Shown here: one piece after another, positions 1 to 64,000 of the stretch | Position numbering within the stretch: the first letter of the stretch is position 1 | Layout of the letters: each line of letters opens with the position of its first letter | Source of the DNA: Vicugna vicugna | Taxonomy: Eukaryota | Length of the DNA stretch: 64,000 nucleotides | Direction of reading: 5' to 3' | Assembly (NCBI GenBank): GCA_013265495.1 | Contig: MU057560.1 | Location: 1,190,753-1,254,752 of the forward strand | Made by a program: the position numbers and the translations under genes | Notes under the pieces: generated by a model | Databases searched by the model: none | Told to the model about the DNA's origin: nothing | What the model saw: only the letters and a program-made list of their open reading frames with translations

Positions 1-2581
1 AAAACTAGTCCAACAGTGAAGATGGATACTTGGAAGCAGATTGGTATCAAAATATTGCTGTAAAGGCACAGAGATGATCTCAGGTGTTAATCAGTAAAAA
101 AAGACATTCTGGAGGCAGAGATGAGTGTGGCTGACATGTGGGGACCTTGCGGCAGACCCTGGACAGAGCTGGGGAAGCAGGGGGCAGAGAAGCGCCAAAG
201 GGATGGTGAGAAGCCGCCTGTGTCTGGAGGCAGGCCCGCTCCCCCTCGCCGTCCGTGCGTCTGCTGCACCACGAACAGCATCCCCCAGAAGTCCCAGAGT
301 GCGGAGCCTCAGGACCTCCGAGGGCAGGCCCACCAGGTTTAGCAAAGAAGAATTCAGGGTGCCCAGTTACATAGTAATTTGAGAAAAACGATAGATACTA
401 TTTCATTATACACACGTCCCGATGAGGGAGATGTCTGAACAGGTGGAAAAGAACAGGGAAGCAATCCCAGTGAAAACAGAGCTGCAGGTGGAGCCCAGAG
501 GCCCCGTTCACCGGCTGCGCACTTAGGGACCCATGAAGAGTTTGCGTCATCCAGCGGGCGAGGTGCTAGGCCCCGGAAGGGGACGCCAAGCGAGCGTGTG
601 TTCCCCGTGTGCCGGGGACTGTCACACGCACTGTGTTCTTCTTAAGCAGGTGTGCAAGGTCCACATTATAAAACCGTTTTACTAGTGGGGAAAGTGAGCT
701 TCAGAGCTGTAAGCGGCTGTGCCTTAGAGACACATGAATGATAATTATTTCCTTAAAAAAAGACAAAAATTGAATATTCCGCATGTGCTCATATTCTGGA
801 GACATTAAAAGCAGAAAATAATTCATTATTCAATGTGTGAATGCCTTTTCCAGAAACAGAAACACGTAACCATGTGTCTCCAACCCACATCGCTCACGGC
901 GGCTTTCCTGCGTCCCTCGGTAAGGGCTCTAAGCTCCGCCCGGCACAGCAGCTCTTCAGTTTAGATAGGCCATTCTGAATTCAATTCTCACTTCCTTGCA
1001 GGTGCTAACTTCTAAATCCCTGATCAAAAGCAGCTGTTAATTAAGGATACCCAATATCATTCTCGCCTCCAGCACACGTTAGCTCCAAGCTCCCTGCTCG
1101 AGCTCAAAGCTGGCTTGCTCTGCCCAGCAACTGCCAACTCGCCAAGATCGCGCTTCCCCACAGTGAGGTGGACAAGACCACGCTTTCTCCATTTGGGGGT
1201 AATTGTATTAGTTGTTGTGAAATTCACCGTAACGGTCTACATGGAGATCAGTTTTATGGAAAATACAACAATCGCAAAACCGTGAAGAACGGATTCGGGC
1301 AAAGCACACTCAAGATGGGCTTCCGGGCTCCCTCGGTGGCTCTTCTAATGGTTTTGATGGTGCGTCTGACAGTACAGCCAGGGGGGCTCCGCAGCACTGG
1401 ATTTGGTTCAACTAGAGAAAAATACGTAGATAATTGTGAGATGGTTACAGGTTTCTTTCTTGCTACTGTTGCTGTTATTTTTAAAATGCAGAGAAATAGG
1501 CAATAAACCATGAATACAGAATAACTTTGGAAAAACAGAGGATTCTTAAAAAAACCCAAAAAACTGCAGGTGGAGAAGGACTTCGGGCATGAGCTATGTT
1601 GTTCTGTTTCCATTCTTTGACCTGAGTTTGGAGAATTATATGATATGGGAGTGGCATGAAGGAAAAATGACAGGAATTTCCGGGTAGACATTTAGAAGAT
1701 GTGGTAGGAAGGACATAAGATTTACAGCTAGACAGACCTCAGTGCGAGCGCAGGTCCCCCTTGGCTTCTAGCTGCAGAGGTGCCGGTAAGCTTTGCTCTC
1801 ACTGCTGGTTCGGGTTTCTGCCTGTACCGTGGGAAACAACAGAAGCGCACAGGCAGCATCAGCGGCAGCTTCTGAGTGTTCGCACCCTGAGCAGCCTCCA
1901 GTGTCCAGCTCTAGATGGATTTTCTTTAACTTGGACATGCCTGTGTTAGGCCAGTGTCCAAACAGTGTTAGAAAGGATGGTTTTTAAATTGAACTATAGT
2001 TCAGTTTACAATCCATACGTTAGTTTCCGGACTTTAACATGCAGATTCTAACATGCAAAATACGTTTGCAGCGTGCAGACGCGGTGCACAGCCTGACAGG
2101 TCTGGGACACCTTTCCACCCCGGGCTTGTGGCCATGTCTCCTCTGGCCGAGAGCCAGGGCCAGAGTCCACACACTCCTGCTCACTCTCTCTTGCTGTGAT
2201 GTGTTCCCCGGCTTGAGCTGCATCCTAGAAAGATTAGCGGTTTCATGACAGAGAGAACATACCTCATGCGCACGACATCTTTGGTCCTTGTCTCCTATTT
2301 GCCTCTTTGGTTCCATTCACCTTCATGGCCTTCCGAACTGTGCGCTCCCCGCCTCTCGCTGCCTGTGTGATTCCTGGTGGCTCCTGTCAGACTTTCACAT
2401 TCTTCGTTTATTAAATAAGATAGTTGAGATGAGCAAAGGCCCAGGGCAGTGAGCGCTGCCGTCGTGGGTGCTCCTCTCTTCCGACCGGTCACCAGCTCCG
2501 GCTGCCGGTGCCTGGTCTGGAAACCAAGCCCATCTTTCTTGGACTCATGTTTGCACTTTGTCCACTTGGTGTCTCGGTTTC

Positions 2582-3039
2582 TTTTTTTAAATTGAAGTGT
2601 AGTCAGTTTCCAACGTTGTGTTAATTTCTGGTGTCCAGCGGAGTGACTCGGTTACACATACACACACATATATTCCTTTTCATATTCTTTTCCATCATAG
2701 ACTATTACAAGATATTGAGTATACTTCTCTGTGCTGCACAGTAGGCCCTTGCTGTTTCTCTATTTTATGTGTAGTTAGCATCTGCAAATTCCAAACTCCT
2801 AGTGTATCCCTCCGCACCCCCGTTCCCCTGGTAACAGTAAGTTAGCTTTCTGTGTCTGTGAGTCTGTTTGTGTCTTGTAAATAAGTACACTCGTGTCATT
2901 TTCTTAGAGTCCACAGATAAGTGACATCGTATGACGTTTTTCTTTCTCTGTCTGACTTACTTCACTTGTATGACGATCTCCAGGTCCACCCATGTGGCTA
3001 CAAATGCCATGATTTTATTCTGTTTTTTAAACGGCTGAG
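2582..3039 (-). mobile_element. LINE-1 3' end fragment (cetartiodactyl-type 3' UTR plus end of ORF2)
   Basis: Starts with a T-tract and 'aattgaagtgtagtcagtttc...ttgtgttaatttctggtg', the reverse complement of the artiodactyl L1 3' UTR. Minus ORF 2957..3142 ends 'KIMAFVATWVDLEIVIQVK', which matches the L1 ORF2 C-terminus. Confidence 0.85.
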
Positions 3040-3319
3040 GCTTCCTGGTTTCTGGCTCACCGACTAGCCCCCGACTCTTCGACTTGTCCAGAAGCAGCCC
3101 ACGCAGACTCTGTCTCTTTGCTACCACACTGTACAAGGACAATCATACAGAATCAAGATAAAAATCTGTGATATTTTGGGGTTTGGGGATGCAACATAGA
3201 TTAGTGACGAATGTCACGTTCAATTTTTCATGCACAGGTACTTATTACAGAGTTCAACTTTCTTCCCGACAAACATAGGGAAAGGTTTATAAATTCCCTT
3301 ATTGAAAAGTCCTGGCTGC

Positions 3320-5390
3320 TTCCAGTACTTTTTTAAATTATGAGTAATTACGGGTGCAGGTTTTATGTGGGGTGACATTTTCAGACCGTTTTGGGTCAAT
3401 ACCCAGGAGCACTCTTGCTGGGTCAGAGGGTAAGGCTGTATTTAGCCTGTAAGAAGCTTGCGTGCTCCTTCAAAGTGGGGCACCGTTCTACATTCCACTG
3501 CAGCAATCGGTGAGGGTCTCTGTCACTCCAAACACTCACCGGCAATTGTCATTGTTACTTTTTTTTAAATTAGCCGTTCTTGTCCGTGTGTAGTGGTGTC
3601 TCACTCTCGCTCTCACTTTTAGCTCCATAACGTCAAATGGTGCTGAGCGTCCCTGCAGGTGTCTGTCCGCCATCTGTGTGTCTTCTTCAGTGATGTGCTG
3701 GTTCTTCCCTTCCGCACATTTTTAAATTAGGTTATCTGATTATTCTTTGTATTAAGCGTTCTTTGCACACGTCAGATACCAGTCCTTTATCAGACACGTG
3801 CTTTGCAGAGATTTTTCTCCCAGTCTGGGTCTGGTCATTTGATTCCCTGCACAGTATCTTTCCTAGACCAGGAATTAAAATGACTCACCAATGTTTCCTT
3901 CATCCGTCACACTGTGGTTTTCATCACCATCACAAGGTAATATGTTTTTCTCCTACATTTTCTCCTAGGTGCTTTATAGTTGTGTGTTTTTCATTTAGGT
4001 CTACAATCAAGTCTGAAACGATTTTGTGAAAGGTATCGGGTGTGTGTCTGGATGACGAGGGGAGGAGGAGGTTTGACACAGACACTCGATTGTTCCAGCA
4101 CCGTTCGTTGAAAAGATGATCCTTTCTGCACTGAATCACCATTGCCACCTTGTCAAGTATCAGTCATCAGTTCTGTGCGCCTCTGTTTCTGGCCCTCTGT
4201 TCTGTTCAGTTGAATCCATGTGTCCGTTTTTTGTAAACCAGCATCATGCTGTGTTGATTAAAGTAATTCTTGGAGTCAGTCTGTGTCAGTCTTCCAGATC
4301 TGTTCCTCTTCAGCGTTGTGTTGGGTACTCTGAAACTTTCGTCTTTCAATAGAAGCTTTAGAATCAGTATATAAAAATGTACAAAGAAGCTCGCTGAGAT
4401 TTTGATTGAGAATTCATCTACAGATCAAATTGGCAAAAACTAGTCTCTCAGCAATATTGAATCATCCTATTCATGCACGTGGACTGTGTCTCTACTTATT
4501 TAAATCTTTGATTCTTTTTATTTTTCTACACTTACATCCTGTATATGTTTTGTTAGCTTTTCACCAAAATAGTCCACTTATTTTGTGCTATTGCAAATGG
4601 TATTTGTATTTTCAAATTCCAATTGTTCATTTTTCCTGTATCAAAAGCAACTTTTTTCTACATTAATCTTGTTTCCTGCACGCTTGCTGCGCGAGCTTGT
4701 TCGTTCTAGCAGTTTCTCTGTTGATCCTTTGAGATTTCTACATCAACATCCGTAACTGTGAATATGCCGGTTTCATTGCTTCTTTCTCAGTCCGTATGCC
4801 TTTTATTTTCTTATCTTGCTTCAGTGTAACAGCTAGGACTTCTAGTGCAACGTCGGATAGAAGTGATGAGAGGGGATGTGGGCATCTGTACCTCGCTCCA
4901 GATCTTAGGGGTAAGGTATCCAGCTGCTCATCAGCAAGTATGATGTGAGCTGCAGGCTTTTTGTGGATACTTCTGAACAAGTTGAGTAAGGTAATTTTAT
5001 TCCTATTCTGGTGAATACAAATTTTTAGCATGAATAGATACTGCATTTTATGAAAAGCCTTTTCTGCATACCTGCATCAGTTCACATGATTACGATGTTT
5101 CTTCTTAGCCTATTGGTATGACGGGTTATACAAAGTGGCTTTGAAAAGCTGAATTAATGTTGCATACTTGGTATGATTGCCACTTGGTTGTGGTGTGTAA
5201 TTCTTTTTGATACATTGTTAGATTTGGTTAGCCAATATTTTGTTGAAAATTTTTACATCAAACTTCATGGCATTATGTTGGTTTGTAGTTTTCCTTCTTT
5301 GTAATCTCACTACCTGGTTTTGGAATTAAGAAGATGCTGTCCTTGCAGACTGAGTTAGGAAGTGTTCTCCCTGCTTCTGTTGTTAAGAGA
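3320..5390 (-). mobile_element. Old, decayed LINE-1 (L1M-type) ORF2 region
   Basis: Minus ORF 4738..5046 (KKPAAHIILADEQLDTLPLRSGAR...PLSSLLSDVALEVLA...KKIKGI) matches the L1 RT segment [41 protein letters not shown]. ORF 3930..4148 (RKDHLFNERCWNN) matches GKDSLFNKWCWEN. Many stops and frameshifts. Confidence 0.9.
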
Positions 5391-5519
5391 ATAAATAGAA
5401 TTGAACTGCATAAATGCTCAGTGGAATGAGGAGGGAAAATAAGGGGGACTGTCTACTTTTAAAGACATTTTTCTGTGCATTTCAGTTCAGGATTCCTCTA
5501 CTGACTGCACTCCAAGCGC

Positions 5520-6100
5520 ATTGATATATATTTTTTTTCCCTTAGACTTGTCCAGTCTACTGATGGACCCATTAAAGGCATTCTCGTGCTATATTTCAAT
5601 TTAAAAAAAAGGCATTCTTCATTGCCACTCCCATATTTTTCATTTCAAGCATTTCCTTTTGATTCTTTCACAGAATTTCTCTCTCTCTGCTTACATTTCC
5701 CATCTTTTCTTGTACAGTTGTTCATTTTTTTTAATGTTGAAGCCCTTAGAATACTGATGATAGTTATTTTAAATCCCCTGTGCAGTAGTTCTAAACTATG
5801 AGCCAAATTCTGACGTTTACTTTGTCTCTTCAGACTATTTTTCCTGGCATTTTATCGCAACTTGTATTTTTTGTTATTGATGTTCGAAGGCAGACGTGAT
5901 ACATCAGGTAACAGAAACTGAAGTAAATAGGCCTTCAGTGTGAGATGCTGTTAATCTGGCTTGAAGCCGTCTGTGTTTCGTATTTGCTGGATCTGCAGCT
6001 GCCCTGGCTTCAAACTCCTCTAGGGCCCCTACTGAAGTTGCCTTCCCTAAGCTGCTCCTTGGAGAGAGTCTGTGTCTTGCAATTTTTCAGCTGAAATCCA
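5520..6100 (-). mobile_element. Probable upstream (5'/ORF1-region) remnant of an old L1M
   Basis: T-rich segment ('tccagtctactgatggacccattaaaggcattct...gttattttaaatccc') resembling the antisense 5' region of old L1M elements. It is collinear with the preceding L1. Confidence 0.4.
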
Positions 6101-6102
6101 TT

Positions 6103-6132
6103 ATGATGATGATGATGATGATGATGATGATG
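6103..6132 (+). repeat. (ATG)n microsatellite, about 10 units
   Basis: Directly visible atgatgatg... run. Confidence 0.95.
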
Positions 6133-7259
6133 TGTTGTTTGTTTTTGGTAAGATTAAAAAAGGGTGGGGTAAAGAAATAGGACAGAAGTTGGTAACAGGA
6201 ACTAGAAAGAGAGAAATCATTTGGGGTTCCACATGTCAGGAGGCACTGAGCTTAGAAGGGCTTGACATAAACTAGTTTGTTTCAAATTTACGTTTTAGAA
6301 AGGGAATGCACTTCTAAATACAGATGCAAAACCGTCGCTAAAAACAGTAGAGTGAGGTTCAAGTTCACACTGTAGTTTTAGACGGCGCTTGCGTGTAACC
6401 ACAGGATCTACACATCCAGACAGCAACAGGCTGACTCAGTGGTCAGTTCTTACTGATGTTTTTTCACTTTGTATAAAATTGTCAATGCAGATTGCATTTT
6501 AATGAAATTTCCCACATTTAGAAGATATTAAGATTACAACCTCATCGTATGTCATGCATGTGGAGAACTTTTAAACTATTTATTTGTTAAAATCTCCAAA
6601 ATGAATCAAAAGGTCTATTATCCTCACAAGAATTAAGATACTTGAGTGATGAATGCTCACAGGTCCGTTGATGAAGTGTTTGTTGAGCTTTTGAAGAGGA
6701 ACTCGGATAATTATCCTATTGTTTTGTCTCTAAATTAGATTTCTACCCATGTAATTATCATAAGCACACGTTCTGGCAGCTGCATTTATAAAATCTTTGA
6801 GGAAAACATATTAATGGCCTCACATTTTCTTCTGCTAATGGAACTATTACCATTCAGTCGCGAACACTATCGATGTATAATAAAAATAGATGCAGCGAAG
6901 CAGACGAGCAGGAGCACTTTGAGATGAGTATCCAGGACTCCGGAGATTCCTAGCTCTGCTCTCTCACGTCCGTTGTCCCTGCTGGCAGCGAATGTTAGTA
7001 AAACCTCAGTAAAGAGGAGAACCTGGTCTCTAGTCCCGGTGTTATGCACTAACCCTTAGCATTCACGTCTAACCATCGCCTGAAGCAGGTGGTCAGCCTT
7101 CAGAACCCAAACATCTAGCTTCAGCCAGTTTTCTCACTTTAAAATTGATTTTTAGTCTTAGGGATAAATATTACGTTACATTTTAAATGAACTGGATTCT
7201 GCTGTGCAATTCTGTTACTTCACAAATAAAAACATTGTCGGGACTAAGTTTCGTGGCTA

Positions 7260-7510
7260 AGAGCACAGCCAGAGGCTGGAGGCATATTGTCTGAGGCCAG
7301 AGTCACTCCATGTCCTACGAGATCTGTAATCTTTACTGAGCTTCACTGGAATCCTGCATTTTTGTCTGTAAAACAGGGATGATGATAAAAGCCACACTCC
7401 GGAGCTGTTAGGAATCCTACACGGAAAAAATGATGTAAAAGTCTCAGTGCGGCGCCTGCCTTTCCCTCCAGCTTCAGTGTGTGATGGTGCTGCTGCTGTT
7501 GTTATTATTA
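7260..7510 (+). mobile_element. MIR SINE remnant
   Basis: 'tctgtaaaacagggatgatgataa...gtaaaagtctcagtgcggcgcctg' resembles the MIR core 'tctgtaaaatggggataataata...gtaaagcgcttagcacagtgcctg'. Confidence 0.6.
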
Positions 7511-7564
7511 TTTTGTCATTTAGTAAATGGTATTGAGATGAACAGGTAACTGGCACTTTCACTG

Positions 7565-7764
7565 CAGTGGTTGTCGGCTGGGGGTGTTCTTCTGCCTCAG
7601 GGGACCCTGGCGACATCTGGCTGTCACCGGTGGGGCGATGGTGCCGGCAGCTTGTGGACAGAGGCCAGGGATGCTGCCAGCAGCCCTCAGCGCGCAGGAC
7701 AGCCCCCCACAGAGGAGAGTGGCCCCGCCCACAATGTCGGGAGTGACGAAGCTGAGAAAGCCTG
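7565..7764 (+). mobile_element. MER20 (hAT-Charlie) DNA transposon
   Basis: Begins cagtggtt, contains 'gaggccagggatgctgc...caggacagcccccca' and ends 'gagaaagcctg', all matching the MER20 consensus. Confidence 0.85.
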
Positions 7765-7894
7765 TGTGGCTGTAAGCTTCAGCATTGGGCATCATACCTT
7801 AAGGCTAAGTTTCATCTCTTAATAGTCTTTAAATCCTCACTGCTGGTCGCAAGGGACACATTTCGTAAAGGAATGTGTTTCACTCCTCTCTTTA

Positions 7895-8000
7895 ATCATT
7901 CATTTCCTCATTTGAAGCAGACGCTATTAAGCCAGGCATCATGCCATGTGCTGGGACTTCAAAGATCAGTTAAACAAACCTCACCCTTAATAAGCTTAAA
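7895..8000 (-). mobile_element. L2 3' end remnant
   Basis: 'tcattcattt...ctattaagccaggcatcatgccatgtgctgggac' resembles the antisense L2 tail. Confidence 0.5.
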
Positions 8001-9177
8001 AATATGAGGTCACACAGGGAAACAGGCAGCCGTCAGGACACAGCCACACTGTACACGGTTCTGCTGCCCGAGGCAAAGTCTGTGCACACGGCTTCCTGCG
8101 CCAGGGGACAGACCTGAAAGATGTTGAGCGGGGAGTAGCCATGAAAAGGTGTGTGTTCTGGAAAGCCTTTCCAGGAGTAGTACACACGAGAGATTTCAAA
8201 GGAGAAGAGGAGACATCGAAAGCAAACAGGATGCAATGAAAAGGTGAAGGCCAGTGATGGCGACAGTCTACACCTGGCCTGTGGTGGGGTGACGGGAAGA
8301 AGCAGAGGGGCGCTGGGGCTCGCCCTGCGCCTGGTGGACGAGCAGACACGGCGAGGGAAGAGGAATTCCGGGTTGCTGTGCGGGAGCCTGGTGGATAGAA
8401 ACGAGAGGCCCCCCGTGGAAAGGCAAGAGGCAGAGGAGGAAGGAGAGTGAGACCAGTTTGGACGGGCAGAGGTTACAGGCGGGGCCTATGGCTACAGAAT
8501 TTAGGAGAGGAACCTCTCCAAGCAGAAAGAACAGAAAATTACCAACAGGCAAATTTAGTTACTGGGACAGGGCAGCAGCCAATGCAATAAAACCTTCAGA
8601 ATCATTAGGTTGTGGTCTGGTCGCCCTGGGTTTGATCTTGTTAGAGGTTCGGGCGTCCTTTAGGGCTCGGCAGACGGGTCTGGAAGCGCACGTGACAGAC
8701 GTCTGGGCTGGAGGGGCGGGTGGGGCACACGGGGACGGGCGGGAGGGAGGAGGGCAGCCACGGAAATGCCTGGCACGCTCTGCTTGCTGCTGAGCCCCTG
8801 CCGAACGTCACAGGTAGGTGACAACACGTAACGCACACACGCTGAGAGGAGTACGTGGGTTTGTGAAGATACGTTATTAATGGTATGAATATCTTCATTA
8901 TACTGTTATGTTCTGAAATCACAGTTCACAGGTACACTTTCTCATCTCTTTCACTTAAGGTATTGCCTACAATTATTGTTCATTATCTATCTATTGGATA
9001 AATAACTAAATTAATGATTTTACACAGGAGAATTACAGTCTTCAAGACTGATTTGCCTAAATCATACACACGTGTGTATGTAATATGTATATTTATACAC
9101 ACATGTGTGTATGTGCTCACATCCACACACATCTCCTTTCTTGAGATAATGTCTCATTCAAAAGAATGTGCAATTTA

Positions 9178-9415
9178 TGGGGAGGGATAAATGATGAGTT
9201 TGGGATTAACAGATACACACAGATAAGACAGATAACAACAGGGTCCTACTGTACAGCACAGGAAACTACATTCAATGTCTTGCAATAACATATAGTGGGA
9301 AAGAACCTGAAAAAGAAAACATATATATACACACACATATATATATGACTTGGTCACTTCGCTGCACACTTGAATCTAACACAACACTATAAATCAACTA
9401 TACTTCAATAAAATC
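9178..9415 (+). mobile_element. LINE-1 3' UTR fragment (cetartiodactyl type)
   Basis: 'ggagggataaat...gagtttgggattaacagatacac...cctactgtacagcacagg...aaatcaactatacttcaataaaa' is the sense version of the element at 2582. Confidence 0.85.
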
Positions 9416-9899
9416 AATAGAAAAAGATTGTGCAATTGGTCAACTCTTATCAAGTGAAATTATGTGTGTTTTTAAAGTCAAAGACAGTGAAAGAACTGTG
9501 CAAACTGCATGCGCTCAGTGATACACGGTCACACAGAACAGGGGGACAGAAGCCTGGTAGCCTCCAGCCCCCATCAGTACATCCAGGAATAATTTAAGGA
9601 AAGAAACTTTGCCTTCGTGAGGGAAGGCTGAAGCTGGCCTCGGGTCCTGCTGGGGAGGTCGGCCCCTCCCCGGGGACCCCTGGCGATGCACTGACCCTCA
9701 GAGAGGCCTTCAGGCAAGTATTTAGGAAAGTGGTGGGCAGAGACAGAGCACCCCGAGGTGCCCAGGCCTCCGAGGAACAATGGTGCACGTCAGGCTTACG
9801 CGTCCTGAACATTCTAAAGTCCACGCTGACACAGATAAAACAATAGCTCATTTTGACCAAGAGCTTTTTAAAGGCAAGTGTATTTTTGGCGTTGATTTT

Positions 9900-10510
9900 T
9901 GAAGTAACTTTTCGCCTCCGGCGTGGAAGGACTTGGGGCTGACTGAGCGGCGTTGCTAACCTCCTGTCTCCGCCAAGGCCTCATGGCCGAAGGGCTGGGT
10001 CACCCGCGCTTGAGCTGAGACTCCATCAGCTTCAGCGCATCGCCGGACACGCCGGTCATTTCTCCAGTTCTGAGGTCCACTTTCCTGCAAGAATCTCTTG
10101 CTCTTTTCCGGAAAGGAGCTGACTCGGTGGGGGCCACGCTGGGGGGCGCGGCGAGGCCCCGGGGCTGCCCCTCTCCGCTCTGCGCCCTTAACCACCACCG
10201 GCCCTGCAATCAGGCGGCTCATCTGCCTGCTTAACAAACAACCACCACGCATTCAGGGTGGTTCTTCTCAGCCTGGGCCTTCTCCGGACGCGGCTGCCGG
10301 CGCCCGTTCCAGTTACTAGACCTGGGGGAGGGCCCGGAACCGCCGGAGCCATCAGAGCAGCGGATGCCCGGCCCGCGGCCCGTGGAGGAAAGTCCGCAAA
10401 GTGAGCAGCGGGACCGTGCAGACCAAGAAGGATTTCTCTCACTATTTTCCAGTGACCAGTCAGAACATTTAGAAACGGTTCGGGATTCCGTGATCCGGGC
10501 CCGACTCCAC
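9900..10510. other. CpG/GC-rich patch
   Basis: Dense CG dinucleotides (e.g. ggggggcgcggcgaggccccggg, cccggcccgcggcccg) between AT-richer flanks. Confidence 0.6.
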
Positions 10511-11699
10511 CTGCAGCGTCTGTGAAGCATGGGACAAGCCTCAGCCTGACTCTGGGCCTTCGTTTCTTGGTCCCAGCTTACCTGTGTTTATTATTATTAT
10601 TATTAAACACACACACACAAACTCAGATCTTGGAACTTAGGAGAAAGCATGGAAGCCGCAGATTCCGTTCACGCAATGAAAGACTGTTGATTTTTCCCTC
10701 TCGCACCTGCTGCCTGATCTCGGTGTCCCAGCACAGCAGAGGTGCACACTTGTCTTCTCTGCACAGTCCGTGGCTAAAAGCAAACAGAAAGGGCCCCTGA
10801 GGGCCGCCGTCGAGCGAATGACAGTAGAAGCCCCCACTCCTCGCCCCCTACCCCCGTCCCAGGACCCGGGACCCAGACCTGGAGCTGCAGCCATGAAGCT
10901 CCGTATGTGATGCAGTTTGATTTGCTTACACGACCTTGTTTGGGGTTGGTGTGCATGTGTGTGTGCCATGACTTATGTCTACATCCACGTGCACACACAT
11001 CCTCATAGAAGGAAAACCACTGTCCTGCACTCCCGGTTACCACCGACATCTGCTCAAAGAAGCTAATAAGGCTGTTAGCCATGCGAAAACTTTTCTTCTT
11101 ACATTTTTTGATTTTACCATCCTCATTCACTAGAATCTAATACTTTACATAACTTTGGAAATATAATGTAAAGTATTTGGTGGGACAACATTACGGATTT
11201 GTATGATAAGGTAGAGGATAAATGTTTGTTAAACACCAGGGATATGTGTGTGTATGTGTGTATGCTATGCACACACGTATGTGCACATGCATACATATAT
11301 ATGCTCCAATTGTAACTTTATCTTTTCTAATTATTTTACAAAATAACTTATGTATTGGGGAAAAGTCATGTCTATTTGAGAATATTTTAAACACATAATG
11401 CTTATTGAATTAATATGAACACATCTGAATGGAATGCCATGCTTACACAGACACATACACACACGTCACAGGTTATGCGGCACTCGCAGAGCACGTTCTA
11501 TAAATTACTCACACCTAATTTATTCAAAAGCCCTGGAGGATGTTGTTTATCACATAAGTGAGTTTTTCAGATGATTGAACCTTAATATTTCAAGTAGGAG
11601 CATTTCGTTTTAAATGTCTATGAGGAAATCTGCAGTTCACCCTCCTGGAGCTCTTAGGGAGATAACATGGAGCATAATAATATTAAAGCCAGTAAAACA

Positions 11700-11910
11700 C
11701 GAATGTTACTGTAGATCGAGTACCTGCTCCACGGCAGTCACTTCACACCTGTTTATTATGTGAGAAAATCTCTGAGACTGCGTAAGCCGAGCGCTCTCAT
11801 TCACGTCTGACTGCTGAGCGAAGTGAGACTTGGAGAATTTGAGTAACAAGGTTTAGGTCATAAAACCGGGAGCGAGCTACTTGGTATTCAAAGCTACGTC
11901 TTTTCTCACT
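11700..11910 (-). mobile_element. MIR remnant
   Basis: 'gagtacctgctccacggcag...gagtaacaaggtttaggtcataaaaccgggagcgagctacttggtattcaaa' resembles antisense MIR. Confidence 0.45.
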
Positions 11911-14059
11911 GTAAATTCCAATGTCCTTCTGAAGCAATCGCCTTCCCTCGGTGGAATTACCCCTCTCGCCCCCGGGCTCTCGGCGGGCTGTTCCGCAGAG
12001 CAGCGTTGCACCTGCAGGCCCCGCGGTGCAGGGCCGTCCACCGGGAAGCCGCGGGCTCTGACGAGCTTCCCTGCATCCTTCCCATGTCTCTTTGGTGTCC
12101 TTTCCTTCCGTGGTCTCTGTGTCGTTTCATCAAAACAGTGAGTATGATGAGAATTGTAAGGTAAAGCCTATTTGGTCATCAGGGGTATGTGTTAGTTTTT
12201 TTGTTTTCTTTTTTAAAAAAATGTATTTTGATGTCACTTTTTAGTTTCCTAGCAGTAAAGTTGCCGGGAAGCCTGACTGCTAAGCAAGCAGGGTTCCTGT
12301 ATTTGTACACTCACTTGCGAGCCATATTGTACTGCAAAGAAATGCTTAGAAGGAAATGCGAATCAAGAATGACACTGAAATCTCACTAGAATGTGCTTTT
12401 AGAAACACTAAATACTGTAGATCAGTTTGAGTTCTTCCAAAATATGCTCCCTTCACAGCTGCTTTCTAAATTGTCTAAGAGCTTTAAGAAAGGAAATGTA
12501 TTAATAAAAACAACCAGCTTTCCCCCTCAATCTCTGATTTTAAAGGATCTGTGTGAACTGCTACAGACAATATAAAGGTCTTATCTATGTGTTTCTATAA
12601 CTGGTTGCCTTTTTCTTCTTTTTTCTTTGTAAGAGAAGAACGTCAAACCTCTAGTTTCTTTGTAGCGTATAATTGTAACAAGATAGTCAAAGAAAAGAGG
12701 AGGCTTTCAGAAATGAAAGTCATTCCTTAAAGTCTGAGGATTTAGTAGATTATGAGAGAAAATTAACTCATGTTCAAAGGGTTATTAGAAAAATCTAAGA
12801 GGCTCTGACAACAAAACTTCTGTGCTGCACTCAGGCACAGACTTCACTGGGCAGCACGAAATATGAAGTAAGATTTAAGAGCTCCCTGATCAGGAGGGCA
12901 CAGATCATTGCAAAGCCCCCTTTAATTAAAGGTGGAATTTGTCTGGATCATGAAGAGGATGGACACGTGGATGGATTTACAGGTTCAGTGTGGCTGCAAG
13001 GAAGTTTCATGTTTTCTCCCCAGAAGAAGCTCATTTTTTGAAAAGAAACATTTTTGTCCATAGATAATATATTTAAATAATAAAATAGATGCATATCTGT
13101 TCCCTTATTTCTTTTTATTGTAAGCTCTAAATTTTTATCATCAAACTTTATTCTGACCAAAGAAGTAACATTTTAAAAATCAGTGGGAAAAAAAAAACCC
13201 TCAAAAAACCAAAGCTTTACCCAGTTGCATTAGTCTGAGTCCACATCCACACACATTTATTTTCATTGCGACTTCAGAGAGGAATCCTCACACTGTTTTT
13301 CAGATCATTTCGAGATCAGTCAAGACTGGGACAATGAAGTAGAAAATAGTTCTACAGTTTGTGCTGTTTGCTTTAACCCTGTTCTTCAGGGGCACCGACT
13401 GTCCACTCCAGCAGCACCAGCGCTGGGGGTCCCCGGCCCCTCAGGGGGCAGGCTCCCTGGAACCGCTGGCCTCCACCTGCCTTCTCCTCATCCTCCCAGG
13501 TTCCTCGGCGGGGCGGGTGTGAGCTGCCAGCCCTTCCCTCCACCCCACTACCCGCCTCCGCGCACCCCTACTGCTGCTCCCCTCCTCGCCTGGGTCTCCT
13601 GTTCTGGACAACTTACAGTAAAGGGGGCCAACAGCTTTATTTGGACTTGCTCTTTACGGCAGCCCCTACACACACACGCGCACGCACGCTTTAGAACCGA
13701 GTTATCGATCGTGGGTCTAGAGCAGGTGTCTCAGTGAGTCACACTTTTCTGTCCTCAGAACCACCCCTCCCTGTCCCCTGCATTTCTGAGCCAAATGCCT
13801 GAGCTTTTTCTCTCTTCCCTTAAGTGGATTCCATCTCAGGGGGCCCTGGGTTTAGCAATGTATGTACGTGGGTGCGTGGTGGGCTATTCACGGAATGTGC
13901 AGGTGCACACTGGCCCCCTGTGTGTGCGCTAAGCCGTCCAGGAGTGGGCCTCCCCAGGAAGCCTTCAGCCCAGCATGCACCTTCTATAACTTTAGAAAGG
14001 GAATTCAATTTTTCCTTTTCATTTTGTGGAAAAATTGAAGACTAAGCAGCATATGTGCT

Positions 14060-14215
14060 GAGGGTTCAGCTGGAATTCCAGAGGGACTAGATTTGAATGA
14101 GAGCTTGGCCTCTCACAGCGAGTAGCCTTGGACAAATGCCCTGACCTGCAAAGGGCGTTCCTCACCTGTAACCTGGAGAGAAAGGTAAAATCTGCTTCAC
14201 AGAGCGGTTGTGGGG
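14060..14215 (+). mobile_element. MIR, 5' portion (apparently interrupted by the L1 insertion)
   Basis: 'ccttggacaaatgccctgacct...ttcctcacctgtaacctggag...cttcacagagcggttgtgggg' follows the MIR consensus up to 'gttgtgagg'. Confidence 0.65.
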
Positions 14216-14995
14216 CCGAAATAAACTTACAAGCTTCTGCACAGCAAAGGAAGCCATAAGCAAAACAAAATGACAACCTGCAGAACGGGAGAAAATTTTT
14301 GCAGAAAATAAAACTGACAAAGGCTTGATCTCCAGAATATATAAACAGCTCATACAACTTAATAAGAAAAAGCAAACAACCCCATCCAAAAATGGGCAGA
14401 AGAACTAAACAAGCAATTCTCCAAGAAGAAATACAAATGATCAACAGGCACATGAAAAAAATGCTCAATATAACTAATTATCAGAGAAATGCAAATTAAA
14501 ACTACAATGAGGTATCATCTCACACCAGTCAGAATGGCCGTCATTCAAAAGTCCACCAATGACAAATGCTGGAGAGGCTGTGGAGAAAGGGGAACCCTCC
14601 TACACTGCTGGTGGGAATGCAGTTTGGTGCAGCCACTGTGGAAAATAGTATGGAGATTCCTCAAAAGACTAGGAATAGACTTATCATGTGACCCAGGAAT
14701 CCCGCTCCTGGGCATATATCCAGAAGGAACCCTGCTCCAAAATGACACCTGCACCCCAGAGTTCATAGCAGCACTATTTACAACAGCCAAGACATGGAGA
14801 CAGCCTAAATGTCCATCAACAGATGACTGAATAAAGAAGATGTGGTATATTTATACAACAGAATACTATTCAGCCATAAAAATGACAACATAATGCCACT
14901 TGCAGCAACATGGATGTCCCTGGAGATCCTCATCCTAAGCGAAGTAAGCCAGAAAGTTAAAGAAAAATACCATATGAGATAGCTCATGTGTGAAA

Positions 14996-15031
<36 letters not shown>
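14211..15031 (+). mobile_element. Young 5'-truncated LINE-1 (camelid-type), ORF2 C-terminus ending in A33
   Basis: ORF 14489..14830 ([22 protein letters not shown]...[26 protein letters not shown]) is the cysteine-rich L1 ORF2 C-terminus. An uninterrupted poly(A) at 14999-15031 starts within the ORF2 stop ('aatctaa'). Confidence 0.95.
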
Positions 15032-15033
<2 letters not shown>

Positions 15034-15189
15034 ATATAACATAGTTTTAATTATATATGGATTTTATGAGCCTATTTTGTGTGTGTACATCCACAAAATT
15101 CTGTATCATTTAAAAGACTTGTTTACTATAGAGTAGAGCCATTATAATGTCTTAATTTTCTCATTTGCATAACTATAGATAAAATACTA

Positions 15190-15460
15190 TAATACAATCT
15201 TTAAATACCCAGATGTTGGAACCAGGGAAACCTACATTCAAGTCCTTGTAATTCTATTTCTACTGGGAGGCCATGGACAATTTATTTAACTTCTTCTTTG
15301 CTTCACTTTTCCCATCCAAAATGAGTTTCTGTTATTCTAAAATGGCATGATAAATGCTCCAAGCTCCCAGGATTGTTGTGGAAATAAATGAGGTGAAACT
15401 TTCACCACATTTTGCACAGTGTCTGGGAAACAATTATGTTTTTAAAAAGTGTCTCATTAT
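15190..15460 (+). mobile_element. MIR, near full length, AT-rich
   Basis: 'ggccatggacaatttatttaacttct...ggattgttgtggaaataaatgaggtgaa...ttgcacagtgtctggg' matches the MIR consensus. Confidence 0.75.
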
Positions 15461-16548
15461 CATATTCTTTTTCTAACATTCTTGGACTTTGTGGTTCAGG
15501 TAAATCAGTTTTATTATTTACTGTAGACACTTTCTAAATTAAGTTTGTAAAAGCTTGACTCAATTTTTATTGTATGAAAATATTTTTATTGAAGAAAATA
15601 TCAGAAATGGAGTCAAAATTGGGCTAGTGATGATTTGGGTATTTTTTAAAATGCTTTAAACTTGGGTGATGCATAAAATATTATTGGATTGAGCTGGGAT
15701 GCAGCTATGGTTCTGTTTCAGACAATCTTGCTGTCTGTCTGATCTGTGGATGTTGACATAAGTCTGCATTAGCTATAAAGCATGCTTGACAGAAGCAGGA
15801 AGGAACAAGAGATTCTTTGAATGGCTTCTATTTTGATTTAATTCCTTTTGTATTAGAAAGTAGGTTTATCCTTAATAACTGATGATTCAAAATGTCATTC
15901 TCATTTTGCTATGAATTCTTACAATTTCTATCCATTATATGCTGTTCAACAATGAATGAGATTATTGAGCAATATTTCTATTTATTCTTAGTAATGAAAG
16001 AGCTGTTCTAATCATTTAAATATTATGGGTTTTAGAAAGCTCAAGGCCTCACAGCCCCAGAATGGCTAGTGGCAGAGCTGTATAACAAGCTCGAAAAAGT
16101 CAGAACTTATTGTTTAAGTGTTGTTGGACCAAAAAAATCAGCTAGTTAGGAAATAAACTAATTAGTACCAGTTCAGGCAAACTAACTTGTCTATTTTCTA
16201 ACTAGCCAAATACACACTGACACACACACACACACATTTTTTAGAAGATTCAAGTCATCATGGAAGAAAAGCCATAGAAGAATTATAGAAGAAAGTAGAT
16301 TAATCTTGCTGCTTTGTCTCTGCTAAGATACAACAAAAAATACTATTTAATTTCATAATATTTAAATATGATTTCTTCAAAATTAAAAGCCAAGTAAGAG
16401 ACAATTAACCAGCATACATTTGCCGGAAAATAAGACAGAAACACATTTAGAAGAATTAATATATAACACACCACAGAGACTAGAACACACTATAGCCCCA
16501 GTTTAGGAAAGAAGAAAATAAAGAAAGAATCTTCATAGAAGAAAAATA

Positions 16549-16615
16549 GCCAAATGGAGATGGACTCCGCCTCCCGTGCCTCCAGCTTACTTGCTATTGT
16601 GCCTCGCACAAGCCA
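16549..16615 (+). mobile_element. MIR, probable 3' continuation of the 14060 fragment
   Basis: 'gccaaatggagat...tgtgcctcgcacaag' resembles MIR 'gattaaatgagat...agtgcctggcacatag'. Confidence 0.4.
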
Positions 16616-19499
16616 TCTTCCCTCACCCTCTCCCAGACCCCAAATACCAGGAACACTGTGATCCGCAGCCCTGTCCCTTGTCCACAGCATGTCTTCATCT
16701 CCCTCCTTCACTTACACCCATCCCACACACACCCACTCAGCCCCCTCGGCCCTCTCTTCTTCCGGCACAGCCAGGACAAACCCACACTCCAGGGGAGCAC
16801 GGCTGTCCACAGTCAGATGGCCAGATGTGTTTGGACAATCAGGGCATCAGACAGATTGACATCCGTCTACGTGCGTGTGATCGCTAACCTCGCCCGGGCC
16901 CTTGATTCCCAGTTGCCCTGCTGTGTCTCCCTGGACAACTCAGCAAAGACAAGCGGTGAATGCCAAGACTATAGCTGTGTTTCCGGAACATTTGCCAGAT
17001 GCCAGTGTGGTTTTTAAATTTGTACACATCCATGTAGCTGGTGAACAATTTTGGTCATAGGAAAATTCAGCAGAAGAGCAATTCCACAAACGAATCTAGT
17101 CTTTTTGCTTTTTTTAAGTCGGCTCTAGATGGTGTAGTCCAGCATTGTGCCTCGCGGGTGATGACGGGGCAGCTCTGCCGAACCCGGACTCCCCGCTGAG
17201 CCTTCAAAGCGCTCCTGCCCCAGCCCGAGCTGACTGGCTCGCCTGCCGCTGACTGGCGAGGTTGTGTTTTACGTCAGAACTGCCGAAGATGGGGCGCATT
17301 TCTCACACAAAGTGTAGGATCAAATAAAATAGCTGTAATGGACAGTGTTTGCAGTGATGACGATTTAGGGACACACGGCTTCCTACTCACCACTTCCACC
17401 CCCACCGGGGGGCAGCAGGGATGTGCTGAGCTGCACGTGCAGTTACAGGGGCTGCAAACACACCGTCGTTCGTGGGCAGCCCCCTCCGGCAACCTGTCAA
17501 CACGAATGTTCTTGGTTTCGCCCATTTTTTTTAATTGAACAGAATGTTCATAAATGAATTACTGTCCATGTTCAACTGTAGGTTTTCCAGACTTGGGAGA
17601 ACTGATTTAAAATTAAGAAGGGATAGTGTCTTGGACTGTTTGAAACAAATATTAATTTGTAAAGACTCACATGCGCCCAGCTGGGCTGTCAAAGCAGGTA
17701 CTCAGAATGTGAAATTGACATGTGCAATTTCTTAATCCTCAAAAGGAGAGAAAATAGGGCAGCAATGATCAACACGGAAATGGTGGAATTCACCTGGCCC
17801 TCACCCAGTTCTCACGCACTTCACTTGGAATGGGTACCACAAGGCTGCACACACATGAGTTCTGAGTAGGATTAGGGAAATCTTATCTGTATTTTTTTTT
17901 TTTGGCTTCTTAAAAGAGAGGCTGAGATTATTTAAAGCAATTAAACCATGCTGATTATAAGTAGATGTCGGTTTCTAATTAGTGAGTGGGATGTTTCCAA
18001 GGAAAGTCTGTTTTGGGAGGATGGGGTTCTTTTCTGTGGCCCTGGCTCATTGTTAAATGGATGAAATCATAAGAGAAACAAGATCACTGCCGCACTACAA
18101 AGCCTGCGTGGCCTGTGGCTCAGTGGCCCACAATCTGCCGTGTTTCTACGGCTGCAGGAGATGGGGTGAGCTTGCCTTGTGCGGCCGTCAGATGCCCCAT
18201 GGAAAGGCGCCACCAGGCAGCCTCTGCCCCATGGTGGGGCCTTGCTCCTCCCAGGGATGTGAGGACACGTGAGCAGGCTGGGGAGCAGCCTGGGCCCCGG
18301 CCCCTGACTTCAGAACGCTGGCTCTTATCTTCCCCCTGAGCACGGCCCTGCAGCTGTCAGATGGCTCTGCGTTTTAAATCCTGTTGCCTGTCAATCATGG
18401 GCAAATGACAAGAAAAAACTCGAGCATAAAACCTGAGTCCTGGGGAGCAGAAAGTTTTGCTTTCTGCTGAGGACACTCAGCTTCTGTGGCTTGGTTTTGA
18501 TTTGCTCCCGTGTAGACAGTTCTTTTTGCTTTAAAATGTGTTTTAAAGGCTCTGGGTCCAGAATAAAATTCAAAGGATATGAAAGAAAGCAACTGAAGGG
18601 AAAGAGAAAAATCTGTGAGACAGGAAGTGGCCCCAACTCACTAAAGACCAGAGGCCTGGCTTTCCCAGGTGTGTGGGGTGCGGTCCAGGCCTGTTCATCA
18701 CTGGGATGCAGCCTTCAGGCTTGGAGTCCATATTTAAGGTGGAGAGAAATTCTTTCATCCGCGGACACTTCCGATCGGAGGCGCGGCTCCGGATGGTCTC
18801 AGTGATGTGGGGACTGCGGAGCGCTCGCTGCGTGGCTCTCTCGGGCCAGGGGCGCTGAGTGCGCACCTGCCGGCAGGTGGAGGGCTCCTCGGGACAGCGG
18901 GGTCTTTGTGAAACTGCTCCTCAGAGCCGGGCCCTGGCTGTGGGATGCCTCTGCCTTCCACGGGCCTTCTGCTGGTTAAGCATTTGAAACTCACTCAGAC
19001 CCCAATTACAATTTTTAAACCTCTACTGCAATGATGTAAATTATGTCTTTGCAGCATTATTCTATTTTAAATCCTATTTTGAAAGATGTCTTAGAGCAAC
19101 CAGTTGTATTTCCCTAAGGCCCACTATTAAGTATTAACACCTTCCAAGGCAGGGACCCGTTTCAATATCAAAGTGGCATTCTGATTCTTAAAACTTTACT
19201 TTAGGAATGAACTTTACCCAGACCACATAAACTGGGTCAGACTACCATGGACGGGTCATGTGCAGGAAGTATGCAAGGGAGTTTGTTCATGTTTTTACAA
19301 ACAAAAGTCGTGCCATTTCTCTTACAAATGGAAAAATATAAAGTAAAAAAGTTATTTTAAACTATATATAACACTACAAAACACAGAAATCACTGTTAAT
19401 AGTATATGTTTCCTACGGGCATTTTTTGAGTCCCTTCATGATGATGGTTTTTGTATCTGCATGTCGCCGACATACGTCGCCAAATTGTTATCAAATAAA

Positions 19500-20150
19500 C
19501 TAACTAGCTTCGTGCTTCCCCAGCAGTGAGTGGTTAGGCCCATTTTATTGCGTCGAACCTTTATCATGTACCTGTGCGTGTGTCTGTGTGTATCAGGGTA
19601 TTCTGATTTGATAAGCAAACATGCAATTCCCTGATTTCTGGCACAAGTGAGCATTTGTGAGAACCAGCCTCGCTTCTTTGAATCCTCTGTTCAGAGCTTT
19701 TGCCCATTTTTTGAGGCTTTGGTGGTTTTCATATAATGCTGCATGAGTTCTTTGTATGTTAACTTTTCTCTGCTTTAATTTGATTAATTTGGTTAATTTC
19801 ATATAAAACCGCATGTTTTTATAAATTCGATTTTTAAATGATTTTGCCTTTCTTATTTTTAAGCCTAGACAGTAGGCCGTTCTCTAGTAAAGGTCTTCTG
19901 ATGGAAGTGGCTGCCAGACGCCTGGGCCAGACCTGCATGGGACCAGCGGTGCCTTTCACGTCGGAGCCCCAATCCACTGCACAGTGGTTCACACGACCTC
20001 ATTGAACTGGCATCTGGATTTGCTTTTGTGTTCTGATGCCTGACCATCTCCCCACATCGAACTACCAGCGTGATCGAGCCTCTTGTCTTAACACCCTGAG
20101 CATCCCTGTGCCAGCCTTGTCTGGACCCGGGCAGTTTTTAGTTTTCTTCA
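19500..20150 (-). mobile_element. Ancient L1 (L1ME-like) remnant within the duplicated unit (second copy about 21485-22135)
   Basis: 'cttccccagcagtg...ttccctgatt...ctgttcagagcttttgcccatttttt...gttctttgtatgtt' follows the antisense L1 ORF2 3' region. ORF 19593..19814 contains 'QSLKKWAKALNRGF', compare L1 NPIKKWAKDMNRHF. Confidence 0.65.
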
Positions 20151-20347
20151 TCAGTTCCTGTGGAAAGGTAAAGCGGGTCAAGGTGATGTGCTTGGACCTG
20201 AGACAGGAGTTTTATCAGACTTCAGAGTCATTCCCAGGAAAATACACTCCTAACTGAGACAGGGGAAAGACTTGGCAACTTCTAACTTTCAACATATTTA
20301 CAGAATTACAATATTTTAGAGTTTAAATCTCTAAAGCACGCTAATAG

Positions 20348-20386
20348 TTTTTTTTCCCTTTTTTTTTTAATGGAGGGATTGAACCA
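20348..20386 (-). mobile_element. Possible tiny 3' fragment of a camelid tRNA-derived SINE (Vic-1-like), duplicated at about 22333-22371
   Basis: T-tract followed by 'aatggag-ggattgaacc', compared with the remembered antisense SINE end 'aatggaggtactggggattgaacc'. The match is very short. Confidence 0.3.
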
Positions 20387-23300
20387 ATTAATTTTTTTTT
20401 TTCTTTTCCATTCTCAGGAAGGGAATTGAGACTGAGAGGTGCCCCGGGGACCGCCCAGAGTCTGCTGGTGAGGAAGCCAGCTCGGGCGGGGAGCAGCCAT
20501 GTCCTTAGGGCTCAGTGTCTATCGATGGCAGCTTAGAGAAGCCAGGCCCTTTGACTACGCCAGGATCGACTGTGACTTTACCAGATCCCCAGTCAGAGAA
20601 AATCAATGCATCAGCAACCCTGTGCATCAGGGACAGTGGAGACTTTTCTTGATCATAAAGGGGCATAACTCTGAGTTGCAAATCACATTTAATGGGGAGT
20701 AGGAGGAAAAACGCACCCTGATCACACTTCCATGGGACGCTTTTCATCTCAAGTCCTGAGTTCTTCTCTTGAATTAGTCACCAGTCCAATTTTTTTCCAA
20801 AGCATAGTACACTCCTCAAAGAAGCACCTACAGAAGAAATTCAGGAAGGTGAGAAAAGCAGGTGGAGGGCTCCTCGGGACAGCGGGGTCTTTGTGAAACT
20901 GCTCCTCAGAGCCGGGCCCTGGCTGTGGGATGCCTCTGCCTTCCACGGGCCTTCTGCTGGTTAAGCATTTGAAACTCACTCAGACCCCAATTACAATTTT
21001 TAAACCTCTACTGCAATGATGTAAATTATGTCTTTGCAGCATTATTCTATTTTAAATCCTATTTTGAAAGATGTCTTAGAGCAACCAGTTGTATTTCCCT
21101 AAGGCCCACTATTAAGTATTAACACCTTCCAAGGCAGGGACCCGTTTCAATATCAAAGTGGCATTCTGATTCTTAAAACTTTACTTTAGGAATGAACTTT
21201 ACCCAGACCACATAAACTGGGTCAGACTACCATGGACGGGTCATGTGCAGGAAGTATGCAAGGGAGTTTGTTCATGTTTTTACAAACAAAAGTCGTGCCA
21301 TTTCTCTTACAAATGGAAAAATATAAAGTAAAAAAGTTATTTTAAACTATATATAACACTACAAAACACAGAAATCACTGTTAATAGTATATGTTTCCTA
21401 CGGGCATTTTTTGAGTCCCTTCATGATGATGGTTTTTGTATCTGCATGTCGCCGACATACGTCGCCAAATTGTTATCAAATAAACTAACTAGCTTCGTGC
21501 TTCCCCAGCAGTGAGTGGTTAGGCCCATTTTATTGCGTCGAACCTTTATCATGTACCTGTGCGTGTGTCTGTGTGTATCAGGGTATTCTGATTTGATAAG
21601 CAAACATGCAATTCCCTGATTTCTGGCACAAGTGAGCATTTGTGAGAACCAGCCTCGCTTCTTTGAATCCTCTGTTCAGAGCTTTTGCCCATTTTTTGAG
21701 GCTTTGGTGGTTTTCATATAATGCTGCATGAGTTCTTTGTATGTTAACTTTTCTCTGCTTTAATTTGATTAATTTGGTTAATTTCATATAAAACCGCATG
21801 TTTTTATAAATTCGATTTTTAAATGATTTTGCCTTTCTTATTTTTAAGCCTAGACAGTAGGCCGTTCTCTAGTAAAGGTCTTCTGATGGAAGTGGCTGCC
21901 AGACGCCTGGGCCAGACCTGCATGGGACCAGCGGTGCCTTTCACGTCGGAGCCCCGATCCACTGCACAGTGGTTCACACGACCTCATTGAACTGGCATCT
22001 GGATTTGCTTTTGTGTTCTGATGCCTGACCATCTCCCCACATCGAACTACCAGCGTGATCGAGCCTCTTGTCTTAACACCCTGAGCATCCCTGTGCCAGT
22101 CTTGTCTGGACCCGGGCAGTTTTTAGTTTTCTTCATCAGTTCCTGTGGAAAGGTAAGGCGGGTCAAGGTGATGTGCTTGGACCTGAGACAGGTGTTTTAT
22201 CAGACTTCAGAGTCATTCCCAGGAAAATACACTCCTAACTGAGACAGGGGAAAGACTTGGCAACTTCTAACTTTCAACATATTTACAGAATTACAATATT
22301 TTAGAGTTTAAATCTCTAAAGCACGCTAATAGTTTTTTTTCCCTTTTTTTTTTAATGGAGGGATTGAACCAATTAATTTTTTTTTTTCTTTTCCATTCTC
22401 AGGAAGGGAATTGAGACTGAGAGGTGCCCCGGGGACCGCCCAGAGTCTGCTGGTGAGGAAGCCAGCTCGGGCGGGGAGCAGCCATGTCCTTAGGGCTCAG
22501 TGTCTATCGATGGCAGCTTAGAGAAGCCAGGCCCTTTGACTACGCCAGGATCGACTGTGACTTTACCAGATCCCCAGTCAGAGAAAATCAAGGCATCAGC
22601 ACCCCTGTGCATCAGGGACAATGGAGACTTTTCTTGATCATAAAGGGGCATAACTCTGAGTGGCAAATCACATTTAATGGGGAGTAGGAGGAAAAATGCA
22701 CTCTGATCACACTTCCATGGGACGCTTTTCATCTCAAGTCCTGAGTTCTTCTCTTGAATTAGTCACCAGTCCAATTTTTTTCCAAAGCATAGTACACTCC
22801 TCAAAGAAGCACCTACAGAAGAAATTCAGGAAGGTGAGACGCAGAGCATTAAAAAAAAAGAAGATTATCTCTAAGAAGTCCTTCTGAAGTAAACTCATTG
22901 TGTAAGAGGATGAAATCATTTAATTAATTTGGTAAATTTACAACCATCAAGTTACTGACAAGTCGCAGCAACAAGCACACAGTGGGAGCTGCAGTCCTGT
23001 GTGCTTAACAGACACGTGAAGATGAAGGCATGGTTTCGTTACCAGCTTACCTCAGTTTTCTTAGTAGCCTACATGCTCCGTGTTTTCTGGGATCATGCAG
23101 ATGTGAATGGAAGTTTGAATGACTAAATAAATGAAAAGCCCGTTGTCTGCAGAGGCCAAGCACACGTATGATGTTGGGTGATGCGCCCAGAAACACACAG
23201 CGGCTCCTGCACCTCACAAAAGCCATTGTCAGACTGTATTTGGCTTTAATGATCTGATTCCCAGACGTAATAATGCTGTTCCACTCGAAGATTCTCTTTC

Positions 23301-23979
23301 CCTTCCCTCTTAAGGGTTCTCATTGGACCTCTATTTCTGGAAGTTGGGATCACGTAGCCCTGGAGAAGCAGGTCCCAGTAAGAGCACACACACCCGGGGA
23401 GACCTCAGCTTTAGCTGCAGCCCTTACAGAGAATAAACACCAAGAAGACGGGGGCCGCCAGAATACAGCTGACTTTCTGCAGATATCCCTGGGGGAAACA
23501 CAGGGGGGTGATGCTTTTCCTCTTCGGAGCTTCTGGCTGAAGGGATGGGGGCGAGAGATCTACGGACAGCTGGTGAACGCGCGGGTGAAAGCACCTGCTC
23601 CTCGCGTTCCCCTCTCTCCTACGGCGTGTGCCATCGGCGCTGTGTTTTCTTCACCCAGATTTCTGCCCATGAACAAGTGCCAGGACGCTCTTAGGGCAGC
23701 TAGGACCAAGGCACTCTCTGGCAGCTTTTCCCTAAGCAGGGTTCAGTCTTCAGCAGCAGACCTGACTACCGTGAAGTCAGCAAAAGCAGGCTGAAGTCAC
23801 GAGGGTGATTTCTCGGGCATCCGGTAACTCCTCTGTACAAGCCCTTGACCTCTGGCTAACAAAGATCAAGATATTTTAGCATCGCCTCATTTCATTCGTT
23901 TCTTTCCTCATGCGAAAAAGATTGACAGGCTGTGTAGGGAAATTAGAGTCTGTAAGGCGTTTCCTGGTGTATCTCATTT

Positions 23980-24140
23980 GGATTTTCATAGCATCCTCTG
24001 TGGGGAACTGGGCTGGGTATGTGCTGTTTCCGGGTTTTAGGATGAGAAGGTTGCAGCTCTCAGGGCTTCACGGGTTTGGCCAGGGGAGCAGGGCCACGTG
24101 GAGACAGAGCAGACTCTCACAGCCAGTCTTTAGAGTGTGC
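23980..24140 (-). mobile_element. MIR remnant
   Basis: 'tttcatagcatcctctgtgggg...ttttaggatgagaagg...ctcagg' resembles antisense MIR. Confidence 0.5.
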
Positions 24141-25629
24141 CTGGGGCCCTCTCTTCATCCTCCTGGGTCTCTCTCAGATGCTCCTGGACGAAGTTTTGAA
24201 CCACCCCCACCTGCCCACTGCTGTCCAGTCAGCAGAGCGCACGTCCTGCGGTCCGTCAACAGCTCAGATCATTTCCCCTCACTTTCCAGTAAGGTTCCCT
24301 GTCTCTCTCCACCGGTTCTTGGTTGTATCACAGCAGATCCACCCATATCGTCGTGTGGGGTTGCAGTAGCCTTTGTTGGTTTCAGATTATTCTTTTTGAG
24401 AATTAATTGAATTGTGTGATGAAGAAAGGTCCTCTTGAGATTCTGCCTTTAACTCCATCCTGAATTCTGTCTTGCAGGGCGAGGCAGAACTTTATGGGGT
24501 CTTTCCCCACTGCTTTTTTTGTTTGTTTGTTTGGAATGAGGGTTACTGAGGAGATCCCTGTGCACTTTTCTGCTCCCCGAGGAATAGAATCCCTGCAGTG
24601 ATCAACCCCTCGTGACATATGTGTTTCTCTGAGTTTAGCGTAAAGAACATAAGCTGATTTATAAAGCCACCTCACAACCACAACCCAGAACCAACTGTCA
24701 GTCACACTGGAGCAAAAGCCAGAATATCAGCATCCTCCAAGTCAGCTCTCTGCCCGGGGAGGCTGAAGCCCTTCAGCACCCCGGAAGCGCAGCACGCTGG
24801 GGTGAGGACGGGGCGGGGTGGGGCGGCCCGGACCATGGCTGGTTTGTCTGGTGGCTTACTGCAAAAAGCGAGGGCGTTAGACAGGGTTTCGTGCCAGTTC
24901 TTCTAGAATGGTCAGTTATAAGAGACTTCAGTCTCTGTAAGAGTGATCGTTGAAAATACAGTTGATTATCGATTAAGACTCCTGGGAGTAATTCAGTGAA
25001 TGAGTAATGAATGTTCGTAGCGTTCCTTCCGTGTACCCACACCTGAACGAGGCTCAGGGGACTAGAGGAAAGCGACTGGGGTGCATGCTTGTCACTCAAG
25101 ACTGGATCTAATACTGTGACGCCTCAACTTTCATGCTAATTTCTAAGATCATTTGTATTTTTGTTCCTTAGCAATTATTCGATATTAAAACACATTAAAA
25201 GGTGGCCATTTCTTACGTTCATAGTAATTCATTTTTTTATTCTTCTATTCAGTATTCTTTATCATGAATTTGTTTCATTTAAGAGTCTAGATGAATAAAT
25301 TATGTATATTGATTAAGCGAGTAGTCACATTCCAAAATTCCACAGGAGCAGGGCAATTATCTTTCTCTTTCATTTTAGTGTCCCACCTTAGGTTGTTTTT
25401 TGTTAGATTTCTTTTTTGACAGTTGTAATTTTTTTTCTCAAAATATAAATAAAGGATGCTCTTTCTAAAGAATTTAGATTATTCGAATAAGTGTAAAAAT
25501 AAGTGTTAAAAGTACCACTTATAATCTCCACAGCCAGTGATTTTTATTAAATGCAGCTGGGTAACCTTTTCAGTTTCTTAGGAAAAACATTTTAGGAAAA
25601 AAGTTTCAGGGAAAAAAAAGTTTGTTTCC

Positions 25630-25880
25630 ATATAGTGAAGTATTTCCCCCCCAAAGCAGCTATAATGTACATATAAATTGGCATCTTTTTTGAAGTATCG
25701 TGGGCAATTGCTCCTGCCACAAAGTAACTTTCTACGTTGAGTTCAATGCTGCATAACATCCCATGTTATCATATGTGCTACCTACTTTCTTTTAAAATGT
25801 TTAGAACGCTTTCCTCCTTGTTGCTGTCACAAATAACGCCAGATAAAAATGCTGTCCATGTGTCTTTATTTAAATAACTT
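25630..25880 (-). mobile_element. Ancient L1 (L1ME-like) remnant
   Basis: 'ttcctccttgttgctgtcacaaataacgccagataaaaatgctgtccatgtgtcttt' resembles antisense L1 'ttccagtttttggctattatgaataatgctgctatgaacattcttgtacatgtcttt'. Confidence 0.5.
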
Positions 25881-25918
25881 ACTGTTTTCTTAGAACAGGA
25901 GGAATGCTGGTTAGAAAG

Positions 25919-26336
25919 CATAGTCAGTTGAAGACTGTCCCCTAAACCTTCAAGTTCACTTGGAACCTCAGAATGTGACCTTATTTGGAAACAGATCTCT
26001 GTGGACATGACTAATCTGGGGGCCTCAAGCTGTGATCATGGTGGGCTTAGGGTGGCCGTAGCCCCAGTGACCCGTGTCCTTGAGGGTAAGAGAGGAGAAG
26101 ACAGAGAGACAGGGAAGAGGCCAGGTGAAGTCGGCGGCAGAGGTTAAAGTAACGTGACCACGAACCAGGGAGCGGCTGGAGACACCAGAAGCTGGAAAAG
26201 TCAAGAAAGACCCTCCCAGCCCCGCCTGCCCGTGACTGTGGGCTCCGCCTTTCAGAACCGTGGAAGAATGACGTTCTGCCGCTTGCACCGCTGAGTTTCT
26301 GGTGCTTAGTTACAGCAGCCACAGGAAACTAACGCA
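25919..26336 (+). mobile_element. MaLR solo LTR (MLT1C/D-like)
   Basis: 'gaacctcagaatgtgaccttatttggaaa...caccagaagctggaaaagtcaagaaaga...ttagttacagcagccacaggaaactaac' are typical MLT1 motifs. Confidence 0.85.
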
Positions 26337-26869
26337 GGAAGCATGGCTTTCCCTCCGGAGTTTGTAATTATATGCCTACCATGTTTTCAGAAGAATTTTA
26401 CCTGTTTATTCCAGTTTTTTCTCTGCCGTGATTAAGAACTATTATCCACCAGCTAACCAAAAATGCGCGTTTGACGTAGAAATAATGCTCTCCATCACTT
26501 CTGTGTGTTTGGGTCTGACTAGAGAGTTGAATGAGTGACAGGACCCTAGATTCTAATGACTGTGAGGTCATAGACACGACCCTAAAACAGTCACTGAGTA
26601 TTTATTAAGGCTTACGCTTCGGGGATGGACAGGTAGATACACACATTAGCCAACAGTCTGCCTAGAGCGATACCTGAGTTAATCATTACAGGATACAATG
26701 TGCCAAGGACAAAAAGCCCCGCCCTCCAGAACGGCACTGCTTCCCGCGGGGGAAGAGGAGGAAAAAGACACCGAAGGCAGCACTGCGCCACTGCCGTACT
26801 GTCAGCGCTGCCTCTGTGCTCGTGGCCCCCGGACTCCCAGACTCCTTTCCTCATCTCTACATGCGTGCA

Positions 26870-27650
26870 TCCAACGTGACTTGGCTTCTCACTTGCCTAA
26901 CGAACATCTCAAACTCAGCGTAACATTAAATGAACTCACACTCTCCCCACAAACCCACTTCAGTGGCAAACATCCCTCTCTGCTGAAGGCAACACAGCCC
27001 TCCAGCTGGCTTAGCCCCAGAGCAAAGCTCAGAGCCAGCTTTTACCCTCCCGCCTCTCCGCGTTAATCTCCAGTGTACTGCGGTCTCCAGTGTCTAAGTG
27101 GATGCAGAATTTGACCACTCAGCTCCCCCTCTGCTTCTGAGACGATGGTCCAGGACACCATGCACCTCCAGCCCAGGGACCTGCCCTCGTCCGCTAACCA
27201 AGCTCACGTCTATGTCTCCATCATACCTCAGGCTCACTGTAACGGCCAAAGGCAGACCATGTGGGACGACCTTGACTCANNNNNNNNNNNNNNNNNNNNN
27301 NNNNNNNNNNNNNNNNNNNNNNNNNNNNNNNNNNNNNNNNNNNNNNNNNNNNNNNNNNNNNNNNNNNNNNNNNNNNNNNNNNNNNNNNNNNNNNNNNNNN
27401 NNNNNNNNNNNNNNNNNNNNNNNNNNNNNNCTGCAATCTCCAGTCTTCTCCCCTTGTTCTTTTTTTTTTTTTAATGACAGTATCACTTTGTAACATTTGG
27501 GAATCATGCTGTTGGCTTATTGTCTGCATCCTGTGATGTAATCTAAGCTTGGCTACACTAATGTATTTTTTTCTTTTATCTTATCGCTAGCTTGGTAGTG
27601 TCTAGAATAGCATCTGGAGCACTGTTCTCTTATGAATAAATATTTGCTGA
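26870..27650 (+). mobile_element. L2 fragment spanning the assembly gap
   Basis: 'aacatctcaaactcagc...aatgaactc...gaatttgaccact' on the left and the L2 tail 'gtgtctagaatagcatctgg...tgaataaatatttgctga' on the right. Confidence 0.65.
27280..27430. other. Assembly gap (151 N)
   Basis: Run of n characters. Confidence 1.
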
Positions 27651-27754
27651 GACAGCAGGACAGAGCCACGCTTCAGCACTTACATGGTAAACCAGGACTA
27701 CGTGCAAAGCTCAGGCGGTCCGTGCTTCCAGCTGCCTCAGGCCAAGAGCCTTAC

Positions 27755-27912
27755 GATGAGCCTTTAGATTTTTATAATCATGGGGGAACTTTAAAAATAA
27801 TTGCAAATGTCTGGGCCCCACCCCAGGCCAACTGACTCCGAATCTCTGGGTGTGCGGCCCAGGCGCGGGCGCTGAGTGACTTTCAGATGCATCCTGAGTT
27901 ACGAGCCGCTGC
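27755..27912 (+). mobile_element. MER5-like (hAT-Charlie) element
   Basis: 'aatcatgggggaactttaaaaa...ctgggccccaccccagg...gaatctctgggtgtgcggcccagg...tgagttacgagccgctg' resembles MER5A/B. Confidence 0.65.
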
Positions 27913-29264
27913 CTTAGGTCCACGGGGCCTAAAACCCACTCATGTCTGCTGCTCCCGCGTCGCTCAGGGACTCGGGGAAAAGCAGCCACACACTTCAGCA
28001 GGGTAGGGATGAGCCCGCAACTGGGTTGGGTAAGACCAAGGCCCTAAATGTGCGCACAGAAGCCGCGGGGCTTCTGACCCTCAGTTAAAGCCGATTAAAG
28101 TTGTTATTTATTCTCCTCTGTCTCGAGGGCACATTGAATCTGCGATTCTCACCTCTAGGTTCACTCATTTAAAATGCTCTCTTTCCAGCCACCTCCCAGC
28201 TTGTGCACCACCAGTGAAATAAGATGCTTTTCCCCGGGGAAATGTTTGAGCTTTGAATGCATGTGCTAACAGGCACCCAGACGTGGACTGGGCATGCCCC
28301 TGAGTTCTAGCCACTTAGTCTGCTCTGAATGCTTCCCATACCCCGACATGACGGAGGCAAGGAAAACACAAATGACAGCCATCTGCTCTGGGTTACTGAG
28401 CGCCTCTCCGGGTCTTATTCTCTTAGACTTGCGAAGACCCTAGCCTCGCTCTCCTTCCCCTGGCCTCCCACCTCACTCTCCCTCCTCCCCACCACCTGAG
28501 TAGCCCAGGGGTGTCTCCCTCCTAGCATTTGATGTCCATGACTTAGCCATACGAGAGGTTTCATCCTGCTGCACAGAGAGTTTGTGGGAGAAACCCTCCT
28601 CCTGACTTGATTATTCAAGTTTAGAGCGTCAGGCTCTAAGGTGACTTGTCGCTGGTTTGCAGCAAAGCTGTGACTAAAGGCAGGCAGCAGTTTCACACAG
28701 CCGGTCAGTGGCAGAGTCACAGGGAAGCCTCCGTCCCCGATTCCTTGTGAAGGCAGAGGCAGGGACAGCTCTGAGTTCCCTCGGACCCGTCCCAGTTTCG
28801 CTGTGCCAGCAGAGCAGTGGCCGGTGCCAGATCTCTCTGATTTCTGTGCTAAGACAAATTTTTTTTGAATATTGAATCAGGAAGGTATTTAATGAGTTCT
28901 GATGTCATCTCATAGCAAAATGTGCCTGTTTGGTGACTCAGAGCGTCTGACTCTGTTTTGAAGGTGTCTTTTGTTTTTGATTTTCTAGCTGACACTTCTT
29001 TTGATCTTGTCTGCAACAGACATGAAGACCCCTCAAATGGCATTATATGTGGGTGTGTTGAGTCTAAAAGTTGCGTGTCAATGGCCTCTGCTTCCTTTAA
29101 CCAGAGTTCTGTTTTCCCAGAAATGATCACACAGTCAGTCCAGAGGACTTCAGGGTTACCTGGTATCTGAAAGGCCTGTCCCCTTCTGCTAGACTGGAAG
29201 CTTGAGGGGAATGTGCTCTGGGCTGCCTGTCTGTATGCACACACATATGTGTGCAGGTGTATGG

Positions 29265-29270
<6 letters not shown>

Positions 29271-29299
<29 letters not shown>
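29271..29299 (+). repeat. (GT)n microsatellite, about 14 units
   Basis: Directly visible. Confidence 0.95.
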
Positions 29300-29301
<2 letters not shown>

Positions 29302-29569
29302 AAAGTAAGCCGTCACCTGCTTTGCTTTGTGTTCAAGCTTTTAATAATGCCCTACATCTGACAGCCAGTTTTGTTCATCCCTCGGGTTGAATGTTAGGGC
29401 TCTACTGTGACGGGTTTTGCTGGGACTCCGGTGCCTGTCTCCCAGGGGAGGGACGCCCCTGTCCTGTCCTTCAAGGTTGTATGTTGCAGCCCTTCCTACC
29501 AGCTGTCCCTTGAACTGAGTGTGATGAGAACTGTCCTCAGCTCCACGAGGTTATCAAACCCGTAAAGCC

Positions 29570-29760
29570 TGTGCGCTTTGGCCCAGGAACCCCAAACCCA
29601 AAGACGTTCCTGGGAAAACCACCAGGGATACGGGCAGAGATGCAGTGATAAGGGTCTTTAGCGTAAATACCTCCCACTAGAGAACTGGTTAAGTAAACTA
29701 TAGCCTGTCACCTCTGAACGCGGGGATACTTTTAAAATAATTAAATATGAGAACATAGGA
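29570..29760 (+). mobile_element. Ancient L1 (L1ME-like) remnant
   Basis: 'ttggcccaggaacccca...gagaactggttaagtaaactatag' resembles L1ME 'ttgacccagcaattccac...ggactggttaaataaattatgg'. Confidence 0.4.
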
Positions 29761-30592
29761 AACTAGTGAAAAGAGATGTAAAGCACGTGGGCGTGCATGC
29801 TGTCTTACAGGGAAGGAGAGCTCCGCCCGCCAGTGCTGGGGCCCTGCATTCACCAGTCAGTTACTAGACTCGGTCATGGCGGGACCTCACAATGACTATA
29901 AGCATTTTGACGTTTGAAGACATGTCCTTCAGACTCACTCACAATCTACGTACAACCTCCAAGGCCTTTGGTTTGAGTGCAAGATGAGGGTGGAACTCCA
30001 TCTTCTTGTTATCTTTTTTGGCATAAATTTTGAGATACTAGTTTGCCTGTAACTTTAAATTTTGAGTTTCTTTAAAACAGAGTAGGGACAGAATGGATCT
30101 TCAGGAAATGTGAGCACGAATACATATTAAACTTAGATTTTCTTCTCCAGTCTCTGGAGTTGTCTTGCTGACACATTTTTGAACACTGATCTCCCTTCCC
30201 TCTGCTCATGGATGGAGGTGTGGTCTCCAGGGTCACAGAGCTCGGGGGCGGGGGTGGGGGGACCTAAGAGCTTGTGATCTGCACCAAACACTCCAGGAGG
30301 AATAAAAACCCCTCTCCTGACCATTCTGCAGACATCGGCTCCACGCCTGCCACTCGTCAGGTACAAACGACGGGGCCACTGATTATTTGGGGACCAGATT
30401 AAGAGACAGTGATACAAGTTCCAGGCCCACCCGAAGGGCATCCCCATATTCTGTTAATCCTTGAGTCCGTGAAATATATAGCCTCTTGCCTGTGTGCATT
30501 TTCCAGATCTCACAGACCAGATGCAGCAAGGAGAGAAAGACTTTCTCATGAAATAGCTGGCATTTTCCCCCAGTATCTATCGGATGGGGTCA

Positions 30593-30672
30593 TTTTTTTT
30601 TTATTGACGTATAGTCGGTTTATAATTCTGTGTTAATTTCTGGCGTGCAGCATCGTGAGTCAGTCACACATC
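30593..30672 (-). mobile_element. Very short L1 3' terminal fragment
   Basis: T-tract plus 'attgacgtatagtcggtttataattctgtgttaatttctggcgtgcagcatcgtgagtcagt', the same terminus as the element at 2582. Confidence 0.75.
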
Positions 30673-31679
30673 TGAAGGGAGAGGAAGCTCTGGCAGATAG
30701 GAGTGGGCTGGCGCCCAGCAGGCGGCCTCAGCATCCTGCTCCTAGCTCTGCAGTTCGGTGCTCTGTAGCCCTAAGCAAACCACTTGCAGGGCCATCCTGA
30801 TGCCCTCAAGCGTGCCTCACCTGCTGTTTCTCACCCAAACACTCTGAGGCTCCTTGGGAAATGGCTCAAGGCCTGGTTTTGCCAGTGACTGCCTGAGGCC
30901 AAAGCCTAGTCTCCTTCAAGCAGCAGAAAGCTCTGCCTCTCCTGAGCGGTCAAAAGACTGAACGCTTTGAAACGCAAACCCATCAGTCGGGACGGTCCCT
31001 CATCCTTCCCCCTCAACCGGGACTTTACTGGGTTCTCTCTCTTTCCCCTCACAGCCCCGTCTGAGGGAGGTCTGCCCGTGGAGGGTGGGGGAGAAAAGTA
31101 AAAGCAAGAGACGGGGAAACACACCGGTTTGGGCCGTCCGGGGATCTTCACATTCTGACAATGCCTTAAATGCCCTTTCAGACTTTCGGAGCCGAAAGGG
31201 ACCTGAGTCCAGGCAGAGGGCTGGGCTGGATGGCTACGGGAGAGACGCGATGTCAGCGCAGGACTGCCAGCCGGTGCCGCCGCGGGACGGAGCTCTGCCG
31301 TCAGAGAGCCTGCGCTCCGGTGGGAGGAATCTGAGAAACTTAATTAACATCTCTTCCTTCATGTCCGCATCCATTACATGGGGGTCATATCTGACCTTGA
31401 GAAGCCGTTGGCAGGAGAACTATGCCCACCGCACAGCGGTCACCCACAGATTGTTAACAGAATGCCGTTGTCCCAACCGTGAAGGCCGGGGCCTCCGAGG
31501 CCTCCAGACTCCAGTGCGGAGCAGCCCACGGTGCAGAGCAGAGCGGCTGGGCCGTCCTTCCTCCCCTGCGCTCCTCCCCAGACCACTGGTGCAGACGCCT
31601 GAGCTCCTCCTCAGCCTCCGCCCTCTACCAAAGCGAACTCAAGTGTCTAAACGCCCACCAAGCTGGAAATGATGCGATG

Positions 31680-31810
31680 ATAAAACATAAAAGGGATCTT
31701 CCACATCACTTGATCCAATCTCTTCATTTCACGGAAAGAAAACTGAGGTCCAGGTGTTGGCTCTGACTTTCCAAATGTCCCTTTGTGTGGCCTGGAACCT
31801 CAGGTTCCCT
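31680..31810 (-). mobile_element. MIR-family remnant
   Basis: 'atccaatctcttcatttcacggaaagaaaactgaggtccagg...tgactttccaaatgtc'. Confidence 0.6.
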
Positions 31811-32842
31811 GGTGTTTTGTTTTGTTTTGTTGTTTTGTTTTGTTTCCTTTTTTAATTAAAATGCAGAAAATGGTCTCTAAGTGTCCATGTTGAAGTCCTG
31901 AAGCAGTGTCTCCTCCCTGCTTCTCTCTCATCCTCTGAGAGCCAGGTTTCCGGAAGCCTCTTTATGTTGCAGAAAAAATTCTGTAAGAGATTATTCAGCA
32001 GTGAGTCGGGCAGTGAGGGTGGGAGCGTTGCGGGGTGCGACAGATCCATAAAAACATATCATGGAAATGAAGTCCTCTTCAAAAGGTCAAGCCTTCCCCA
32101 TTCAAAAGGCTCCCAGTGCTGAGTCGGGGAGCGATTTGCTAGAGAACTGTTAGCATAAAACACTTGTCCAGAAGAAGCCGACTTCCTCGTATTAATGCTT
32201 CTCTTTCTGGGAACTGGCATTGCTGCACATGGGACCCCTTAATTCTACTTGCTACCCTTTTAAGTTCTTAGCAGGTGTTTTCATCTATTTAGCAGAATAG
32301 GACGTTGAAAATTAGGAATGCAAAGAATGCAGAGATTTCAAACTTAGAAAATTTACATCTTTCCTTAGTGTGAAGGAAAGAGTCTCAAAAACCAAGACTC
32401 TGAACAGCAGGCGACAGAGCTGGGGTCTGGGGCTTGTGCCCTGGGCCCGGGAAGGCACACTTGGTCTGATCTCCTCTCGGCCGTGGGCTTGGAGGGCTCC
32501 TGTATCCACACTTCCTGAGCAGTTCTTTGAAATGTGCATCAAATGTGAACAAGGTCGGACACCAACTCTGGGCTGGAGACCAGGATTCACAGTTCCCTCT
32601 TCAGGCTCACCTTGACTGCTGGGGTCTCGGCGCGCCTCCAACCGGGGACCAGCAACAGGAAGAGCCGACGGGCTGGAGACGAGCGCCCAAGAGGCAAGCA
32701 GTGCAGCCTTCAGGGGACGAGGACGCCCCCTACTGTCCAGGTCCCGGGACAAGTCAGCCCCTGACCAGCTGCCGTTTGAGCCCTTACCTGGAGGGGGGAC
32801 ACATCCACGGGGTCCCTGGCTGCCAGACACTTCCTCGCTGTG

Positions 32843-33150
32843 TGTCGTGGGCTGAGCGTTGTGTCCACCCGAAACTCACACGGTGCGGCCCGACCCCCGA
32901 GGGCGATGACTGAGGGAGGTCCTGAGGGCAGGCCCTCGTCCCCCTGATGGAGACACCTGAGCGCCCTCTCCACCAGGCGGGGACACGGTGAGGGGCGGGC
33001 CGTCTGTGAGCCGGGAGGGAAGCCCCCCGAGCTCCCCAGAGCTGACACCCTGCTCGTGGAGTGTGGGCACCCGGACGGGGACACATCGGTGTCTGCTGCG
33101 CAAGCCGCCCGGTGCCTGGTGTTCGCGTGGCCGCCAAGCTGACTGAGATG
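32843..33150 (+). mobile_element. MaLR solo LTR (MLT1A-like), unusually GC/CpG-rich
   Basis: 'tgtcgtgggctgagcgttgtgtccacccgaaactcacacg...ggacacggtgagg...ccgtctgtgagccggga...gctgacaccctg...aagctgactgagatg' follows the MLT1A layout. Confidence 0.75.
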
Positions 33151-36100
33151 CGGTGTGCCCAAGGTCTAAGCCCAGCGTGTCCTGTGTCACCTCGATCACG
33201 TAGCCGCAGCCACAGCCCCTCACAACGCAGGTCATCTCAAAGCCCGCTTCGTTGTTTACCAAAGTCAGCTGTTTACCTAAATGCGCCACCCTGGTGTCTT
33301 TCCTGGGCTGTGCACCTGGAGGTCGAGCAGCCTGGACCGTCCCTGCATTTCCCTTGAGAGGTAAAGGGTGATGGACGGACCCTCAAGGCCTCTCCACCCC
33401 AGACAAACTCCTCTCAATGTATTCCTTTGTCACCAAGAATAAACCTTTCTTCAAGAGTGAAAGAGGAATAGCCCTTACGTTTCAAAGTCCCTTCAGAAGG
33501 CTTTTGTGTTCATTCTCAAGAGAGGGGAAACGGGCCAGCCATTCAGGGGCTTTCTCCTAAAAAGGGAGGGGTGTGTGCAGGCTCATCCTCGTCTTCGGCT
33601 CTGTGGGGCATTAATCCATTTTAGATCAATAGCTATTGGTTAATGATTAGCCACTGGTATTTCCCATTAAAACAGAATTAGACTGTCACCCAGAAAATAA
33701 TATTTGAACCGTGTTTCAATTTCCGAGAAATCTACAGCAAGGGCAGAATATTAATGAGACTATGCTTTGGGGGCTGAAGCTAAAGTTATAAATATTTCCT
33801 CAGGATATATTATATAAGACGATTCTGTTACTGATGAGGCATGAATGTTTCTAATGGCATATTCTGTAGGGTGATTTATTTTGATTGTCACTCAGGGACC
33901 TGTTATTACAGAGAGTTAGGACGGGTCACTGCATTAGAAAATTAAAGCTGATGAAAGGCATTCATTTTCAGCCTGTTTATGAATTCAGGCATTTGGGATA
34001 AAGAGATGCTGACTGTACATAAATCCCGCTTGACCATTAATTCAGCACTGACTGCATCTGGTGTTAAAGATGCTCAGAGCCGTGCAGGCACGCAGCTCTG
34101 GCTGCCGGGGTCTCCTGCACCAGCCACGGCTGCCTCTGGCCAGGGTGCCAGGATGCGGACAGGACGCGATGCCGCTCACCTGGAGGACCTGACTCTCTTT
34201 GGTTACAGCCAGGTAGGTTCGATGTTGCCTGTCCAGGACAGAGCCAGAAGGGGATAAGGGAAGACAGCTGGCGTTTATCAGACCCTGGTAGATGGTGACC
34301 ACGTTGTACGTTGTTTCCCACGGCTGGCTCACCCTACTTCTGATGTCTCCTAAGCTTGGTAAATTTCCCTGCTTTAAAAACAGAACTTCAGAGAGATTAA
34401 ATTGGAGAATTTTGCACAGTTAATAAAACACAATGCCAGAAATAATTTAGTTTGTCATGGAAAAAAAGACACTTTGTATTACTTTGGGTTTTTTGCCCTT
34501 TCATGGTAGATGTTGCATTGTTAGTTGTCTAAGAACAGAAATAGCATTAATAGAGCAGGTTCTTATATAACACCTATATTGTGGCCTTAAATCCTAGATT
34601 TGATTTTTTCTGTTGGTCAGATAGGGCCCTGGGCATGTGTAGAAGGTGGGGGGGAGACGGGAGGGGGACAGAATGACAAACGTCCAGGACTCAAGCCAGA
34701 GTTTTGAATGGAGCCCACCAGCTCGATAAATCCTCTGAGCTTACACAATAGAAAAAAATACATAGCTGCATCTTGGAGATCAGATATGCAATTAGGCACT
34801 CTAATTTTTGCTTAAATGAACCCGTCTTTTGTGTGTGCTGAAAGGAACAAATTGCCTGCCATGTACGCCTAGGCAGTTTCCAATGCAGAGTAAGAAAAGT
34901 GAGATGTCAGAAGCTGTCTCCGCTATTTACACCATCACCAGATTAAAAAGGAATTGTGTACATGCAAATGAGGGTGCAGGTGTCTGCCACGTGGAGATTA
35001 CCCAAATTATACCCAGTAGGTCTAGAAAAACTGTTCCTTTCCTGTCATCGGAACTATACAAAGCTTCAAGGTTTGAGAAACTGGCTCTTCAATTTACAGC
35101 TGTTTTAGCGAGAAAGCAGACCCACCAGCCCTCCAGCCTCTGAATTTGCGGACGGTCCGTTTTGTTGAAGACCTAACTGGATTGCTCCTCTTGGCGAAGC
35201 ATGGGTTCCTCTTGCTTGTACACAGGTAATATGCTGTATTTAGGCAACAGGTTTTTCATTTCATCTAACAGGTAATTCTTGAATTGTTCAATCATTGGTT
35301 TCTACTAACAAATCTAAATTTGGCTCTTAATTTACCACTGCAAATTAATCACGGTGGTAGCAAATTTAAAATCCCAGCATCTCATTGGCTTTGGTCAAAA
35401 AGGTTGAAAATTGTACTGCTACCTCTTTGAGTTGCTGAGCCCACAGCAAATGTTCAAACGCTGTCTTCCCTGTTCAAATGTTGCTTTGATTCCGTATTTA
35501 ACTGACCGGTTCTGGACCTTTACACTGCACATGTCACTGCTCAGTTACCACTGAAGGATGGGGGCGTGAACGTCACAGCCACCAATCAGAGGCGCCCTTG
35601 GGTACTCTTAGTTTTACTTGCTGTGTTTATTTCCTAAAATGGTGACTCCTTAAAAATCCCACCAGGGATCATCTGCGATATTCTTCTGAATTTTCCTTAA
35701 AGAAAAGCTGTTAAAAATGGGGACCTTTTCTAATTCGGGGACAGTGGCATTGGGGAATGGGGTCATCTGCATCACTCGGCTAAATGTGCCAGCCTCGCTG
35801 GCTTTCTCTCCAGATTATCAAGCGTTATCTGCTCTGCCAAACTGTCTTTTCCTCCCTAACTTCTTCGTCTCCATCTGCAGAAAACCTGTTCCTCTGGCCC
35901 ATCCTGTTCTAAGCCTCCTGTCCTACCTGACAACCGCTTTTCTCTCTGTCGCCTGGCTGTCTCTGCATCCCGAGGCCTAACGAGCAACCCTTTAAGTTGT
36001 CCCCTGGACTCGTGATGCTCCCTGCGTCTCTGCTGCTCTGGAGCTGTGCCGTGTCACTCCCAGGGCACAGCTCTGCAGGGGCCGCTCCTGCTCCCCACGG

Positions 36101-37175
36101 CCCCTGCCTGCACGGAGGCCCCTCCGTCTGTCCCACTTGGGGTTTTCCCCATTGACGCCCTCCAGTGTGCCTCGGGGCCTTCCCTCATGGCTCTTACTCT
36201 TGCGGTCCCGTGTCTCGGGTCCACCAGCTCTTCTCAGCACTTGCCTTCCCCGCCGGCCTTGTTGCTGGGGCTCCTGTACTGAAGGGCTTTATCCTACATT
36301 CAGGCGTGTGTGTATTTCATTTGTATTTTTTCGCACTAAGTAAATAATGCACAGTTGAATAACAAGACACTTCATTCACCTTTTTTTTTTTTTTTTTTTT
36401 CTCCTAATGTCTGATCCTAGCCCACGAGCCGGTAAACTGGGAGATGGACTGACACGCAAGCCCGTGACTCGGACACTGTGTGCTCAGGACTGTGTGAGGA
36501 TGAGACAAGACGTGGGGGCAGAGCAGAGGAAGGCTGCTCCAGCCAGCTTGACGAAGGCTGGGCTGGGGTTTAGCCAGTGTGGGTTTCTGATGAGTGAGAA
36601 AGCCAGGCAGATTCTCAGGAAATCGGCATCACCAGCCAGCCGTGTGCAGTCACTGCCGGCCCGACCGCGCTGGACCACTTGCTGGACGGGATGAGTCGGC
36701 GTGTGAACCCCTGCGACACTGGGAAGGCAGCAAACATCTGTACGAGAAGGTCTCTTTCCTTCTACTTTTTTTTCCTCTAAGTAAATGGGATCACATAAAA
36801 CTCCATTCTCTGTTTCTCTACAAAGTCTTGGCTAAACTAGCAACTACGCCTGCCTTTCAGCTGCTTTTAGAAGCTGCCATTCTGTTTATTATCAGGTGGG
36901 AAGCGCTGACTGCGGCATGATCACCAACTTTAGGCTCAGGGAGATCTAGGCTCTCCTCTGAGGGCCCTGGGCTTCTCCGAGGTTCCCCAAGGAAAGGGAG
37001 GTGGAGCACTGACACCAGGAAGTCTCTCTGGGACCAAAGGTTCTACTGAATGTGAGTCTTCGGTGTGAGCCCCTGCGCCCAAGCGCCCGCGCTGTTAGCA
37101 CCAGCACTCCCGCTTCAGGCTCTGGCTTGTGCAGCGTCAGTGCGGGAAGTCAGTCTTTCGGCTTTTTCCCCAATT

Positions 37176-37380
37176 AGGGTTGCCAGATTTAGCCAACAAA
37201 AATACAGGGCCCTTAGTAAGTCTGAATTTCAGATAGATAATGAATACTTCCTTACCATAAGCAGGCCTCGAGCACTGCAGTGTCAGTTTAAGCATTTGGG
37301 ACCTAGCAGGACTAAAAATACTCAGTATTTATCTAGAATTAGAATTCCTTCGGACAGTCTGGATTTTGCCTGGCCGCCTT
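37176..37380. mobile_element. MER53 palindromic MITE
   Basis: 'tagggttgccagatttagccaacaaaaatacagg...tgaatttcagatagataatgaata' and the mirrored 'actaaaaatactcagtatttatctagaatt...ctggccgcctt' match the MER53 inverted-repeat consensus. Confidence 0.8.
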
Positions 37381-37384
37381 CTCA

Positions 37385-37950
37385 ATCTGTCTTCCAAGTA
37401 CCTGGGGCCGGGCGGAGCCTTTTACGCAATAATCCCGTTCGTGCAAAGCTGAACTCCGTTCCGCCAGCAGCGCCGCCACAACCGCCGGCCTTCGGTGCCT
37501 CTTCGCTCTTCTCACCCGGCGATGTCGCCAAGGCCTTCGGCCTCCTCTCCGCTCCGCAGAAACGCGAGCCCGGCCCGGGCTGCCGCCCCGGTTTCTCCCC
37601 GCTGTCAGATCCCGTCCGCGGCCTGCCTTCTGTGGCTATTTCCGTGTGGCGGGGCCTCGTGAGCCTCCGGCCGCCTGTGCGACCGCCGACGCCGCGGCTC
37701 TCCTCCTGAGCTCCCTCGGCCAGCGGCCCAGGCCTGCTGCTGGGGGCAGCTTCGCTCCTGCTCTGCCTCCCGCCCGTCGGCGCCGTTCGGGGGACGCCCG
37801 GCAGGCGTCGTCCCGCGTCCGCACCGCTCCGCCGGGAGAGCCCGCCGCGCCCGCGGGGCCTGCTGGGCGGGCTTCTCGCAGCGCCGCCTGCGCCTCCTCC
37901 CGGCTGGCCGGCGTCCTTCGATCGCGGAGAATCTTCACGGCCCGCTGGCT
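37385..37950. promoter_or_regulatory. CpG-island-like GC peak (no associated gene identified)
   Basis: About 560 bp of very high GC with dense CpG and an abrupt return to AT-rich DNA after about 37960. Confidence 0.75.
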
Positions 37951-39458
37951 CTTCTCGACACTGCTTCAATTTCAAAGTCAGGGAAGCAGTCTGATTAGGG
38001 AAGTTCTAGGCCTTCTGAATGAATTTCTAACCGGGAAGACAACGGTTTATCTGCAGTATCAAATATTTTCAAAGCTGCAAATGACTATTTAGAACTTGCA
38101 ATTCAGGATTCCTTAGCGCCGTCCCAGTGCGAACAGAGACACATGTCTCATGTGGCATTAACCGTGCCTGTTACACACCTAAGGATGCCGTACGAGATCT
38201 CTCACAGGCAAGGACCGTCATTTAGGGCATGCTTGGACACCCTCACATATAATTGTGTGACCACGGAAGAGGTGAAAACATTTCTAAAAAATATATTTTA
38301 GGTCTACAGAGTTAGAAGAAGACGGATAATTGGGGCCCTGAGTTCACCTGTGATCTGTGATCTGCTCTTTTCGGTATAGTTTTTGTAGGAACGGGAGGAT
38401 GGGTTACAAAACGGGGGGAGAGAGGACATCTGAGTATCTGTTTCGATCCTGCCACAAATGGTTAACCACAAACGGGTGACGGTTTCTCAGCTGTTCACTG
38501 TTTCATTTTATTTACCTGCGAAGAGAAACACCTGTCGACCTGCTTACTCTGCATGTATGTCACGTGGAGGAGGTCATAGCAGTGGCCGTCTGGCTCTCAG
38601 GAGCTAGCATTAGGGTTATTACACATTTCCACTGAGAAGACTGTCTTTCTTTGATGGTTATTTAGGTTCTACATCCAAATTTGAAAGGAATTGCCAGGTG
38701 TCCTTCTTCCCTTCAGTCCCTGTGCTGGACCACACCGTACACTCTGCACCGGCTACCCTCTCTGGTACTAACAGTTACGCCTTGCAAGTTGTCTTCTGGT
38801 TCATAAAGCATCTCCATATGTACTGTCTTGTAAGGTTCACATATAATTTAATATACAGACAACATATTGTATGAATCAGAGTAAAGGCTGAATTGTCGGA
38901 ACAATGGGACGTAAGTGTGGCTTAGATAAAGCAGAAACTCTGAGGAGAGTGTTTCAGGATGCTCACGGGTCTGCTCCTCTCAGCCATCGGGGACGAAGGT
39001 GGCTTCCAGTGTGGCGGCATTGGAACCCCTGGGGCTGAGCTAGAAATCCTACATTTCCGCATTTCTACGTTTCAGTTCTCAAAAAAGGGGAAGGGAACCA
39101 TGTGGAAGGAACGGCCCGTGTCCTCAGGCCCTGCTAGCGCTTCGCAGGCCCGGCTCTAGCGCTCTGTCTTCTGTAAACTTTTGTGTAACTGTTGCACTCG
39201 AAAGTGTTTTGACTCATCTACCTTCTTCTATGCAAATATCTTTCTTTACCTGTATTATAAACACCTAAAATAGAGAACTATGATTTCATAGTTTGTATGA
39301 TAGATTTTGAGGCTTTGTATCAAGTGTTTCCCATAGTCGACAGAAATTTTTAAAAAGGACCTAACAGTCAGTAGTTGAATTTGTGAGTCATTGTTGCCAA
39401 CCAGCCCACAGTTGTAATTGTGTCAGAAAAAGGAGGGGCAACAGATAGGATCTGATGG

Positions 39459-39600
39459 ACACAAGCACATGCACACCCCCCCATAGAACACACTCACACA
39501 CACACTCATACACATGTACACACACCCATACACATGCTTACACACACCTATGCACTCTGATACACACGCTCATCACGCATCCACACACACACACACCCCC
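39459..39600 (+). repeat. Degenerate (CA)-rich simple repeat
   Basis: Interrupted cacac/catac runs. Confidence 0.85.
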
Positions 39601-39653
39601 GCCGCTTCAGGTCGCTCCCATGCTTGCTTCACGTTAGCTGTGCTGAGAGTCCC

Positions 39654-40007
39654 TGCTGTGGGCTGAACTGTCTCCCCCGCAATTCACATACTGAAGCCCT
39701 GACCTCGTAAACGCGATCCTACATGGAAAAAGGGTCTTGGCAGATGACCGAGTTAGGATGAGGTCTCGAGAGTGGGCTCTCACCCAGTAAGACTGTGTCC
39801 TTTGACACAGACACAGAGGGGAGAGAGGGTCAAGTCACAGGACGGGCATCTGCCAGCCACGAGGAGGGTCTGGAACAGAGGCTCCCAGCCCCTGGAGGGA
39901 GCCAGCTCTGCTGACGCCCTGACCTTAGACGTCCGTTCTCCAGAGTGTGAGAGAATAGGTCCCACTCAGCTGTGACATTTACTAGAACAGCCCTAGACAC
40001 TAATCCA
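39654..40007 (+). mobile_element. MaLR solo LTR (MLT1B-like)
   Basis: 'tgtgggctgaactgtctcccccgcaattcacatactgaagccctgacc...aggatgaggtc...gccagctctgctgacgccctgaccttagac...cagccctagacactaatcca'. Confidence 0.85.
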
Positions 40008-42069
40008 GCTCCATACGGAGCTTTCCACAGAATCCCGTGGTGTTTCACGGAGAGGAACCCTCCCACCCCTTGGGCAGCTGCCCCGCACTTGGGCGTAACC
40101 ACGGGCTCAGAATCCTGTCAAAACACCCCGCTTTAACAAGTCCTCAACGAAATGATGTTTGTTTATTAATTGTCCGTGTAATGTTGGCTATGGATGCTCT
40201 AAACCCAGAGGATTGGGTCCTTTGTATGATAATGGTCTCTTTTGGCCACATACGGCATGTTTCCATCTTTAATTGTTTCTTGTTAGTCGTAGTGCCTTGG
40301 CAAATTAGAGAGGAAGGCTATGATTACGTTCTTTCAAGATTCTCTCTAATTCCTCTGAGCTCGCTGAAACTTTTTTTCCCTGAAATTTGTGAAAAGCTAT
40401 TCTCCTTTTCAAGATTCTTTTCTCAGCCATAACTACATGCACATTTATGGAGCTCAGTGCCCCTGCTATGTCTTTCCGCGCTATCAGAGCACTGCCTGCC
40501 TCGCACACTGAACACTGCGGAGCAACCTGGGAGGCTGGAACAGGCCTGAGTCTGTTTCCCCCATCTCCTGTCCCCTTAATGAAACTGCATATTGTTCTAT
40601 AATATGTTCTATAATAAAAATATATAGCCCTCATAATGATGGCTAAAGACAAATTCCACAGCTTTAGCAATTACTATAAATCATCCACATATTATTAATT
40701 ATGCAATTGCACTTATAAAATTGTATGAACACATATCTGTAATTAATGACATTACAACCTCCTAGGGACCCCAAACCTCTGATGAAACGTTACGTGTCAC
40801 ATGCGTCCAGTAACTACTTGTCCATTTGGGTTTTCTTCTGCTTCACAGCTACTGAAATTTTACAGGTGAAAAAATTGAAACTCGCAGTTCAGGCTATTTT
40901 TTTGGCACGTGAATTACATTTGCTTACTGGCTGGTAGGTTTTTGGGGTCACGTGACTCTGGGCATGAGACTTAGCAGCAGACACACAGGAGCTGCTGTAA
41001 TTCTGTGCAGGATGACGTCTGTGAGCCTCGGATCTGCAGGGTTGATGCCATGATTAACTGAGGCTGTGGGTATGAAAGTGTCTAGCACACCACTTACCAA
41101 ATTCTGAGTCAGTGCTGGCAATTATTGCTAAGGACGTCTGCTTTTCCTGGTCCCGAGCCATGACCAAGGTCAGAGACGAAAATGGTCTTGACCACTGCAG
41201 GCATCACCCTTAAGCTGCAATGCTGTTCTGATTCTTTCATTCTTACAAAGTTGTCGGATGAGCTGAGTTAAGTAGGCTGGAGGAGTGCTGGGTGAGGTTC
41301 CAGGGGACTAGCCCCTGCGTGAGGATGGCAACAGAGTCCAGCAAGAGACTGGGAATTTCCCTAAGGCTCCTCAAGTGCTTGCCAACAGAGCAAACAGGGG
41401 ATGTTTTCTTCCCAGCCTTTCACAGCCGGAGTCCCTTCCATGAACCACTCCTCCTGTTGCTTATCCATCAAAACCTGTCTAAAATAGGACAGATAGAATT
41501 TCCTCACACAAACTGTGCTGCCTGAAGTCAGAGCAATGTTTGTATTTAGGGAAAAAAAAAACAGACAAGGATTGATTAGTAAAATGCACGTGTTCAGTTG
41601 TCAAAGGCTGCCACGTACGTACTTTTTGTAATCCCATTCTGCCACATCATAAATTATTATAAACCCTTCCCAGTGGGAATAAGGTTCTCAAAACTGTGAT
41701 CTGCCCTTGGCTAAAGCTGAGCAGATGTGCTGAGAATAGCACAGGAAATGTCATTAGCAGAGCGCGCACGTCTTCCTGAACTTCCAGTGCTTCTCATAAG
41801 ATATGTATCATGTATCTTTGCTGGATCAAACTGTAGTAATGTTTGTCCTCCTGATGTGCAAGTCACAGTTTTAAAAATATTGCTTGGAGTAAAATATTTT
41901 AACTTTACTCATTCTAAGAATACAATCAGAATCAAAATTTGAGAAAGAAAAGCAAAAACACCGTAACATGGTCAGGCATTTTTAGAGTCATTCAAACACA
42001 ATTGTTAGTTTTATTTTAATCTGTTTTTTTCTCTACATTTTCAAGCTTTGGCCCTAGAAGAAAATCTAA

Positions 42070-42895
42070 GTGATATTTCTTGAGGTGAAATTTGCATTCA
42101 ATAAATCCACCATGTTTGGCCACAGTTCTGTGAGTTTTGACAAATACAGAGTGGCATGGAACCACTACCAAAGTGAAGGCATGGACGTACCCAGCACCCG
42201 CCATGGCCCTGCCCCTCTGTAGTGTGGGCTCCCCTGTTTCTTGTTCCGATTGTTCTGTTTTTTCCAAAATGTTATGGAAGGGAATTTATACAGGGTGAGA
42301 CCGTCTTAGCCTGACTTTCCCCCAGCATAGCTCATCTGATGTTCAGTCATTTTGCTTGGCGGATTAGCAGATGTCCTTTTTACTAACAATCAGTTCTGCA
42401 TCCCATGAGTGTGTCCCCGTTTGATTACCTATCCGCAGTCAAAACCATTTGGGCCGTTCCCAGTATTTTGAAATTATGAATAGCAATGCCATACACATTC
42501 ACGTGCAGAGGTTTTGTGTAAACATACTGTTTCATTTCTCTCGTGGAAATAGCTGAGGGTGATACATTTGGGCCACGATGATCAGTTGATCAGCCTGTGG
42601 TATGTTTAGCTTTGTGAGCTCCTGCCAAGCTGGTTTCCAGTCTGTCACACGTGAGGGTCCCAGTCGCTCCTCACCCGCATCGGGACTTAGTATTGCCGGA
42701 TACTTTTCTTTCTTTTAAATCAAGCGTTTCTAATATGTGCGCAGTAGTATTTTGTTATGGCTTCCACTTGTCATTTCCAGCTGAATAATGAAGCTGGTCA
42801 TCTGTTTATGTGCTTATGTGCCATCTGTATGTTTTCATTTGTGAAGTGTCTTTTCCAGTCATTAGCCTATTTTTAAATCTTTTAAACATTTTCTT
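42070..42895 (-). mobile_element. Old L1 (L1MC/MD-like) 3' region, left part
   Basis: 'ttgaggtgaaatttgcattcaataaatccacc...tgagttttgacaaatac' (antisense old-L1 3' end) continuing to 'gccatctgtatgttttcatttgtgaagtgtctttt'. Confidence 0.8.
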
Positions 42896-42897
42896 AA

Positions 42898-44347
42898 TTA
42901 AATGGAAAGATATCCCATGTTCTTGGATTGAAATAATTAATATTGTTGAAATGACCATACCACCCAAAGCAATCTACAAATTTAATGCAATCCCTATCAA
43001 ATTACTCAGGACGTTTTTCACAGAACTGGAACAAGTAATTCTGAAATTTGTATGGAATCACAAGAGACCCAAAATTGCCAAAGCAACACTGAAGAAAAAG
43101 AATGAAGCTGGAGGAATAACCCTCCCAGACTTCAGACAGTACTACAGAGCTGCGGTAATCAAAACAGCATGGTGTTGGTACAAAAACAGACATATGGACC
43201 AATGGAACAGAACAGAGTCCAGAAGTAAATTCACAAACTTATGGTCAATTAATCTTTGAAAAAGTAAGCAAAACATGCAATGAAGAAAAGACAGTCTCTT
43301 CAGCAAATGGTGTTGGGAAAACTGAACAGCTGCATGTGAATCAATGAAGTTAGAACACTCCCTCACCCCAAAAAAATAAACTCAAAATGGCTTTAAGACT
43401 TAAACATAAGACAAGACACAACAAATCTCCTGGAAGAAAACATAAGCAAAACATTATCTGACATACATCTCAGCAGTGTTCTCCAAGGGCAGTCTACCCA
43501 AGCAATAGAAATAAAAGCAAGAATAAACAAATGGGACCTAATTAAACTTACAAGCTTTTGCACATCAAAGGAAACTATAAGCAGAACAAAATACAACCTA
43601 CAGAATGGGAGAAAATATTTACAAAACATGAGACTGACAAGGGCTTAATTTCTAGAATATATAAACAGTTCATTCAACTTAATAATAAAACCAAACAAAC
43701 AAACAATTCAATCCAAAAGTGGGCAGAAGACATAAACAAGCCATTCTCCAATGAAGACATACAAATGGCCAATAAGCACATGAAAAATGCTCAATATCAC
43801 TAATTATCAAAGAAGTGCAAATCAAAACTGCAATGAGGTATCACCTCACACCAGTCAGAATGGCCATCATTAAAAAGTCTACAAACAATAAATATCGGAG
43901 AGGGTGTGGGGAAAAGGGAACCCTCCTACACTGTTGGTGGGAATGTAGTTTGGTGCAGCCTTTGTGGAAAACAGTATGTAGATTCTTCAAAAGACTGAAA
44001 ATAGACTTACTATATGATCCAGCAATCCTACTCCTGGGCATATATCCAGAGGGAATCTTAATTTTAAAAAATACGTGCACCTCAATGTTCATAGCAGCAC
44101 TATTTATAGTAGCCAAGACACGGAAACAACCTAAATGTCGATTGACAGATGACTGGATAAAGAAGATGTGGTATATTTATAGAATGAAATACTACTCTGC
44201 CATAAAAAAGAATAAAATGCCACTTGCAGCAACATGGATGGCCCTGGAGACAGTCATTCTAAGTGAAGTAAGACAGAAATAAAAAGAAAAATACCATATG
44301 ATATCACTTATATGTGGAATCTAAAAAAAAAAAAGACAAAGGAACTT
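42898..44347 (+). mobile_element. Lineage-specific LINE-1, 5'-truncated ORF2 fragment nested in the older antisense L1
   Basis: ORFs 42810..43259 ([34 protein letters not shown]...[12 protein letters not shown]) and 43815..44282 ([19 protein letters not shown]...LLHCWWEC) are L1 ORF2 and are frameshifted. Confidence 0.95.
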
Positions 44348-44359
44348 AAAATATTCCTT

Positions 44360-44690
44360 TATTTTGAACAAAGTGTCCAATTGTTCTAGCACTGTTTGTA
44401 CAAAACATTACTTTTTCCCATTGAATTCTATTTTTATCTTTGTCAAAAGTCAGTTAACCACATACATGTGGAACTATTTCTAGACTCTCTTTTGCTCCGT
44501 TCATCTACATGCCAAAGCTTTAGCCCACAGCACACTGCTGAGATTACTGTAGCTTTACAGTAAATCCTGTAATCAAGCTGTATAACTTCTGCAATTTAAT
44601 TATTTTTCTTTTCAAGAGTGTTTTAGGTATTTGTGTTCATTTGTTTTTCCAAAAAATTGTATGAATAGCTTGTCTATTTCTATGGGTGAA
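44360..44690 (-). mobile_element. Old L1, right part (continuation of the 42070 element)
   Basis: 'gtccaattgttctagcactgtttg...tttgtcaaaagtcagtt...gattactgtagctttacagtaaatc' is antisense L1 ORF2. Confidence 0.75.
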
Positions 44691-45752
44691 AACTTCCTAA
44701 ACAAAAATCCATCGGCCTTGGTATTCAAGTCTAAGACGAACCCCCTACTCACGTTGGACTGGCTGCATAAAGCTGATCATCCTGGAGGTGGCAGGTGACA
44801 AACGGAGTGGAGATCATCACAGAAAGATGAGTCCGATTTCAGTAGGTGGGGTGGGCACGTGCAGGTGTGACAGGAAATCTTTGGTTTGGATAAACTGATA
44901 AACTGGCAATGAGAAACATGATTTTTATTTATACATTATCATGTATGTGCTCAGCATAAGTAGCAATTCTGTGCACGTTCTTATACTAATTTGAATCAAT
45001 ATGTGCTATGACCAAACAGTTGAATTTTTATGAAATATATTCAATATAGGAAATTAAGTCAAGTTGAATTTCTGGTAAGAGTTCTCTTTTTTCAAGACAT
45101 CAAAGGTATAATTGACTTCTTATCATGGTCTATATGTCACGTCCCCTAATATCGGGTTGGCTACTGGTTGGTTAGATTTCCTGAACTGCTCCGGGGTCCT
45201 CAGTCGCTTGGCCCTGCATGGCTTGGCGTCGTAGTTCAGGGGAAAGCAGAACTGAATTGAGGCCCCTTGCATAAGCGCGGACTCCGGTGCTGGGCTTGCC
45301 CGGCCCGAGGCAATGCTGGGAACTGTCTTCAGGAGTCGACTGTAAGCTGATTCTGCAAAACATATTCTATGTAATGTGTCCACTTAATATTCTACCTACA
45401 TACATCTGCTCTCCCTGGGACACTGCTTCCACCATACAGTGGACCTCGGGCTGATGGCAAGTGGGACATCAGCACTGACAACAACAGAGCAATCATTCAT
45501 GAACGTGTTTCAGGCTCAGAAACAAACAGAGCACCAGTGCATTCCGGTTGCTGTGCAGTTTTAATGCCCTGGCGGTCACAGCTGAACGGTATTGGTGCTT
45601 CTGATTCTGAAAAATATTATGTCATTGAGTCATTTGATGAATGAGGAAATATTATTTAATGTTTGTATGGGAATAAAGCAAAACCTTCCCTTAGAGGAAA
45701 CTATGAATGTATTGCTTTGGGCAAAGAGGAGGTAGAAAGGACATATAAGATG

Positions 45753-45995
45753 ACCCCCCAAAATTTTTTTAATAGTAGGTTCTGCAGGTTTTTAATGAAG
45801 AGAATGATCTCTATGAACTGGTGCCTTCAGGAACGACTTCTGAAAGGAAGGCAAAGGTGACCTGCATATACCCCCCCCACATTTTTTTAATAGTAGGTTC
45901 TGCAGGTTTTTAATAAGAGAATGATCTCTATGAACTGGTGCCTTCAGGAACGACTTCTGAAAGGAAGGCAAAGGTGACCTGCATATTTTTTTAAT
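45753..45995 (+). repeat. Tandem duplication, two copies, period about 118 bp
   Basis: 'tttttttaatagtaggttctgcagg...ggcaaaggtgacctgcatat' occurs at about 45764 and 45882, nearly identical (one 1-nt indel). Confidence 0.97.
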
Positions 45996-46639
45996 GTTTC
46001 TTGGGATCTGGGATCAGGTGAAAGCATTGTGTAGAGAGAGGTCATCACTGACACAGGGAAGGATGACGTACTGGTGTCAGTCCCAGAAACAAGTATTTCA
46101 CCCACTGAGGGCATGCAGAGCCTTCCTTGTGTCCCAGGTCCTGCACTGCGTGCTAAGGGCACACAGCTAATATGCCTTAAAACTTGGTTCCTGGGGAACA
46201 TATTTTCCACTGGGAAAGAAGTGATGTTACTGTTGCATGAATGTTGCCGTGGGGGTAAGAGCAGATGAGCCGGCAAAGTGTAAGAGGGGGGCACTTAACC
46301 CGGCTGCAGTGTCATCAGTTAACCCTTGATGAACATTATCTCTAAGGAGAAATCTAAAGGCTGTTGGAGAATTATAAAGGGACAGTGTTTCAGGCAAAGG
46401 GGGAAAAAACATGAAGGATTTTGTGTCAAAAAATTAAGGACATGTTTCTGAAAGTTGAAGATGTTCACAGCAGTGGAGCTCAGGTGCGTGTAACAGGTAG
46501 TGACAAGCAAACGACTTTGAATCAATTGAGATTTGAGTCAATTTGAGCAAATTACAGTCCAGATTCAACCTAAGGGACACATTTAGGTCATGTTTTAATG
46601 TCAAGATCAGATGTGCATTTCAGAAACGCTCCTGCGGTG

Positions 46640-47200
46640 AAGCGCAGAGCAGCTGGACCGTGGGTAAGCACAGGGGTCAGCGAGGTGGCCACTGCCATGT
46701 TCCTGGGGTGGAGTCCTGGTGGCAGGAGCAAAGATAATGTAGTGGGACGCAGAGCAAGGAGACGGTGGAAAGAGAGCAAACATACAAGCAAAAGTTACAG
46801 TGATTCTGTGGGTGCTCGAAAATGGAAGAAAGGAATCAAGTGTGACGGCTGATTTCCAGGTTGGGACTAAGGGACTGATGTTTGTTACCATTTGCGCAAA
46901 TGTACAACACAGGAAGGAGAGCCTGCCTGGGTTTAAAAAAATAAGAATCTTTAAGTTATATTGTTTATCAAACACCTCAGGCAGGCAGAAATTGTATATG
47001 TATGTATATGGGACAAGAGAACAGTCTGGGCTCATGACTTGGGTGTATCTGAAGCCACAAGAGAAGGCGACACGGTGCCCCCAGTTACGTGCTGTAGAAA
47101 ATACACATGGAGGCACAACGAGGGAAGAGGCCGCGTGGGCGGGTAGGACTGGATGGATGGAAACTGGAGAAATCCTATCATTATTGAGGAGATGCCCATG
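46640..47200 (-). mobile_element. L2 internal remnant
   Basis: Purine-rich 'gaagaaaggaatcaagtgtgacggctgatttccaggttgggac...gttaccatttgc...acacaggaaggagagc' resembles antisense L2. Confidence 0.5.
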
Positions 47201-50200
47201 TTCCCTCGCTCCTCACTCCCAGAAACTGGCACGACGCACAAGATTATGAAACCAAAACTATGCCACTGTGGGTTTCTTCATGCAAACTGTTGGAAGTATT
47301 GTAAGTTGATCACAGCAAAAGTGCAGAGAAGTAATAAGGAACTGAACAGGGATGATGGCCGAGGAGGCAGAAAACAGGCAAACGTGGGTATGGGAGAGGA
47401 AGACCGTTTTCTGACCTGCCAATCGTTGAAAATCCTGGTCTCCTTTAGAAGTCTTCCTTGGGTGAGAAGGAGCAAAATAAGGCTAATTAAGCCTCAGTGA
47501 GAATTAAGCAGTCTCCCTCCAAGTTTTATTGGCTTTTATTGATTCTCTAGATTCGGGCTGTCATCAAAACATCCGTCTAGGCGGGCTGTGAAATAGGACT
47601 GATTTTCCACATACACCTGAGAACGTCCAGGAGGTGTAAGATTTTGAGCTGTAATACCATGTTTCAAAAACAGAACCGAGCTGAGCTCTGACCCCACACT
47701 GAAGTCACCCCACCCCGAGCTAGAGCACCGTCATTCCGTCCCAGGAAAAGGAATCCTTCGTAACCCACAGATGCTTCTCACGGAAAACCGACACAGGGTG
47801 GGTGTTTGTTTGTTCAGACTCTTCATTTCTTCAGGATGCCTCTCTCCTGGTCTAGACCTGTCACCTGGTCCAGGAATCACTGCTTCGACTCACAGGAAGC
47901 ACGTTGCGTCACTGAGATGGGTTTCGGCGTGAGTGGTGATTCTTCTTCGACCACATTTAAACAGCCAAGCGTTCCTTGTTTTGGTATTTTTTTTTTGTTA
48001 TTTACCCATGAATGCCCCTCTGCAGGTAGCAGAGGGCTTACATCTCCAGCGTGGCGCTCACGGCTGCATCAATGTCCGGTTCAGGCTGCGTGATCCCCCA
48101 GGGCGGTGAGGCGTCTCCGGGAGACCTTCTTGGTCTTAATGTGAAATGTACAAAACAGGAAGAGATTTTTTTTTTAAAGTCTCAATACTTTCTTAATACC
48201 TCCCTTACCTCAGTTTTCATCTCCCACAGGCGGCTCCATCAACCATAAGATCTTCTATCCTTTAAGTCAAAGGGTTCTTAGAGGTCACAGCACCCAAGTC
48301 CCCTTAAAATGCGGACACCCCTGCGTATCTTCTTAAGGCAGACACCTGCTGCTTTGGAGCCTGGGAATCGGCCTGCGTGTGGCTTTGGTGGTCAGACACA
48401 CAGCGACTCAAGCTCCAATTAGGCTGATTGTCCTCTCTGCAACATCTCGTAGTCTTAGTCCCGTTTTTTGAGAAACAGAGCTGATGGTTGTTACAAACAC
48501 GGATATTTCAGTAACTCATGCCCTGGCCTGGTCCATGTACATCCTCGCCTTCCTTCAGCTCATCTCACCCACCCCTCTGTCTTCCTCCCTGGTCAGATGA
48601 CACCTACGACGGATTCTCAAGCGTACATGTCCCAGTGCTAGTGGTAAGTTTCACATTCTTGTAATTTTTATGTATTTTCAAAACCTAAAAACCATTATTT
48701 CACACAAGGACATGATGATTTTATTGCCAGCCCCCAGGGAATGGCCAGGAAGAGACTGTGGATAGGAGCAGAAATTGCCTCTCCCACTGGTGGGGCTGCG
48801 GGAGCGTGACCACCTCCAAGGGGCGCGGCCGGGCTGGAGGGAAGGCTTGTCTGCTGGAATGCACCTCATCGCCCTGTGCACCGTGCCTGCTGGCAGCCCT
48901 TGGAGACCAGGCGTCGGGCAGTCTCCCCCTGCAGAGGCCGATGTTTGCTGCATCCTCAGGGCAGCACTTCCTGGGGCTGCCACTGATTTCTCCCTACACC
49001 CTCCTGGAAAGCACAGAGAAGCACTGCAGAGGGTGGAAGTTCATCCCAGGGCCCCGGGGCCGGCTGGCTGGCGGGAAGAGCCAGTCCTCACAGAGCTGCA
49101 GAGCCGGCCCTGCCTTCCAGAGGACAGAGGCTAGTGCCCAGCAGTGTGTGAACCCGGGTGGACACAGCCTGGTGGATGGACATCCCCTGAGCGCTCGTCT
49201 GGACTTGCATGGGGACAAAAACATCGTGACGTTTATGAAAGCTAAGGCAATATACACGTGAAATTTCCCCCAAAGGAAATTAAAACCTAATTTCAGACTT
49301 TGATAGCCAATGGCTGTCTAAGAAAGCAAAAGGCACAACAAATTATGCTGAAATAATCATCGGCTGCCTGAAATTATTGATTTGAATCGCACAGAACACA
49401 TAATTGTCTCAATTGAATAAAGTCGCAATCCAAAACAATCCAGTTTTAATAACGAGGCATTTTAAATGAGTCACAATTATAAAGGCCCAGCTGTGGCTGG
49501 ATTTGCCCTTCGATGAGAACGTAATCTGTCTCCAGCAAAAAGCAATTCCGTTTATCCTTTCCTGGTGCAACAGAAATAATAGGGATTTTAACAGGACGGA
49601 TCTGTAGTAACTCTTACAGACGGCAGCGCATCTTCAGAATCATTGTGGTTTAACAGCTGTAGCCACTGGTTTGTGGCTCTGATTTTTTTCCCACTAACTT
49701 GAGGAGTATAAAATTGGGACTTTTACATCCAGCATCCAGCTTTGCTGTGTCTGAGGAGGTCGATCAGTTCTCGTGTGAAGCCACAGATTGTCACGTGTTC
49801 TCTGGAAGAGATCTCATTTCAGAGGACGGCTGGAAATGGCCAATGTTTTGTGTTCAGACAGATTTGGAAGGGACTGAGTCTCCATCAGTGACTTAACGTC
49901 TGTCTCACAGATCTTGCACAAATTACCTAATTTTGTGAAACGATTTGCTTAGTTGAAAGAAAAAGAAGTGAAAATTATGTCTCCAAAACAGCAGCACACA
50001 CCGTTCTGAGCACATACACCCAACACTCATTTATTCTCTTCTTGCAAATTAATCTATGACTCTCTCACTGCCTGGTGGAGGCCATGCTCATTTCTTGTTT
50101 ATGAAACAAAGTAGACAAATGGGAAAACTAAGATTCTGGCTGTTAAGCAACAGCCCCCAAATCCCAGAAGACTAGGACTTACAGTTCTAATTTAGGGTTT

Positions 50201-50405
50201 GCAGCATTGCTCGAATGACAAAATTTAGGAGCCATCAAACCAGGAGCCTTAGGAAATGTTATTGCAATAGCTTTCAATTTGGAAAATCGTGGGAGGGAAG
50301 GCAGGCCTTATTCATCTCATGGAAGCAACAGGCTCGAGCTGAAACTGGAGCATCTCTTGCCAGAACGTGCAAGTCTGGTTCCCAGAGGACGGGTCGGAGG
50401 AGCAC

Positions 50406-50778
50406 TGCTGTTACGAACTGAGTGTTTGTGTCCCACCCCCAAAGTCATACGTCTAAATCCTACCCATCAGAGTGCCCTGGGAGGTGGGGCCTCTGGGAGG
50501 AGACTAGGCCATGAGGGTGGAGCCCACGTGAACAGGATCAGGGCCCTTGTAAGAAGAGCCACCAGGAGAGAGCTTGCTTTCTCTCCCTCCCTGTTCTCCG
50601 CCACGTGAGGCTACACCCAGATGACAGCTTTCCGCAGGCCAGCAAGAGCTCTGACCAACCCTGGGTCTGCTGACACCTTGACCTTGGACTTCCCAGCCTC
50701 CAGAACTGTGAGAAAGAAGTGTCCGCTGTTTAAGCCCCCAGGCTCTGACGTGTGAGTCACAGCAGCCGAGCTGACAAC
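50406..50778 (+). mobile_element. MaLR solo LTR (MLT1A0-like)
   Basis: 'gaactgagtgtttgtgtccc...ggaggtggggcctctgggagg...catgagggtggagccc...ctgctgacaccttgaccttggacttcccagcctccagaactgtgaga...tgtttaagcc'. Confidence 0.9.
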
Positions 50779-52199
50779 TGTTCTCAGAAGGAAGTCACTC
50801 CCCGTGGATTTGCACTCCTAATGGGCAGGGGACCTGTGACAGCCCCGGGTTGACAAGGCCGCTCTGACCTGCTGCCACCGCTTACTGTTTAATTAGAATC
50901 ACTACATTCGAAAACTTGGAGTGTTTCTACACATTGGTGGGGTTAGAACCCATCTGTCTGTCTGGGATCTCAAAGAAGCACCCCCCACTGTGAGCCCAGC
51001 CCCCTCCACGTCTGAAACTGCTGCTCTAGGAGGTGCCGGAGGTGAGGAAGGGGAGGGCCTGGCGCTCGGTGACAGGGCCCCGTACGCCTCCTGCCAGGCG
51101 GCAGACCCTCTGAAATATCCCTTGAATTGTCAGGGCTGAGGCCTCCAGGAGCACTGATTCTTCGGGAAAGGCCCATTGTCACGATGTGCTGAACGCCTCG
51201 TGTCGTCACTCTGCTTCATTCTCTGCTGCGGTGCACGCACCTTCATAGCGTCACAGAAACTGCTTTCCTGTGGTCCCGGTGGAATGACAGCTCTTGTGTA
51301 ATTTTTGTATTACAAAAAGGTACTTTCATATCTAGTAAGTCATAAGCCACAAACGTTATACAATGCACCCCAAGCTGACAGGTGGGATGGTATTTTACAG
51401 GTCTTCCTCAGAGAATCGTTCCTCACCATGACGTCATAGTTACGAAATTGCTTTTCCAAACATTTAAACGCAGACGCATTTTGCTTACCATGGTTGGAAA
51501 GCCGTTGCTCCCTTCCTGGGTCCGCTTAATCCCCGGGCGGGTCTCTGGGCTCCTTTTCCGGCTCCCAGGCACCCGTCCCCACGTGGGAGCAGCGGGAGCT
51601 GCTGTCGCAGACGAGGGAAGGGAGGGGCTCAGAGCCACGGGCAGCAGCTCCGGCCCTGAGGCAGAGTGGACTGTCAGCCCCAGTGGGCCAGGACCCTGTG
51701 CTTGCTCCTTGTCGCCTGATTTACACAGTCCCACAGTGGGCGGTAGAATGTCATCGTCTTATTTTTATTTATTTTTTTAACAGAAGAGGGAGCTGAGTGC
51801 CCTACAGCTGAGGGGACTCACACAGTTCACAGGCTCCCGGGACGCGGGCCAGGCAGACGGGACCTAGCGCAGGTGTCTCCCCACCGCTTTTTTCCTCTTC
51901 CGAAACTAGGATGAAAGGATGCTTTCTGTGTGTTAGTTTCCAGCCGGAACACACAAAGTGTACTCGTTTTCTTGTTTGGTTTCATTTCGCGTCAGGAATT
52001 TAAGGTAAACTAGAGGTGACCAGGCCTTAGAGGAGAGCTTTGTGAGCCACGGGAAAGAGTCACCGTCCTCCCGCCCCCTCCCCCGGGGAAGGGGCTGCGT
52101 TGCTCCAAGTTGAGAGCTGAGAGGGTGGACGCTGCAGCTGTAGGAGGCCAGTGGGGAGGGTCAGGGCACGAGCCCTTGAGAGCTAACAAGCTAGCGCAG

Positions 52200-52676
52200 A
52201 ATGTGCATGTGTGTGTGTTCGTATGTGTGCATGTGTGCATGCGTGTATGTGTGTGCACCTGTGCGCATGCATGTGGGTGTGTGTGCATGCATGTGCATGT
52301 GCACACGTGTGTGTTGCATATGCACGTGTGGCTGCACGTGTAACACAGTGCAAGAGGGATCCACATGCGTTCCACCTGTCGGGTTTTAACTTCTTGAAAC
52401 GTAGGTTTCCTCTGCTGACAAGTCAGGCAGAGTGAGAACATGTGGAAACAAGTGCGTGTATGTGTGTGCACCTGTGCATGCACCTGTGTGCATGCATGTG
52501 GGTGTGTGTGCATGCATGTGCATGTGCACACGTGTGTGTTGCATATGCACGTGTGGCTGCATGTGTAACACAGTGCAAGAGGGATCCGCATGTGTTCCAC
52601 CTGTCGGGTTTTAACTTCTTGAAACGTAAGTTTCCTCTGCTGACAAGTCAGGCAGAGTGAGAACATGTGGAAACAA
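52200..52676 (+). repeat. (TG/TGCA) low-complexity tract plus a tandem duplication with period about 225 bp (52240-52451 and 52453-52676)
   Basis: 'gtaacacagtgcaagagggatcc...gaacatgtggaaacaa' occurs twice with a few substitutions. Confidence 0.95.
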
Positions 52677-53094
52677 ATGGTGTTTGGTTTATGATTCACC
52701 TTAATGATGTGTTTACATTTCTTATCTTCATCATAGGATGAAAAGTGCAGATTCTTATGTACTTTCTCATTTCTGAGAGCTCTGACCATTTCATATTCTA
52801 TCCTCATGATATTTAAAAGCACCTGAAACCCATTGATGTGGTCTGTTTATATATCCAAAGTTAGGGAGAAAAAATTATAGATCAATTACTTTCAAATCTT
52901 TGAAAATGTATGAGAAAATAGAGTATGTTATCAAGACAACATTAGTATTTCTAATGTCAGATGTTTCCAACCTGAGGTTCTACCTATTTTACTGTAGTGA
53001 TGACACTAATTTCAAATGCAACGTACAGTTGCAAACCATAAATATATTACAGGGTTTGATGCTCTAACAACAAATGCATGGTCTACTTGATAAA

Positions 53095-54585
53095 ATCCAT
53101 TCATCCCAAGGTAGCAGGATATAAGTTTAACACACAGAAGTCTGTTGCATTTATTTATACAAACAATGAAACATCAGAAAGAGAAAGTAAAAAAAAAATC
53201 CCTTTTAAAATTGGGTCAAAAAATAAAATACCTAGGAATAAACCTGACCGAAGAGGTGAAAGAATTCTACATGGAGAACTCAAAACATTGATTAAGGAAA
53301 TTAACGATGACAAAGAAATGGAGCACTCCATGCTCTTGGGTGGGAAGAATTAATATTGTTAATATAGCTGTACCACCCAAAGCAACCTACAGATTTAGCA
53401 CACTCCCTGTCAAATTACACAAGGCGTTTTCCACAGAACTAGAGCAAATAATTCTAACATTTATATGGAATCACCAAAGACCCAGAATTGCCAAAGCAAT
53501 ACTGAAGAAAAAGAACGAAGCTGGAGGAATAACTCTCCCAGCCTTCAGACAACACTACAATAATCAAAACAGCACGGTGTTGGCACAAAAAGAGACACAT
53601 GGATCAACGGAACAGAATAGAGAGCCCAGAAATAAATTCACAAACTTATGGCCAATTAATCTGTGACAAAGGAGGCAAAATATACAACGGAGAAAAGACA
53701 GTCTCTTCAACAACTGGTATTGGGAAAGCTGGGCAGCGGCATGTAAATCAGTGAAGTTAGAACACACACTCACACCATACACAAAAATAAACTCAATGAT
53801 TTAAAGACTTAAATATAAAACACGATGTTATAAACCTCTTAGAAGAAAACACAGGCAAAACATTCTCCGACCTAAATCTTAGCAGTGTTCTCCTAGGGCA
53901 GTCTACCACGGTTAAAGGAACAAAAGCAAAAACAAACAAATGGTACCTAATCAAACTTACAAGCTTTTACACAGCAAAGAAAACCATAAGCAAAATGAAA
54001 AGACAACCTATGAAATGGCAGAAAATATTTGCAAACAATGAGACTGACAAGGGCTTAATTTCCAAAATACACAAACAGCTCCTCCAACTCAATATCAAGA
54101 CAACACCAACAACCCAATCAAAAAACGGGCAGAAGACTCAAATAGACATTTCTCCAAAGAAGATATACAGTTGGCCAGCAGGCGCATGAAAAGATTTTCA
54201 ACACTGTCAACTATTAGAGAAATGCAAATAAAAACTACAATGAGGTCTCACCTTACACTAGTCAAAATGGCCATCATTCAAATGTCTACAAATAATAATT
54301 GCTGGAGAAGGTATGGAAGAGAAGAAACCTTTCACACTGTTGGTGGGAATACAAATTAGTGTAGCCACTGTGGATAATAGTACGGAAGTGACTTAAAAAA
54401 TAAAAAATAGAGTTACCACGTGATTCAGCTGCCCACTCCTAGGCATACACTCAGAAAAGACAAAAACTCTAGTTTGAAGAGATACACGCACCCCAGTGTT
54501 CATAGCAGCACTGTTTACAGTAGCCAAGACATGGAAGCCACCCAAATGTCTATTGACAGATCACTGTATAAAGAAGATGTGGTGA
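53095..54585 (+). mobile_element. LINE-1 ORF2 fragment, truncated at both ends
   Basis: ORFs 53078..53353 (KVAGYKFNTQKSVAFIYTNN) and 53307..53666 ([23 protein letters not shown]...GGITLP) are L1 ORF2. The match stops at a (CA)n. Confidence 0.95.
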
Positions 54586-54591
54586 GTGTAT

Positions 54592-54710
54592 ACACACACA
54601 CACACACACACACACACGAGTAAGATAAATGTATTACCTATCCCAGGACAAAGGTGTTCAGTTCTGTTCACACACACACACACACACACAGACACACACA
54701 TATATATATT
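54592..54710 (+). repeat. Two (CA)n microsatellites (54592-54617 and about 54668-54710 with a TA tail)
   Basis: Directly visible. Confidence 0.9.
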
Positions 54711-54779
54711 TTATTACACATCTCCTTTATTATATATACGTATACATGTATCCATATAGAATATAGAATATGTATCCCA

Positions 54780-55230
54780 TTTCAGAAGAGGAAGTCATTC
54801 TAATTCGTTAAGATAAAAATTCACAGAGTTTTTGAGATAGACATTGAAATAAATCTTAAAGGGTAAATAGCAACTTGAGAGACAATGATGAGGAAGAAGG
54901 AGAAACATCTCAAATAGAGGAAATATTTTGACGCTTGCTTCATTTGAGTCATGGTACAGTTTTTTTTAAATACTGATCTACCTGGTGCTAATGGGAAATG
55001 GGACCAGCGTAAACGGAGGTTATGTTATGGAGGGAGCTGAACAGCGACTAAGGCATTTGGACTTTATTTGCTGGAAAACATGTAATTATTATAAAATTTT
55101 GAGTGGAGGTAGAAGGCACCATGACTAGAACAAGACTTTAGAAGGAATAATGAAGGAGGCTCACAAGGAAGGATCAATGGAGAGAGGAGATGGAGGTGAA
55201 GAAGGGCAGTAGAATTTTTATGACACTGAG
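54780..55230 (-). mobile_element. L2 remnant
   Basis: 'gacattgaaataaatcttaaaggg...ggcatttggactttattt...aattttgagtggagg' resembles antisense L2. Confidence 0.5.
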
Positions 55231-56559
55231 CACTTCCTAGGGTTTCCTGGGAACCTCAGTTCCTTCCCCTAAGAACAAAGGGTAAGTAATTTTTTTTTTT
55301 CCAAATCAACAGACGCATGATCGTTTGCTCTCAAAGTTAGCGCAGATCTCTAAAAAAGAAAAAATTGTTGAGTGCATTTTGAATCTAAAGAGGAAATGAG
55401 AGCTGAGGAAGAGGCACGTAGCAATCATCAAACACACTCGTGATCTGAAGGAAAATCAAAGCACATGGAGGCAGGTGAGAAGTTCCTGTGCGGCACAGCC
55501 TTTGAATGCAAAGTTGGGTCGAGCACTCCAGGAGTCTGTCTCACGGCTGCTCTTTCTCATCACTTGGGATTTCTGCATACCTTTGCTCTTTTCTCGAGTC
55601 TCGATTCCTTTAAGAGATGGTACTAACACAGAGGGTGTCACTGAGGAATTGTCCACTTGCATTTTCAGAGCCTCACCCATATTTCTCTTGGTTGACATGC
55701 AGAATAAAGGGCGACGGGAGTGTCCACTGAACATTCACGGGGCCAGGTGGAGCCCAGCAAGGGAACACGACGGTCGCCCATCCTCTTCCAGGGGAACTCA
55801 CTTCCCGAACCATTCTCAGGCTGAACCCATTAAGAGCCGTTCACTGGAATCCAGGATATCAGAGTCAGAGTTCTTGCTCTGTGACAGTACTTAGCTGAAC
55901 ATTTGTTAAGTTGATGCCAGTTGGCCAGTTTTTTTAATATCTGTAACAGGAGGATTTGGGTGACCAGAAAATCAGAGAGATTCCCGCCAGCCTGGACTCC
56001 CACCCAGAATGCATGCGTGTTCAGTGAACATTTTCCAGGGAGAAGGCTCTGAGTTTTCAGGGTTCATCACTTTATTTGGGATTTAGAACAAAAATCTGAC
56101 AATTTCCATCACTAGAATGTAATGTTTACCTGGGAGAATGTGACGTCAACAACTAAGTCACCGTCCTTGGATGCCTTAAAAAATGTCAGCTGGGTGTTCA
56201 GATGTGTTTTTCTTGTTTCCGCTAAGATCTGAATGTTCTCCCGATGCAAGTCTTCAGACACAGGATGTGATTCCTGTTCACACTACACTCCAACTTCAGG
56301 GGAAGCACTCACTCAGGATGTGCTTCTCCAGACGTTAATTAGCAAGTGAAGCGAGCTGACGTGCGCACACCTGCAACCCAGATGTCGCCGCGCTGACAGC
56401 TGCCTGCACAGTAGCTCACACGTTGCCACCACGCTGCACGTTACCGATTCACGATGCTGTGATTTTTTTTTTTTAAGTAAGATAGTAATAGAAAGTCTTT
56501 CAGCAGCTGTCAAGGCGGCAGGAACAACATGGCATTGCTAGACGGCACCGTCTCTGCTC

Positions 56560-57150
56560 AGTCTTAACGTTCTGGGGGGCTGCCAGCTGGCGGTGTCCCC
56601 GCCGTGGCGGGGCGCGCCTCTCAGCCTCAGCCCCAGCACGACATGGTGGGAGCTCTCTGGGCAACAGGGAGGAGGGGGCGAGGGGGCCTGGCCGCCGTGA
56701 TCTGCCCGGAAGGACCTTCTGTAAACCTGCGAAAGGTTTGTCCTGGAGACAGAAGGTCGGGACAAGCACAGCCGTGTGGAGCGCGCGAGGGTGAGCGCCC
56801 CACGGTGCGTCCCCGTGAAGAGGAGCAAGAATGTATGTGGGCATCACGGCCACGCTCTGCGCAGCGCGGGGATGCAGGCGTCCATCGGCCAGCTGGACTC
56901 CAGAGCTTGACTCCCCGGTAATTCTGGTTTCCGTATTTTTTTCTGCCCTGCAGTTTGCTGTTGTTTTCCTGACGGATAATTGGCCTGTTTTTGGCGTAAT
57001 GAGAGGAATGATTAATTGTGACGTGGAGTATCAACTATCCACGCGGAGTAGAAAAAGCGTGGACGTCAAGAGAAGGAGAGAGCTTAAGGCAGCAGGTAAA
57101 GCGCCGTCAGGCGAAACGGGAAGAAAGGACATTCGGTGTACTGGCTGACA
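56560..57150. other. CpG/GC-rich patch
   Basis: Locally dense CpG (gccgtggcggggcgcgcc, gcgcgcgagg, gcgcagcgcggg). Confidence 0.5.
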
Positions 57151-60100
57151 TCCGGTAAAACTGTAGTTTAATTTTCTGATATAATTGCACACTTTCAACT
57201 TGATCAAGCCAGAAGTTTAACAGGTAATATTGCAAAGCCAATATGGAGTATTATGGAGATCTATGCCACGTCTTGCTAGAAGATTTGAATTTAAGAAAAA
57301 AAAAAAAGAAGCAAAGTCCAGTATGAACACCCAAGCCAGGAGCACATCTAAGGAGACACTGACAGAGTATGTGATTTGTGTGTGTTATTCAGACTTGTTT
57401 GAACGTGATAACAATTTCTTTTAGCAAGTGTGTGAGACTGTGGGATGCAAGCCTTCATGTTGAATATTGAAACAAAGTCTTTGGAAGGGAACTTGGCCAG
57501 AGGCTTGGGGGAGCCCCCCAGCTGGAGCCAAGACCGGGGACAGCTTGGTTCGCAGGCTTCAGTCGTGGGCCCGGCAGCGCGTCAGTAACTCCCTGCCGGG
57601 CCCTCTGGCTGCCCCAGGGAGAGGCCGGCAGTGCCCGAGCACAGACGGGGTGTCTGCAGGGGAGAAGCGGTCGTCCGCCCGGCTCCTTCACCCCCCGCCC
57701 CGTGACCGGCACACGGCAGCAGTGTCCTTCAACTTTTCTTCCGTGAAAACCTCACTTGGTGTGCGGGCTCCCAGCCCTGAGGGTGGGAATCAGGCCTGAG
57801 GGTTTCAGAAGGTCCCTCGTGTTAAACGCAGTGCTAAGCGTGAGACAGCAAACAGCTATAGGGCAGCCTGCCGTAAGGCCGTCTCGGCACCGGAGGGCTG
57901 TCGCCCAAGCACACGGCGGGTGCGTGCTGAGCACCTGCCCTCAGAATCACGGATGCCATTTTTGTGTTATCACAGGAGAGATCACTTCCCTAATTAAGAA
58001 AATTTAAATGTCAAATCTGCACCTCGTTTCTCATCCTTCTCTTTATTGTAAACATGTAATATCCATGTACGTCTCTTACGCCTCCTTCTCACCTGCCCCC
58101 AGTAGCACGTGGCAGGGAGGGGAATATTCTCTCAGTATAGGGCATCCTAAGCAAAGACAGGGCTTTGAGAAACATGGAAACCCCCTTGTTTAGTATCAGA
58201 TCTTTGATTCTTTCAGACAGCCCGCTGGTCACAAGAGAGGCTGTGTGAGTCTAAACAGCAACTGTCATGATTGGGGCGGGGGGCTGTGCTGGGAACCCCA
58301 AATCACTGAGATGAAACAAAAAAGGCAGACGTTCCCCTGTTCCCATCTCAGCCACAGCCCGACTCCCTTCCTGTGCCGGAGAACACTGCACTTAAGACCG
58401 CCCGGGTTTAGGAACTGCCCCCCTTCCCCACCTCCACCCCACGCCCCAGCCGTGTGACGGGCTTGCTAGGGTTCCCTGGCCCTGTTTAGACAAATACGCA
58501 GAGGTGGGCTGGCAGGAGGGGCAGAAGGCCCCGCTGGCTGTGCCGGCGCCCGCCACGCGGGACGGGGCTGATGAAGGCGCTTAACCACACGCCTTCCGCG
58601 GGCCTTCGCCCGCCGCCACTTGGTATTTGGATCACGTGCCCGGTTCCTAGCACCAATTTGAAAATGATAACACTCACAGCTATTTTTATTTCTCTCCAGC
58701 AGAACAGCGAGACTTCGTCTCCCCTGCTCCTCTCTCTCCCTCACATATATTCCAGGGTTGGCCTCTGGTTGAACTCCTTTGCTCCGAAAGAAGTGCTTTC
58801 CTCTGTGGATTAGCGCAGCCACGGAGATGCTCCCCGTTTATGAATACTGAATTCACAGGCAGATAGAGGTGTCGTCGCGTGAAGCTGAATATTCAAACAA
58901 AATGCTGAATTGCCAGTTAATGAAGAGAGAAACGTTCGTCTTCCAGTTATCCACCTTGGAGCCTCTGAAAGCTCTGAGTCAGGTCATATAAGACAAAAGG
59001 AGGAAGACAACTGCCTATTGGAGGCAAGACAGTGTGACTGTGAAAGCGGGTTGCGCGTCTGCAGGAGCTCACCGCGGGCAGACTGGGACGGGCTCCTTCA
59101 AGCCACGTTTCTAACAGCGTGTGCACTTGCACAATTCCTCCCCAGTTAGCTAATGCCATTTCCATGGATTTCATTAGATTATGGTCTCCCCCAAGGCAGA
59201 AGCCAGGAGAGGCTGGCTGGCTAGCCACTCCCAGTTACTCTGTAAATCACAGCCAGGGCCGGCTTGTCATAAGCAAAGTACGAAATAAGTCATGCATTTT
59301 CAAAACTGATCCATTTCCAAAGCCAGTTTGACAACGATGATGTCATTTGCTGGGATTCAGGAGCAAAGCTTTTTCTCTTGAGAGGAGAGGGAGAGGGCAG
59401 CGAAAGGGTGGGTTCGCTCGCCCTCTTGGAGGACTGGGAGGAAGACCCCTAGCCTGGAGGAGACGGGGAGAAAGCATAATTACACTGGAGAGCGGGGAAG
59501 CTAACGTGCTGCCCGGGAAGCTGAGTTTAAGGAGGAAGTAGAGATGCTTTTTCCTTGAAACATTGGTTCTGCACCTGATGGCGGTTCCCGTCCCCTGAAG
59601 ATGCAGGAGGTGAGAGTCTTAACCAAGGGAGGGGGGAGCCCACAGGTTTCCTAAGGGCCCTCCAGGAGAGAGAGCCAAGCGGAGCAGCTCATGGGGCCAG
59701 GAGGTGGGTGAGCCTCTAGATAACGCTTTCCCCTTGTGTGTGTTATTCACGCAATGACATTTAGATGTTTGAACAAGTCATCAACACAAAACATACGGTA
59801 TAGGAATAATCATCAGATTTTAGGTTAATTATGGAGTGTTGTCAGCAAGTGGTGCAAAAACTTTTTCTAAACATTTCACAAAACTGAAGTCAGCAGACTA
59901 ACTCTTATTTCTGCCCATCCTAAGTGGATATTCACATGCTTTCAAACCGCAACGGATTTCCTCAGGTGCGTGCCTCACATACCTCTTTTATTTTGAAAAT
60001 TAGGTATTTTTTAATGCATTTTGAAAAATGATGCCTCTATTAAAACTGTCTTCACAGATGGTTTCGCTGAGATTGAGGTTACAGGTAGAAATGCGGTGCC

Positions 60101-60919
60101 TGAAAACTAAGTATGAAATGAGTGACCCCTCGGTGGGTACAAAGAAGGCAAACCAAGGGGATGGTCTGTGGACGCCCAGAAGCCCATACACAGTGGGGTG
60201 GTTTCACAGTCCCTGGAGGAGCCCCGGGGCTGTGAAGGGTCCTGCGCTGGGACACGGGAGGGCTGGCTTGTCACTAAATGGGTCATATTTACGTCATAAA
60301 ATATCTGTATTTACGCAGTAGGGAGATTGATGAACTTAGGTATTTGGGGAGAAACGATAAACATGACAGAAGCTTCAGATTATATTCATTACAGCAAACA
60401 CAGACTTAGAGCAGTACTTTGCCTGTCCTTGTTAATGATCGGTGTGCTCAAGGTGAAGTTAATTCGTGTCTGTCTGTTGTTTGTTTGTTTATTTGCACTG
60501 AAACACTAAAACATGCAGGAAGACTTTTGAATCTCGTACATTTGTGCCTTTTACTCAGAATTAAAACCTCTATGTCGCCACGTTTAACATTTAACAAATT
60601 CAGAACTGACGTCGCTTGAGCAGAATTAGCTACATACCCTGCAAAGTTCAGTGCAAAATGCGGAGGGAAAATGCGGAGCCGCACGTTCAAAAAGCAGGAA
60701 AAAAAGAAAAAACGTTGCCACTAAAGGCACTAAAACGCAGCTTCTCCTTTCTCCTGCGGTCTCTTTTACAGCTTACAGTACTTTTATTTGCTACGTTAAT
60801 GTTCTCAGTAAGGACTTTTTTAAATCTAATCATCCGCATGTACTTCACCATGCACCTTTGTATCACTCCATGCAAATACCAGAGCATTTAACCTGTGTGC
60901 AAAATCACCCAAAGTGCGT

Positions 60920-61630
60920 GGCTTCCGTCCCGCGGCTCAGACGTGCGTGTGTGTTCTGTTCGTAGCGAGTCAGTGGAAACGCAGCGCAGGAGCAGCTCGG
61001 CTGTCGTTCTCTCTCCTCTTGGGACGCGCACACCCGCCAGCAAGCACGCTCCGTCTCAGGCTCACGAAGAGAAAGGCGGGCCGAGGGGAGAAGCCATCGC
61101 TTCCGTCCTTCTGCCGTCTTCAGCGGTCAGCAGCTGGCAAAGGCCGAGCGGCGAAACGTGGGAGAAAGAGCGGGCGAGCCTCCGCGCTCCTCGAGGCGCC
61201 GCTTCCCTCCTTCCGCGCCGAGCGCGCCCGGGGCCGCGGGCCGCCAGCCGCCCCGCTCACTCGGTCGCCGCCCCGGCAGGCGCGCCCGGCCTGCGCTGCT
61301 CGAGACTCACTCCCTCGCCTCACGCCCGGGTCCCTCAGAAGCCTGCGCCCACCGTGGCGTCGTGACCGTCCCTGGCGAACAGGGAGACCAGGCAGACGTG
61401 AGGTGGGCCCAGCTTGCCCGCCTCGCCCCTGCTCCCCTGCCGCAGGGCTTCAGTGACAAAACCCGGGCTCGAAGATGAGACAGCGAAGAATCCGGGGACA
61501 GCGCAGCACGCGGCCGCCCAGCCGGGGTCCCCTGAGTGCGGGGCCGTGCACCTCCACGGCCGCGCCCCTCGGAGCTGGCGCTGCAGTGAGACCCCGTGCA
61601 GTCAGAACGCTGAAACAGTCGCGCTGCTTC
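60920..61630. promoter_or_regulatory. CpG-island-like GC peak (no associated gene identified)
   Basis: About 700 bp of very high GC and CpG, e.g. 'ccgcgccgagcgcgcccggggccgcgggccgccagccgccccg'. Confidence 0.75.
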
Positions 61631-63469
61631 GACTGTTGAAAAGCCAGAGCTATGTACTTTTTTTGGAAGCTCAACTAGTGATAAACGGTCATTGTACATT
61701 TCACTACTACAGACACTTTTCTTTCCAAAAAAAGGTTTGTATTTGTCTGAGTAACTGTGGATCTATAATTCCACGTCTGGAACTTGATTTAAGGTCCTTG
61801 TCCAGGATAAGCCGGGCCTGGCGTTACCAAACACCGGCATGAAGTCCACTCATTACCACTAGGTTAGAGACAGCTCTCGCCCTTCCCTGAAGTGTGTAAG
61901 TTACGGGTCTTGCTAAAATTTTAGCTCATCTTATCTGATTGCAACTTTTGCCCCATCTAAGCATGTGGCTTTGGTAAGACATTTATTCTGTTTATACCTT
62001 AGTTGAACTGTGTGACTCTGGAAGACCCCTGTGCAACTAATTTTGGGAAAAAAGCATTCTACCATCTTTCCTGGGAAGGACCCTTTTCAATAATGGACAA
62101 TTTGCTGCTCTGAGCCAGAGGAAGATCACCACGATGCTTCGGTTCCCTAGGTACTCCATGCCTCAAACACTAATCTTATCAGCTATAAAAGCAGGCTGAC
62201 AAAGTGAATGTAAACAATGTCACCGAACTGTGTGCTTAAGGAAAAGGTAAAATGGCAACTTTCTGTTCTATGTATTTTACTCAACAAGAAAGTTTAAAGA
62301 AGGCATGTCTATCCTGGTGGTTTCTGTTTTCTTAAACAGCTATGTATGCATTATACCTAATACATGGTTCTGAACAAATATTTCAAATAAGAAAAACAAG
62401 AAGTTTATCCTCGTTTCTTAGACAAGGCGAAGCAGGCAGAGGCAGCAAGCTGCTGGCAGAACGGCACGGGGGGCTCTGAGCTCCGGTCCCGGGTCTTGCT
62501 GGTGCTCTGTTCGGTTCTTTGACGAGAACTCTATTTGTGGTTGAGTCCGCGTCTGTTTCTTCACAGTTAAAACGGGCAGAACTATTTCACCGAAGTTGTT
62601 ATAAATGAGCCATGTTCACGCGTAGCTCCTGGCTGAGCACCTCACCCACGTAAAGAGCAAACACACGTTCTTTCTCCTGTTGCATCCTTCCCTGCGTCCA
62701 GAGGACCCTTTCCATGACGGTTTCCATTTTGGTTGGCATTGGCTTTTGAGGTGACTTTTGTTTGCTGAACTGGTAGACGCTGCCTGGAAAAACTCAACGT
62801 ATTTTTCTCCACTATTCAGACTCCCTGAGATTCATTTTTTCTTAATCACCTGCAATAGCATTTTTTTTTCTGTTTGTTGTTTATTTTCACTTTCTAGGAG
62901 GGCTAGCAAAACTCATAGCACACTTTTTCTGTACTAGGAAAACCTTTGTGAAACTAAGGCTGATCAGGTAGACACCTTCTGATGCTCTTCCTTGAATAAA
63001 CCGAGTTCTTCAGTCATTCCCACGAGCGACTAAGGGAGGCAAATTTTAATGTCTCCAAATTGCTGATTAAAGACACAGTAGGTTCAAATGGTGTGGACTG
63101 CCTGAATGGACAGTAGCCAGCAGGGTCTCTGGGTTTGTTTGTTTACTTGTTTGTTTAGCGCGATGACTCATTTGGATTTTTAAAGAGTCTAGAAAAGCCT
63201 AATTTAAAATCTCTTGTGTCCTGGCAGAGACTTAACCCTCAGCCCCACGACTACAGTGAGAACCACAGATGCTCTGGCCACGGTGCCGAGGGCACCGGGG
63301 AGCACTGGACGGTGCTCCACCGTGAAGAGAGTCCCACCAGGTATGGACCCCACGCCAGGAGCCGCTCTTGTGCAGAGCTCAACGTGAGCACATAATCACG
63401 GAGAGAACATCACGGGCTATGAGAGACCAAGTTATCAAACACACGACTGTGAATGTGAAGACTTATTTC

Positions 63470-63860
63470 ACAGCAAACTTTTACAATGAGAACATTAATA
63501 TTCTAAAGACCACAGAAGAGAGAGAAAAATAAGGTAGTTACTGTGAACTATATTGAGAAGAAAGCCAAAAGCGTAACCATTCTCCACAGTCCCAGACTGT
63601 GAGTTGTACAGAGGAATTTGCCAAACATTCAGAAATAGTTAATGCCAATAACGCCAAGTCATTCAAGGCCCTTGATGAAAAGAAAAAACACTGTTAATAC
63701 ACGCACATATACATATGGATGATACAAAAATAGCATTTTGAAATTTTTTAAACTGACATTGAAGTCACAAAAAAGAAAACAAAATATTGGCGTGATGTTT
63801 TCAACAGCATGTTAAAAAGGATAACATACAACAAAGTGCAGTGCAATCTTATTAATGAAA
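63470..63860 (+). mobile_element. Ancient L1 ORF2 remnant
   Basis: 'ccacagtcccagac...gaggaatttgccaaacattcagaaatagttaatgccaat' resembles L1 'ccaggcccagatggtttcactggtgaattctaccaaacatttaaggaagaaataatgccaat' (PGPDGF...EFYQTFKEE). Confidence 0.55.
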
Positions 63861-64000
63861 GAAAACTGTATTAGGATAAAGTTTAAGAGATACAAAGGGA
63901 CTCCAACCACAAAGTCTTCCATAAAACAGGAGTTTATTTCTCATTCAACATTGCAGTTGATTCAGGTTGGCAAGGGGGCCCTTCCTCTTGGGTCAGTTAG

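What the first reader, a model, noticed from the sequence alone, without database searches (positions are those of the whole stretch)
14211..16555. Candidate L1-mediated 3' transduction: young L1 plus about 1.5 kb of compositionally foreign DNA inserted into a MIR
Seen directly: after the L1 A33 tail, 15032-16548 is AT-rich and I count only 2 CpGs (about 16092 and 16424), whereas 3 CpGs occur within 16561-16610 and the rest of the window is CpG-rich. A MIR stops at the L1 5' junction ('gttgtggggccgaaat') and seems to resume at 16549 ('gccaaatggagat...tgtgcctcgcaca'), giving an imperfect gcc(g)aaat duplication. An AATAAA (16517-16522) lies about 26 nt before the right junction in an A-rich stretch. 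The left junction also resembles L1 'tgggacc.aat', a possible microhomology. Established: L1 read-through of weak or missing poly(A) signals mobilises 3' flanks. Inference: the whole 2.3 kb came from a donor L1 in an AT-rich locus. Caveat: there is no clean terminal poly(A), so microhomology-mediated DNA capture is an alternative.
Basis: partly seen in the sequence, partly recalled or inferred. Interest (0 to 1): 0.7.

Follow-up and report, generated by a model that had tools for sequence, protein, structure and literature searches.

The report
L1-carried DNA whose source is missing
A dead scrap of a LINE-1 jumping gene sits beside 1.5 kb of DNA that is chemically unlike its surroundings and was probably copied in with it from elsewhere, but the usual insertion marks are missing and no source copy was found, so this is an untidy case of a known kind of genome accident.

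Summary
The composition claim holds. 15032-16548 has 2 CpGs (o/e 0.055; the lowest elsewhere outside young L1s is 0.26), a sharp GC step at 16549, and its own full-length MIR that drifted AT-rich while the MIR 1 kb away drifted GC-rich. The block is real and shared: 8 of 8 public runs bridge the right junction.

The transduction hallmarks do not hold. The A33 is the internal A-tract at the ORF2 stop, not the normal L1 tail, and the 3' UTR is missing. The gcc(g)aaat 'duplication' scores at chance level. MIR resumption could not be shown with an underpowered test. No second copy appeared in 8 of 8 runs, although the L1 is only about 4-5% decayed, so a surviving donor should have been visible.

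Best reading (0.45): a read-through RNA from a 3'-UTR-less L1, integrated without a target-site duplication, whose donor has since been lost or was missed. Rivals: native DNA beside an L1 insertion with a deletion (0.2), DNA-level capture (0.17), two separate events (0.1). Outgroup synteny was not testable. Ordinary class; the missing donor is the only puzzle.

The parts
14080..14222 (+). Left MIR (core SINE), GC-rich, ending at the L1 junction short of its 3' end
   Evidence: Collinear with fetched MIR copy L007, 17 of 3380 window pieces score as high; GC 0.52 and 4 CpG over 14060-14222
14211..14222 (+). Junction zone that fits both the MIR and the L1 (possible microhomology)
   Evidence: 9 of 12 letters match the L1 copy at 43532; the same letters end the MIR alignment
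14211..15000 (+). 5'-truncated, dead L1 fragment: last ~260 codons of ORF2 up to its stop codon; no 3' UTR
   Evidence: 83% to the L1 at 43532-44340; 4 stops, 4 frameshifts, 20-28 private amino-acid changes of 254; nearest L1-identity protein hit is a Camelus bactrianus record, 87%
14999..15031 (+). A33: the internal A-tract at the ORF2 stop, not the canonical L1 tail
   Evidence: comparison with L1 copies at 43532-44345 and 2580-3016
15032..16548 (+). AT-rich, CpG-poor, single-copy block of old non-L1 genomic DNA
   Evidence: no L1 ORF2 match; single copy in 8 of 8 runs
15213..15437 (+). Second MIR, running through to its 3' part, inside the block; GC 0.38, no CpG
   Evidence: 0 of 3360 window pieces score as high against L007 or L005
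16141..16206 (.). 66-nt imperfect palindrome, possibly a MITE remnant (label inferred)
   Evidence: Fold z -3.05, 1 of 200 shuffles as good; no Rfam family reaches its gathering score
16504..16548 (+). A-rich purine end of the block, holding AATAAA at 16517-16522; not a clean poly(A)
   Evidence: 62% A, rank 1 of 1473 overlapping 45-mers in the block; hexamers
16549..16555 (+). Right boundary (GC step); the proposed duplication copy is at chance level
   Evidence: Change point 16549, interval 16538-16568; bridged by one contig in 8 of 8 runs

Best explanation
The 2.3-kb unit is probably one insertion copied from an over-long L1 RNA: a source L1 that likely lacked its 3' UTR would have read through into 1.5 kb of AT-rich neighbouring DNA, the copy likely integrated without a target-site duplication, and the source locus has probably since been lost or was missed. 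Steps: (1) the L1 piece ends at the A-tract on the ORF2 stop and has no 3' UTR (shown); (2) the source L1 therefore had no poly(A) signal of its own and read through (inferred); (3) reverse transcription began in the A-rich stretch at 16504-16548, by internal priming or on a short tail now decayed (inferred); (4) the cDNA stopped 0.79 kb into ORF2 and joined the MIR by a few paired bases, probably deleting target DNA (inferred; absence of a duplication shown); (5) the unit is present in all 8 runs laid, from three organism labels (shown); (6) the donor is not visible (shown) because it was deleted, lay on a lost or unsampled chromosome, or was filtered (inferred).
For: Block is a compositional outlier: o/e 0.055 against a minimum of 0.259 in 1025 windows; its 1060-nt CpG-free part compares with a longest gap of 397 among 1753 elsewhere. 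Inner and outer MIR differ in GC (p 0.007) and CpG (p 0.03). An old L1 in the window carries local CpG levels (o/e 0.49), young ones do not (0.13-0.16), so low CpG marks recent arrival; residence as long as the 53-kb L1 would give about 14 CpGs (P of 2 or fewer 1e-4). L1 lies in sense before the block and lacks its 3' UTR. The block's last 45 nt are its most A-rich 45-mer, with AATAAA 26 nt before the boundary. Internal priming and target-site deletion without duplication are documented (PMC4859970 passages).
Against: No second copy at 80% or more in 8 of 8 runs. A donor 10% or less diverged would share 31-mers and break the contigs (0 of 2000 simulations without a shared run), yet 6 of 8 runs hold the stretch in one contig. 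An always-reading-through source should have left sibling copies; none was seen. No clean tail although the A33 stayed pure. Three upstream poly(A) hexamers would have been skipped (15383, 16152, 16382). The A-rich rank is partly favoured by how the boundary was chosen. 1.5 kb is long: human germline L1 transductions had median 63 bp and maximum 997 in a short-read study (PMC9311842 passage).
Confidence: 0.45

Rival explanations
1. The 1.5 kb is native. The L1 inserted here by internal priming on its A-tract at the A-rich left edge of an unusually AT-rich patch and deleted target DNA on the left, including the MIR's 3' end.
For: Explains single copy, no duplication and no MIR resumption at once. 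The letters right after the A33 begin like classic L1 endonuclease targets listed in PMC4859970 Table 1, which also lists an internally primed L1 with a 17-kb deletion and no duplication. Sharp GC steps are common in this window. The L1 at 43 kb shows AT-biased change (13 to 26), so the local regime is not uniformly GC-gaining.
Against: No other native stretch comes close: 16 AT-rich 500-nt blocks average 5.8 CpG against 0, 0 and 2 here. The two MIRs drifted in opposite directions. The A-richest 45-mer falls at the boundary.
Confidence: 0.2
2. DNA-level capture: a piece of chromosome already holding a dead L1 end and its flank patched a double-strand break here (class 2 templated insertion), either copied from a donor later lost or moved by cut and paste.
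For: No duplication, no clean tail, possible microhomology, as described for class 2 TSIPs (PMC5110952). Cut and paste needs no surviving donor. The block has fewer CpGs (2) than the roughly 6 expected from ageing here as long as the L1 (P 0.06).
Against: A random fragment would rarely start inside a young sense L1 and end in the A-richest stretch. A recent copy would be even easier to see than a transduction donor, and none was seen. Cut and paste needs an unlinked deletion and insertion both to fix (inference). L1 and block do not differ significantly in CpG gain (p 0.22).
Confidence: 0.17
3. Two events: an older poly(A)-tailed insertion of non-coding DNA (tail now decayed to 16504-16548), later hit by the younger L1, which deleted its left end and left duplication.
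For: Explains a decayed right tail beside a pure A33, and a donor 15% or more diverged would leave contigs unbroken in 23-56% of simulations.
Against: Needs two rare events at one site. An older block should have gained more CpG. An 82-85% donor should still have been laid at the 80% setting unless filtered.
Confidence: 0.1
4. The window is misjoined at the A33 or within the L1, so the left flank and L1 do not belong with the block.
For: The left junction and the link across the A33 were not tested with reads. The window has an N gap and a likely false 2-kb duplication.
Against: Both flanks share the same CpG-rich character. Contigs run 22-35 letters left of 15034, as expected if they end in the A-tract (those letters were not seen). 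The block-to-right-flank join is real in 8 of 8 runs.
Confidence: 0.04

Closest known systems
Partnered L1 3' transduction (PMC4859970, PMC4862182, PMC9311842; passages read)
   Same: 5'-truncated sense L1, then an A-tract, then unique non-L1 DNA ending near an AATAAA.
   Different: No target-site duplication above chance, no second clean A-tract, no source locus found, L1 3' UTR absent, cargo longer than most.
L1 insertion with target-site deletion and internal priming (PMC4859970, Fig. 2g and 2j legend and Table 1 rows, e.g. the EYA1 insertion)
   Same: 3'-truncated L1 ending at an internal A-rich tract, no duplication, loss of target sequence likely.
   Different: Here 1.5 kb of probably foreign DNA follows; the deletion is inferred, not seen in a pre-insertion allele.
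Non-classical, endonuclease-independent L1 insertion (Sen et al. 2007, PMC1920257; abstract and sections 11, 12, 16 read)
   Same: No duplication, possible junction microhomology, non-L1 DNA joined to the L1 piece.
   Different: Extra DNA there was 4-312 bp; here 1517 bp with an A-rich end. Those loci were verified against pre-insertion sites.
Class 2 templated sequence insertion polymorphism (PMC5110952; first quarter of the text read)
   Same: Distant DNA as a patch without retrotransposition marks.
   Different: Defined by a mapped donor and polymorphism; here no donor and no empty allele in 8 runs.

Membership tests
Partnered L1 3' transduction | L1 3' portion in sense upstream of unique DNA | tested here: met
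Partnered L1 3' transduction | One target-site duplication enclosing L1 plus cargo | tested here: not met
   Best match is reached by 70% of 1553 random zones
Partnered L1 3' transduction | Terminal poly(A) after a downstream poly(A) signal | tested here: inconclusive
   AATAAA 26 nt before the boundary; end is 62% A with longest run 5
Partnered L1 3' transduction | Source locus holding the same cargo | tested here: not met
   No second long piece at 80% or more in 8 of 8 runs; contigs matching human DNA are dropped silently, and the sex of the samples is unknown
Partnered L1 3' transduction | Empty site in other individuals or outgroups | not testable with these tools
   No loose end at 16549 shown in 8 runs (present in all); no outgroup genome held
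L1 insertion without duplication (target-site deletion or non-classical insertion) | Lineage-young L1 fragment | tested here: met
   Groups with a camelid copy, about 4-5% private decay
L1 insertion without duplication (target-site deletion or non-classical insertion) | No target-site duplication | tested here: met
   None around the whole unit or around the L1 alone
L1 insertion without duplication (target-site deletion or non-classical insertion) | Junction microhomology | tested here: inconclusive
   9 of 12 letters at 14211-14222 fit L1; they may be L1-derived with 3 changes
L1 insertion without duplication (target-site deletion or non-classical insertion) | Deletion against the pre-insertion allele | not testable with these tools
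   No pre-insertion allele; MIR test underpowered
Class 2 templated sequence insertion | Donor region mapped elsewhere in the genome | tested here: not met
Class 2 templated sequence insertion | End-joining marks at both junctions | tested here: inconclusive
   Left possible; right cannot be judged without the donor

The most novel reading that the evidence does not exclude
The block is a fossil of a vanished chromosome segment: an L1 on the ancestral camelid Y (non-recombining, AT-drifting, CpG-stripped) read through into its flank in the male germline, the copy landed in a CpG-rich region, and the Y original has since decayed away. The block's CpG level, below even bulk mammalian DNA, and its missing donor would both follow. 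Source-less L1 cargo could then be used to recover lost Y sequence.
Probability: 0.07. Interest if true: 0.55.

Novelty: new member of a known kind. Interest (0 to 1): 0.22.

Why it matters
Little, on the best reading: one fixed, non-coding L1-associated insertion with no sign of function. It has two modest uses. It shows that the A-tract at the camelid ORF2 stop can be mistaken for the L1 tail, and that copies ending there have no poly(A) signal. And it is a test case for cargo whose source is gone: finding the block's ortholog in an outgroup would show where the DNA came from and whether the donor was deleted or Y-linked.

Tried and rejected
No whole genome is held, so no direct genome search. 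Earlier-findings look-ups by sequence, place, relatives and words gave nothing for this locus. The window's own MIRs do not align to each other above chance (580 of 1000 shuffles), and an in-silico empty site gained no score. A profile of 7 fetched core-SINE loci was too weak (best E 1.9); only L005 and L007 of the 7 were used further because only they carry a MIR-like 3' part. Short contig hits inside the block (15148-15184, 15257-15292, 15557-15594, 16324-16360; 31-38 nt) have loose ends unlike the window and were rejected as donor pieces. Rfam: 0 hits at gathering score in the window; 4 weak hits in 13900-16900, none near its gathering score. The block is not an L1 ORF2 remnant and not a young multi-copy repeat (flat depth). 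Methylation spreading from the L1 was rejected: the left flank keeps CpGs up to the junction and spreading would not lower GC to 0.31. A substitution-bias test of where the L1 aged (28 AT-to-GC against 10) was set aside because it mixes subfamily and private changes. The host gene was not identified; none of the 78 frames of 110 aa or more was recognised by eye as non-L1 coding.

Full report
Observation. The counts are right: 2 CpGs in 15032-16548 (16092, 16424), GC 0.311, CpG o/e 0.055, against 45 CpGs in the next 1452 nt. Among 1025 overlapping 1517-nt windows outside the insert, two young L1s and the N gap, the lowest o/e is 0.259 and the lowest count 14. The longest CpG-free gap among 1753 elsewhere is 397 nt; the block's own CpG-free part is 1060 nt.

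The L1. 14211-15000 is the end of ORF2, 83% like the copy at 43532-44340. Read through with X at breaks it has 4 stops, 4 frameshifts and 20 private plus 8 ambiguous amino-acid changes in 254 sites; simulation converts this to about 4-5% nucleotide decay (the yardstick is one dead copy, P0005, so this is rough). The A33 (14999-15031) begins inside the ORF2 stop codon. The 43-kb copy has a 12-A tract at the same place and continues; the copy at 3016-2580 (minus) continues about 300 nt to its real end. So the A33 is internal and this element has no 3' UTR or poly(A) signal. That helps the read-through idea, since such a source must read on, but it also fits an L1 primed internally at this very site.

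MIRs. With a MIR copy fetched from metagenome contigs (L007; search motif and the name MIR are recalled), the left element aligns from 14080 to exactly 14222 (17 of 3380 window pieces as high), and a second MIR at 15213-15437 aligns through its 3' part (0 of 3360). The inner one has GC 0.38 and no CpG, the outer 0.52 and 4 CpGs (p 0.007 and 0.03). So the block is old genomic DNA that aged under a different regime. The claimed resumption at 16549 gave no signal, but the positive control, the inner MIR's own 3' part, also failed (500 of 2752). This point is open.

Junctions. The gcc(g)aaat match is reached by 70% of 1553 random zones, and no duplication flanks the L1 alone. 14211-14222 matches L1 at 9 of 12 letters and also ends the MIR alignment, so it is either microhomology or decayed L1. 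The last 45 nt of the block are its most A-rich 45-mer (62% A, rank 1 of 1473) but the longest run is 5, beside a pure A33. AATAAA lies 26 nt before the boundary; three earlier hexamers exist, so one such hit is weak evidence.

Other genomes. Of 24 runs listed, 20 hold 15034-17400 at 0.86-0.95 of words, under three organism labels. I laid 8 of those 20, one per study (5 of organism A, 2 of B, 1 of C), at 80% likeness. X1 may be the source of the window and is not independent. The right junction is bridged by one contig in 8 of 8. Six runs hold the whole stretch in one contig; X8 breaks at a heterozygous site and X9 at depth about 7. No joint, no loose end at the boundary among the rows shown (1 and 2 rows hidden), and no second piece longer than 61 nt (8 shorter rows hidden per call). 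So the block is real, present in every run laid, and single-copy as far as seen. Limits: contigs matching human DNA are dropped silently, rare variants are dropped, and sample sex is unknown. A filter-independent argument: a donor 10% or less diverged would share 31-letter runs and break the contig (0 of 2000 simulations without; 2% at 12%, 23% at 15%), assuming the assembler breaks at shared words, as the 31-nt high-depth contigs suggest. With 4-5% decay per copy a donor near 90-92% is expected. It is not there. The left junction and the link across the A33 were not tested.

Mechanism. Low CpG marks recent arrival in this window: an old L1 has o/e 0.49, the 53-kb L1 0.32, the two youngest 0.13-0.16. 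The block fits arrival with the L1 (about 6 CpGs expected, 2 seen, P 0.06) and not long residence (14 expected, P 1e-4). Against a simple clock, the 43-kb L1 shows AT-biased change. I commit at 0.45 to one RNA-templated event from a 3'-UTR-less source, integrated without duplication, donor since lost or missed. Native DNA beside an L1 with a deletion (0.2) needs no missing donor but must explain a strong compositional outlier. DNA capture (0.17), two events (0.1) and misjoin (0.04) follow. These odds are judgement, not computed.

Comparison. It works like a partnered 3' transduction but fails two defining tests (duplication, source), so I do not file it there. It belongs, under either leading reading, to the known broad kind of L1 insertions without a duplication. 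Papers seen: PMC4859970 passages; PMC1920257 abstract and sections 11, 12, 16; PMC5110952 first of four parts; PMC4862182 and PMC9311842 passages. No supplements were opened. One search for camelid LINE-1 subfamily papers listed one review, seen as listing only; I make no claim that this locus is absent from print. One search on Y-linked sources was seen as listings only, so the Y idea rests on general knowledge and is untested.

Verdict. Real compositional insert-like block, non-canonical junctions, no donor. Ordinary class with one loose end. Interest 0.22.

Noticed in passing
window 18873-20854 and 20858-22839: A 1982-nt tandem duplication, 99.5% identical (10 differences), is probably a false duplication of two haplotypes or private to this sample: in 7 runs one contig runs 6581-6605 nt past 17400 unbroken, which lands at 25966-25990, at an LTR-like repeat (label recalled), if one copy is removed.
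   Followed up: partly
window 42900-44345: An older-subfamily L1 also stops about 25 nt into its 3' UTR, with no tail or evident duplication, inside an old minus-strand L1 remnant; the 340 nt after it hold 1 CpG.
   Followed up: partly
window 9170-9410: An L1 3' UTR end with its own AATAAA explains the CpG-poor patch at 9001-9500 (read by eye).
   Followed up: no
window 2580-5500 (minus): Old L1 with a complete 3' UTR whose CpG level (o/e 0.49) has risen to that of the region; with the L1s at 53 kb, 43 kb and 14 kb it forms a rough CpG age series.
   Followed up: partly
window 16141-16206: 66-nt palindrome inside the block, fold z -3.05; possibly a MITE remnant.
   Followed up: partly
window 45754-45986 and 52240-52686: Two-copy tandem repeats of 117 nt (97%) and about 225 nt (96%).
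   Followed up: no
window 27280-27430: 151-nt N gap.
   Followed up: no
window 37500-38000 and 61000-61500: Two CpG-island-like stretches (GC above 0.70, o/e about 1); no host gene identified.
   Followed up: no
protein P0005: A Camelus bactrianus GTF2F2 isoform record ends in about 260 residues of camelid L1 ORF2, an exonised or mis-annotated L1.
   Followed up: no
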